Below the pieces are notes generated by a model. That model had not been told where the DNA came from, did not search any database, and saw only the letters and a program-made list of their open reading frames with translations. A program made the translations under genes and the position numbers. Shown one piece after another: positions 1 through 64,000 of a DNA stretch of 64,000 nt. Origin of the DNA: Octopus sinensis (taxonomy: Eukaryota); NCBI RefSeq assembly GCF_006345805.1, contig NC_043011.1, forward strand, positions 25,060,464 through 25,124,463. The letters run 5' to 3'. The stretch's first letter is position 1. Each line of letters begins with the position of its first letter.

Positions 1-1388
1 AGTGTTTAGGTTAATTTCTTTTGAATGAAAACAAAGGCAAATTTTGCAGAGTGGGAGAGTGTATTATTAACTGAATCAACTCAAGTATATTACTAATGCT
101 TATTTTACTAGTGTTAGTAATATTATCAACTGTAAGAAGTCCCATAACATCCACAGTAACAAAATAGATACTTTGAGGTTTTTATTAGAACATATTTCTT
201 TTACTTGTTTCACTCATTGGACTCTGGCCATGCTGGGGCCGCAGTTGTAGTCAAATAGTTGACCCCAGTGTTTACTTTTTTTAAGTTGAGAACTTATTTT
301 CTCATTCTCTTTTGCCAAATCACTAAGTTACGGAGATGTAAACAAACCAACACTTGTCATCAATTGATGATGGAGAACATTCACAAACACAAAGACACAC
401 ACATTTCTACTCAGAATAAACACAATAGTATCAGCACTAAGCAGTGATGAGAAATAAATGAACTTTAGGTTTATCAAAATATGCTTGTAACATATTTTAA
501 CTTTTAAAGGTAAATTCACACGGAGAAAGCATTCTCTCTTACAGTAAAAGGTGTAAAAACATCATATCTACCCAGTGCTTTCCGCTAATGAACTCTCAGA
601 TGCATTTCTGGCTCCTTAGCCTTCCTAATAGGAGGCACTGAAGAGAGATAACCCTGGGAATATTCTAAAGCCAAAACCTTATCTTAGAATGCTCAATATA
701 TATACAACAGGTTCAAACACAGTTTCTTATTTCTTTTACTTCCCACAAGGAGCTACACACAGAGGGGACAAACAAGGACAGACAAACGGATTAAGTCGAT
801 TATATCGACCAGTGCGTAACTGGTACTTATTTAATCGACCCCCCAAAAGGATGAAAGGCAAAGTCGACCTCGGCAGAATTTGAACACAGTTCAAGCACAG
901 TTTCTGTCTACCAAATTCACACACAAGGTATTAATGAACACAGAGCAATAGTAGAAGACACTTGTCCAAGATGCTGGGCAATGGGATTGACAGTCCATTA
1001 CAGGGAAGCACTGGGTAGATATGATGTTTTTACACCTTCACAGCTTTTTGACTACACCACCATGCCTGCACCTAGCCATAGCATGTAAACATAAATGTGG
1101 AATATAAGGATCTATAATCTGAGAGAATTCAACATATTCAGTATAGTACTGTATCGTAAGTTTTCCATATGAAGTTAGTGAAGTAAATCTCTTCTTCATA
1201 AACTATATTTATTTCATCACTAACTCCACTTCCATAGTCTTAAACAGATGAAATGCCAATCTCCTACAAGATAAAACAGAAAGCTATAGCAGGTAATATA
1301 CCCATGAGACAAGGCTGTCAGATGTTTTACTTATTCAAGCCATATTGGCCTCCATATAAAATGACAATGTAATGAATGGTACACTTAC

Positions 1389-1607
1389 CTGTTATTAAAT
1401 TTTATGTACATGTATGTGAGGTTAGAGTGATTCTCCATCAAGACAAATGTGCACCAGTGTTTCAACATGTTGTTCAATGCAGTCATAGCTTTATAACAGT
1501 GTACAGACTGGAAGTAGCCGTTGGAATTTGGAGTGTGCAGGTACTTTTTCAGAGGAGTATCATGCCGCAATATGATACCGATTCGATGTGTGTGCATCCA
1601 TTTTTGC
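1389..1607 (-). CDS. SZT2: SZT2 exon 15 (QKWMHTHRIGIILRHDTPLKKYLHTPNSNG...)
   Basis: ttcaag acceptor, AG|GTAAGT donor, 219 nt. Confidence 0.93.
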
Positions 1608-2177
1608 CTTGAAAAGAAAGAGATAAAACAATAAAATAATTATTCAGACATTTATCTTTTATGTCTCTAGACTTAACTGCCTATCATCATCATCATTATC
1701 ATTTCTATATCTGCTTTTTCCATGCTGGTATGTGCTGGACAAGACTTCTCAAGATTGAATTCTATGGTTAGATGTTCTTCCAACTGACAACTCTTGCTTG
1801 TTTTCAAGTAAGGTACCTTAGTGCATTCACACATCAAACTACAGAGCAAGATGTTCTGTTTATGAGGAACTTAACCCTTTAGCATTCAGATTACTCTGTC
1901 AAATATAATGCTTTTTTATTCACTTTGTTTTGAATTAATTGTGTATTATCTTGTAGCTTTAGGATTTCAATTATGAGATTGTTTACTTTAAGAATGACAT
2001 TATAGGGTAGGTGGGAGAGGCTGAATCTGACCAGTTTAAATCTAAAACAGATAAAATATTTGGGGTGGATATGACTGGGTTGAATGACAACAGGTCACAT
2101 CATCATGATTTTAATGTCCACTCACATCAGTCAGAAAGATTTTTAAAAATCCACACTCCTATATATACATATGTATT

Positions 2178-2209
<32 letters not shown>

Positions 2210-5200
2210 CGTGCATGTGGGTGTGTGTATAGACACACACACACACACACACACACATAAATACATATATGTATGTAGATCAAAACAGTTTGATTCATTT
2301 GATCCATACATGTAACTCTCAATTAATGTGTTGAGTACCCTTCTTTTGTTTGTCCACTCACTCATATGTGTATCTTTATTTGTCCAGCGCCATCACTGCT
2401 TGACAACTGGTGCTAGTATGTTTACATCCCCATAATCTAGCAGTTCGGCAAAAGAAACTGATAGAATAAGAACCAGATTTTAAATAACAAACACTAGGGT
2501 CGATACATTCGAGTAAAAATTCTTCAAGGCGGTGCCCCAACATGGTCACAGTTTGATGATTGAAATAAGTAAAAAATGAAAAAAAGATGCAAACATTGCA
2601 AGTAAGAGGTGTAAACTGTTTTAGTTAAATGACTTCAGTTTGTAAGAAATATATCTAACTAACCATATATTGATGTCTAAGCTGGCAATTGGATTCCAGA
2701 ATTTTATCAGCTCATTTAAACTGGGATCTCTGCAAAATTAGAACAAAAAATATTAAAGATAAATCAGAGTTTAAAAATTGGAAATCTAAACGCTTAAATA
2801 ATTTTTTAAGAGTTAATATACGTTATAGCATTTTTTGAAATTTTTTCTCAATTGCTTTTTTCTTTAAAGAGTTTTCAATAGAATATTATCCAGCTATTAA
2901 TGGAAGATTGGTATGTGCCAAAAAAGAGAGAGAACTGAAAATTTAAAGGCAATAAATTCACAGAACTCATAATGTAATGTATGTAAATAAATTCAGTCTT
3001 ACAAATTAAAAAGGAAGTAAGCAATAATCAATCAGAAGATTGCAATTAAGATTTTCGTTAAAATTATTATCAGCATAGACACTCCATGAAGTATTTTGTT
3101 CATTACAGAAGTGAGATTGCTTGAATAAAGTTCTGCTTAGAAAATCTACAATTACATCCAAATTATAATACAATCAGATAGTGTGCAAAAAAATATGTGT
3201 AAAAGAAGCATTTAACAAAAGGCTGATGACCTTTAAATTAAAAGATGTAATTGAGAGTAGAACGGCTGATGGATGAGTTAAAGAGTACCATATAAGAAGC
3301 TAAAGGAGCATTTGTATCTTCTTTCGTATGTTCATGGCCAAAACACAGATCTCTCATTAAACCAGTTCACCAAGCTATATATATTACATTTTGGTGTAGT
3401 TTACACATCAATGCCGTAAAACTGATAAAAGTTTCATTGGCTTGCATTGTTTAACTTATACTATGAGTATAATCAAAACAGATGCTGGGTCCCACTGATT
3501 TGATTTACATAGGCACAGGCATGGCTGTGCAGAAAAATTTTGCTTCCCAACTACATGGTTTCCAGTTCGGCCCCACTGCATGGTACCTTAGACAAATGTC
3601 TTCTACTATAGTCTCGGGCTGATCAAAGCCTTGTGAGTGAATTTAGGAGATGGAAACTGAAAAAAGCCTGTCATACATTTATAGATATATCTATGTGTGT
3701 GTGTGTGTGTCTTTGTATTTGTGTGTCACCCACCACCACTTGACAACAGGTGTTGGTGTGATTACATCCCTGTAACACAGCAGTTGGCAAAAGAGAACCA
3801 ATACAAGTACCAGGTTTACAAAAATAAGTACTGGGACCGATTCATTCAACCAAAATTCTTCAAGGTGGTGCCCCAGCATGGCCGCAGTCTGATGACTGAA
3901 ACAAGTAAAGGATAAAAGATGCTTCCTAATAATGTTTCCAAGCTTTAGATAAAGACAGGTTTGGGGTTAATTTGTCACTAGGTACTAAAGAAAGCTAAAC
4001 TATTGTGAAGACGATGATGATAACAATATAATACTAACTGCTGTAAAGAATATTCTGCTGGTAGAAGTGGCAATCCATTCTTTAGTGTTTTTGGAACAGT
4101 GTAATTTACAGCATTGGAGGAAAAAGAATGAAGATGAACCAATAGTTGGTCTGTTTGCATCAAGCTGAAAGGAAATAAAAAACAAAGTCATTACATTAAC
4201 ACTGTCTTCAATCAAAGTTTAATTAGTGGAAACTAAGATATTTACAAATACAACCAATTCCATATTATATATATATACACACACACACACATACATATAC
4301 ACATATATATATATATATCTACACACACAAACAGGAGACCCTGGTGCAACTGAAGGAGAACACCAATAGAAAAATCAGAGAAGTGGGGTCTGAAACTCTT
4401 GAGGGTGTTATGGTACATTTATTTTCAATCACTATGACTGTTTCTACGCATGCAGGTACTTGATTATGCAACCGTTCCCCTGCATTATGAGATCTAGTTG
4501 TGTTTCCTCAGGTTATGTAAATATTGTCTCTGTAGTAGTAGCTGAGAATTTGAACTTATGGAGACAATATTTACATATTACCTGAGGAAACACTAGATCT
4601 CATAATGCAGGGAAACAGTTGCACAATCAAGCACTTTCATGCCTGGAGAACTATGTTGCATAGAAACAAACGTAGTGATTGAAAATATATGTTCGACCAT
4701 ACTCCTTCTTGTTGACTCCAATTTTTTCAATTATATATATATATATATATATATATAAAGTTTACAGAAAACAAAAGATGAAGACAGGTGAGGGAACAAG
4801 AAAGTGTATTAGTTTGATGTTTAGGAAGAATGGAAAACTCTGATGTTTCAAGCCTACACTCTTTGACAGAAAAGGATTAAAAAAAAAACATATTTGTGTG
4901 TGTGTGTGCATACCCTTGTATTGACATCACGTGATGGTTATAAACAAGCATTACTGTTATACAAGCAGTGTTGTTTGTTTCCAGTCTTCTGTGAAAAACA
5001 TGTCAGGTCACGAGGAATTATTATCTTGCACGAAAACAGGTGAAGGTTGGCAACAGGAAGGGCATCCAGTCATGGAAAATCTGTCTTCAATAAACTCTAT
5101 CCAACTCACACAAACATGACAAAGTGGACATTAAAATGATGATGAATGAAGCAGTAATGTAAAATCTCTTTCCCTAATATTAAACATTAACCAAAGTTTA

Positions 5201-8200
5201 TCAAAATCTATAAACAAAATAATTCAAAATGGAACATTTCCAACAAACTTTTGATAAATGTAAATGTAAAAAGCATAAAATAGTCTTTAAACTCACTTTT
5301 GTAAAGATTGCCAGTATTTTTTGACATGAGCAGTGCGGAATGGACTTTTGGAAGGGCGTTTGTCAGTACAAGTCATCTCATGAAGAAAATCATAGCTGCC
5401 TTCAATTATTATTTCTACACGAGTGTAACGCCTAAATTGGAAATAGAAAAAATATCATTTCCATATCAAAATACATATATAACAATACAAGTGGAAATGA
5501 TAATTCAAGTCATGAAATATTAAAAAAAAAATAGTACAATAGTTCTTGGTGAATAAAGCCTGTTATATGGTCTCCATTCCTAGTAGTTATTTCACTTCAC
5601 TGAATTTATGGTGTTAACTTTTAGCATGCTGTAGATGCATCATGTCACCATATGAGTTTTCTCCCCTCTCAATGCAACACAATGTGCCAGCTGCTACAGG
5701 GGAGAAAACTCGTACTGCATCATTATGTGCCTGAGCATGCTAAAGGTTAACAGCAAAGGCATGAATATCCAAGACTTATTTCTTCACTTCTTAGGTCAAT
5801 AACTCTAATCCTCTACAGAAATATACACATCATTTATTATACCAGTGCATGAGATAAATATTAATTTTATATCTTGAAAATAAAGATTATATTAAAGATA
5901 ATTTCTCTATTTTCAGTCCAACACACTCAGATTCAAACCATTGCTTTACTTTTCTAGTTCCATTATGAATTCTGGAATCTCTCTTCATGTATGATACTCT
6001 TTTACACTACTACACTACTTAGTAGCTGATTTATTCCAACTATCTTTCATTCTCCTCTCATATCACACACACACACACACACACACATGCTTGGCTAGGC
6101 ACAGTTGTGGCTGTTTGCTAAGAAGTTTGCTACCCAACCACATTGTACCAGGTTCAGTCACACTGCGTGGCACCTTGGACAAGTGTCTTCTACTATAGCC
6201 TCAGGCCAACCAAAGCCTTGTGAGTGAATTTGGTAGGCAGAAACTGAAAGAATCCTGGCATGTGTGTGTGTGTGTCTTTGTGTTTGTCACCCACCACTGC
6301 TTGACAACCAGTGTTGGTGTACTTAGGACCCCATAACTTAGCAGTTTGGCAAAAAAGACTGATAGAATAAGTACCAAGCTTACAAAAATAAAAAAATATA
6401 TGCATGTCATTTAGATCTCCCTTTAGTTAACCCATTCTCTCATCATGATATTTTAAATAATCATATATTCTCAACAGATTTCAAACATGTATAGTAGAAG
6501 ACACTTGCACAAGAAGCTATGCAGTGTGACTGAAAGAATCCCATTGTGTATATATATATATATATATACAAACACTTATATACCTGTGTGTATGTGTGTC
6601 TTTGTTTCAGGGTTCGATCTCCACCACTGCTTGACAACTGGTGTTGGTGCATTTATGTCCCCGTAACTTAGCAGTTTGGCAAAAAAGAGCAACAGAATAA
6701 GTATCAGGCTTAAAAATAAAAAGTACTGGGATTGCTTCATTTGACTACAAAATAAAAATTCTTCAAGGTGGTGTCCCAGCACGGCCACAGTCTAATGACT
6801 GAAACAAGTAAAAAAATAAAGACATTAGCTTACTTGTTGGGAGACAAAGGCCATGATGCTGTAGCAATGTATTCAATGCGAGCATATTCCCTCCATGGTA
6901 ACAAAAGACGAACTTCAATTTGGCTTTCACCTTAAGGAATCGGAGAACAAGAAAAATATGATATAAATAAAAATTCATAAATGAAAAATTCAAGCCATAT
7001 ATTTTTACACAAACACACACACGCATGCACAAAATAGACACTACATCTATCCATCCCTCTTCACTTACTATTCCTGGTAGAGTTGTTGGGGTAGAGTCCT
7101 TAAGCACATGGTGTTCTTTCAGAAGCAACCATCATTACAATTTCCAATTGGATTCTCAAACATGACTAAGATCATGGATATTATCCAGCCATCTCATTCT
7201 TCACCTACCCCTTGATCTCCACCAGTTGACTTGGCTTGAAGAATCAACCCATATATCATTAATGAAAGCCATATGTACATTTGTCAGTGTATATATTTAC
7301 ATGTGTTATGCAGCTCTGACAAAACCAAGATACCTGGTGCCTTGCTGTACTCACGAAGACCCATCCTCCACAGGAAGACCATATCCTTTGGTGAAGAGAA
7401 TTGGCCTGCAAGAGTTCTGTGCCAGTACCACATAAAAGAACTCATGGCAGTGCCACATTAAAAGCACCCAGCACACACTGTAAAGTGGCTGGCATTAGGA
7501 AGGGCATCCAAATATAGAAACCAAGCCAAATCAGACAGGAACCGGATGCAGCTCTCCAGCTTGCCAGCTCTGGTCAAACAGTCCAACCCATGCTGGCATG
7601 GAAAAACAGATGTTAAAGGAGGAGGAGGACAATTTTTCTAGTACTGATAGGTATTTACTTTATTAACAAAATAATGGCAAACAGGATTAATTTTTACAAA
7701 CCATTAACATAAAATAGAAAATCAGTAACCCCACATACCTTTAATTAGGTTCACCTCTTTGATTGTATAACCTTCTCGCAACCGTAATGACAGCACTCCA
7801 GATATAGTGGTTTGGAGATTGACCTCTTTGTGCTTTTTCCTTACCATTGGTGCAACATTGATTTCTTGATTCGTAACTGGATGGGTCAAAAGCCTACAAA
7901 CAAGCAAAGCAAAGAATCAGTAATGTAAAATTACAAACAGTCTGAGGGATTTGCTTATCAGCTGGTTTCTATTCTTATCAAATTCCTTATGCCATACAAG
8001 TTTCCATTAAGTGAAGAATTTGATGATATCTTTTATGATACAACATACCTAATTTAAGAATTGCATATTCCATCCATTTTTTTGTAAGAATTTCATTGAT
8101 TAACCCTTTAGCATTCAGATTACTCTGTTAAATGTAATGCTTATCTATTCACATTCTTTTGAATTAATCATGAATTATCTCATAGCTTTGAGATTTCAAT

Positions 8201-11200
8201 AATATAATTGTTTATAATTTAAATGATATTGTCGGGTAGGTGTGAGAGGCCAGATCTGTCCACTCTCTGGACGATATACACTTTACTCCATTTACAATTA
8301 CTGCTTACTGATAGATGCAAGCATGGCTTCAGGTTCAATCACACTGTGTGGCACACTGGGCTGACCAAAAAAGAAAATGCTAAATCTCCCTGTGAACTGC
8401 GTTAAGGATGCATGTGTCTGTAGACTGCTCAGTCCCTTGCATGTTCATTTCACAAGCAAGCTGTTCTGTTGATTACATCAACTGGGACACTTGTCACTGT
8501 AAACAACAGGGAGTCAGGTTGCTTTTTTCACAGCAAACATCCTGATTTGTGCTAAATACTTGCTTTTTACATGTTCAAGCTATAGTCCATCTGTCTTTAT
8601 ATTTGCTTTCCTTTGTTCTGCCTTACGAATAACCATTGTCTTTATCTCTTTACTTCTGTGCCGGTGGCACGTAAAAAGCACCAACCCATCGTGGCCACTG
8701 CCAGCCTCCCCTGGCACGTAAAAAGCACCCACTACACTCATGGAGTGGTTGGCGTCAGGAAGGGCATCCAGCTGTAGAAATGCTGCCAGATCAGACTGGG
8801 GCCTGGTGCAGCCTCCTGGCTTCCCAGACCCTGGTTGAACCGTCCAACCCATGCTAGCACGGAAAACGGACGTTAAACGATGATGATGATGATTTTCTCA
8901 TCATTGTAACTGACAGAGTGACAGTTATTCGTTCAATTATTCAAATAACTGAATCCTCATTGTCAAACGATGAAGATACACACACACACAGAGGGAGAGG
9001 GGGAGAGAGAGATTTTAAAAAGTAATGATTTGTGAAATAGTGCAAAAACTGTAAGCATATTTCGATGTTTAGTAAATCAATATGTCAGTGTGAAGAATAT
9101 GAAATATTTGTACCTGCCAACCCAAGAAGGCCGCCCTGATGTATGATCTTGTCTGCAATTCAAACCAGTATCTGGAACTTCAAATCCTGTTAAACCTTTC
9201 TGAAAGCTCCACAGGAAAAATGCTTTGTGGTAAACATTCAATTCATTTCCAGAGTTTTTCTAAAGGTAAATAAAAAAATTAATTTATATAAGAATCATTT
9301 ATGTACATCAGAAACATGTAACAACTAAATAATGAAATCTGACCAAACTCTTGAAGTCAAATCAATAACTTTTTATGCCATTAAATATGTATTTGATGGT
9401 ATATATGACACACAAACTCTTACTCCAGAAAATTGCATAAATGTAAGAATTTTCAAATCTGTCCAACCCATACCAATAGTTTGTTTGTTTTTTTGTTTTT
9501 TCTTTGAAAAAAATGGGGAAAAATAAATGAAAGGGAGTAATGAATTTTAACATTATATATTAAACTAGCAGTATCGCCCAGCGTTGCTCGAGTTTGTAAC
9601 TATATAAGCATTTTTAGAGAGTTATAGCCAAAAAATAGCAAACAAATGCATTAAAAATGGAAAAAAAATTATGGTAAATTTTTTTTTAAATCGTTGACTC
9701 ATCGTAGACATTTTTAGAGAGTTACTTCCCTTATATAATAGCGAAAAAAATGCATTAAAATGGAAAAAAATGATGGTAAATTATTTTTTAAATCTTAGAC
9801 TCATCGTAGACACGCGCTAATACCAAGAAGGGCTCGATATGAATCACGACTATAAGATACCCGGTTTTGGTTAAACTGCACCGCAAAATGTGGGAGTAGT
9901 TAGGAATCTAAATCGTAGGAGAGACACACAACCTCACTTTTATATATAAAGATATTTGACCGTGATCTAACAAACTTATGACCAAAAGAAATTCAGCTGT
10001 GACCATTACATCTTGTATTCAGACATAAATGAACCTAAAACTACATCAGACAGTAGGGTGTAATTTGAGAGAAATTTGGCTGCTATTCCTAACAGACCGA
10101 GCAACCACATCAAGATTACTTCATACTCATGAGAATTTTAGTCACTGATAAAGAAGGAAGAGGTCAAGATATTAAGATAACTTACAACACTAGGTGACAC
10201 TGCAAAATAACCTCCAAATGTGGCAGTAGCAATAAATTTCATCAGCTCTGTATGTGGAACCCGTCCAAAGGACAAGTTACTGTGGTGACTGCATCCAATG
10301 TGCAAAAATGAACATGCGATGGTACTGTTACGGAGCTGTGCAACAAGAGCTTCAAACATACTGGCATCTGGAAGGCCAACCATTCCATCAGTGACAACTG
10401 CAATACCTAAAAGAAAAAGAAAGCCATCATGGAAAATTAAATTATGAGGCTTCTTATCAACATTTAAGTACTGTTTATTTTTCTAAGCCTGGAATAAACC
10501 TAACATCAAGCTATACTTGTATATTCATTTTTGGTTAAAACAAAAATTATCTAAAAACAACAAAAATATTTAAGTAAAAGCTTAAAAATAAAACATATAA
10601 CAATAATGGTATCATCTCTGCGCGACTAACAATTTGTCATCATCATCGTCGTCATTTAACATTCACGTTCCTTGTTGGTATGGCCTGGATGGTATTACAG
10701 AATCTGACTAGCTTGAGAGCAAAGTTGGTCTCCAATGTCTGCTTTGGCATGGTTTATACAACTGGATGCCCTTCCTAACACCAACCACTTTATAGTGTGT
10801 ACTGGGTGCTTTTTTTTTTATGGCACCAGCACTAATGAGGTCCTTCACTCAGTAGGGGTACAGTAAAGAGGGAGGTGGCTTTGGTACCAGCTATTCAAGA
10901 AACTAAAGTGGGAACGAGGAGACAGAAACAGGTGTTTTGCAGTGAAGGAGATATATGAGGATGACGATGAGAAACAATAGTAGAGATGAGATGAATATAA
11001 ATAAGCTAAATTTCATATTAGCCAAATTAATTAACCTAACAATATTTAACAATATACTTTTATCTCTCACAAAAATAACATAAAATGATACATTAAATAC
11101 ATAAATATAAAATTAACTATGTGTAAAAACGTTGTTGCTAAATTCTTCAAGTCCTTTACTTGACATGAGTAATCTATAGTGTCTTTGAAGACACCATCAT

Positions 11201-14200
11201 CATTCTAACATCCGTTTTCCATGTTGATATGGGTTGACAGGATTCGACGAACTAAAGGATTGCACCAAGATCAAATGTTTGCTTTGATATGGTTTCTATA
11301 GCTGGATGCCCTTCCTAATACCAACCACTTATTTGTCTCTCTTTTTTTTTTTTTTGGCATCATGTGACTGTTGTAAACGAATGTCATTCATTTCCAATAT
11401 TTTGCGCAAACATGTTCAGCCATGGGGAATTATTACCTTGCATGCAAACAGGTGAGGGTCAGCAAAGAAAACCTATTTCTATAAACTCAGTCTGACCCAT
11501 GCAAGCATGGAAATGAGGACATTAAACAATGATGATGATGACAATAATGACAACATCAATAAAGAAGAGGAGAAGGATTTGATAGCTTCAAAATTACAAT
11601 GTATATAAGCAAAGAATGGTGATCTAGCAGTAAATTACATAATTTTGTTTTATTTCAGTTAATTCAGTTCTATAAAAACAAATGCAAATGTATAGTAAAC
11701 TCCTTCACAGTACCTGCTGATGCATTTTCTGGTAACAGCTGTAGAGCCAAAATACCAAACCTGAGAACATTAACAAAACCGTGTTCAGGTTTGGATATAA
11801 GTTCTTCAACTTTCTGCTCATCCAATTTTGATCTGCGGCTTCTTGTGTCAACAGACGGTATGTCATTCAAAGAGGCAACTTCACTAAGCTCATGCTATAC
11901 ATTAAAAGAAAAAGAAAAGTAGTCAATAATCATCATCATCATCATCGTTTAACATCTGTTTTCCATGCTGGATGGGTTGGACAGTTCGACTGGGGTCCGG
12001 GAAGCCAGGAGGCTGTGCCAGGCCCCAATCTGATCTGGCAGTATTTCTACAGCTGGATGCCCTTCCAAATAAAATAAAATAAAATAAAAACAAATAAAAA
12101 ATAAAGATGAATAAAATAAGCATCTCAAAGAACATTCTTCCATCAATTTTTGCAAATATCAAGCCCCTATATGGTCTACTGACCTACTAGAAATAGCAGT
12201 CCAATCTCCCTCAAATAAGATCCTATCATCTTTACAAATATAAAACATTGGAAATACATGTCTAGATATACTATGTCTGCAAAATAGGGGTGGGGGTCAT
12301 AATCCCAAATATCACAATCCCAAATGGCATAATCACAAATGGTGAAACTCCAGTTGTTTGATTAAGTGAATTACCAGGTTCATTGACTTAGCATGTGAGT
12401 GGCTGAGTATTCCACAGACATGTGTGCCCTTAATACAATTCTCAGATAAAATCACTATGACACTGTGTAACAAGGCTAGATTTATGAATTACAGATACAA
12501 TCCATTTGACAGGCTTCTACTTAGTGAATGTCAAACAAATTTCCTCAGAAAGTATGGGCTGATCTGAGGTTATAGAAAATAACACTTGCTCAAGATGCCA
12601 CACAGTGACATCAAACTTGGGACCTTGTGGTTATAAAATGAACTTCTTAACCATTTGGCCATACTGCACTGCAAGTTGGCAATATCATTCCTTCTGCCTT
12701 TTTGTATTCTGAGCTCAAATCCCATCAAGGTTCAAAGTGGTGAGTTGGTAGAACATTAGCATGTGGGACAAAATGCTTAGCAGCATTTCGCCTGACTTTA
12801 CATTCTGAGTTCAAATTCCACCAAAGTCGACTTTGCCTTTCATCCTTTTGGGCTCAATAAAATAAGTACCAGTCAAGTACTGTGGTCGATGTAATCAACT
12901 AGCCCCCTACCCTACAAATTCAGGGCTTAGTACCTACAGTAGAAAGGCTTATTTGCATAGGAATGAAAATGCTTAGCAGCATTTTATGTCTTTACATTCT
13001 GAGTTCAAATTCCTTGAAGGTCAACTTTGCCTTTCATCCCTTTGGAGTTGATAAAATACATAGCAATTATGTAGTGGGGTTGATGAAATCAACTAGTCCC
13101 CTTTGTGATAAATTCCAGGCCTTGTGCCTATAGTAGAAAGGATTGGATTGTTTGCAAAGGAATCAGAAATACTTGGTGGCATTTCTTCTAGCTTTATATT
13201 CTGAGTTAAAGTTCCACCTAAGTCAATTTTACTTTTCATTCTTTCAGAATCAATAAAACAAATACCAGTTGAGCAAAGGGAGTTGAAGTAATCAACTTCT
13301 ACCTCCTCTTGAAACTGCTACTATTGTGCAAAAAAAATCAGAAAGAATTAATTGCATAGAAATATGTTTCAGTCATTCAAAGGTACATTATTATATTGGT
13401 ATTTTATGTAACCAAAGTAATTCTAATAAAATGCTTCTATGTGATGTTATATCATACAATAATAGTTAAATACCTTGAACACTAAAACATGTTTATAGCC
13501 ATTTGATAAGTAACTTCTTTAAACAAATGTGAGTGAAGGCACATGTCCTAGTGGTTAGGGTGTAGCATTCACAATCTTATCATCATCATCATTGTTCGAC
13601 AGTGGTCGAGACAATGGAATTTACTATGTTACGCCAGACTTCACGGTCCATCATAGCATTACGGAGGTCCTGTTGCTGGATGCCTGTATCCCTGGAGATT
13701 ACATCAGGGTAGGAGAGTGTGCGCCCTCTGGTATTGCGAGTAGATGGCTTCCAGAGGAGAAGAGTAGAAATTACTTCTTTTTCAATCTTATGATCATGGT
13801 TTCAATTCCTGGACTAGCCAGTGTGTTGTGTTCTAAAGCAAATTACTTCCCTTCACGTTGCTCCAATCAACCCAGCTGTAGATGGTTGGAGAGTTAACCC
13901 TACAATGGATTGGCATCCCATTCAGGAGGGGTGATGTAATCTCAGTAATTTATATGCCATAGAAAATGGGTTAAACTCCAGCCTTATGAATCGTAGGGCT
14001 CATGAAAGATGGAAAACAATTTGTAAAACTTGTATAGAATTAACAATATATCTCTTCCACCCAAATAAATTCATTACATTAACCCTTTAATATTCAGATC
14101 ACTCTGTCAAATGTAATCCTTATTCATTCACACTGTTTTGAATTAATTATGCATTATCTCATACCTCCTAGATTTCAATGATGTAATTGTTTATTTTTAG

Positions 14201-14893
14201 AATGAGATTGTAGGTTAGGTGCGAGAGGCTGAATCTGGCCGCCAATTTAAACATAAAACCAGTAGAATATTTTGGTTCGAGATGGCTTGTTTAAATGTTA
14301 AAGGGTTAAGCAAAGATGAACATGAAAAAGTATTTAAAATGTTTTACACTCACAGAATTCATTTGAAGAGTTACTAATGATGCAAAATGTTTTGAAACAG
14401 CATTCTCAAACTCCTTGAGCATTCGATGTAATTCACCAAGAATGGTTTTTAAGTTTTTTCTTGTAACCAATACTCCTTGACATAAGACCTATAAATATTA
14501 CAAAAACAGCTAAAATTCAATATGAATAGTAAAACTGAGAGACACAATATTGAATTACATTAAAAAGAAATATAACATGAGAATTAACATTAATATTATG
14601 ATTGAAATAACTTAATTCATTTATGCAAATGAATTTGGTAAATTGTTATTTTCATTAAATTTCAACTTCAATCATTACCTGTAAACTTCAAAATAAATTG
14701 ATTTGTATCATTCTAAATGCGCAGGTGTGGCTGTATGGTAAGAACAATGCTTCCTAACCGCATGGTTCCAAGTTCAGTCCCACTGCATGGTACTTTGGGC
14801 AAGTGTCTTTTATTATGGCCTTGGGCAAACCAAGTGAATTTGATAGATGAAAACAGAAAGAAGCCCAGAGTGTGCATCTGTGTGTGTCTGTGT

Positions 14894-14948
<55 letters not shown>

Positions 14949-17900
14949 ACACCACTACTTGACAACTAGTGTTGGTGGATTTACATCCCTATTACTTAAA
15001 GGTCCAACAAAAGAGACCAATAGAATAAATACCAAGCTAAAAAAAAAAAGTACTGAGGTCAATTCATTAGATTAAAATTCTTAATGATAGTGTCCCAGCA
15101 TGGCCACAAACAGTCTAGTGACTGGAACAGATAAAAGAGGTTGCAGTCATTCAAACTGCAACTAATTTAATGTTATGAGTGTGAGATTACAGTACAGGAC
15201 AATGACCTATGGTCATGAATTCAAATCTTAGTAGTTTTTGTTGACTGCATCAGTTTGTCATCATCATCAGCATCAGCATCATTTAATGCTCATTTTCCAT
15301 ACTGGCATAGGTTGGATGGCTCGACAGGAGTTGGGCAGCTGAAGAGTTACCAGGGTTCAATGTCTGCTTTGGCATGGTTTTGATGGCTGGATTCCCTTCC
15401 TAATACCAACCACTTTACAGAGTGTGCTGGGTGCTTTTATGTGGTACCAGCATGAGTATTTTTATGTGACACTGGCATAGGTGCTTTTATGTGGTTGTCA
15501 ATAGGTTTCATGTTTTCTAGACAAGTGAATATATTGAAGTAGGAAAACAATACATCTTTTAAAAAAAAACAGTTACTCTCAAATATGAAAAAAAAAATCA
15601 ACTGTCTTTTCTCATTCGACAAAATGAAATATCAGTTAAATAAAATACAATGCCAAAAGATTTTTTGAATAAATATTTGAATACTTACGAAATTATTGCG
15701 ACATGCAATTAATGGTGTGTAAGCAACAACTGTCACATAAAGAGATGGAGTCAGAGCTAGATCTGAGCCAGGTGAACAAAACTGCAAGAAGAAAAAAGAT
15801 CCTATCTCAAGTTTTAATCCAAACAACTAAGATCTTTGGCAAAAAATAATTATAAATTAACTTCTTGTCTTTATAATCCTGTGTTTCTTGAAGCAAGTTC
15901 AGTGAAAAAAAATTCAGAGAGAGAGTGTGTGTGTGTGTATGTGTGTGCATGTGTGTGTGTGTTTTACATATAAAGTTGTCTTTAAGAAATAATTATTGAA
16001 ATCTACTTACAGGCTGTACTAAACCAGTAAGACAGTTCTTCAAAGAAGTGTAAACATCATCCCACAGTACTCGACCTGAACATAAATCCTAAAATAGATA
16101 AATGAAAAATAAATACCATTAATTTGTTCAATTCAGACAAATATTTTGAGGAGTTTCTAAGGAAAATATTTATGGCACAATACCATCTTTCGATAAGATA
16201 TACTTTAAATATCCTCCTCTGCCTCTTCATTATCATTTATTTCCCGAGACTGGAATGGCTTACAGGTGACTACTGTACACCATACCTATTTCTTTACTAC
16301 CCACAAGGGGCTAAACACAGAGAGGACAAACAAGGACAGACAAACGGATTAAGTCGATTATATCGACCCCAGTGCGTAACTGGTACTTATTTAATTGACC
16401 CTGAAAGAATGAAAGGCAAAGTCGACCTCGGTGGAATTTGAACACACACACACACACACGCCACATATTTTCTCTGCCATGGTCACTGATGGAGGCTCTG
16501 GGGTGTACTGAGATGACCACAATCAATACATTTTACTTCCAAGCACTGCTGTAAACAATGGAAGTGAGCGAGAACATTATAACTTAGTGTACATGCGCAA
16601 CAAGGTTCAAGGTCAATCTGTGCCAAGTGGCATAATCTAGTTCCATCACCATAGCAACACTCTCAGTACATTTTGCTCAGACCTCAAACAGAGATCATAG
16701 ATAGTGTAAAGTTACTATTCACTGAATCTGGGTCTAATTACTCTGCCATTTTTCTTATTTGCTCCTCTGTTAAAACCACACCTACACTACACATACCAAA
16801 GTTTTTCCATTGAGAACTCCTTCCTGTGTCCTCCATCTTAATTCTTGCACATTTCTCTACTATTCTACTACGTTAACTATTTCACTAGCCTTACTTTTTA
16901 TTATACTACAACCACAAATCCTTTATAATGTGGATTTCTGTGATGCTTCTTATTTTTGAGTACAAATGTGAAAATACTGAATTATCATCATCATCATCGT
17001 TTAATGTCCGCCTTCCATGCTAGCATGGGTTGGACGATTTTGACTTAGGGCTGGGAAACCAGACGGCCGCACCAGGCTCCAATATTGAACTGGCAGAGTT
17101 TCTACAGCTGGATGCCCTTCCTAACACCAACCACTCTGAGAGTGTAATGGGTTCTTTTACATGCCACCAGCACAAGTGCCATTTGCATGACACCAGTATC
17201 TGCCATGACTGCTATTTTGCTCAGCTTGATAGGTTTTCTTATCAAGCAAGACATAATGCCAAAGGTCTCGGTCATTGCCTCCGTGAGGCCCAACACTCAA
17301 AAGGTGCTTTTTATGTGCCAGGGCCAGGGCTGATATCCCCAAGTTGTGTACACAAATAATAACTACAAGTTTTTGATCCATATTCACTATTTATTGTACT
17401 CAGTTCTGGAAAGTACCCCAATACTGAAAACAAGTTAACTTGGTTCCTATGTCTCAAGTGCACATGCACAAATATGAGTGTACATAACTCTCACACAGTA
17501 AGGGCTAAAGGAATATCTATTCCTGGCTGTAACTTACTATGACTGCCAATATTTCTAGATATACCTACCTGTCTCCTGGCTTCCCTTCTAGCTATCTGAT
17601 ACAGTTCCCTGCTTCCCCCACTCTTCTAGGCCTGTTTCTTTGCTCTAATGGCCCGGTCTACAACCTCAGTCCACCAATACGTCACCCTAGGTCTGGATGG
17701 GACTTTGCACCAGCTGCAGATTTGGTCTGTGGCACTCAACAAGCTGTCCTGCAGGAATTTCCAGTTGCCCTCTATGTCACAAGTCTGTAGCTTCTCCTCC
17801 CTCTCATCAAATTTCTCAATTAGGACGTCCCTAGATCTCTGACCATGTGAGGTGTCCTTAAGCTTCCAATTCCTTCTTTACCAGATTGGTCTGCTTCTTG

Positions 17901-20900
17901 GTATCCTTTGGTCTGAAGTCTAAAGTCACTAATGACTAGTCTATGCTGGGGGATACATTCTTCAGGGTGGGTCTTTCATTCAGGTGAAAATGAAATCAAT
18001 CTGGCTAGCATAGTCACCTGATTGCTAAGTTATCAGGTGGCTGGCTGACTTCCTGAAGTTGATGTTGAGGATCAGTAGGTTATTTGCATCACTCCAGTAG
18101 CCTTGTTCCCTCTTTGTTTTGGGAACCAATTCAATGGCCCCTATGTACACCACAGAAGATACCAGGTTGCTGTCCAACATGCCCACTGATATACCCAGCC
18201 ACAAAGATGAGATCATTGCCACTCAACTTTTGTTCATTTGGTAGGCCCGCTTGTGGGGCATAGGCAGAGATAATTGTTGCTATACTACTCTGCAAGACTA
18301 GCCTGAGCTTAAGTACTCTATCACAAACTCTGACTACCTCTATGACCTTATCCACCCATTTCTCTGCAAGAAGTATGCCCACACCACCTACCCCTTCACT
18401 GTTACCTTCCTAGAAGATTTTATATCTATGTGTCTTGCCTGTGAGGAATCTGGTTGAAGGCACATTTGACTCCTCCACCTCTTGACAATTGGTGTTGGTT
18501 TGTTTACATCCCCTTAACTCCAAGGTTTGATAAAAGAGCTTGATAGAATAGGTACCAGATTTTAAAACTAAGCACTGGAATCGATTTGTTCAACTAAACC
18601 CTTCAAGGCAGTGCCCCAGCATGACCATAGTCCAATGACTAAAACAATAAAACAAGTAAAAGATAAAATATAAAATATAAAAAACAAATTTTACAATTGT
18701 TCTGAAACAGAAATGGTGAATGTGTTACACTTTCCTCCCAAGAATATACTTACACTGGTGCAGCGCATTAAATAATACTCACTTTTTCTAAATATCAGTG
18801 CATTTTGCAAGTCACACCTGAAACATAATTTACTGAAATGAAATAGCTAACAGAAAATTAAAACTACTTCAGGGACTTTTCTGAGTTTCTTCTACTCTAT
18901 GGTATACAAACCTTCATGTATCTTATTGCCATTTCAACAGCATTTCTAAATTTGATTTTAATTTTTTTTTTTAATATGAGGCAGCAAGCTAGCAGAAATG
19001 TTAGAACGTTGAGTGAAATGCTTAGCAGTATTTTGTCTGACTTTACATTCTTAGTTCAAATTCCATCAAGGTCGACTTTGCCTTTCATCCTTTCAGGGTC
19101 AATAAATTAAGTACCAGTTGCATACTGGGGTCAATCTAATCGACAGGCCCCATTCACCCAAAATTTTGGGCCTTGTGCCTAGAGTAGAAAAGAATATTTT
19201 TCTGATAGCCAAGTCTGGCAATGCTGGTTTCCTTTTCCAATGAAATTAATACGCAGTACCCCTTGCATAGTAAATAGATTTTCTAAAATAATCATTCAAA
19301 CATATTACTCAACACCGCCCCAATTTGGGGCTTCTATAATTTCAGCAATATAATGAAGAATGTTAAGGCGGCGAGCTGGCAGAGTCATTAGTATACCAGG
19401 TAAAATGCTTAGTGGCATTTTGTCTGTTTTTACATTCTGAGTTCAAATTCCACAGAGGTCAACTTTGCCTTTCATTCTCTCAATGTTGATAAAATAAGTA
19501 CCAGTTGAACACTAGGGTTGATGTAATTAATTTAATCCTTCCCCCAAAATTTGAAACCCTTATAATGAAGAATGTTCCTACAACACCAATTTATATTTAA
19601 TACTATGCTATACTTAATACAACATTATATTTAATACTTGATAATTGCAACATCACAATTAGAAAAATAAAAACGAAAAACTTACCAAAGAGGACACAGA
19701 CGGGCTTAGATCCAGGGCGAATGCAATTCTATACTGTGTGGACATGAAAATCACTTTGGTGCGTGTGGTAAGCTTGAAAGAATGTTCTTTGCCTGGCTGG
19801 AAGGTGACATAGCTTTTCTCTGGGATCACAGACAATACTATCAGTTCTTCTGATGATAAATCAGACTTGAAGTAAAAGAAAAAAATTGTTACACATTTTT
19901 TAAAATGACTAACATAAATATCAAACATTAATTTTTTTTTTTTTAAATTACATGAAAAAGTTCCATTATGAATATGAAAACCAACTTTTTAAAATACTAG
20001 AATAGATTGGAAAATTCAGACATTTACATATTTATTTACTTTTTGAGTCTAATGGAGGCAATGTGGCCGATGCTGATGTTGCATACCTGGCACTCGTGCT
20101 AGTGGCATGTAAAAAGCTCCTGTCATGTGTTGGGCCTCTAGGAGGCATCTGGCACCCATGCTGGTGGCACATAAAAAGCACCTGTTGAGTGTTGGGCCTC
20201 ATGGACGCAATGTGTCTAATGTCAATGTCATGTAACTTTCACCTGTGGCAGTAGCATGTAAAAAGCACCTTTTAAGCATTAGACCTCGCGAAAGCAATGA
20301 CATATGACTGAGACCTTTGACAACATGCCATGCTTGAGTAGAAGACCCATCAAATCAAGTGAAATCATAGTAATGGTAGATACTGGTGTCATGTAACTGG
20401 CACCTGTGCAGGTGGCACGTAAAAGTACCCATTACACTTTTGGAGCAGTTGGCACTAGTAAAAGCATCCAGCCATAGAAACCATGCCAAATCAGACTGGA
20501 GTCTGGTGCAGCCCCCTCAGCTTGCCAGCCCTGGTCAAACTGTCCGACCCATGCCAGCATGGACAATGGATGTTAAATGATGATGATGATAAGCTCCATT
20601 TAATCACTCCTACCTTTTCTTCTAAAATTGTGAGTAGTCAGTCATGTAACAAGAAATCTGTTCTACTCTAGCTCTTTCTCTCATACTTTTATCTATCTTT
20701 TGCCCCTTATTTCTAGAATAAAGTCTCCTCTCCCTCCCCCCACACACACCAGTTCATAATTTTGCAAACTGCATGATGGTGTCATTAGCGTGGGTGGCAT
20801 AAAAGAAACACCCAGCGCATGTTATAAAGTGGTTGGCATTATGAAGAGCATCCAGTCATAGAAACCATGCCAAAGCAGTCACTGGAACATGATGCAGTCC

Positions 20901-23900
20901 TTGGGCTCATTGGATACTGTCAAACCATCAACCCATGCCAGCATGAAACACTGATCTTAAATGATGATGATGATGCATTCAATACTGGTTATTATTCTAT
21001 AGAACTGAGGGAGAAGGCAAAAGTCAACACTACTGCTATACAGAAATGAACTGCCAGTGAAGAGTGCTGATCCAAATGTGAAACTTTGATGACAGCTTTG
21101 GTGATAATAATAATAGCCATTTATTCATCACATTTAATGTAAATACACTGTGATAGACAAAATTTACTGCTTTATTTTGCCCGAGAGAATGTCTCTTATA
21201 AATGTGTTATGTTTAAAAATACAATATATATATAACAAGTCCACCATAGCAAAATTGATGCCCGTATTGGTGTCGCATAAAAAGCACTCATACTGATATC
21301 ATGTTAAAACCACTGGTGCTGGTGTCATATACAAAAGCACCCAGTACATTCCGTAAAGTGGTCAGAGTTAGGAAGGGCATCCAGCTGTAGAAACCATGCC
21401 ACAACAGATGATAGAGCCTGGTGTGGCGCCTGGACAAACCAGCTCCTGTCAAACCATCCAATCCATACCAGCATGGAAAACGAACATTAGATGAATGATG
21501 ATGGAAACGAAATTTGAAGCCACCTGACTGAATAAAAATTCATTATAAGCAACAGAGGCAATATTAGTATAATGAAGAATTTAGTAAAGTAAATTTCTCA
21601 TTATTAAGCTGGAAGATTATAATTTAAACTTCTTTAAAACAGTAAGTTTATGCCATAGAACCTAAGGCTGGTTCAAGTAGGTTGATATCAAAAGAGTTAA
21701 TCTGATACTGCATCTGTTGCATATAACAACAATAACATTTTTCTCTCCAAAATTTTCAAGAGTCACAGTACACTTACATTTAGAACAAAAACAAAACAAA
21801 AAAAAAAATGACAAATCATGAAAGGACTAAGTGTTCTGGATGTGTCATTGTTAAATAAATACTACTTTAATTACTACTGACTGTAGAGATTACATTCAAC
21901 ATCTCTTAGTATTATCACAGTCATAAACCTTCCCAAGCAATGAGACACTTTTACTTTTCAGCTGACTTGTCTGTCAACTGTTCCATTCAAACTATTATCT
22001 TTTCGACTTTTCTGATAGTACTCTTTACTTGTTTCAGTCATTTGACTGTGGCCATGCTGGGGTACCACCTTTAATCGAGCAAATCAACGCTAGTACTTAT
22101 TCTTTGTAAACCTAGTACTTTTTCTATTGGTCTCTTTTGCCGAACTGCTAAGTTATGTGGACATAAACACACCAGCATCGGTTGTCAAGCAACGTTGGGG
22201 GGACAAACACAGATACACAAACATACACACACACACATACAACGGGCTTCTTTCAGTTTCCGTCTACCAAATCCACTCACAAGGCTTTGGTTAGCCCGAG
22301 GCTATAGTAGAAGACACTTGCCCAAGGTGCCACGCAGTGGGACTGAACCCGGAACCATGTGGTCGGTAAGCAAGCTACTTACCACACAGCCACTCCTACG
22401 CCTAGGTTAATTAATGATTGAGCATGTCATCTTGCCCACAAAAATATTGCAAAAAATTAATCAATTTGAAATTGTATTGTTATTCTGTTTTTTATTATTA
22501 AAAAATGATATGATAAACAGAGGTACTTATTGACAACTTCTGCACTTCAAAATTTAAACATCTACAAGGTTTCATAAATGAAAGTGAATAGACACATATA
22601 CTTACAAGGCTTACAGGAGGTACAAAAGTCATTGTGGTATTTAAATGGTTGAAATACCATGTTGCTCGGATGTTTCGTGATATCCTGTATTCTTTCTTCA
22701 TCAAAAGGTAAATTTCCTTTGCTTCAGGAGCAGACTGAAAAATACAAATAACAACAAATGAGTTTTATTCCTTCCATTGATATTCTCAATTAATTAACCT
22801 TAAATATGCATAGATGTGGTTAAGAAACTTGCTTCCCAACCATCTGGTCTTGGGCACATTCCACAGCACAGCACCTGGGGTGAGTGTCTTTTACTAGAGC
22901 CTCAAGCTGACCAAAACCTTACGGGTGGATTTGGTAGAGGGAAACTGAAAGAAGCCCATCAGACGTGCGTGTGTTTGGGTATGTACCCTTGTCTAGCCAG
23001 CATAGTTGTAAATGAGCATCACAGTCATAAAGCTATGTTGTTCTTTCCAGTCTTCAGTAGAAAACAACTAACTACAGATAAATATTACCTTGCTTGGAAA
23101 CAGGTGATGGTTGGAGACAGGAAGGGCTTCCAACCATAGAAAAAACTATCTTGACAAATTCAGCCAGACACATGCAAGCATGGAAAAGTCAACACTAAAT
23201 GAAAACGACAATGACCCTTGATTCTGTTAGCTTATTCCAAATTTTGCTTGGTCTGTCTCAGATTATTTGGATAATCAGAGACAGACCAATCAATATTCAG
23301 TCTTACTTACACAATCCCTAGCTCAGTAAATAAAAAGTAGAGTTATTTTTGGCTAAATACTTCTCTTGGCGCTGTTTCACCAGAATTATACCATTTGTGT
23401 TTCCAAGTCTTAGAATAGTAATTTCTAAATTTATTTTGGCATGGAACTCATTATTTTCCAAAAATCCTGGAACCCATACCAGTATTTTTTACAGACAACC
23501 TCTCCACCAGCCTAATTTCAGTAAGACATTCAATGAAAAAAAAATTGTCTTAGAGAAAAAATGTATGGATAACAACTTCCAGTTACTCAAGCTTGAAATC
23601 TCTCCCTCATAAGAATAATTTAGTTGTTATTAAAATGGTGTTGGGAACAAATTAACATGAATTTTTGATGGAAGGTCATAATTTTGATCACTTGAAAACA
23701 GGAAGTTTTTATTTCAGGACCAGAGGTGATCTGAAACAGGTTGGCAAAAGGGTTAAGGTAGCATTTCTTACTGAATCCCATTAATTCTGAGGTTCAGTAA
23801 AATAAGATTTTAATAAAATTTAGTAGAAAATATTTTCATAATAAAGTATTCACCATTTTAAAGTTATATGCTTTTTATGAAATAAATTCTTTTTCATGAA

Positions 23901-26000
23901 TAAATTCTCTCTCTCTCTGAAAACAAATTGTTTCATTAATGTCTTATTCAAATTAGTGTGGTAAGGATTCCATGAAAAAAACAATATCTGGAATCTTAAG
24001 ATATCTTTATATAAGATAACAGATAAGAGGGAACAGAGTCAAAAGCTTTACTGACATAAGTTATGAATATTGAAACTAATACTCAATGTAGGTCAATGAA
24101 TTGAATAAAGATGTCAGAAGCCACACTGGGTGATACAATAGATAGCCATCAAACGGATACTGTATAACAGCTATTTCCATCCACTTTTGAGTCCTGACAA
24201 ACTGAATATGATACTAAAATGTTACAGGCATGGTTGTGAGGTTAAGAAGTTTGCTTGGCAACCACAAGGTTTCAGGTTCAGTCCAACTATACAACACCTT
24301 GAACAAGTGTCTTCTACTATAGCCTCAGACCAACCAATACCTTGCAAGTGGATTTGATAGACAAAAACTGTGTGGAAGCCCATCATACATATCATCATCA
24401 TCATTTAACATCTGTTTTCCATGCTGGCATGGATGGGTAGGATTGTTTAACAGGGATCCAGTAAGCTGCAGTGCTACATTGATCTCCAATATCATCTTTA
24501 GCATGGTTTCTATGGCTGGATGCCTTTCCTATTATTACAGAGTGTACTGGGTGCTTATTTTCAAGGTTGCCATGTAACTTGCAAGACACAGAAAAACAGA
24601 GAAAAAGGAAAAGGTAAAAACTCCCACGACAAAGAGGAAGTAATCGAGAGAGGAAGGTGGAGGTGAGTGGCTGTATGCCAGGTGCTCAAAGACTGAATTA
24701 TGATAGAGAGACAAGCACAGATGTCTTGCTACAGTGGAGATATATGGCTGTCAAGGGGATAGGAGGAAGTTAGTGACTGGGTGCTTAAAACAGACTCTCA
24801 AAGAACAAGGTGAACATAAGAGAGGACATGGACAGTGGATCATGATAGGGGGATGAGAAAGTGGATGCTTTCATAAAAGTGTGGGGAGGGAGTAAACAGG
24901 TGAAGGTAGAATTTAATGTAGTGAGGGATGAACAAGAGTGGGGGGTGCAGATGATGGGAAATATGAATATGTAGAGGGGTAAGGTGGGAAATTTAAGAGT
25001 GGCTCAGGAAGAAGAATAGAACAGAAAGTAGTAGAATGATGTGCAAGATGTAGAAGTTGTGGAGAGGAAGATATAGGGATACATAAGGGGCTGAAGTGGT
25101 AAGTATGTATGTATATATATATATATATATTATATATATATATATATATATATCATCATCATCATCATCGTCGTTTAACGTCCGTTCTCCATGCTAGCAT
25201 GGGTTGGACGGTTCGACCGGGGTTCTGGGAAGCCAGAAGGCTGCACCAGGCTCCAGTCTAATCTGGCAATGTTTCTACAGCTGGATGCCCTTCCTAACGC
25301 CAACCACTCCGTGAGTGTAGTGGGTGCTTTTTACGTGCCACCTGCACAGGTGCCAGGCGGGGCTGGCAACGGCCACGGTCAGATTGGTGTATTTTATGTG
25401 CCACCGGCACGGAAGCCAGTCGAGGCGGTGCTGGCATCGGCCACGAGTCGGATAGTGCTTTTTACGTACCACCAGACCAGGAATCCTGGCTGGTTCAATT
25501 CGATTTCGATTTCGCTTGCCCCAACATGTCCTCACAAGCAAAGGGGGTTGGCATGGATGCCTGTCGTACGGTCGCATTGGAGTATTTTACGTGCCACGGC
25601 CACGAGTCGGATAGTGCTTTTTACGTACCACCAGACCAGGGATCCTGGCTGGTTCAATTCGATTTCGATTTCGCTTGCCCCAACATGTCTTCACAAGCAA
25701 AGGGGGTTGGCATGGGTGCCTGTCGTACGGTCGCATTGGAGTATTTTACGTGCCACGGCCACGAGTCGGATAGTGCTTTTTACGTACCACCAGGCCAGGG
25801 ATCCTGGCTGGTTCAATTCGGTTTCGATTTCGATTTCGCTTGCCCCAACATGTCTTCGCAAGCATGGGGGGTTGGCATGGGTGTCTGTCGTCGGATGAGG
25901 TTCTATATCGACTTCGCTTGCCTCAACCGGTCTTTGTGTCCAAGGGAGGAAAGGCATTCATAAGTGGGCTGGGCTCACTTGTCCTGCCTGGTCTTCTCAC

Positions 26001-26035
<35 letters not shown>

Positions 26036-29000
26036 AAAAGCTATAGTAGAATGTACATTTATGTATATATATTTGAATGTGTATGTGCACATTTGTCCCC
26101 TCCACCACTTGACAATTGGTGTTGGTTTGTTTACATCCCCTTAACTCCAAGGTTTGGTAAAAGAGAGCCTGATAGAATAGGTACCAGATTTTAAGACTAA
26201 GTACTGAGATTGATTTGCTCAACTAAACCTTTCAAGGCAGTGCCCCAGCATGACCATAGTCCAATGACTAAAACAATAAAACAAGTAAAAGATAAAATAT
26301 AAAAAACAAATATTACAATTGTTCTGATGCAGAAACCTTCCTCCCAATTTTTACTTACACTGGTGCAGTGGATTAAAAATACTCACTTTTTCTAAATATC
26401 AGCGCATTTTGTAAGTCACACCTAAAACTCTTGTGGGACACTTGTGGACTAGATGCACTATACTTGTGCACCATGGTACAGAGATTGAAGATGTCACCTC
26501 TTTAATAATAATTTCTTATATAAGCACAAGGCCAGAAATTTGGGGGAAGTGGTTAGTTGATTTAATCAACCACCTATACTTGATAAGACAAGTAAAATCG
26601 CTGTCTTCCACACATTCAGGTGCTCATGCTACTTAAAAATCACAATCACCTGTACCGGTGCTGATTTAAGGCACCCATGCCAGTGACATGTAAAAAAGCA
26701 CTAAGAACACTCTGTGAAGTGGTTGGCATTAGGAAGGGCATCCAGCCATAGAAACCATGCCACAACAGACAGTTGGAGTCAGGACAGCTCTCTGCCAAAC
26801 TGTCCAACCCAAACCAGCATGGAAAGAAGACACTAAACGATGATGATGATGATTATTTGACTAGTACTTATTTTATTTTCACTGGAAGGATGAGAGGCAA
26901 AATTGATCTCAGTGGCATTTGAATTCAGAATATAAAGAGTCAGAACTACACTCACGGAGTGGTTGGCGTTAGGAAGGGCATCCAGCCGTAGAAACACTGC
27001 CAGATCTGACTGGGCCTGATGAAGCCTTCCGGCTTCACAGACCCCAGTTGAACCATCCAACCCATGCTAGCATGAAAAACGGACGCTAAATGATGATGAT
27101 GAGAACAAATTCCATTGCTCAACTGGTAATGCTAATCATTGACTGCTTCAGAATAATTATTTTTAATCTTGACATGAGGCCAGCAATCTTCAGGAGTGGT
27201 TAGTCAATAACACCAATCCGAGTATTAAACTAGTACTTACTTTAGTAACTCTGAAAAAATAAAAAGCAAACTTGACTACAGTAGCATTTCTACTCAGAAT
27301 GCAATGAACTGGAAGAAATTCCACAAATCATTCCATCCATTACATCAACAATTCTATTTGCTTGCCACCTTAAATATTCCCATAATATTAAGCAATGCGT
27401 TTTCAATAGTGGTTTACTTTCATTGCTTAACCAAATGTAATTATGACTGTAGTTTGGATAACTGATTAAACATTACAGAATGATTTACTCGATAGCAGGA
27501 CAAATAAGAACAAGAAAATATTTAATTTAGTGGTGGAAGATATGTAATTCAGTGCTGAATTAACTTGAAACTAGTAATCATCATCTAATGTTCATGTTCT
27601 ATGCTGTGATGACCTGTAAAGAAAGGACTCAACCTTGATGAACTCCTACTTTCACGATTAATTTGTTACTGAAATCATTGCTAACTCTCACTTTACTTAC
27701 TGCACCTTTGTGCATATCTTGTACAGCTTTCACAAACCATGCATCTACACCTAGTTTCCTCAGTGACCTTCATATTACTGAGCAATGTACCCTATCAAAT
27801 GCTTTCTCCAAATCAATGAAAGCCAGGAATAGGGGTTTTATCCTTACCCAATTATTTCTCCTGCAGTTGCCTCACTGAGAAGATTGCACCCACTGTGCCT
27901 CTTCTGGAGACAAAGCCAAACAGCATCATGTTTTGGTCTACTCTATCACACAGATCAATAATGCTATGACTCTCTTCAAGATCCAAGATTGAACTCAAGT
28001 ACACAAAATTGGATAAATCATGTTTTTACAAAAATATTTACAGTCACGGCTCTGTGGTTAAGAAGCTTGCTTTGCAATCACATAGGTTCGGAATCAATCG
28101 CACTGCATGATACTTTGCATGAGTGTCTACCATTATAGCTATGGATTGACCAATTGCTTGTGAATGAATTTGACAGACGGAAACTGTGTGGAAGCCCATT
28201 GTTTATAAATATGTGAAATACTGAGGGTCAATATGCTAGACTAAAAACCTTCAAGGCAGTGCCCCAACTAGCCACAGTTCAATGACTGAAGCAAGTAAAA
28301 GATAAGATATATATTTTTATCTATTTTAGCTCTGGATGGAAAGCTAAATAAGCACATGAAATGAAGTGCGTATAACTTTAAATAGACTTGTTTCTTTTAC
28401 TCCACACAAACACACACACATATCCAAAATATACAGTGTTATATATCCATCATGGCTGATCTTACCAATCAGTTTTGTGCAAGGAATATAATGGAGTGTT
28501 AGGTAACAATCCGATTATATAACCTTACACTCATCAGAGTTTGTTGATATGGAACAGAATATCTTTAGAGTTGGAGGTAAAGTTAGGCTTATGATCCTCA
28601 ATCATTATGAAGGCCTCTTTCTTCATCAGAGCCTCTACCCTGTCTTCTATACCTAGTTTAAAAGCTATATCTCCAACCTCTTGGTTAGTACTATTGGCTA
28701 ACTCTGATGGGCGTAAGGTTATATAATCGGATTGTTACCTAACACTCCATTGTATTCCTTGTGCAAAACCGACTGGTAAGATCAGCCGTGATAGATATAT
28801 AATACTATATATTTCGGATAATATACCCACTCTACTGACTGATATATGAATGCATACTTTCCCTGGCTTATGGTCTCGTGTGCGTGTGTGAGTGTATGTA
28901 TATATATATATTACTCTTTTACTCTTTTACTTGTTTCAGTCATTTGACTGCGGCCATGCTGGAGCACCGCCTTTAGTCGATCAAATCGACCCCGGGACTT

Positions 29001-29323
29001 ATTCTTTGTAAGCCCAGTACTTATTCTATCGATCTCTTTTGCTGAACCGCTAAGTGACGGGGACGTAAACACACCAGCATCGGTTGTCAAGCAATGCTAG
29101 GGGGACAAACACAGACACACAAACATATATATATATATATACATATATACGACAGGCTTCTTTCAGTTTCCGTCTACCAAATCCACTCACAAGGCATTGG
29201 TCGGCCCGGGGCTATAGCAGAAGATACTTGCCCAAGATGCCACGCAGTGGGACTGAACCCACAACCATGTGGTTGGTTAGCAAGCTACTTACCACACAGC
29301 CACTCCTGGCATTGTTTCGATTA

Positions 29324-29354
<31 letters not shown>

Positions 29355-32175
29355 ATTCTGGTATTCATTTACATATGAAAGCGACCTTCAGTCAAACTTT
29401 TTTTTCAAAACTAAACTGTAAACAGATTTATATACACCTCTTGATAGAAAGATAAAAAAAAAAAATAAATAAAACTGGAACTAAATTGATAAATTTTCAA
29501 TACAAAGAACAAGATTACGTATATTTGATTAACGTCCAAGCTTTAGACCTTTCTAGACTAAGAGAACGTATCAAAATATTCTCGTGTATAGTGTCTACAA
29601 TAGTAAGTATCTACATAGTATGTGTAAAAAAAAAAAGTGTCACTAGTTGCATGTCTCTTACTGTATCAATAATAGTATGAACTACAACTGCCAAAATTTC
29701 TTTCTCTGTATCTCCTGAAAGAATAGATAGCTCGTATTCCACCAGCTCTGTGAGAGTTTCCTTGAAAAAGACAGCGGAAACACTGAAACTAACGAGTGTT
29801 TTGTTTGAAATATATCGTATATGTTTTACTAGAGGATAAGCTACAGTTACTACCCAAGAAAGTTCGTATCTCTCTATTTTTAATGCTATCCATGAAAGCT
29901 ACGGTATACAACGCACCTTTCTTTACTCTTTTACCTGTTTCAGTCATTTGACTGTGGCCATGCTGGAGCACCGCCTTTAGTCGAGCAAATCGACCCCAGG
30001 ACTTATTCTTTGTAAGCCTCGTACTTATTCTATCGGTCTCTTTTGCTGAACCGCTAAGTAACCAGCATTGGTTGTCAAGCGATGTTGGGGGGGGGGACAC
30101 AGACACACAAACATATATACATACATACAGGCTTCTTTCAGTTTCCGTCTACCAAATCCACTCACAAGGCTTTGGTTGGCCCAAGGCTATAGTAGAAGAC
30201 ACTTGCCCAAGGTGCCACACAGTTTATACCAACCATGTGGTTGATAAGCAAGCTACTTACCACACAGCCACTCCCACACCTCTTACAAAAACTTTTATAA
30301 ATAAATATCATAAGAGATAAATACTAATGTACAGAAGATTTAGATTTCCAAGACATCTCGCAAACAGACCTCCGTTCTAAGAGCCAATTGTCAGCCAGCG
30401 AAGAAGCTTTTACGTGGTCGATCGAACTGCTAAAAATGCCAGTGAAATCTCCATCAACTCACATTCTACCGTCTTAGAAAAGAAGTACAAATTTAATAAG
30501 GTTATGATTTCCCCAGCACCTAGGGAAAATTGGGTGGCCACGGTTGGAATGCACTTGATCATAAATCTGCTGGATAAGGGCCAAATATTTTATTTCAAAC
30601 AATACTTCTAGATATACCCTCATAGTCAAAATATGTGTTGAATGGATGAGTATAATAGTAACTATTAGCACAATCAGTGAGTTATTTATTGCTTCTTTGC
30701 ATCACAGGTGCCCATGCAGTAAAATACCTACAACAAGGGGTATTTCAATATACGACGCCAAGTAGCTACAATAACAAACAAGCACATTCTAAAGGATGAA
30801 TGACTTTGAGAAAGGGGTCATACGATTGGTGAAGATATACTTAGGGGGTGGAGACAGTGAAGATCGAAAAATAAAAGGGACGGCAAACTAAGTACCGTGT
30901 TTAATAAAATCAAAATAGCCTCTATACTTGTCCACTACCACAGCGACGAAAGAATTATATGGATGCAGACTTATTTTGTTTTCTCTTTGATAAAGCAGGG
31001 TGGCCAAAAGATTTTGCTAACATTTTTTTGAAGAGGGGAAAAGACTGATATTTGTTGTTTTGAGAACTGCCGTGATACGAACGGAGTCCACAGCACCAAA
31101 TTCTATTACGAAGCGACAAGAATAATGCACATTCGAATTCAATTTTAACACACACATACATACATAGATACATATGTACAAAGTTTACGACTAATCAACA
31201 AGTTGGCAACATTAAAACGAAGAAGCATAGTAATAATGAAAGTACTAGGGATAACGCCACCATTACTTTGATGCGAGTAGTAATTATACGCTGATTAATT
31301 TCCAGAGGTCTGCAATGAATTCAAAAGTTAGAGAATTTTTTTTTTTTCTACTAGTTAAAAATAATGCGTTATTTTATGCCATGGTTTAAACGTAAAGGAG
31401 AACGTAACGGTATTAATTGCAAACCTATTTTTATGTATGTGTGTGTGTGAAACAGTCAACGCGTATGGCTTTGATAACCTTATATAAACAAGGTAGGGTT
31501 TATAATGAAAAGCTTTCATAGTATATTTACAATGCAACAGTCACACGCGAAGGTGAATGAGTTATTTTATCAAATTATAAAGGTAATGTGAAAAATGCAA
31601 AATCAATTCATCAAATTTCTCCAGTAATATATAACTTCCCTCTTGCGAAATACAATTAAAAAAAAAACCTGAGTGCCCGTTCGTATATGTTGTTGTTTGA
31701 ACCCAACTCATTAGTGTCTAAGTATACCTATGATTAAAGTTATGACCATTTTGTAGAATTCTCGGAAAATGGATATATATATAGAGAGAGAGAGACATGG
31801 TATCTAATTTTTGTTTTAAAGACGGTATCGTGTAATTTGAGGGAGACTTGGCAGTTATTTCTAACAGATAAGACGATCGCGTAGAGCTTCTTTCTTTGAC
31901 CGTTAGTACTTGTATAAAGTCGATTTATTAATTAAAAAAAGGACTTTCAAACTAGACATTAAATAGAAACGTATAAAATAAACATTCAAAGTGAAAAAAG
32001 AGAGAGAGGGAGGGAGAGAACGAAGTATTGAACCGATGTTGTACGCTATTAGAGCACAAGTACATTACTACTGACCAACTTTTAGTCTCGTGCATAACTT
32101 TGTCAATGTATACATATGCTATCAGCGACATGCTACTTGCACGAACACTGCACTCCACTGAGCACTTAGCAAGTC

Positions 32176-32223
<48 letters not shown>

Positions 32224-32511
32224 CACACACACTCACATGTGTGTGTGTGTGTATGATGTTGAATGAAAACATAGCATTTCATTAACGTGATCACAACATT
32301 CTAATTTAATTTCGTCTGCAGGACAAAACAGATAGCTATCATATTTATGACAGACGAATAAACACCAGAAAAGGCTTGTATCGGCATGGTGCAACCTTCT
32401 GCTGCGGAGGAATGTAACGAAATAAACAATTGTTATAAAATAAGGGAGAGAGGAGAAAAATGTTGTTACTTGATCTCCGTCAAAGCTTCTAGCTTCATCT
32501 GTTTCATCCAT
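1389..32511 (-). CDS. SZT2: SZT2 (KICSTOR scaffold subunit), 5' part: 15 coding exons, 2003 nt / about 667 codons; gene continues beyond the left edge
   Basis: Exons (minus strand, in order): 32470-32511, 22606-22734, 19686-19865, 16011-16088, 15689-15781, 14354-14488, 11714-11894, 10186-10406, 9114-9259, 7739-7893, 6834-6930, 5297-5431, 4039-4164, 2664-2729, 1389-1607. All introns are GT-AG and phases match. The peptide carries motifs I recognise from vertebrate SZT2: LLMKKEYRISRN, LDLSPS, GILALQLLP, ELMKFIA.ATFG, RLREGY, QTDQLL.HL.SF, HDTP..K.LHTP.SNG. Confidence 0.95.
2664..2729 (-). CDS. SZT2: SZT2 exon 14 (DPSLNELIKFWNPIASLDINIW)
   Basis: ttgcag acceptor, GTTAGT donor, 66 nt, phase 2-2. 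Confidence 0.88.
4039..4164 (-). CDS. SZT2: SZT2 exon 13 (LMQTDQLLVHLHSFSS...NGLPLLPAEYSLQ)
   Basis: tttcag acceptor, GTTAGT donor, 126 nt. Confidence 0.9.
4421..4686. repeat. Foldback element, arms about 110-125 bp (4421-4530 / 4562-4686), loop about 30 nt
   Basis: e.g. CCTGCATTATGAGATCTAG versus CTAGATCTCATAATGCAGG; GTAAATATTGTCTC versus GAGACAATATTTAC. Confidence 0.85.
5297..5431 (-). CDS. SZT2: SZT2 exon 12 (RYTRVEIIIEGSYDFLHE...KYWQSLQ)
   Basis: atttag acceptor, GTGAGT donor, 135 nt. Confidence 0.92.
5618..5746. mobile_element. 129-bp palindromic TTAA-flanked MITE
   Basis: TTAA|CTTTTAGCATGCT...AGCATGCTAAAGG|TTAA, with an internal inverted pair GAGTTTTCTCCCCT / AGGGGAGAAAACTC. Confidence 0.75.
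6834..6930 (-). CDS. SZT2: SZT2 exon 11 (GESQIEVRLLLPWREYARIEYIATASWPLSPN)
   Basis: AAG acceptor, GTAAGC donor, 97 nt. Confidence 0.92.
7739..7893 (-). CDS. SZT2: SZT2 exon 10 (LLTHPV...RKKHKE...RLREGYTIKEVNLIK)
   Basis: ttgtag acceptor, GTATGT donor, 155 nt. Confidence 0.93.
9114..9259 (-). CDS. SZT2: SZT2 exon 9 (KNSGNELNVYHKAFFLWSF...)
   Basis: ctttag acceptor, AG|GTACAA donor, 146 nt. Confidence 0.88.
9565..9952 (-). mobile_element. Non-autonomous Helitron, 388 bp
   Basis: On the minus strand it begins TCTTTATATATAAA and ends with a GC-rich imperfect hairpin (CTCGAGCAACGCTGGG) followed by CTAG. It lies between host A and T with no TSD. Internal 100-bp tandem duplication at 9609-9811. 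Confidence 0.8.
10186..10406 (-). CDS. SZT2: SZT2 exon 8 (GIAVVTDG...ELMKFIATATFGGYFAVSPSV)
   Basis: ttttag acceptor, GTAAGT donor, 221 nt. Confidence 0.93.
11714..11894 (-). CDS. SZT2: SZT2 exon 7 (HELSEV...GILALQLLPENASA)
   Basis: gtatag acceptor after a T-rich tract, G|GTACTG donor, 181 nt. Confidence 0.92.
13581..13782 (-). mobile_element. 3' end of a second RTE-type LINE family with 9-bp TSD, inserted in a tRNA-SINE head
   Basis: Minus strand reads LLLWKPSTRNTRGRTLSYPDVISRDTG...AMMDREVWR plus a (GAT)n tail. TSD CAATCTTAT at 13572-13580 and 13783-13791. Confidence 0.8.
14083..14305. mobile_element. piggyBac-like MITE (about 220 bp), complete copy
   Basis: TTAA|CCCTTTAATATT...AATGTTAAAGGG|TTAA. 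Further copies at about 1875-2085, 8104-8260, 40585-40779 and 62744-62959. Confidence 0.8.
14354..14488 (-). CDS. SZT2: SZT2 exon 6 (VLCQGVLV...LQMNS)
   Basis: ttatag acceptor, GTGAGT donor, 135 nt, open frame. Confidence 0.9.
14879..14945. repeat. (TG)n microsatellite; representative of many (TG/CA)n and (TA)n tracts, e.g. 2178-2257, 25112-25152, 26002-26033, 32179-32220, 45400-45512, 48172-48206
   Basis: Directly visible. Confidence 0.95.
15689..15781 (-). CDS. SZT2: SZT2 exon 5 (FCSPGSDLALTPSLYVTVVAYTPLIACRNNF)
   Basis: ttgcag acceptor, GTAAGT donor, 93 nt. Confidence 0.9.
16011..16088 (-). CDS. SZT2: SZT2 exon 4 (DLCSGRVLWDDVYTSLKNCLTGLVQP)
   Basis: ttttag acceptor, GTAAGT donor, 78 nt, phase 0-0. 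Confidence 0.9.
17560..18459 (-). mobile_element. RTE LINE fragment (APE endonuclease region)
   Basis: [27 protein letters not shown]...IISAYAPQAG. A same-strand 3' tail copy lies at about 16985-17330. Confidence 0.85.
18460..18824 (+). repeat. Local direct duplication, copy 1 (copy 2 at 26087-26428)
   Basis: SINE tail plus about 150 bp of non-SINE flank shared, including private variants CCCCTTAACTCCAAGGTTTG and TAAAACAATAAAACAAG. Confidence 0.9.
19686..19865 (-). CDS. SZT2: SZT2 exon 3 (SDLSSEEL...YRIAFALDLSPSVSSL)
   Basis: Pyrimidine tract with AAG acceptor, GTAAGT donor, 180 nt. Confidence 0.9.
22021..22403 (-). mobile_element. tRNA-derived SINE family A, well-preserved copy
   Basis: Head with A-box-like TGGCTGTGTGG and B-box-like GGTTCAGTCCC, central (TG)n, tail ...GACTGAAACAAGTAAA. 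Other copies at about 3511-3918(+), 6097-6400(+), 14718-15138(+), 28912-29307(-), 29917-30281(-), 55472-55826(-), 60991-61375(+). Confidence 0.85.
22606..22734 (-). CDS. SZT2: SZT2 exon 2 (SAPEAKEIYLLMKKEYRISRNIRATWYFNHLNTTMTFVPPVSL)
   Basis: tttcag acceptor, GTAAGT donor, 129 nt; conserved LLMKK.YRISRN motif. Confidence 0.93.
25153..26001 (-). mobile_element. Young RTE 3'-UTR/tail copy with internal 159-bp tandem array, embedded in a (TA)n tract
   Basis: CpG-rich; (CAT)n end; three repeat units starting at 25439, 25598 and 25757; (TA)n on both flanks. Confidence 0.85.
27620..27950 (-). mobile_element. Decayed RTE reverse-transcriptase fragment
   Basis: Reverse strand reads LAFIDLEKAFDRV at about 27789-27827. 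Confidence 0.7.
28421..28820. repeat. Foldback/MITE-like element with 121-bp inverted arms (28421-28541 / 28700-28820)
   Basis: Hand alignment gives 12 mismatches in 121 nt with no gaps; spacer 158 nt. Confidence 0.9.
32470..32511 (-). CDS. SZT2: SZT2 coding exon 1 (MDETDEARSFDGDQ), putative
   Basis: acaATGG Kozak context. The phase-0 donor CAA|GTAACA fits the phase-0 acceptor of exon 2. Short acidic N-terminus, poorly conserved, so less certain than the other exons. Confidence 0.65.
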
Positions 32512-32760
32512 TGTAAGCAAGTTTGTTTTTCTTTTTTAATTTTTTCTTCTATCTTACTGAATTTCGCTGGAGACACAAAACTGTGCCCAGGTAGTTTATA
32601 AATAATCCTGTTTAATATCTCAACCCATCGAATCGTCTGAGACGACATCCATTTTGTCAATCATGTGATGACAGTAACAACATCCGCTGAACTCTCCTCT
32701 CTTGCAACACACCGGAAGTAATCAAACTTATTAGAGATATTATTTACCCGACAGATAAAC
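32512..32760. promoter_or_regulatory. Bidirectional promoter and 5' UTRs shared by SZT2 and MED8, with ETS/GABP site ACCGGAAGT at 32711-32719
   Basis: 249 bp between divergent start codons; perfect ETS consensus; CpGs retained locally; no TE insertion in the interval. Confidence 0.8.
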
Positions 32761-32766
32761 ATGCAG
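32761..32766 (+). CDS. MED8: MED8 coding exon 1 (MQ)
   Basis: aacATGCAG|GTAATT; supplies the MQ that precedes REEKQLE. Confidence 0.85.
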
Positions 32767-35700
32767 GTAATTATTGCTCGCATTATTATTGTCTTTGTTT
32801 ATTATTTCAGATTCTTTAATAGTATATCTTATCATATATAAATATATATATTATTTCTCTCAGTTTTCTAACTCCAGTTGAATTATCTAAACATTCGTAA
32901 TACGTTTCATCCGATTCATCATTTTGCTTACATATGGATCCCATGAGAAGTTTCTGAAGCAGTTATGACTGTTATATTCAAAAGTCCTAAAAAAAAACGT
33001 TTGAAAAACCATTTTTTCAGTTCATATTAATAAACTTCCGTTGATCCGTTCCTGCAGTTCTCTATTATACTTGGTAAATTAAAAGGAAAATGCTATTAAA
33101 CTCTTTAGAGATAGTGTTTCGACTACTGCATCTTAGATGTGACTTACTATAAGGTTGTCCCAAAAGTTCGTAGAAAGTCTTGGAAAATAATGGTCTTTAT
33201 TTTGAGGAATAATTTTTGTTGTTTTTGTTAGTACTTGGCGAGTAAAAATTCAATTTTCGCAAGTGTTTACGAACTTTTGGGACAATCTAATATTTAACAA
33301 TGCTGCGTATAAATGTGTGACATAAACACACTGAAATTTAATACATTTTCAATACTAAAATTGAAGCTGCGATATCTGCTAAAGTTTAAATTAAAATAAA
33401 GCTCCGCTTTTGAATTGGAGTATATCGTTTGTAAATTGCATGATAAAACAAACATTTTTACTGAGTACAATTTATATTTATATATAAATAGATGTAAATA
33501 AAACGTAACCGAGATAGTTCATGCAAACCATGTAGCATTGTACATGTGGAAATTCGGATTTGTTAATCTTATTGTTAAATTATTTGTATTTGTTTTCTTT
33601 TCATGAAAATTAATTGTAAACAATAAAAATTAGAAATATTCGTTTTATCCTGTTAAAACTCGAAATGGTTTACTTTCGATATTTATTTCAACATTGAATA
33701 ATGACTTAGGCTAATTTTGTTTGTTTTCATTATTCCCGGAAACAAACTGGATTTTGTTTTGATACTTTAGTTCAAAATGTGTATTTTGCTCTTGTAGAAT
33801 TGTAAACTAACTTTATTTCGGCTTGAAATCTCGCTACATTTGTCAGCGGTCACTCCCAGTTATCAATTTACGAATTATCCCTTGCTTTCTAAAGCAATTT
33901 CCATCATATTCTCACATAATTTCTCTATTCCTAAAACTTTATCATATAAAGCGAAACAGGTAAACAATTGTACATTTACTTTATCGCAGTACACATAATA
34001 TTCACGAGGCTTGCTCTTGACGAAAACTTAATACAAAGAATTTCAGATGATATTCTTTAAAATGAAGCTACATGCCATTTACAGACAAACCTTAATAATC
34101 AATAACTGTCTGATTGAATATATATATATATACGTGGCTGTTTGCTTCTGAATCACACGATCCTCGGCTCAGTCCCTCTGCGTGGGACCTTGGGCAAGAG
34201 TCTTCTACTATAGCTCCGGGCCGATCAGAGCCTTGTGAGTAGATTTGGTGGGTGAAAACTGAAACCGGCCCGTCGTGTATGTGTGTCTCCTTCCCTTGAT
34301 TTCGCGTGATAGTTGTTTGCCAACGAGTGCCACAGTCATGCAATTGATGTCCTTCATTGCCTGTCTTCTGTGAAAACATGTTTGGTCATGGGGAAATATT
34401 GGGTTGTTCAGAAAGTTCGTGCAGATTTTTAAAGGAAAGAAAAAGGTCAATAAATATTTGCCATTACATTTTTAATCAACCAAATTTGAACCATTTTGTT
34501 GCACAATGCGTCTCCCTCTTCCCAGAATTGAGGTGATTTTATGGCAAAGAATTCATCAAGGTATCTTTTTACGTCATCTGAGGAATTGAAATTTTTACCA
34601 TTAAGACTATTCTGCAGAGACCTGAATAAGTGGAAATCCGAAGGAGCAATATCTGGTGAATATGGAGGGTTGGGTAACACATCCTAGCCGAGCTGCAGCA
34701 ATTTTTGTCTGCTTCCCAAAGAAACGTGTGGTCTTGCATTATCATGTTGGAAAACAACACCCTTCCTGTTGGCCAATTCTGGACATTTCTCTTGAACTCG
34801 TCCAGTTGTGTGCAGTATTTGTCAGAATTAATAGTCTGGTTACTTGGGAGAATCTCATAGTACAGAATTCCTTTCCAATCCTACCAGACACAAATCAAGA
34901 CTTTTTTAGGGTAAAGACCCGCTTTTGGGGTGGCTAAAGGTGGCTCATGTCGCTTACTCCAGGATCGCTTTCTCCGAACATTTCGGTAGATAATCCATTT
35001 CTCATCACTTGTCACACTTTGCTTTAAAAAAGGCGCATTTTCATTCAGTTTATAAAGCGAATCACAGATGGAAATGTGATCCAAAAGGTTCTTCTCACTC
35101 AACTCATGTGTTACCTAAACATCGTAGTGATTTGTGTACCCAAGTTTTACCAGGTGCTCATGAATGATGGATTTTGATAGGTTGAGGCTTTCTGCCAATT
35201 CTCGGGCTGTGCAATGTGTGTTATTCTCAATTAATGACTTAATTTGGTCATCATCTGTAGAGGATGGTCTGCCTGATTGCTCTTTATCAATAAGGCTACA
35301 ATCTCCAGCTCGGAACCTTGTGAACCACTTCCATGCAGTTCTTTCGGATAAAGAAACTTCACTGTAAACTGCGCATATTTCTTTGGTTGCTTGTGAGACA
35401 TTTTTTTTCCCTTTACAGAAATAGAAAAGCATCAAGCGCTGAAAATGAACTTTCTTATCTTTCATTTTAAAGGGTTACAGAATTAACACAGGTTATAGGA
35501 ACATAAACTTTCTTCCACGAAAAGATAGCTTAAACTGTGCTCTAAATGGAGGTGTAGTCAAATCCTATTTTATGGACTCAACCTTGTTCTAAAATAAGTC
35601 AAAAGGTAAGCTACAATAAATCGGCACGAACTTTCCAGACAACCCAATATTAGAAATATTACCTTACATAGGGTTGGCGACAGAAAGGGCATCCAGTCAT

Positions 35701-38700
35701 AGAAAATTCACTTCAGCAAATGCCGTCTGACTCATGCGAGCATAGAAAAGTAGATGTTAAAATGATTATAGTATGTTATTTACTCATTTGAGTGTACTGC
35801 CATTAGGACCTCCCGCTTTTGTTTGTATGCATAGACACAATTTTATTTTCTATTATCACCATCTGGATTGAAGATTTCCACCAACAATGCATAATTATGT
35901 GAGGGATGGCAGTCACATCTTAATTCACTAAATAATCAAATTGTTGGAGGTAGAACATGCTATTTTCAACCTTTTTGCAATTATCTTAAACTTCATTTGA
36001 AATTTTTTTCTAAATTTTAAAATACAGTGGGAATTGTATATGAAACAAGTGACAAGTTTGTATTTATGTGGTATTGTTTTTATTCACTATTTTAATATTT
36101 TTCCCCATCTAAGAAAGATGCCAGAATGGCTGTGTGGTTAAGCAGTTTGCTTCTCAACCACGTGATTTTAGATTCAGTCCCACTACATGACACTTTTGAC
36201 AAATTTCTTCTATTGCCCCAGGCCAACCAGAGCCTCATGAGTGGATTTAGTAGATGAGATCTGAAAGAATCCCACCATATATACACATATGTGTGTGTAT
36301 TTGTCTTGATATTGCATAATTGCAGTAAATGAATGCCATTCATTTCCAATATTTTACCTGAACATGTCCCAACCATGGAGTAATATTTCTTTGCTTGGAA
36401 ACAGATAATAGTTGGTGACAGGAAAACCATTTGGCCGTTGAAAATTTCTCAAAATTCTATCTAACCCATGCAAGCATAGAAAAGTGGATGTTAAAACGAT
36501 GATGATGATCATTATTATCAGTATTTAATGTCCATTTTCCATACTGGCATGAGTTGGATGGATTGACAGTAACAGGCAAAGCCAGGGTCTGCACCAGGCT
36601 CCATATTCTGTTTTGGCTTGGTGTCTATAGCTGGATGCCTTTCCTAAGGCCAACCACTTTACTGACAGTAGTGGGTGCTTTTTACATGTCACCATTACCA
36701 GTGCTTTTTTTGTGATACCAGCACCCACATCAATGCTTTTTATGTGGTACCTTGGCTCTAGGATCTCAATTCTGTTGTGGTGGCTGGGTCTTCTCGAGTA
36801 CAGCAGTGTGCCACATATCTCGGTCTTCTGTCATCTCCTTCATAAGGTTCAGCAAGGATGATGATAAAGAAAGTAGGAAACAAATATTAAAATAGTAAAT
36901 GGAAACGGATTATTTTGCAAATTTGGATATTTACATACCCTTTAATATCTTTTATCCTTTCCTTTGACAAGAAAATATTTAACAAATATTTTTCATTTGA
37001 TTTTCATAGCGAGAAGAAAAACAGTTAGAAGCCGCTTTAGATACAATCACACAGAGAATTTCTGATTTGAAAAATTGTATTCACAGTTTTCTGATGAAAA
37101 TAGAACATGAATATGCTTCGATGTCATGGTGAGTAATATAATTTTTCCAGTTTTCTCTTTTTAAAGGAAAATGGAGCTTATGGCTGTTATTTAACCACAA
37201 GTCAGCCCTGATCAAACTGACTTATCAAGAATGTTCCAGTTGTGATTATCCCATAATTTTATTTATATCTATAATTGCACTATTTAATGTATCCAGTGTG
37301 ACCAATAAGATGGAGGAGAAGAAAATATGAGTGTTGCAGGAGAAATTCAGTGGTGTAATGTCAGGCAAATTACACTGAAACACTTTGCATAGTGTCATGT
37401 TAAATGATGCAATGTGATTTAAGTCCTGGTAATATAATATCATAATCATCATCATCATCGTTTAACGCCCGCTTTCCATTCTAGCATGGGTTGGACAATT
37501 TGACTGAGGACTGGCGAATCAGATGGCTGTGCCAGGCTCCAATCTGATCTGGCAGAGTTTCTACAGCTGATGCCCTTCCTAATGCCAACCACTCCGAGGG
37601 TGTAGTGGGTGCTTTTAAAGTGCTACCAACACAAGGGCCAGTCTGGTGGTACTGGCAACGGCCACGCTCGAAAATGGTTTTTTTTTATGTGCCACCTGCA
37701 CAAGAGTCAGTCCAGCAGCATTGGCAACAACCTCGCTCGAATGTTTTGTTCACATGCTACCAGCACAAGTGCTAATGAGGCGACGCTGACAACGATCACG
37801 CTCAAATGGTGCTCTTTACGTGTCAGACAGCTGCTCTGGCAGTGATCCTGCTTGGATGGAGCTGTTAGCGCTCCACTGGCATGGGTGCCAGTCATCAAAT
37901 TTGGTTCAATTTCGATTTCACTTGCCCCAACAGGTCTTCGCAAGCAGAGTTTAGTGTCCAGTGAAGGGAGGTTGGCATGGGTGCCAGTCGACGAATTTGG
38001 TTCGATTTTCGAATTCAATTTCAATTTTGATTTCACTTGCCTCAACAGGTCTTCGCAAGTAGAGTTTTGTGTCCAAAGAAGCAAAGGTATGCATAAGTGG
38101 GCTGGCTACATTCTGGTAAAGGCCATGGGTTATGGTCTCACTTGTTCTGTCGAGTCTTCTCACGCACAGCATATTTCCAAAGGTCTTGGTTGCTAGTCAT
38201 TGCCTCTGTGAGGCCTAATGTTCGAAGATCATGCTTCACCACTTCATCCCAGGTTTTCCTCTTCACCACCTCTTCCACAGGTTCCCTCAACTGCTAGGGT
38301 GTGGCACTTTTTCACACAGCTATCTTCATCCATTCTCGCCACATGACCATACCAGCGCAATCGTCTCTCTTGCACACCATAACTGATGCTTCTTAGGTCT
38401 AACCTTTCTCTCAAGGTACTTACACTCTGTTGAGTATGTACACTGACATTACACATCCATCGGAGAATACTGGCTTCATTCCTTGCAAACTTGCGCATGT
38501 CCTCAGCAGTCACGGCCCATGTTTCACTGCCATGTAGCATGGCTGTTCGTACACATGCGTCATACAGTCTGCCTTTTACTCTGAGCGAGAGGCCCTTTGT
38601 CACCAGCAGAGGTAAGAGCTCTCTGAACTTTGCCCAGGCTATTCTTACTCTAGCAGTTACACTTTCAGCACACCCACCCCCACTACTGACTTGGTCACCT

Positions 38701-41700
38701 AGGTAATGGAAGCAATCAACTACTTCTAGTTTTTCTCCCTGGAATGTAGCAGAAGTTGTTCTCTGCGCATTTTCAGTGTTTATTGCTCCTGAGCATCTGC
38801 CACATACAAAACCTATCTTCCTAGTTAGCCTTCCTTTGATATTGCTGCACCTCTTATGTGTCCATAGCTTACACTGGCTACAGCTTATAGAGTTTCTACC
38901 TATGCCTTTTCTCCAGATTGAACAGGGCCATCTACCTGAAGGGGTTTGTGGTTTGTCTACCTTCCTACTTATTAGGACTTTGGTTTTAGCTAGGTTGGGT
39001 AAATAAAAATCAGGATAACGAACATCAATAAATTTGAAGACAATATAAAATTGACTGCAGCATTTATTCCAACACTAAATGGAAATACAGCAACTAGCAT
39101 AACGTGAAAAATCTGTCAAATACATTACATAGTTTCAAAGTGTTTCTTGAAAATGAAGATGAACATTGGAAAAAAATGCTAAGCATTGCATCAAGAAATT
39201 CCTGCTACAGTTTTGCCCTTGCTGAAGCTACAAAGTGGAATAAACTGCTCTCATGTCAATCCAAACTCACCTCCCTAAGGAATAACCGGGGGGGGGGGGA
39301 AGCTTCCCTTAAATATCTGATGTAGGGACACTTGGCTAGTCTATCACATTAAGGGGTGGACAGCCCATGTAAAGCTAAATGGACTTGACCATCACATGAT
39401 GAGCCAAAATGGGTATCTAAAAGTAAAGAGGCAAAATGCAGATATCTAAAGGTAAAGAACAATCATGCTTCTGCTACACACCTTTCATAGTGTCTGGTAC
39501 TTTATGTAGTTGATATTAGTCAAATAAGGAAATAATTTTATATTGTTGCAAGTTAAATAAACACTTTGACTTTAGGTTTTAGAGAGGAGATTGAAGAAAA
39601 ATAGCACAATATAATTGGATAGCAATAAAGTTGTGTTGTGGTAAGAGAGAGAGAGAGAGAGGGAGAGCAGGTGATAGTAATGGATGTGGATGATGATAAC
39701 AGTGGTAAATATCAATGAAGTGTCACTTGGGGTAGAGATGGTTAGCAGAAAAGGGTGATGTTATTGAGTGCCGAATACAAACATATCCATTTCCATTCCT
39801 TTTTACTTGGGAATTGTTGTGGAAGAGAGGAGTTGAGACATAAAGTGATAAAGTGGGATGGTGAGAGAGAAGCAAAGTTGGGATGAAAGGTAGATTCAAT
39901 ATGAACAGTGACCTTATTTCACAGGTGATGTGGTACAGTGAATAGATTAGTGATAAATAAAGAACAAAGGGAGACTTAATAGGAATATATTTAACAAGAG
40001 ACCTAGTTATATATACCCCAACCTTCATCACCACCATCATTAATTTAATGACCATTTTGTTATGTTGGCATTAGTGGGAAAGTCCTCTCCAGTATCACAA
40101 GTCTCCTATTATGATTTTTTTTTTGTTGTCTCTTTCATGTTCAGTTTTTTCATTACTTTGTTTCCATGTCTTCCTACATCTCCAATATTTCTGAACAGGT
40201 TTCAACTTTGCTTTTTCTTTTTCTTCTCTCTTTTTCCAGGCCAAATGCACTTGATAATTTTGCCTTGCTCTCAGGACAGCTGAATTCATTGACACGATTA
40301 TTAAAAAGTGAAAAAATCCCACCTTTGAAGAATTATGTCTTACTACCACTTGCTCTTTCTCCAGATAAAGATCCAGAACTTGAAGTAACTTTTTAATGTT
40401 TCTAAATATTTGAAAGCAACTGTTCATCAAATATATGAATCTATAGTCTTGATTGATAGCTTCTTTCTTTTAATGTTATTTTTAACCCTCTGTTCTGAAA
40501 ATTTATTTCAAAATTTTACAAATGCCATACAAGAAATGTTTTGAACTCTGTTGTGAACATGTATGAAATACACTCTTGTAATTTAAACTAGTCATATCTA
40601 GCCCAAATATTTTACCAGTAGGTGTGATCCAGTCTCTCATACCTACCCTGCAATGTTATTCTAAAAATAAACAGTGACATCTTCAAAGTCTTGAAGCTAC
40701 AAGATACCACATGATTAATTTTTTAAAAATGTGGATAAATAAGCATTACATTTAATAAATTAATCTGAATGCTAAAGGGTTAGTTTGATTTGTAGAATAA
40801 TCACAAATTTGAAGGGATTTAATAAAAAACTAATTTCTTCATTATTAAGCTGTTGCTTGAACATAAACATGAACACAAGGTTCTTACATCGATTATGCTG
40901 GAAAATTTTAATTTAAACATGGATTTTATAAAGCAAAATGCTTCATATCATAGAAGGAAAAAAATAAATGCAGGTTAATTAACTTTTAGCACTATCCGAC
41001 TCGTGGCCGATGCCAGCACCGCCTCGACTGGCTTCCGTGCCGGTGGCACATAAAATACACCAATCCGACCGTGGCCGTTGCCAGCCTCACCTGGCACCTG
41101 TGCAGGTGGCACGTAAAAAGCACCCACTACACTCACGGAGTGGTTGGCGTTAGGAAGGGCATCCAGCTGTAGAAACATTGCCAGATTAGACTGCAGCCTT
41201 CTGGCTGCCCAGATCCCCGGTCGAACCGTCCAACCCATGCTAGCATGGAGAACGGACGTTAAACGATGATGATGATGATGGAGTTCTGTGATGCATGTAA
41301 CCTTTTAATCTGCAACACTAACTTCAGGAAGCCAGACAGCCACCTGATAACCTATCAATCAGGTGACTCTGCTAGCCAGATTGATTTCCTCTTCACTAGA
41401 CAGCGGGACGCAGGGTTGCTCTTAAATACAATGACCCTCCCGGGTGAAGAATGTACCCCCCCCCAGCAAAGACTAGTCATTACTGACTTTAGACTCAAGG
41501 CCAGAAGGATGCCAAGTGGCAGACCATTCCAGAAAAGAAGGATTTGGAAGCTAAAGAATCTTCCATAGGGTCAGAGATTTAAGGACATCCTCATAAGAAA
41601 TTTGATGAGAGGAAGGAGGAGCTACAGACCTCGGACATAGAAGGTAGCTGGAAATTCCTATTGAACAGCTTACTGAGTGGCACAGACCAGGTCTGCAGAT

Positions 41701-44700
41701 GGGTCAAAGTTCCTTCCAGATCTAGAGTAACGCATAAGAGGTGCAGCAACATCAAAGGAAGATTAACCGGGAAGATAGCTTTCATGTGCAGCAGATGCAC
41801 AGGGGCAATAAACACCAAAGACGCTCAGAAAATAGATTCCATCACATGCCAGTGGGAGAAACTAGATGTAGTTGATAGCTTCTGCTACCTAGGTGACCAA
41901 GTCTGTTGTGGGGGTGGATGCGCTGAGAGTGTTACCACTAGAATATGAATAGCTTGGGCAAAGTTCAGAAAGCTTCTACCCCTACTGGTGACAAAAGACC
42001 TCTCACTCAGTGTAAAAGGTAGATTGTACAATGCATGTGTGCAAACTGCCATGCTTCATGGCAGTGAAACATGGGCCGTGACTGCTGAAGACATGCGTAG
42101 GCTTGAAAGAAATGAAGCTAGCATGATCTGCTGGATGTGTAATTTGAGTGTACACACATGTCAGAGTGTAAGCGCCCTGAGAGAAATGTTGGATATAAGA
42201 AGCATCAGATGTGGCATGCAAGAGAGATGTTTGTGTTGGTATGGTCATGTACTACGGATGGATGAGGAGAGCTGTACCCTTCCTATTGACAATCCTCACC
42301 TGTTTCCAAGCAAAGTAATATTTCTCCATAGCCAGACATGTTTTCCATGGAAAGCTGGAAACAAACAATGTTGCTTATATGACAGTGATGCTCATTTACA
42401 ACCATCACATGATGTCAAGACAAGGGTATATGCAAATACACACACACACACACACACACAGTATGTAGGTACTAAATATAAACACTTCATCCAAACATAA
42501 ATTTTCTGTCTGCAGAATTTCTAGAAAGAAATTTCTTATATGTCTATCTAACTTGTAAAACTTTGTAATGTCTATTAGCAAATGAAACACATGTAAGCAT
42601 GACTATACGGTTGGATAGAAATTGCTCAGCAATATAAGAGTTTGTAACTTTTTTTTTCTGTTTTGTCTTTTGTAGAAACTAACTGAAGGCCGATTAATGA
42701 TTTTCAATCATGAAGTTGTTCCTGTATACCTACGAACCAAACCAGAACCTGAAGTTGAAGAGAAGTTCAATGAACTTACCTGTCGGTTAGGCCCTAGCAG
42801 CCATGATACAACACAGGTAAGATGAGAGCATGGTTGTTTTTGAAAAATAATGTTTTCTTTCTTTTTTTTCTTGTTTGTGTTTAGTATCAGTTTCTTTAAG
42901 AAATATACTTACTATATCTGTTCTTGTGTAAGTCACACTATTTTATATTTGATTTAAAAAAAAAAAAAACTGGGGTGCAACTCAGACATAGGGCAAAGCT
43001 AAAACTATGTAGGGAAAAAATTTTGTTCCAGGATTTAACTCTAAATTAGGGAGGCAACTTATTCACAAGAAAATTTGGTAACTTGTATTAATATATAATT
43101 ACTACAGTTAAGGCAGGAAGCTGGCAGAATCATTAGTACACTAGTCAAAATACTTAATGGTATTTCACCCGTCTTTATATTCTGAGTTCATATTCCGCCA
43201 AAGGCGACTTTGTCTTTCATCCTTTTGGGTCAAGAAAATAAGTACCAGTTGAGCACTAGGGTCGATGTAATAAGCTTCATCCCTCCCCCAATATTGCTGG
43301 CTTTGTGCCAAAATCTGAAACTAATATATAATTACTACAGTTAACTAGTACTAGCTACGTAGATCCCAGGCTTCATGAATAGGACTTCAATGCAATTTGC
43401 TTGACACAGAAAGAGCTGCAAACTCTAACCTCAAATATATTACTAATACATCATCAATTTTATGCCTTTGAAATCTACTGGCATTGTCATGATTAGAAAC
43501 TTAAATGGACTGGACATTTTCTCAAAACCTGTAAGAGTTTTTACAATTGAGTAGCTGATCGCAGCTTTGTGTTTTCAGTGAAGATACAATCAAGTTTAAT
43601 CTAACTTTTCATTCCAGCATATCAACAATTAGATCATATAAAATACATTTACTTAAATTGTCTCCTGTCATCTTATGACAAACATTCCTAGCAATAAAAT
43701 ACCAATTCTCAATACATCAACAAAGGAACTTCTACATTGTATTATGACTTGGTAACAATAGCAGCCAAATTCCCTTCAGATCATACATTACCATCTTAAA
43801 ATGGAAGGATACACTGGACAGTAGTTCTAGAAACATTGTCTGAAAAGATGATGTTATGATCATAGCTGGTTCATTTTCATTATAGATTTACTTCAGTAGG
43901 GCTGTCCTGGGGCAAAACCACAACAACATCAATTATATTCCAATCTTTCTTGTGGTTTTAAACATTATTGCGCCTGATACGGAATCCTTGACATAAGTCA
44001 ACATATTTTAGCTGTAAATCATTTTAACTTGCTTCAATAGTTTTGAGAAGCAGGTAAGATTTCCAATCAAAGGAATGTAAATTAGTGTACCATAACAGAT
44101 AATAACTAACTTAATTTCAACTTTTTTTTTTCTAGCTTGTCCATATCTTTTTTGATGCTTTATCATGGCATGAAATTTGGTTTCTTTAGATTCTCTATTA
44201 CTACTAACCCTACAATATATATATTTATATCCATATATATATATATACATATATATATAACAAAACAGGAAATTGGAAATTTTTTGATATTATTATTTTC
44301 TGTTCTCACTGTTGAATTGAAATCGAAATCAAATTCGATGACTGGCATCTGTGTTAGTGGAGCGCTAAGAGTACCAAACGAGTGAGATCGTTGCCAGAGC
44401 AACAAGCTAGCCTCCGTGCCGATGGCACATTAAAAACGCCGTTCGAGCGTGATCGTTACCTGCGTCGCCTTACTAGCACGTGCTGGTGGCATGTGAAAAA
44501 ACATTTGAGCGAGGTCGTTGCCAGTGCCGCCAACCACTCTGAGTGTAGAGGGTGCTTTTTACATGCCACCGGCACTGGTATCACAACTACAATTTCCATT
44601 TGATTTTCATTTTGATGTTGATGTATGTGACTCAGTAGGTCTCCTCAAGTACGGCATGTCGCCCTGCGACCCAAGGTGCTTTTGAGTGGGCTGGTTATGC

Positions 44701-45414
44701 GAAACTGGTGTAGGATAAAGCTGTGAACTCACTTTATTTGCCGGGTCTTCTCAGTCACAGAGGGTGTTTGTATTTAAGAACAACCCTGCATCTCGCTGTC
44801 TGGTGAGGATGAAATCAATCTGGCTAGCAGAGTCACCTGATTGATAGGTTATCAGATGGCTGTCTGGTTTCCTGAAGTTAGTGTTGCAGGTTAAAAGGTT
44901 ATGTGCATCACAGAATTCCAGTAGCCTAGTTCCCTCATCATTTTGGGAACAAATACCATGGCCTCCGTGTACCCCAGTGAAGGTACCAGATTGCTGCCCA
45001 ACATGCTCATTAAAATCTCCAGCCACAAAGATGATATCATTGCCACTCCTCTTTGAAGTAGCATGTAGAAGGGTATCATAAAAATGGTCCTTCTGATCAT
45101 CTGGTTGGCCCTCTTATGGAGCGTAGGCAGAGATAATTGAAGCTGTGCTGTTTTGTAGGACTAGCCTGAGCTTAAGTGTTGTCAAGGTATGTGGTAGTGA
45201 CCACATACCTTGACAACCTCTATAACTTTATCTACCCATTTCTCTGCAAGGAGTATGTTTACACTCCCACTCCATCCATGTTACCTTGCCAGAAGATTTT
45301 ATACCTATGTGCTTTGCCTGTGAGGACCCTAGCTGAAGCTCCTCTCCATCTTACCTCTTGTATACAGCATCTCTACAATCTCGCTAAACCTACCTTTACA
45401 TATATATATGTATG

Positions 45415-45458
<44 letters not shown>

Positions 45459-48169
45459 TATACACGTGTGTGTATGTATATATATATCTATTTATGTATA
45501 TATATATATATATCATTTAGCGTCCGCTTTCCATGCTAGCATGATATATATGTGTGTGTGTGTATATATCTATACGTATAAATTTGTCATGGGTAATTCT
45601 TTCTTGTCTTGGGATTCACGGTCAAACAGTTGGGTGGAATTGCATGAAAAATTACAGAGATGTGTAGAATGATCCGGTGGTGATGCTGGGCTTTGTATTT
45701 TTGCATAGCTCCCATGGTTACCAAGATAATCTACTATGATAATACTCTTGTGCTTATGAAAGAGAAAGGAAGGGGTGATATCATACTTGGTAGTGGGATG
45801 ATGCAAATTGTACACTGAAAAAATAAATCAAACAGCGTTTCAATTCTGTGAATATATGTGTGTGTATGTAAAAGGAATGGAAGTGGAATGCTTCATCTTT
45901 GTTTGCTTAGTATTTGGGTTTATTTTGCGATTTGGTTGAATCTTGGTTGGTTTTTTTGTTGGTTTTGACAAAAATGAGTCATTGTAAAATTGTTTTTTTA
46001 ATGTAAGTATGCCCAAACAAGTTGAATGCTTACACAGAGCAGGTTTTACAGCCACATCATCCAAACTGACCGGTGAAACCAGGCTTAGCTGCTAGTATAT
46101 GTATATATGTGTATATATACATATACACATCATCATCATTTAACGTTCGTTGTCCATGCTGGCATGGGTTGGACAGTTTGACTGTGCTAGCATGCTGGAA
46201 GGCTGCAGCAGACTCCAGTCTGATTTGGCATGGTTTTCTATGGCTGGATGCCCATCCTAATGCCAACCACTCTGAGAGTGTAATGGGTGCTTTTATGTGT
46301 CACTGGTGCTGTTTGCATGACACCAAGGTGCAATTGCATGCCAATTTGCATGACTCCAATATCTGCCATGACTACGATTTTGTGTGGTTTGATGGGTTTT
46401 CTCAACACAACATAATACCAAAGGTCATAGACATTGCCTCCATGAGGCCCAATACTCGAACGAAACTCGGCCACTTTGCCTCCATGAGACCCAACACTCA
46501 AATGGAACTCAACCACTTTACCTCCATGAGGCCCAACACTCAAAAGGAACTTAGCGACTTTGCCTCCGTGAGGCCCAACACATGAAAGGAACTCAGCCAC
46601 TTTGCTTCCATGAGGCCCAACGTTCAAAATATGTTCTTTATGTGCCACCAACACAGGTGCACTTGATCCAACCAAGCTCTCAATTCTGCATCAGTATTGA
46701 ATGAAACTCTGCGCACAGCATTTGAAAGAAGTGGAAATCTAGGGGTGCCAAATCAGGAGAGTACAGTGGGTGTGGCAGCACTTCCCAGCCATGTGTTTGA
46801 ATGGCTTCCTTGGTCATATTGGCGATATGTGGGCAGTTGTTGTCATGCAGCAGATGAACTCCATGCTGCCGATTAGGTCTTTTCTCTTGAGTCATTCCAT
46901 CTGTTGAACATAGAGTTCCACATTGACTGTTAGGTTCCGTTCAAGCAATTCATAATGGATAATCCCTTCCCAGTCTCACCATACACAACATTGTTTTACA
47001 TGGATAAAGATCTTGTTTCATGTACAGTGTCACTTGTTTACCAGGGCTAAGCCATTCCTTAGGCTGCTTCATATTGATGTACAGACACCATTTTTCGCCA
47101 CCAGTAACGATTCAGTAAAAAAATTCGTTGCTTGTGTCCATGAGTTGAGCTGTGATGAGCAAGCAAACCAGCAGAGATTGTGGCTCGTTGATTTTTGTTG
47201 TTGTCACTTAAAGCATGCAGAACCTATGCTCTATACTTCTGAACCTTTCCTATTGAGTGAAGATGCTTCTCTATAGCAGTGTGGGAGCATTTCATTTTCT
47301 CTGCCAGTTCCCTTGTCGTTTGACAAGAATTTTCGTGCAAAAGTTGGTTTAATCGCTCTTCATCAAACTCAACTGGGTGGCCAGAACAAGGTGCATCTTT
47401 GAGGTGAAAATTTCCATTTTTGAACTTGGCATACCAATCATGAGCAGTTCTTTCAGCTATGGCACCCTCTCCATACACAGCACAAATATCGCGAGCAGCT
47501 TTTGCAGCATTAGAACCTTGATTAAAAGCAAAAAGAAGGAGGTGTCGAAAATGCTCGTTTTTCTTAACTTGACATTCCATTGAAATCCCAAGCCACAAAG
47601 ATGAGATCATTGTCACTTGTCTTTGAGGTATGTATGTGTGTGTGTATGTATGTATGTATGTCAGCTCCTCCTTGTTTTCTAATTTTACTTTCTTCGGTCA
47701 AGAAATTCCAGTGGCATGGTTTTGATTAGGTTGGATCTTAACTTTCCAGGAAATGACCTACTCACTGTGGCCTTAAAGATATCCTCTACAGCACAGGTGA
47801 TATGTGACATGCAGGATCAGACAACAAAACTGCTACAGACTGCCATCAGCCTATGTATTGCTTGGGCTGTACCTTCTTAACTAGCCCATCAAGCATTACC
47901 CTCTTCTGCCAATTCAGCCAGTAAGATCATATGTCTTCATCCATTTGTTCTACCATTGGAGATTTGGGCCTTTTTTTTTTTTTTTTTTTTTTTTCCCAGT
48001 TATTCTTCTCTAGATCTACTTAGGTCAGACCCTCTGTATATCAGAAGTTGAGGCCTTTCCCTGAACATGACTGATTGCCTTAGTGTATAAGAACTAATAT
48101 CTGAGGGAAGGCTATATATTATGCATCATTTAATGAAGGGTGCTAAGAGTACTACTATACAGCCTTTGA

Positions 48170-48207
<38 letters not shown>

Positions 48208-50852
48208 CAATAATTGTGTTCTTCAGATAGAAAGGGGAGTAAATATATTTAAATGGAATTCTTATGTGAATTAATGGAAAGTAAAATAAAAATCAAAAAG
48301 TAGTTTTGAAAGCCTCAGATTATTGAATATAATAATAATAATACTAAATAGCAAATATATTTTTTCATTAGCTGGAATACTTGACATATACAAGGTACTG
48401 GGAATAAATATCTAAGATAATAGAAAAAAGGCTATTGGAAAAGTATGTGTATTATATACACCTGTTTTTTTTTTTTTTTTTTTTTTTTTTAACTGGTAGA
48501 AAGTTAGCAATAAAGTTTTGCAAGTTTATGTAAAAGGTACTTAGTGCTCATAATTATCATCGTTTAACATCTGCCTTCCATGCTGGCATGGGTGGGACAG
48601 TTTGACAAGAGCTGGCCTGACAAAAGCTTGCACCAGACTTCTGCAACTGTTTTGACAGAATTTTTACAGCTGGATGCCCTTCTTAACACCAGCCACTCAC
48701 ACAAAGTGGACTTAGTGCTTCTTACATGGCACAAGCACAGGCAAGGTAGTTTTGACAAGGTTTTTACAGCTGGATGCCCTTCCAAATGCTAACCAATTTA
48801 CAGTGTGGACTGGGTGCTTTTATGTAGCACCTACACTGACAGGGTTACCAAGTACTTGCAAGACCAAAAAAATCTCTTCGAGTGGGTGATGTTGTGTCAG
48901 ATGATGAAAGGTTATAGTGAGACAGAGAAACAGAAACAGGTGTCTTGTTGTAGAGGAGGTACAAGGTTACCCAGCTGGAGAGAGAAATCAGGAATGAAGG
49001 CAGAAATAGGTGTACTGCCACAAAGTAAATACATGGTACCCAACATGAGGGAAGTGCCGAACGAGAAGGAGAGAGAAAGTGGGAGACAGCAGGATAGAGA
49101 TGGTGGCAAAGTGTCAGGCATACTCACAAGAGACAGGGATCAGAATATAGAGGGGATAGTTGTGTAAAGGAAGAGAGAGATATAGATGGTGGCAAATGCC
49201 AGGGCATATTGAGGTTCGAATGCCATAATATAAGTGGCAGGGTATCGCAAAGGAACTGTAATTAAAGAGTGCAGAAGGTGGGGGTGATTGGCTAAAACCT
49301 GGTTATAGAAAGTCAATGGGCTATTGGATAGCAATGATAAAGAGGAGCAGGGCCATGAGGACGGGACTAGGGAGTGAGAGTTAGGCATAGTGTATGAAGG
49401 AAGAAATGTGAGGAAGAGAAGAGATGTAGAGGTGTAGATTGGTTTGTTGGGGTGGGGTTGTGAAAAGTTTTCTTGTTACATTTGGGTGGAACAGACAGGT
49501 TGGGGGCTAGCAGATAGCAATGATACAGTGATACAGGGCATGTGGGTGGAACACCCAGGTCAGGGGCTAGCGGAGAGCAATGGCACAGGGCCAAGAGGAC
49601 AGGATTGGAGAGTGGAAGGTAAGCATAGTGTAAGAAGAGGAAATGTAAGGAAGCAAGTGGATGGCAGACTTTGTAGAGCTTTGGACAAAATAGCTAGTGA
49701 TAACTAGTTACATGTCTTCACACTCTGTGTTTAAATCCTACCCTTTAAGTCCACATTGATAAAACACTGGCATTAATATAATACACTTACTCTTGAAGGG
49801 TATACCACCACAAGGTCCTGTTTTGGTTGGGTATGGTGGCTTGTATACTTCAATGACTTTGTGAGCTATTCCAGCAGAACACAGACACCTGGTATGGCCT
49901 CCCATAGTGGACAGGTCAATGGATAATGGCCAGATTAATATGGACCATATCTTCCCAATAATTGATTTGCATAGAGTTAACACTCCTATCTAAAAAAAAA
50001 AGTTATAGAAGCATTAGCAACAATTTAGAACCATCGAGATCTGGGTGAGTAAGGCCTTCTCTCACAGAAACATGATGTAGTAAAGGAACCAATATCGTGC
50101 ATTACATGTCAGGCCTTGAACCTGGAACCCATTAGAATGATGGAAGAGAGGATAGCCTAAAAATAACCGGAGGCAGGTTACTGAAGTAGAGCTAAAAAAA
50201 AAAGCAGAAATCAAACTGGAGAAGCTGAAAAAGACAGTCCAAAGTTGAGAACAGTGAAGAAATGTTGTCAATGGTCTACTCTCTATTGGGAATGAAGGGC
50301 TTAAATAAGTAGGATGATATATAGAAAATTGTCTCATTATTCCTGAATATTTAACTAAAGCCCTATTTTGATTCCTATTGCCGTAGATGTATTTATTTCT
50401 TTCCATATAACCCTTACTTGTCCAAACTGTGTAAATAAAACGAATGTTATTTCTTTACTGTATTTCTTTGCGGCAGCCGTACATGCTGTACAGCCAGGTA
50501 AGTTGTACTTATGTCCTATATGTTGTCTTAGTCATTGTCTGCTTGTGTCTTGTCTCCCATTCAACAGCAACAGGTCAACTATAAAACATTGACGTAAGTT
50601 GTTTAAAAAAAAGAAAAGAAAACCTCCTCTTGATCCAGACTTGCTGAACTAACATTACTCTCTCATATTGTGCATGCTTCTCAGATATTTGTACTGTTCT
50701 CTGTCCTCATTGTATCTTTCATTTCTTTCTTTATCTTCTTTGATGGTTTCTTATATTATGGCTAAAATGTTTCTCTAATTATACATTTCTATGTTAATAG
50801 AAGTCATTATGTGTCTTAACAGACACTTATGTAATTTCCCCATCCATATGTA

Positions 50853-50893
<41 letters not shown>

Positions 50894-53800
50894 ATGTATA
50901 TATTCATCTGTGTTATTTTACTTACAAATTATGTTGCATGACTTCCTTTATGAAAAATCATTTCTCAACTCTCTGCAAGCCTTTATAAGATTTTATCTTT
51001 ATGCAAATTTCCTTATAGTTTATTGCTTAACATTATTATTGTTTTGGCCTTATTGCTCAGATACAGAGAACATCTATTAAAGTGAGAACATTTTGACAAT
51101 TCTAAAAATATTATTGCTTTCCTCGACACTTGGTCAAGTTGAGATTGCAGCATTATTAGTCTTAATAGCAACAGAAAATCAAAATATTTTTTATTAGATT
51201 ATTGACTATGATACAATGATTTATTCATTCATATATGTGTCCTTAGTTATTATTGTCAGAACATTTTGGCCATTGTATTCTTAAGTCTGCTTCATGTAAC
51301 TTCCATATTCAGTAATGTTCTCAGAATTTCAAACTGAATCTTTTATTAAATCTACAGAGTTGGATCATTTTCTTGCTATTGTCTGTATCAAGAATAGTCT
51401 CCTTATTATATATCTTATTACCTCTGATACTACTAGTTCATTCCAATTGCACCAAAGTATTAATAGTTTGATTGACGCTGGGATTGAACTTATGCCCACT
51501 AGTTAAACTACTACATCTAAGATTTGACACTTATATTCACTAACCCATCAGGACACCGAAAAATAATATCACAATTTTTGCAAGGTATTTTAGGTTCTAT
51601 GGTTGAAAATAAATCATATTCTCAGAAGAGGAAAAGTCTAACATTCAGAAGCTAAGATGTGCAACAAAACTCAAATTTTAATGCTGTTGCAACATCTTAG
51701 CTTGTGAATGTTTTAGCACTGGTAACATTCTAGTAGTCAACATTCTGAATGAGTCAAAATCTAAAGAGGCTAAGTTTGTGAATAGGGTGGGTGAGTAGTA
51801 ATTTTTACTCTCAAGGCCTTATCTGTTTTATTGGTTATATGGCTCTGAAAATTACTAAATGATACATTTTCTGTTGATTTGAACTTTTGCAAAGAGCTTG
51901 ATTCACACATCTTTCACAAGGTCCAGTCCTTGTTATGGTGTGATGGCTTGCATGCCTTAAAGACCCTGAATGCTATGCCAGCAGAGTGCAAGCTCTTGGT
52001 AGAGCTTCCCATGCTGGAAAGGTCAAAGGATAGTGGTCAGATTAATATGAAACCCTTCTCCCCAAAGGTAAAACTGGGGTTGCATAGACCCCCTACCTAG
52101 AAAAAAGGCTAAGTTAAAGAAACAATAAAAGACGACTGAGAGTCAAGAATAATAGAGAAAAATCATTAATGACTTTTTTTTTAATAAGAAAGTCCCCAAA
52201 CAAAGCAAGAAGCCACTTAGTGTAAGGGATTTGAAGAAAAAATCAAGATGAAAGGAATGAATTTACTTTAGACTTGAAAGAGTTAAAGTCATAAGAAGGA
52301 AGAAAACAATGAGATGGAAGAGAGTTCCAATGTCTGGCAGTTCAAAAGAAAAAAAACTATTTCCTTATTTGTTGAAGCACAACAATATTTGGATGAAGAT
52401 GCTGTGAGTTTCAAGTCAGGCAAGATGGCACAAAGTGATCTGGAACTATGAGAGAAAGTTCATCAGAGCACTTTCTGTGGTAATAACAATTGAAAAGACA
52501 AAGACTGATGACTTATGCTCCATAGGGAAGTGAACAGATTAATTGTAGGTTGACCCACACATAGAAGCTGTTGCCAATAAAGCAGTGCAGTGTTGTTTCT
52601 CCCTTGTTCCAATAACTCGGTGAACAATACCAGTTGAATTCCACCAAACAACGTAGCAAAAAGCTTCTTTTGATGCAACTCTGCTGTAGGTGTTAGAGTA
52701 TTTCATTTCTGGTAGCCACTGCTTCTTGCATTTCTTTTTAACATAGATTAATCCATTTCCTTGTGCTTGGTCACAATTCATCTAAGAAGTGCTTTTTCCC
52801 AAAAAGTTGCATATTATTAAATGCAAAGCTTTATTCTCAAAGAACAGTTTATGAGATGTCAAAGTCCTTTCTCTTAATACATTGTTCTTATTTCTTTCAC
52901 TTAATCATGAAGATGGACCAAGGTTTATTAATTTTCCAGGAGAACTTACCAATACTTAGAAACAGGTTCTCTTCAATTGCTGATTTCACTGCGTCATTCT
53001 CATGAACAATTTGATCTTTATCAGTATTAACCAGAGGGATTAAAATTAACATTCTTAAACTTGTTAAAACACTTCTGGCATCTTCAAACACTCCAGCATG
53101 GTTATGTAATAAATGTGCTTTCCAACCACATAGTTTTGGGTTTGATCTGACTGCATAGCACTTTGAACAAGTATTTTCTACTGCAGCCCTGGGCCAACCA
53201 AAGCCTTGTGAATGGATTTGGTTGACAGAAACTGAAAGAAGCCCATCATATGCTTTAAGTGTCCCCATCATGCAAAGAACATCTTTCATTTGCAATCTTC
53301 CCTGAAAATATGTCTGGTTATAGAGAAATATTATCTTGCCTGGAAACAGGTTAGAGTTGGCAACAGGAAGAGCCTCATACTATAGGAAATCCACCTCAAC
53401 AAAATCCATCTGACCCATGCAAGCATGGAAACCTGGACGTTAAAATAACAATGATGATTTATGTCAGGATATACAGTGCATATGTTTTTCACTGCACATA
53501 TTACATTGTTACCTGTATGAAATTTGTAAAGCAAGCAGTGTTGATAGTGATACTTTTCAAAGTCCTTGCCATCCATGAATTGTCTAAAAAGAAAACGTGG
53601 GTTATCAAATTCAAATGTTAACTTCAGCTAAACAAGATCAATGATTGGACTGACCTTAAAGATTAGTAATATATTAGTAACATGACTTCAGATCATTTGC
53701 TTGAAACTGTGGCATTACTTTTTGGTATTCCTAACATGCATATATATATATACACACACACACAATATGGATACACAAGTAACCAAATGGTAAAAAGATT

Positions 53801-56800
53801 TACTACAAAACCATGAGATCCTGAGTTCGATATCACTGTGTGACATGTTGGGCAAGGGTCTTTACCATAGCTTCAGATTGACCCAAGATTTGTAAGTGAA
53901 ATTTAATGGTACAGCTTTCTACACTAATTCATTATCATCATCGTTTAACATCCACTTTCCATACTGGCATGGGTTGGATGGTCTGACTGAGGGTTGGCAA
54001 GCTAGAAGGCTGCACCAGGCTCCAATCTGATCTGGATGCCCTTCCTAATGCCAACCATTCTGAGAGTGTAGTGGGTGCTTTTTACGTGCCACTGGCATGA
54101 GGGCCAATCAGGCAGTACTGGCATTGACCACACTCGAATAGTGCTTTTTAAGTGCCACCGGCACGGGACCAGTCAGGTGGCACTCTCATCAGCCACAACA
54201 ATGACTTCACTTGGCTCAAAAGGTCTTCACAAGGGCAGTTTATTGCCCAATGATTGAAAGGTACTCCTAAATGGGCCGGTTATGCTGCACTGGCATAGGC
54301 CACAGTTACAGTCTCGCTTGGCTTGCTGGGTCTTCTCAAGCACAGCATATCTCCAAAGGTCTCGGTCACTTGTCATTGCCTTCATGAGGCCCAACATTCA
54401 AAAGTCAAGCTTCACCTTCGAACGTTGGGTGCCTATGAAATACTCACCTATGCTGCTTGTTAATTCAATTAGCAGGTCATTCAGTTGATTGAAGAACTAG
54501 ATGCTCATACTTTGTCCATCATGTATGCTTATACACACATAACAAACATTCTTATCCAACTACTTGTAAAGGACCTTCTTGATTTAACATCCCAGAAAAT
54601 TACTCCAATCTCTGACTTGCAGACATGCCATGTTTTCTCTCTGACTCTTCTACACCTATTTCAGTGGCCTCTGCTGCTTGAGGCTGGTTGGTTTTGTACA
54701 ACCTCTACTCATGTACTTGAAACTCACTTATCTTTTCTCCTCCTATTGTCCGTATTATTTCCCCCTCAGACCTCACGCTAACTATTCTATTCTGATCTAA
54801 TTTTGGAACTCACTCACTCTCTCTCTCTCTCAGTGGGAACAAATTTGGCAATTTTTGGCAAAATATGTACTCTTTTACCAAGTTATAACAAAAAGTTAGT
54901 GAGATATTTAAAATATTTACAGTTGGATAGATAGACAAGTATAACAAAATAATTTGATAAAAAATGTGAATTTTTAATTATTTTCTGAGATTTTACAAAA
55001 ACAACAAAAATATTTTTTAATTTTACGTATATATATATATATATTTGTCCCACGGCCGTCAGCTGTTCAAGAGAAACAAATTGTATCAATCCCACTGGTT
55101 TTGGATGCCCTGCAAAGTCAAGTAAAAATATGATTGTTCTTTCTCTTAAAATATGTGGCCTTCTTGCCTCTAGAGATCAGTATTGGTTAATGTCACATAA
55201 AAATAAGACAGTCATGTAATCATTACTTTTATTTAATTAATTAATTTTTTTAAAAACTTTCTGCAGTAAATATGGTTTAGTCATTTAAAAATCAGATCAC
55301 TGATCAGAGAGATTGATAGTGCCTATCCTGTCACCTTCTGTGCTGTGACCAGAGTCTAGATACTTAAAATTATGGCTTCCTATACTGATATCTCTATTAA
55401 CTGGATTTAGTCCTACTGGCATTAAGAGAGTGTAACTCTAAGCTCTACTGGTAGCAGAATGCAAATCCAGCATTACTCTTTTACTTGTTTCAGTCATTTG
55501 ACTGTGGCCATGCAGGAGCACTGCCTTTAGTCGATCAAATCGACTAGTACTTGTTTTATCGGTCTCTTTTGCTGAACCGCTAAGTTAGAGGACGTAAACA
55601 CACCAGCATCGGTTGTCAAGCGAAGTTGGGGGGACAAGCATACACACACACACACATATATACGACGGGCTTCTTTCAGTTTCCGTGTACCAAATCCACT
55701 CACAAGGCTTTGAGCGGCCTGAGGCTATAGTAGAAGACACTTGCCCTAGGTACCACGCAGTGGGACTGAACCCGGAACCATGTGGTTCGTAAGCAAGCTA
55801 CTTACCACACAGCCACTCCTACACCTATAAATTATCAAAACACTTGTTGATAGTAAGGGCATGTCCATAACAATGTACACATACAGACAGAGAGTGGGGA
55901 GAAATAGAGGGATATTACAATTTATTAATTGAATGTGATTGACCTAAACACACTTTCACCTCAGACACATAAAGAGAAATATGCTCATACACATTGGTAA
56001 AGAGAGTGTGAGAGAATGAGAGAAACATCTAAAACGTCTAATGTCAAATAAGTCAGCATCAAACCAGTGACACCAAAACAGCTGTGTCAAAATGTCTCGT
56101 ACACTAGAGATAGATGGAATGTATCCATAAATTTCCGCTTTGGTTTTGTATCCACCAATGAAATGTTTCCAAGCCCTTGTGAGAAGCCTAGTGTATAGCT
56201 CCTTCTTCATAGTCCATGTTATGGTGAATGCTACATTTTACATAAGTAATACATAGCATTTCAACATTAATAAGAGTAACACCATATTTTACTAATGTGT
56301 TTATAACTTGTTTGCTTTTGTTTTGACAGGGCAAAGGAATAAAGAATGAAAACATGTTAGTTGAGGACGCAACAGTAACTAGAGTGAGTTGATTGGAAAC
56401 TAATTTATTTGATTTCTTTTTTACATATTTACTTATTCACCAAATGTTTGTAGAAAGCTATGTTATATAAATTATTTGGAAGTGTTATCCTGTTTTTTTT
56501 TTCTTTCATTTATATTCTTACATATTTTATTTAAAATTAAATGCTTAGCTATTGTTAATTGCTTAGCAATTTATGGGTTTTTTTTTTTTTTTTTAGATAT
56601 TAGTATTATTATGGCAGCATGCTGGCAGAATCAGACAAAATGCTTGGCAGTATTTCTTTTGGCTCTTTAAATTTTAGGTTCAAATCCTTTCAAGGACAAC
56701 TGTATTTTTCATCTTTTTGGGGTGATAAAATAAAATACCAGTCAAGTACAGGGGATGACGTAATCAACTATCTCCATCACCCCTCAAAATTGCCGGCCTT

Positions 56801-59800
56801 GTGCCAAAATCTGAAACGATTACTACAATTCTTAAGGTGGCAAACTGGCAGAAATTGTTGGAGCAACAGACAAAATGTTTAATGAAATTTCTTTCAGCTC
56901 TTTATATTTTGAGTTCAAATACTGCTGAGGTTGACTTTGTATTTCATTCTTTTGGTGTCAATAATACAAAGTGCCAGTGAAATACTGGAGTAAATATAAC
57001 CAACTAAACTCCTCCCTCTGAAATTTCTGGCCTTGTACCAAAATTTGTAACAATTGTTGTTATTATTATTTTTCTCTTGAGTACTTTCTACTTAGCAGCC
57101 AAACACTTAGCTGTAAAGTAGGCCTGGTACCTGTTCTCAGACAAGCAGAGTGAGGCAAAAAGAATTATATAATTTGTTTTAGTTGCGACATATTCATCGT
57201 GGTAATATTTGAACACATAGCCATGATGTTAGCAACAATGAATTGACAAAATCATATGTGCATCAGACGAAATGCCTAGAAGTATTTACTCTGGCTTCTT
57301 GCATAACTGAATTCAAATTCCTTTGAACTCAGCTTTGCCTTTCGTCCTTCCCTGGTGCTTGTGGGGTTTTGGATCAATCAATAACACACCAGTCTTTGGC
57401 AGTGGACCAGCAGAATTGTTAGTAACAGGCTGAATGCCTTGCTATATTTGAGGTGGCGAGCTGGCAGAAACGTTAGCATGCCGGGCGAAATGCTTAGTGG
57501 TATTTCGTCTGTCGCTACGTTCTGAGTTCAAATTCCACCGAGGTCGACTTTGCCTTTCATCCTTTCAGAGTCGATAAATAAAGCACCAGTTTCGCACTGG
57601 GGGTCGATGTAATCGACTTAATCTGTTTGTCTGTCCTTGTTTGTCCCCTCTGTTTAGTTCCTTGTGGGCAGTAAAGAAATATATATTTGTTGATTCTGTG
57701 TTCAGAGGCAATGCCATATTTGTTGGCTCTTTGTGTGGTTTGAGTCTACTATATTTGATGACTCTTTGTGTTCGAGTGTATGCTGTATTTATTAAGTCTT
57801 TGTGGTCTGAGTCAATGTTGCATTTGTTGGCTCTTTGTGATCTGAGTCAGCGCTATGTTTACTGTCTCTTTGTGTTTGAGACCATGCTGTATTTGTTGAC
57901 TTTGTAGTCTGAGTCAAATCTCACTGGGACTTACTTGGATAATGGACTTAATTTAATGTCAACAGTATCTGGTCACTGAGTACCTTTAGTCTATCATAAG
58001 CATTTGGACCAGGTTTATAGTTTGAGGATAGCTTCCTCCCTTCGGTCTTCAGAACCTATTCCCTTTAATACTGCCTATTATTAAAGGGCACAGTTAATGC
58101 TCTTCCTCCTGACTAAAATGATGGTGGTGGGGTTTGTATTATAATGGTGACACATAAAAGGCTACCGGTACACTCTGTGGAATGGTTAGTGTTAGGCAGA
58201 GCATCCAGCTGTAGAATCCAAGCTAAAATACATTGGAGCCTGGTGCAGCCCTCCAGCTTAGCAGTTCCAATCAAACTATCTAACCCATTCCAGCATGGAA
58301 AATGGACACTAAATGATGATGATGATGGGCATTGGTCCTTCTCTAGAAAGCAAAAGCAAAACAGAAAGTCAGTGAGAGAGAATTTCAATAACAGATAAGG
58401 GTTACTATATAAAAACATGTTTAAACATTTGTGATTTCAGCACACCTTTTGAACTAAATAGATTTCAGTTAAAACAGTAAATGTCTCTGGTGAAATTATT
58501 ATTGTATTTCAAAAAATTAGAGAGTAATGCCATCTGGATACTTCAGTTTCTTTCTTTTTTTTTTTTCAGAAACAATTAAATTCTCTAAACAAAATCACCA
58601 GCAACATCATTGACATCATCAATTCTGCTCGAGAAGAATGGGAAAGCGAAGCAAGTAAGTATGGGAGGTATTATATGAGTATGAGTATGAGCTGGAGAAA
58701 AATTATTTAAAACTAACAACTGCAACAAAACTTATGAAATTTAATTGATATTTATGTGCAGGGATGGGATGGCTGTGTGGTTAAGAAGCTCACTTTACAA
58801 ACCACATGGTTTCAGGTTCAGTTCTGCTACACACCACTTACTTTGTAGCCTTAAACCAATCAGTGATCAAATGTTTGTGTTCACATAAGCTCAATTCCTC
58901 TATCATATTGACATTACTTGTAGAAGTGCACCATGTGCTACATGTCAGATGACGAAATGCTTGCAGAGCAATGTGAAATGAAGTGTTTTGGTCAAGAATA
59001 TAATGCAACACCTGATCTAGGTATCAAAACCACAATCTCACAATCATGAGTGCAACTCCCTAACCACTAAGCCATATCTTTTCATACACACACATATATT
59101 CAATTTTATTTTCCAATCAATATAGTTATCAATGCAGAAAAAATGTAGTAAAATTGGCTTTTCTCCTGGCTTTGCACATTAAAAAGGGAGATTAGTTATC
59201 ATAGGTAATGATAATGTTCCCAGATTTGATATGTTTTACCAACAACCTGGTAATTTTTCTCGAGCACCACGAACTCATCAACAGCCAAGATCTGAACTGA
59301 TAAGATACAGGCCAGTAGCATTGGACTACCAGCTATCATATCTATTTGGGTCATATTGATAAGGTACCTCTGACACATATATTGCTGTCGTCTACTGGAA
59401 ATGAATTTTTCTTACCTTTTGGACTTCAGATCAGAAATCGGCACAGCCACAGACATCTTCAATGGCAGATACCAATACTCTAATTCAGGCCATCACTATT
59501 GGAAAAGGTCTCAAACAACCGACACCTCGACGTTCTGAGAATTCTCATCAGAATAACAACATTAATACTCAGCCACAGACTCAGAAGCCACCAGGTAAGT
59601 TATCTCACATTTTCATTCATTTTACATTTCTTTTAACCTCTTAAATACATGTTGTGTTATGTATTGTTATATAAGCGCAGGCTGTGTGATTAAGAACTTT
59701 GCTTCCCAACAACAGTTTGGGGTTCAGTCCCACTATGTAGCACCTTAGGCATGTGTCTTCTATTATAACCTTGGACCAACCTTAGCCTTGAGATTTGGTT

Positions 59801-60671
59801 GCTGGAAACTGAAAGAAGCTTGTCATGCATGCGAGCTCTCTTGTTTTGACATCATGTGAATGTGTAAATGAATGTCAGTAATTTCTAAACACACGTCAAG
59901 CCATGAGGAAATATTACCTTGATTGGAAACAGATGGGTGCTGGCAACAGGAAGGGTATCTGTCTGTAGAAAATCTGCCTCCATAAACTCCGACCAACCCA
60001 TGCAAGCATGGCAAAGCTGACATTAAAATGATGATGGTGATCTTTCAGTATACAGAGCCACAGGTCATAATGTCAACAAGGAATGTGAACATTATGACCA
60101 TTTTGCTCAAGTGGTGATTTGCTTGGAAGGTCAGCTTTCATGCATCACATGCACACCACAAGCTACCTGCAGTTTCACTCTACCAAATTCACTCATGTTT
60201 TTGCCTGACCAGGGCTGTAGTAGAAGATACACTGCCAAGGTGCTATGCAGTGAAACAAAACTAAAACCATGTGATTGTGAAAGTAGCCAAATTAAACCAT
60301 ATTGTCTTAAAAATACACCTTCAATGATGTCTAGAAAAGGCAGGATAATCGCAATTGGAGAGCTTTTGATTATAGACCTGCTTGTTCCAGGTTCCCCAGG
60401 GACTAAGTAGCAACATATTGATGTATTTTCTATCGCAAACAAGCCAACATCAAAATAAAGGTGGAATCTGTTGTCAGTTAAGTTAGTCTTAAAAAGGTTC
60501 AGCAAAGCATAACATGATTGATTTTTTCATATTTATGGTCATAATCTGTGTTCTTAAAAACTACCCTTTAATTTTTATATATTTCCAGCTTCCACCAATA
60601 TTTCTAAAGCTCCAAGCACTATCAAGACTAACATCAAAGCAGCCTCCAGTCATCCTTACCAGCGTTCCTGA
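32761..60671 (+). CDS. MED8: Mediator of RNA polymerase II transcription subunit 8, complete, 7 exons, 744 nt, 247 aa
   Basis: join(32761-32766, 37010-37128, 40240-40384, 42676-42816, 58570-58654, 59430-59594, 60589-60671). All introns GT-AG and in frame. Peptide MQREEKQLE...[16 protein letters not shown]...[17 protein letters not shown]...[15 protein letters not shown]...[16 protein letters not shown] matches the MED8 family from N- to C-terminus. Confidence 0.96.
33150..33290. mobile_element. 141-bp mariner-type MITE in MED8 intron 1
   Basis: 23-bp TIRs TAAGGTTGTCCCAAAAGTTCGTA / TTAGATTGTCCCAAAAGTTCGTA (21/23), flanked by TA on both sides. Confidence 0.85.
34399..35647 (-). mobile_element. 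Full-length decayed mariner (DD34D) transposon, 1249 bp
   Basis: 30-bp TIRs TTGGGTTGTTCAGAAAGTTCGTGCAGATTT / TTGGGTTGTCTGGAAAGTTCGTGCCGATTT (26/30), TA on both sides. Transposase pieces MKDKKVHF...[24 protein letters not shown] with stops and frameshifts. Inserted inside an older repeat. Confidence 0.95.
37010..37128 (+). CDS. MED8: MED8 exon 2 ([11 protein letters not shown]...EHEYASMSW)
   Basis: tcatag acceptor, GTGAGT donor, 119 nt. Confidence 0.95.
37446..38997 (-). mobile_element. 5'-truncated RTE-clade LINE (RT C-terminus, 3' UTR, (GAT)n tail)
   Basis: NLAKTKVL...YLGD...[20 protein letters not shown]...[12 protein letters not shown]; 3' UTR ending GTTAAACGATGATGATG. Confidence 0.9.
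40240..40384 (+). CDS. MED8: MED8 exon 3 ([15 protein letters not shown]...SPDKDPELE)
   Basis: ttccag acceptor, GTAACT donor, 145 nt. Confidence 0.95.
40988..41280 (+). mobile_element. Young RTE 3'-tail copy, near-identical to 25153-25460
   Basis: GCACCCACTACACTCACGGAGTGGTTGGCGTTAGGAAGGGCATCCAGC...CCATGCTAGCATGG...(GAT)n. Many older copies occur throughout, e.g. 7445-7620, 8656-8893, 11930-12066, 20400-20590, 26946-27101, 46130-46290, 53935-54420, 58150-58327. Confidence 0.85.
41279..42275 (+). mobile_element. Internally deleted RTE LINE (APE fragment fused to RT C-terminal fragment)
   Basis: [17 protein letters not shown]...SQIDF, then AMLHGSETW...WYGHVLRM. Confidence 0.88.
42676..42816 (+). 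CDS. MED8: MED8 exon 4 (KLTEGRL...[18 protein letters not shown]...DTTQ)
   Basis: ttgtag acceptor, GTAAGA donor, 141 nt. Confidence 0.95.
44755..45380 (-). mobile_element. RTE LINE fragment (APE endonuclease region)
   Basis: AGDFNEHVG...[11 protein letters not shown]...NTNFRK...SQIDFIL. Confidence 0.88.
46434..46628. repeat. 42-bp minisatellite, about 4.6 units, inside an RTE-tail copy
   Basis: Unit approximately TTGCCTCCATGAGGCCCAACACTCAAAAGGAACTCAGCCACT. Confidence 0.85.
46680..47585 (-). mobile_element. Truncated mariner transposase remnant (second family)
   Basis: [22 protein letters not shown]...[14 protein letters not shown]...; LLHDN..PH; [15 protein letters not shown]. No TIRs seen. 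Confidence 0.9.
49803..50312 (+). mobile_element. Internally deleted RTE-like element (5' UTR joined to ORF 3' end)
   Basis: GGCTTGTATACTTCAATGAC...GAGCTATTCCAGCAG...CCTGGTATGGCCTCCCAT resembles RTE/Expander 5' UTRs (a second copy lies at 51930-52110). It is followed by a decayed AL.WNP...RG.PK motif. Confidence 0.5.
52255..52400 (-). mobile_element. CR1/L2-group LINE 3' end remnant
   Basis: Minus strand reads [32 protein letters not shown], the typical CR1-like ORF2 C-terminus. Confidence 0.7.
52540..53576 (-). mobile_element. Heavily decayed mariner-like remnant interrupted by a SINE (about 53095-53458)
   Basis: [26 protein letters not shown] resembles a mariner N-terminus; [10 protein letters not shown] resembles the catalytic region. 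Confidence 0.6.
56330..56383 (+). CDS. Candidate alternative (cassette) exon in MED8 intron 4 ([18 protein letters not shown])
   Basis: TACTAAT branch-point match at about 56290, T-rich tract, acag acceptor, 54-nt stop-free phase 0-0 segment, GTGAGT donor. No homology support. Confidence 0.45.
57451..57681 (+). mobile_element. SINE family B (GCCTTTCATCCTTTC.G.GTCGATAAA core, Nin-domain-like), well-preserved copy
   Basis: Repeated at about 730-885(-), 12735-13330 (several tandem pieces), 16288-16443(-), 18978-19195, 19366-19550, 43110-43320, 56612-57050. Confidence 0.8.
57686..57918. repeat. Degenerate ~34-bp minisatellite, about 7 units
   Basis: Recurrent ATTTGTTGGCTCTTTGTG..CTGAGTCA..GCT.T units. 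Confidence 0.7.
58570..58654 (+). CDS. MED8: MED8 exon 5 ([28 protein letters not shown])
   Basis: poly-T cag acceptor, GTAAGT donor, 85 nt. Confidence 0.93.
59430..59594 (+). CDS. MED8: MED8 exon 6 (QKSAQ...[15 protein letters not shown]...QKPP)
   Basis: cttcag acceptor, GTAAGT donor, 165 nt, phase 1-1. Confidence 0.92.
60589..60671 (+). CDS. MED8: MED8 terminal exon ([26 protein letters not shown])
   Basis: ttccag acceptor; conserved C-terminal IKTNIK.AS.HPYQR; TGA at 60669-60671. Confidence 0.95.
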
Positions 60672-60932
60672 GGTAGTATTTGAAACTGTGTGCAAAGAAA
60701 AAAAACGCACATCTATATCTCAACAGATATTACTACAGTATTTCTGACTGCTAACTTAATGAAGGTAACAGAAAAGAGGATCTATATCAAAAACCTACTG
60801 CACAGTGCAACAAACTTATTTTTACTTAAATTATTGATTCATTTTGTTCCTTCTCTAAACTTTTTAAAATTCATTTTGGGGAAAACAATCTCTCCTTGAA
60901 TATTTTGTAAACATTTTTTTTGTTTTTAATTC

Positions 60933-60938
60933 AATAAA
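60933..60938 (+). promoter_or_regulatory. Probable MED8 polyadenylation signal
   Basis: First AATAAA I find after the stop codon (about 260 nt downstream), followed by T-rich sequence. Confidence 0.55.
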
Positions 60939-63900
60939 TTTAGCATTTTTTTTTAACTGATGTTTCTATTATTTTGGAAAATGTTGAACAAGCACAGGTG
61001 TGGCTGTGTGATAAGAAGCTTGCTTTCCAACCACATGGTTCCAGGTTCAGTCCCACTGCAGCTTTGCCTTGTGAGTGAATTTGGTAGATAGAAACTGAAA
61101 GAAGCCCATCATATATTTATATACACACACACACACACACACACATATATCTATGTGTTAGTGTCTATGTTTGTTCCCTGTCACTGCTTGACAAATGATG
61201 TTGGTGTGTTTACATCCTCATAACTTAGTGGTTCGGCAAAAGAGACTGATAGAATAAGTACCAGGCTTCTCAAAATAAGGGAAAATAAGTGCTGATGTCG
61301 ATTTATTTGACTAAAAATTCTTCAAGGTAGTGCCCCAGCATGGCCACAGTCTAATGACTAAAACAAGTAAAAGACAGAGCGGACATGGATCTACAAGAGA
61401 CACTAATGCCATTTCAGGTCTACAGCAGAATTTATCAACACCTCACATACTGTCTGCTACCTCAGTACCAGTTGCTTCTCAAGGTATACTACCCTTCATG
61501 ATACTGTTAAATGTGGTTTGGCAGCACCTGGTATTCTATTTCAAAACATATCATTATCATCATCCTTTAACATCTGTTTTCTATACTGACATGGGCCTAG
61601 TGGTTTGACAGCTGGCAAGCCAGAGGGTTGCACCAGGCTCCAGTTGCCTGTTTTGGCATGGTTTCTATGGATGGATTCCCTTCCTAACATCAACCATTTT
61701 ACAAGAGTGTAGTGGGTACGTTTTACAAAGTTTTTTTCTCCATGTATTCTCAAAAGCACCACCCATTTAGTCAAGGGGATTTCTGCCATTTTGTCTTTGC
61801 AGTGGCGGGTAGTCTTCTTTTTTAGAAATTACTTGTAATTACTAGGGGTATCCAACTGCAGAAAGCATGCCAAAACTGACATAGGAATTTGATGCAGTCC
61901 TACTGCTCATCAGATCTTGTCAGACCATCCAATCCATGCCAGCATGGAAAACGGACTTTTAATGATGTGTTTGTGTCTTTCCATCTGTCTTGACATTGTT
62001 TACAAGCTTGACATGTAAAATAATGTCACTAGTTTTTGCAGTTTTATTGTTTATATTTGTTGCTAATGCATGTCAGGCTGCTGGGACGTTCATCATGCAA
62101 AAGATGAGGGAAATAAGCACTTTAATTGGAAACAAAGTTGGCAGCAGGAAAGGGATGAAACCTAAGGAGACAACCTCAACATTTTGTCCAGAAAAGATAG
62201 AAGAATGTAATGAAATTATAAAATGTTTTAATTTCATAAAAATATAGGCTAGAACAGGGAACTGCAAAAGTTTTTTAAGGCTGTTCAAGTAGAATACAAT
62301 TTATTGTACCATTGTGAAATTTACTTGTTATGGTGCCTCTATGAGCTGAAAAATGAAGTGATGTTAAAAGATTTTCTTGTAATGGAATCAGAGGACCAAG
62401 AATGTTTATGTGATTGGCATTTTTGTTCAATATCACTGACCAAATAAATTATCAAAGTCTGAAATTATAAAGGTTGAATTAGTTCCTTACCTCCCTCTTT
62501 TACTGCAACGTTTTAACATTCCATGCCAGGAATCTCTGTTCCCTATTAGCTTTCTGAATTTGGCCTTCAATTTTATGTTGTGTGTCACCAGAGTCATTGG
62601 GTGGCCTTTGTCCTGTATTAGGGTGTTGAAGCCTCCAAATTATAACACCTGATATGGTTTGTTGGTCAGCATAATAAAAGCGGCCAGCAAAACCCTTTCC
62701 TGCATTACCAACAAAGCAGAGGCAGATCGAATATGTCCTTTAACTCTTTAGCATTTAAACCAGTCTTATCAGGCCCAAATATTATACCTGTTTTATATTC
62801 AAACTGGCCTGATCTGGTCTCTCACATTTACCCTACAATATTATTCTAAAAATAAACACATTATTGAAGCTTCAAAGCTACAAGATGATGCATGACTAAT
62901 TCAAAAGGATGTGAATAAATAAACTTTACACTTGACAAAGTAATCTGAATGCTAAAGGATATTAATCTCTTCTTTTGTCTTGTGCTCAGCAATAAGATGT
63001 TTTGAGCCCTTATGAAAAGCTTAGTGTCTATATCAACAAGGGGATCTTGAAGCTCCTTTATACACCAGGTTTAAGCTCCATAGTGAAGAATACTCTCAGC
63101 AACCTCCCAGACTAGCCTTTGTTGACTCCGAAATACCCGACTGCCAAATGTTAAGTGTATCACAAGCATTCCAAGCTTGTCTTTCTTACAGACAGCAAAA
63201 CAGATTCCAAAATGTCACTGACTTGAGTTGCATGCCATCACTGAAACAAATTGGTTGGTGGCTTTCATCCTCATTCATAGTTATGCACACAGTTTTTTTC
63301 TTTACACTGAGAAGCAAGGCCTAAGCAGATAGCATTTTCAAGGAATGTTAGCAAGTCTTGCACATTGATCAGTTGATTAGCTGTGAGGGTAAGAACATTA
63401 GCACAGTCCAATGTCAGACAAGTACATGAAGACTTCCTAACACAATAGTAAAAAAAGGTATATTTTCCAACCTTTGGGCCTCTCATTACTTGGTATACGG
63501 TCACTATGTTCAATACTCCTCCCTCAGTTGTGTCCGCACTGCTGCTGCTGGTGCCACATGAAAAGCACCCAGTACACTCTGTAAAATGGTTGGCATTAGG
63601 AAGGTCATCCAGTTATAGAAATCATGCCAAAGTAAACATTGGGGTTTGATATAGTCCTCTGGTTTGTAAGGTTCTGTCAAACTATCCAACTTATACCAGC
63701 ATAGAAAACAGACTATGATGACAGCAATTGCAAAATCTAAAAAGTTATGAGCTTGAATTAAGAAACAGGTGAAACTCCTGATTCTTTGTAACTGAAATTT
63801 ACAAATGAATAATACTTTAACATTCAATTTTAATAGCTGTGGGTATTAAAAAATACCCACATTTGCAGTATCACTCATTGAAAATTGCACCAGATGTTTT

Positions 63901-64000
63901 ACCAATATTACCTAAGTGAACAGTTTTCCTCAAAATTAAATTCAGACAAAATTTATGGATAATCTTGCAACCAAACAATGAATTTCATCAACAGTTCCGT

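What the first reader, a model, noticed from the sequence alone, without database searches (positions are those of the whole stretch)
32470..32766. SZT2 and MED8 head-to-head on a 249-bp bidirectional promoter, the same pairing as in mammals
Seen: divergent ATGs at 32511(-) and 32761(+) with a perfect ETS site (ACCGGAAGT, 32711) between them, and no TE in the gap even though the flanking introns are saturated with TEs. Established: human SZT2 and MED8 are divergent neighbours on 1p34, and GABP/ETS sites are enriched at bidirectional promoters. Inference: if this is a cephalopod, the pair has survived since the bilaterian ancestor in a lineage known for scrambled synteny, which suggests constrained co-regulation of an mTORC1 regulator (KICSTOR) and a Mediator head subunit.
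Basis: partly seen in the sequence, partly recalled or inferred. Interest (0 to 1): 0.75.

Follow-up and report, generated by a model that had tools for sequence, protein, structure and literature searches.

The report
Ancient back-to-back SZT2-MED8 gene pair
In this octopus two unrelated housekeeping genes, SZT2 and MED8, start back to back only 249 bases apart, as in mammals, with a third gene (CARM1) beyond; the layout is likely inherited from the first bilaterian animals and probably persists because the two genes share one tiny start region, a well-known kind of arrangement.

Summary
Real, old, but of an ordinary kind. SZT2 (ATG 32511, -) and MED8 (ATG 32761, +) are divergent, and 5 of 5 spliced contig sets confirm both first introns. 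The 249 bp is ATG-to-ATG. One RNA-type contig crosses all of it in every run, so it is probably mostly 5' UTR, with starts that abut or overlap. The ETS 9-mer is real (chance about 0.001 per gap) and recurs in the 154-bp gap of a non-cephalopod lophotrochozoan contig (L032) with the same head-to-head layout. A published supplement lists SZT2-MED8(-CARM1) neighbours in a brachiopod, a centipede and two hemichordates, and I found CARM1 about 42 kb past MED8 here. Bilaterian ancestry is therefore well supported. The "survived scrambling" surprise is not: squid keeps 275 ancient microsyntenies versus 216 in scallop. The pair is absent from 11 metagenome loci (mostly arthropod-like) with enough flank and probably broken in three molluscs. 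Nothing links KICSTOR and Mediator functionally. It is best read as a shared-promoter housekeeping pair that is hard to break. No earlier scan note mentions MED8.

The parts
32470..32511 (-). SZT2 coding exon 1 (14 codons, phase-0 donor at 32469)
   Evidence: Matches the N-terminus of P0125; spliced to 22734 in 5 of 5 spliced contig sets
22606..22734 (-). SZT2 coding exon 2
   Evidence: Human SZT2 residues 11-47, E 1.2e-7; loose-end match; boundaries read
1391..19916 (-). SZT2 coding exons 3-15 (to residue 667 of 3826; the gene runs off the window's left end); left and right limits approximate
   Evidence: tblastn of P0125 on the window
32512..32760 (.). 249-bp ATG-to-ATG gap: both 5' UTRs and, by inference, both core promoters; wholly covered by one RNA-type contig
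   Evidence: single copy in G000
32711..32719 (+). ETS/GABP-type site ACCGGAAGT, 41 bp before the MED8 ATG
   Evidence: same 9-mer (reverse strand) about 29 bp before the MED8 ATG in L032; no listed substitution in it in run X20
32649..32655 (-). YY1-like word facing SZT2 (consensus recalled; post hoc, weak); a similar word has the same order and orientation in L032
32668..32721 (+). Upstream ATG in the MED8 frame giving a 17-codon ORF that stops at the ETS site; a uORF only if MED8 starts upstream of it
   Evidence: its first 10 residues match 7 of 10 of the N-terminal extension of Argonauta MED8 P0002
31001..34000 (.). CpG-retaining zone (observed/expected 0.88-1.24 per kb versus 0.33 for the window) centred on the pair; inferred unmethylated promoter region
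   Evidence: PMC9476566 passages on octopus gene-body methylation
32761..32766 (+). MED8 coding exon 1 (two codons, then GT donor)
   Evidence: Spliced to 37010 in 5 of 5 spliced contig sets; same two-codon exon in L032
37010..60671 (+). MED8 coding exons 2-9: 37010-37128, 40240-40384, 42676-42816, 50477-50497, 56330-56383, about 58570-58654, about 59430-59595, about 60588-60671
   Evidence: one match in G000 for exon 3
33148..33294 (.). High-copy short repeat in MED8 intron 1, replaced by 43 other letters in run X20 (organism E)

Best explanation
SZT2 and MED8 start back to back 249 bp apart and likely share one compact promoter region, probably activated by an ETS/GABP-type factor, which was most likely inherited from the bilaterian ancestor as part of an SZT2-MED8-CARM1 block. 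Shown: gene identities, orientation, both first splices, full RNA-type cover of the gap, the ETS word, the CpG-rich zone, a GABP-alpha gene in the genome, CARM1 as the next recognisable gene, and the same head-to-head layout with the same ETS word in a second lophotrochozoan. Inferred: both start-site clusters lie inside the gap and abut or overlap; an ETS factor binds and helps open it both ways; the pair lasts because a breakpoint must fall in well under 250 bp and would strip one essential gene of its promoter. On this reading the pair need not reflect any joint function of KICSTOR and Mediator, and it can be broken when MED8 acquires another promoter partner.
For: Layout and splicing. CpG zone. 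ETS chance about 0.001 in octopus and 0.004 in L032, and the best local match between the two gaps is exactly that 9-mer. GABP-alpha domain over the Pfam cut-off in G000; GABP binds >80% of human divergent promoters (PMC2077898 abstract). Ancestry: Lingula g14276/77/78 = CARM1/MED8/SZT2 orthogroup; Ptychodera g11380-82/83/84 = SZT2 pieces/MED8/CARM1; Strigamia SMAR003519/003520 plus CARM1 on one scaffold; Saccoglossus on one scaffold (PMC8851819 supplement 4). CARM1 exons on the minus strand 42-56 kb past the MED8 stop, with 0 of 94 filtered open frames in the 40 kb next to the window hitting Pfam. Consecutive ids in O. vulgaris, Argonauta, Callorhinchus and 4 of 4 fishes. Human-mouse gap 73 bp. 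Partner swapping: NOG1, RPL5, USP9X/UBP24, an MJ1316/AKAP7-type gene and PIGA lie divergent upstream of MED8 in 7 of 11 loci with >=2 kb flank. Most ancient pairs are 5'-5' (54.8% human, 68.6% Lottia).
Against: No start site was mapped and no binding or reporter data exist, so 'shared promoter' is inferred. Orientation is shown only for octopus, L032 and (from papers) mammals; ids and the published table give adjacency, not strand. ETS sites are common at housekeeping promoters, so two occurrences need not be one ancestral site, and it is inverted between octopus and L032. A shared promoter does not explain the tail-to-tail link to CARM1 across about 42 kb. Over the whole gap, listed substitutions in X20 (10 in 249 bp) are not clearly fewer than in the flanking introns (13 in 210, 12 in 384; 10 of 46 rows hidden). 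The pair seems broken in scallop, mussel and abalone, so the constraint is not absolute.
Confidence: 0.7

Rival explanations
1. Selection for coordinated dosage: the pair is kept because nutrient-sensing KICSTOR and the Mediator head (and perhaps the co-activator CARM1) must be co-expressed.
For: Very long persistence. Similar expression pattern in mouse reported second-hand (PMC12732463). Ancient pairs are on average more co-expressed than controls. The third gene is also a transcriptional cofactor.
Against: No protein interaction in co-IP; GO similarity 0; other partners in arthropod-like loci; probable breaks in 3 of 3 informative mollusc assemblies. Co-expression follows from any shared promoter and does not show a need for it.
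Confidence: 0.15
2. Two separate, interleaved promoters with overlapping 5' UTRs: each gene's core promoter lies within the other's first exon, and sense-antisense overlap (interference or RNA duplex) both regulates and locks the pair, as for human INO80E-HIRIP3.
For: One contig crosses the whole gap in 5 of 5 spliced runs. In X4, X5 and X18 the adjoining intron DNA has no comparable contig, so DNA background is unlikely to have bridged it. With 31-letter words this implies about 30 nt or more of overlap in at least a minority of transcripts. Precedent: PMC11890862 abstract.
Against: Contigs carry no strand, start or local depth, so rare upstream starts would give the same picture. The human-mouse pair has a 73-bp intergenic gap. 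The runs' RNA status is the tool's guess (their splicing supports it).
Confidence: 0.2
3. Convergence or leftover chance linkage: the two genes lie on one ancestral chromosome and came together separately in vertebrates and cephalopods.
For: They share a chromosome-length record in 11 of 11 chromosome-scale non-cephalopod lophotrochozoan assemblies seen, and seem non-adjacent in three molluscs.
Against: Adjacent in a brachiopod, a centipede, two hemichordates and L032, and with the same third gene CARM1 in octopus, Lingula, Strigamia and Ptychodera. Repeated independent assembly of the same triplet is very unlikely.
Confidence: 0.03

Closest known systems
Mammalian SZT2-MED8 head-to-head pair (review PMC12732463, passages read; PMC2871058 supplement file 6 row 801, MED8-KIAA0467, 73 bp, human and mouse only; the original Frankel et al. 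2009 paper was not held)
   Same: Same two orthologues, divergent, a few hundred bases or less apart.
   Different: Seen here in a cephalopod and a second lophotrochozoan; RNA-type contigs cover the whole gap; CARM1 is the next gene (in human CARM1 lies on another chromosome: recalled, not checked).
Microsyntenic block 1328 of Robert et al. 2022 (PMC8851819, supplement 4 rows and method passages read; file cut when stored)
   Same: SZT2 orthogroup next to MED8, with CARM1 in Lingula, Strigamia and Ptychodera.
   Different: Unnamed in the table, no strand given, no cephalopod row among the rows I could see. Its 'Planulozoa novel' label rests on cnidarian rows that hold only split SZT2 models, no MED8.
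Conserved ancestral microsyntenic pairs (CAMPs) of Irimia et al. 2012, e.g. HSPE1-HSPD1 (PMC3514665, passages read; supplement not readable)
   Same: Non-paralogous neighbours kept 5'-5' with a very short gap across phyla.
   Different: HSPE1-HSPD1 encode partners of one complex; SZT2 and MED8 have no known joint function. Whether this pair is in their Table S1 could not be seen.
GABP-bound divergent promoters (Collins et al. 2007, PMC2077898, abstract read)
   Same: Consensus ETS site in a CpG-rich divergent gap; a GABP-alpha gene is present in the genome.
   Different: Binding and bidirectional activity were shown in human cells; nothing equivalent is shown in a mollusc here.

Membership tests
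SZT2, MED8 and CARM1 orthologues | Best matches are the named human proteins; full-length named records map exon by exon | tested here: met
Bidirectional-promoter gene pair | Two genes on opposite strands facing away from each other | tested here: met
Bidirectional-promoter gene pair | Start sites less than 1 kb apart | tested here: met
   Indirect: ATGs 249 bp apart, no further loose end pointing to an upstream non-coding exon, flanking introns essentially uncovered; starts themselves not mapped
Bidirectional-promoter gene pair | An untranscribed intergenic segment between the two starts | tested here: inconclusive
   One contig crosses the gap in 5 of 5 spliced runs, pointing to abutting or overlapping UTRs; contigs cannot show dominant starts
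Bidirectional-promoter gene pair | CpG-rich, unmethylated region | tested here: met
   CpG o/e 0.88-1.24 at 31-34 kb versus 0.33; methylation itself not measured
Bidirectional-promoter gene pair | Shared elements drive both directions | not testable with these tools
   Needs a dual reporter
GABP-bound divergent promoter | Consensus ETS site and a GABP-alpha gene | tested here: met
GABP-bound divergent promoter | GABP occupancy in vivo | not testable with these tools
   Needs ChIP or CUT&RUN
CAMP (ancient microsyntenic pair) | Non-paralogous neighbours in several distant lineages | tested here: met
   Octopods, L032, Lingula, Strigamia, Ptychodera, Saccoglossus, chimaera, 4 fishes, mammals
CAMP (ancient microsyntenic pair) | 5'-5' orientation kept in all lineages that keep the pair | tested here: inconclusive
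   Strand seen only in octopus and L032 and stated for mammals
CAMP (ancient microsyntenic pair) | Higher co-expression than matched neighbours | not testable with these tools
   Only contigs were served; depth cannot rank genes
Genomic regulatory block (developmental gene plus bystander) | A developmental regulator served by enhancers in a bystander's introns | tested here: not met
   None of the three genes is a developmental transcription factor (established knowledge); enhancers not tested

The most novel reading that the evidence does not exclude
The ETS site is a single promoter element kept at the MED8 side of this gap since the bilaterian ancestor, driving two overlapping 5' ends at once, and SZT2-MED8-CARM1 is a functionally constrained triplet that cephalopods kept while bivalves and abalones lost it. 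That would make it one of the oldest traceable promoter architectures, with natural break-up lineages as controls.
Probability: 0.2. Interest if true: 0.6.

Novelty: new member of a known kind. Interest (0 to 1): 0.3.

Why it matters
It moves a pair described as conserved 'in mammals' back to the protostome-deuterostome split and adds a third gene. It also offers a compact test of why ancient head-to-head pairs last: lineages that kept it (octopods, brachiopod, centipede, hemichordates, jawed vertebrates) can be compared with lineages that appear to have lost it (scallop, mussel, abalone, insect- and copepod-like loci). Practically, promoter or 5' variants and knock-outs of SZT2, an epilepsy gene, would be expected to touch MED8 too. 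It does not reveal a new mechanism.

Tried and rejected
Frankel et al. 2009 could not be read (DOI, PMID and PMC id not held); its 91-nt figure is recalled and not used. PMC6732301 holds no MED8 passage. The Irimia 2012 supplement was unreadable. No MED8/SZT2 in the held supplements of PMC9023564 or PMC13508932. RefSeq accession distance as an adjacency test was rejected: the fish control Genypterus (both genes on one 4-Mb scaffold) differs by 91-98, so Lineus (121), Haliotis (1292, 1658) and Mytilus gaps say nothing. GenBank gaps for Mactra (305), Pinctada (499) and Sinanodonta (1399) are uncalibrated and not counted. Dropped from the 'different scaffold' count: Ylistrum (SZT2 model lacks exon 1) and the M. 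edulis GenBank SZT2 piece (no N-terminus). The O. sinensis ids may come from the same genome as the window and are not counted as independent. Weak SZT2-like hits upstream of MED8 in L026-L028 (E 0.011) did not appear with a 52-sequence N-terminal profile or with full-length SZT2 queries. The Pfam CARM1 family search of G000 found nothing (a false negative, since CARM1 exons were then found directly). No CARM1 in the 40 metagenome loci. No run is on record as RNA, and no raw reads were served, so no start sites or strands. L032 could not be placed below 'non-cephalopod lophotrochozoan' (weak support). The 'Planulozoa' label was rejected as evidence for cnidarians (no MED8 in those rows). TE absence was rejected as evidence.
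Full report
Observation. The window has ATG at 32511 on the minus strand and ATG at 32761 on the plus strand, with 249 bp between them and ACCGGAAGT at 32711-32719. CCGGAAGT occurs once in 64 kb (0.24 expected); its chance in a given 249-bp stretch is about 0.0013. The plus-strand gene is MED8 (Pfam Med8; human MED8 E 2e-12). Nine exons from 32761 to 60671 encode P0001, a record named Octopus MED8, and exon 3 has one match in G000. The minus-strand gene is SZT2: its second exon matches human SZT2 residues 11-47, and the 3826-aa octopus record P0125 starts with the 14 codons at 32511-32470 and maps to 15 exons in the window.

RNA-type evidence. No run is on record as RNA, but 4 of 4 runs laid and run X18 (4 studies) each gave one contig from 32470 to 32766. 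Its loose ends equal SZT2 exon 2 (22705-22734) and MED8 exon 2 (37010-37039), so both first introns are real. Because a single contig crosses the whole gap, every 31-letter word of it was read. In X4, X5 and X18 the adjoining intron DNA has no comparable contig, which argues against DNA background; X1 and X2 show a depth-3 contig in SZT2 intron 1. I infer that the two 5' UTRs fill the gap and overlap by about 30 nt or more in at least some transcripts. Contigs show neither strand nor dominant starts, and a contig across two genes is not one transcript. The '249-bp promoter' is thus better called a 249-bp ATG-to-ATG gap.

Promoter signs. CpG observed/expected is 0.88-1.24 per kb at 31-34 kb against 0.33 for the window. 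This fits octopus genes methylated in the body but not at the start (PMC9476566 passages). G000 encodes a GABP-alpha domain over the Pfam cut-off, and GABP binds over 80% of human divergent promoters (PMC2077898 abstract). In a related organism (run X20) none of the listed substitutions falls in the ETS word or in 32567-32703, while nine fall in 32704-32759. Ten of 46 rows are hidden and the gap as a whole is not clearly better kept than the introns, so this footprint is weak. TE absence is not informative: about a third of 249-bp windows have no repeat hit, and a high-copy repeat sits 380 bp into MED8 intron 1.

Direct outgroup DNA. A MED8 scan of metagenome contigs gave 40 loci. One, L032, has SZT2 exons on the opposite strand (profile E 1e-13 and 7e-12), a likely SZT2 start at 1656 and the same two-codon MED8 first exon at 1811, a 154-bp gap. 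The SZT2 start there is tentative (weak donor; exon 2 also opens with ATG). The gap holds the same ETS 9-mer on the other strand about 29 bp before the MED8 ATG, and this is the best local match between the two gaps. L032 falls among lophotrochozoans outside the 100/100 cephalopod clade and could not be placed further (39 rows, no annelid reference). Eleven other loci have 2 kb or more upstream of MED8 and none holds SZT2. In 7 of them the nearest recognisable upstream gene is another divergent housekeeping gene: NOG1 (three loci), RPL5, USP9X/UBP24, an MJ1316/AKAP7-type gene, PIGA. Calling these loci insect- or copepod-like is my reading of their sequence, not a tool label. The other 28 loci are transcripts or have too little flank.

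Indirect outgroup evidence. Consecutive ids: O. vulgaris CAI9736157-58/159, Argonauta GAB1605815/816, Callorhinchus XP_007885267/268, and 4 of 4 fishes with both locus tags (Conger, Aldrovandia, Megalops, Umbra). A fish control showed that recent RefSeq numbers are not positional, so large gaps were not counted. Both intact N-termini lie on different scaffolds in 3 of 3 informative fragmented assemblies (Mizuhopecten, Mytilus coruscus, Haliotis rubra). The genes share a chromosome-length record in 11 of 11 chromosome-scale non-cephalopod lophotrochozoan assemblies seen. I read this as probable local break-up with the ancestral chromosome kept; assembly or annotation faults are not excluded.

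Literature. A review states the head-to-head layout for mammals, similar expression, and no co-IP interaction (PMC12732463 passages). A 64-species survey lists MED8-KIAA0467 at 73 bp in human and mouse only, GO similarity 0 (PMC2871058 supplement). The supplement of Robert et al. 2022 has block 1328, with consecutive gene ids for CARM1-MED8-SZT2 in Lingula and SZT2-MED8-CARM1 in Ptychodera, the three on one Strigamia scaffold, and SZT2 pieces with MED8 in Saccoglossus; its cnidarian, rotifer and planarian rows hold no MED8 (file cut). Searches for SZT2+MED8, SZT2+head-to-head, SZT2+synteny+invertebrate and CARM1+MED8+synteny returned no paper that, by title or abstract, describes the pair outside vertebrates; most subscription papers are not searched.

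A third gene. Prompted by that table I fetched 100 kb beyond the window and found CARM1 exons on the minus strand at about G000:C15:25,163,000-25,176,700 (human CARM1 E 1e-25 and 8e-21). The nearest is about 42 kb from the MED8 stop. None of 94 filtered open frames in the 40 kb next to the window hit Pfam, and no CpG-rich zone lies between, so CARM1 is likely the next gene, tail to tail. The octopus therefore keeps the whole triplet, which makes independent origin very unlikely.

Mechanism and rivals. Most likely (0.7) this is a shared, compact housekeeping promoter region with an ETS input, kept by entanglement: a very small breakpoint target between two essential genes. This is the commonest kind of ancient pair (54.8% of human and 68.6% of Lottia conserved pairs are 5'-5'; PMC3514665 passages). 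Its survival in a cephalopod is not exceptional: Euprymna keeps 275 metazoan microsyntenies, scallop 216 (PMC9023564 passage). Interleaved promoters with regulatory overlap (0.2) fit the contigs but need start mapping. Selection for joint KICSTOR-Mediator dosage (0.15) has no positive evidence and is weakened by partner swaps and losses. Convergence (0.03) is nearly excluded. The CARM1 link is not explained by a shared promoter and may be plain slow decay of an old block.

Verdict. New member of a known kind, interest 0.3.

Noticed in passing
window 50477-50497 and 56330-56383 (+): MED8 has two extra exons absent from bivalve and fish MED8: a 54-nt exon shared with Argonauta and another cephalopod-like record, and a 21-nt microexon. 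Octopus isoforms of 272 and 265 aa fit alternative splicing of the microexon.
   Followed up: partly
window 32668-32721 (+): An upstream ATG in the MED8 frame reads 17 codons and stops at the ETS site; in Argonauta the homologous ATG is annotated as an open 23-residue N-terminal extension of MED8.
   Followed up: partly
L045-L047 (G000:C15 about 25,163,000-25,176,700, -): CARM1 lies tail to tail with MED8; a CpG-rich zone 144-152 kb from the window start may be its promoter.
   Followed up: yes
window 33148-33294: Very high-copy short repeat in MED8 intron 1, absent at the same place in organism E, so probably a recent insertion.
   Followed up: no
window about 34400-35480 (-): Broken mariner-type transposase copy in MED8 intron 1 (Pfam Transposase_1 and HTH_48).
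   Followed up: no
window 25438-25891: 159-bp unit repeated 2.8 times at 95% identity in SZT2 intron 1, CpG-rich; probably a young repeat.
   Followed up: no
L022, L023, L025 upstream of MED8: Insect-like MED8 sits head to head with NOG1, and copepod-like loci pair it with RPL5, USP9X or PIGA: MED8 seems to favour divergent housekeeping partners.
   Followed up: partly
L032 1608-1617 and about 1775-1787 (+): A strong donor-like word and an acceptor-like word on the MED8 strand bracket the SZT2 first exon, which could mean an upstream non-coding MED8 exon overlapping SZT2 intron 1; may be chance.
   Followed up: no
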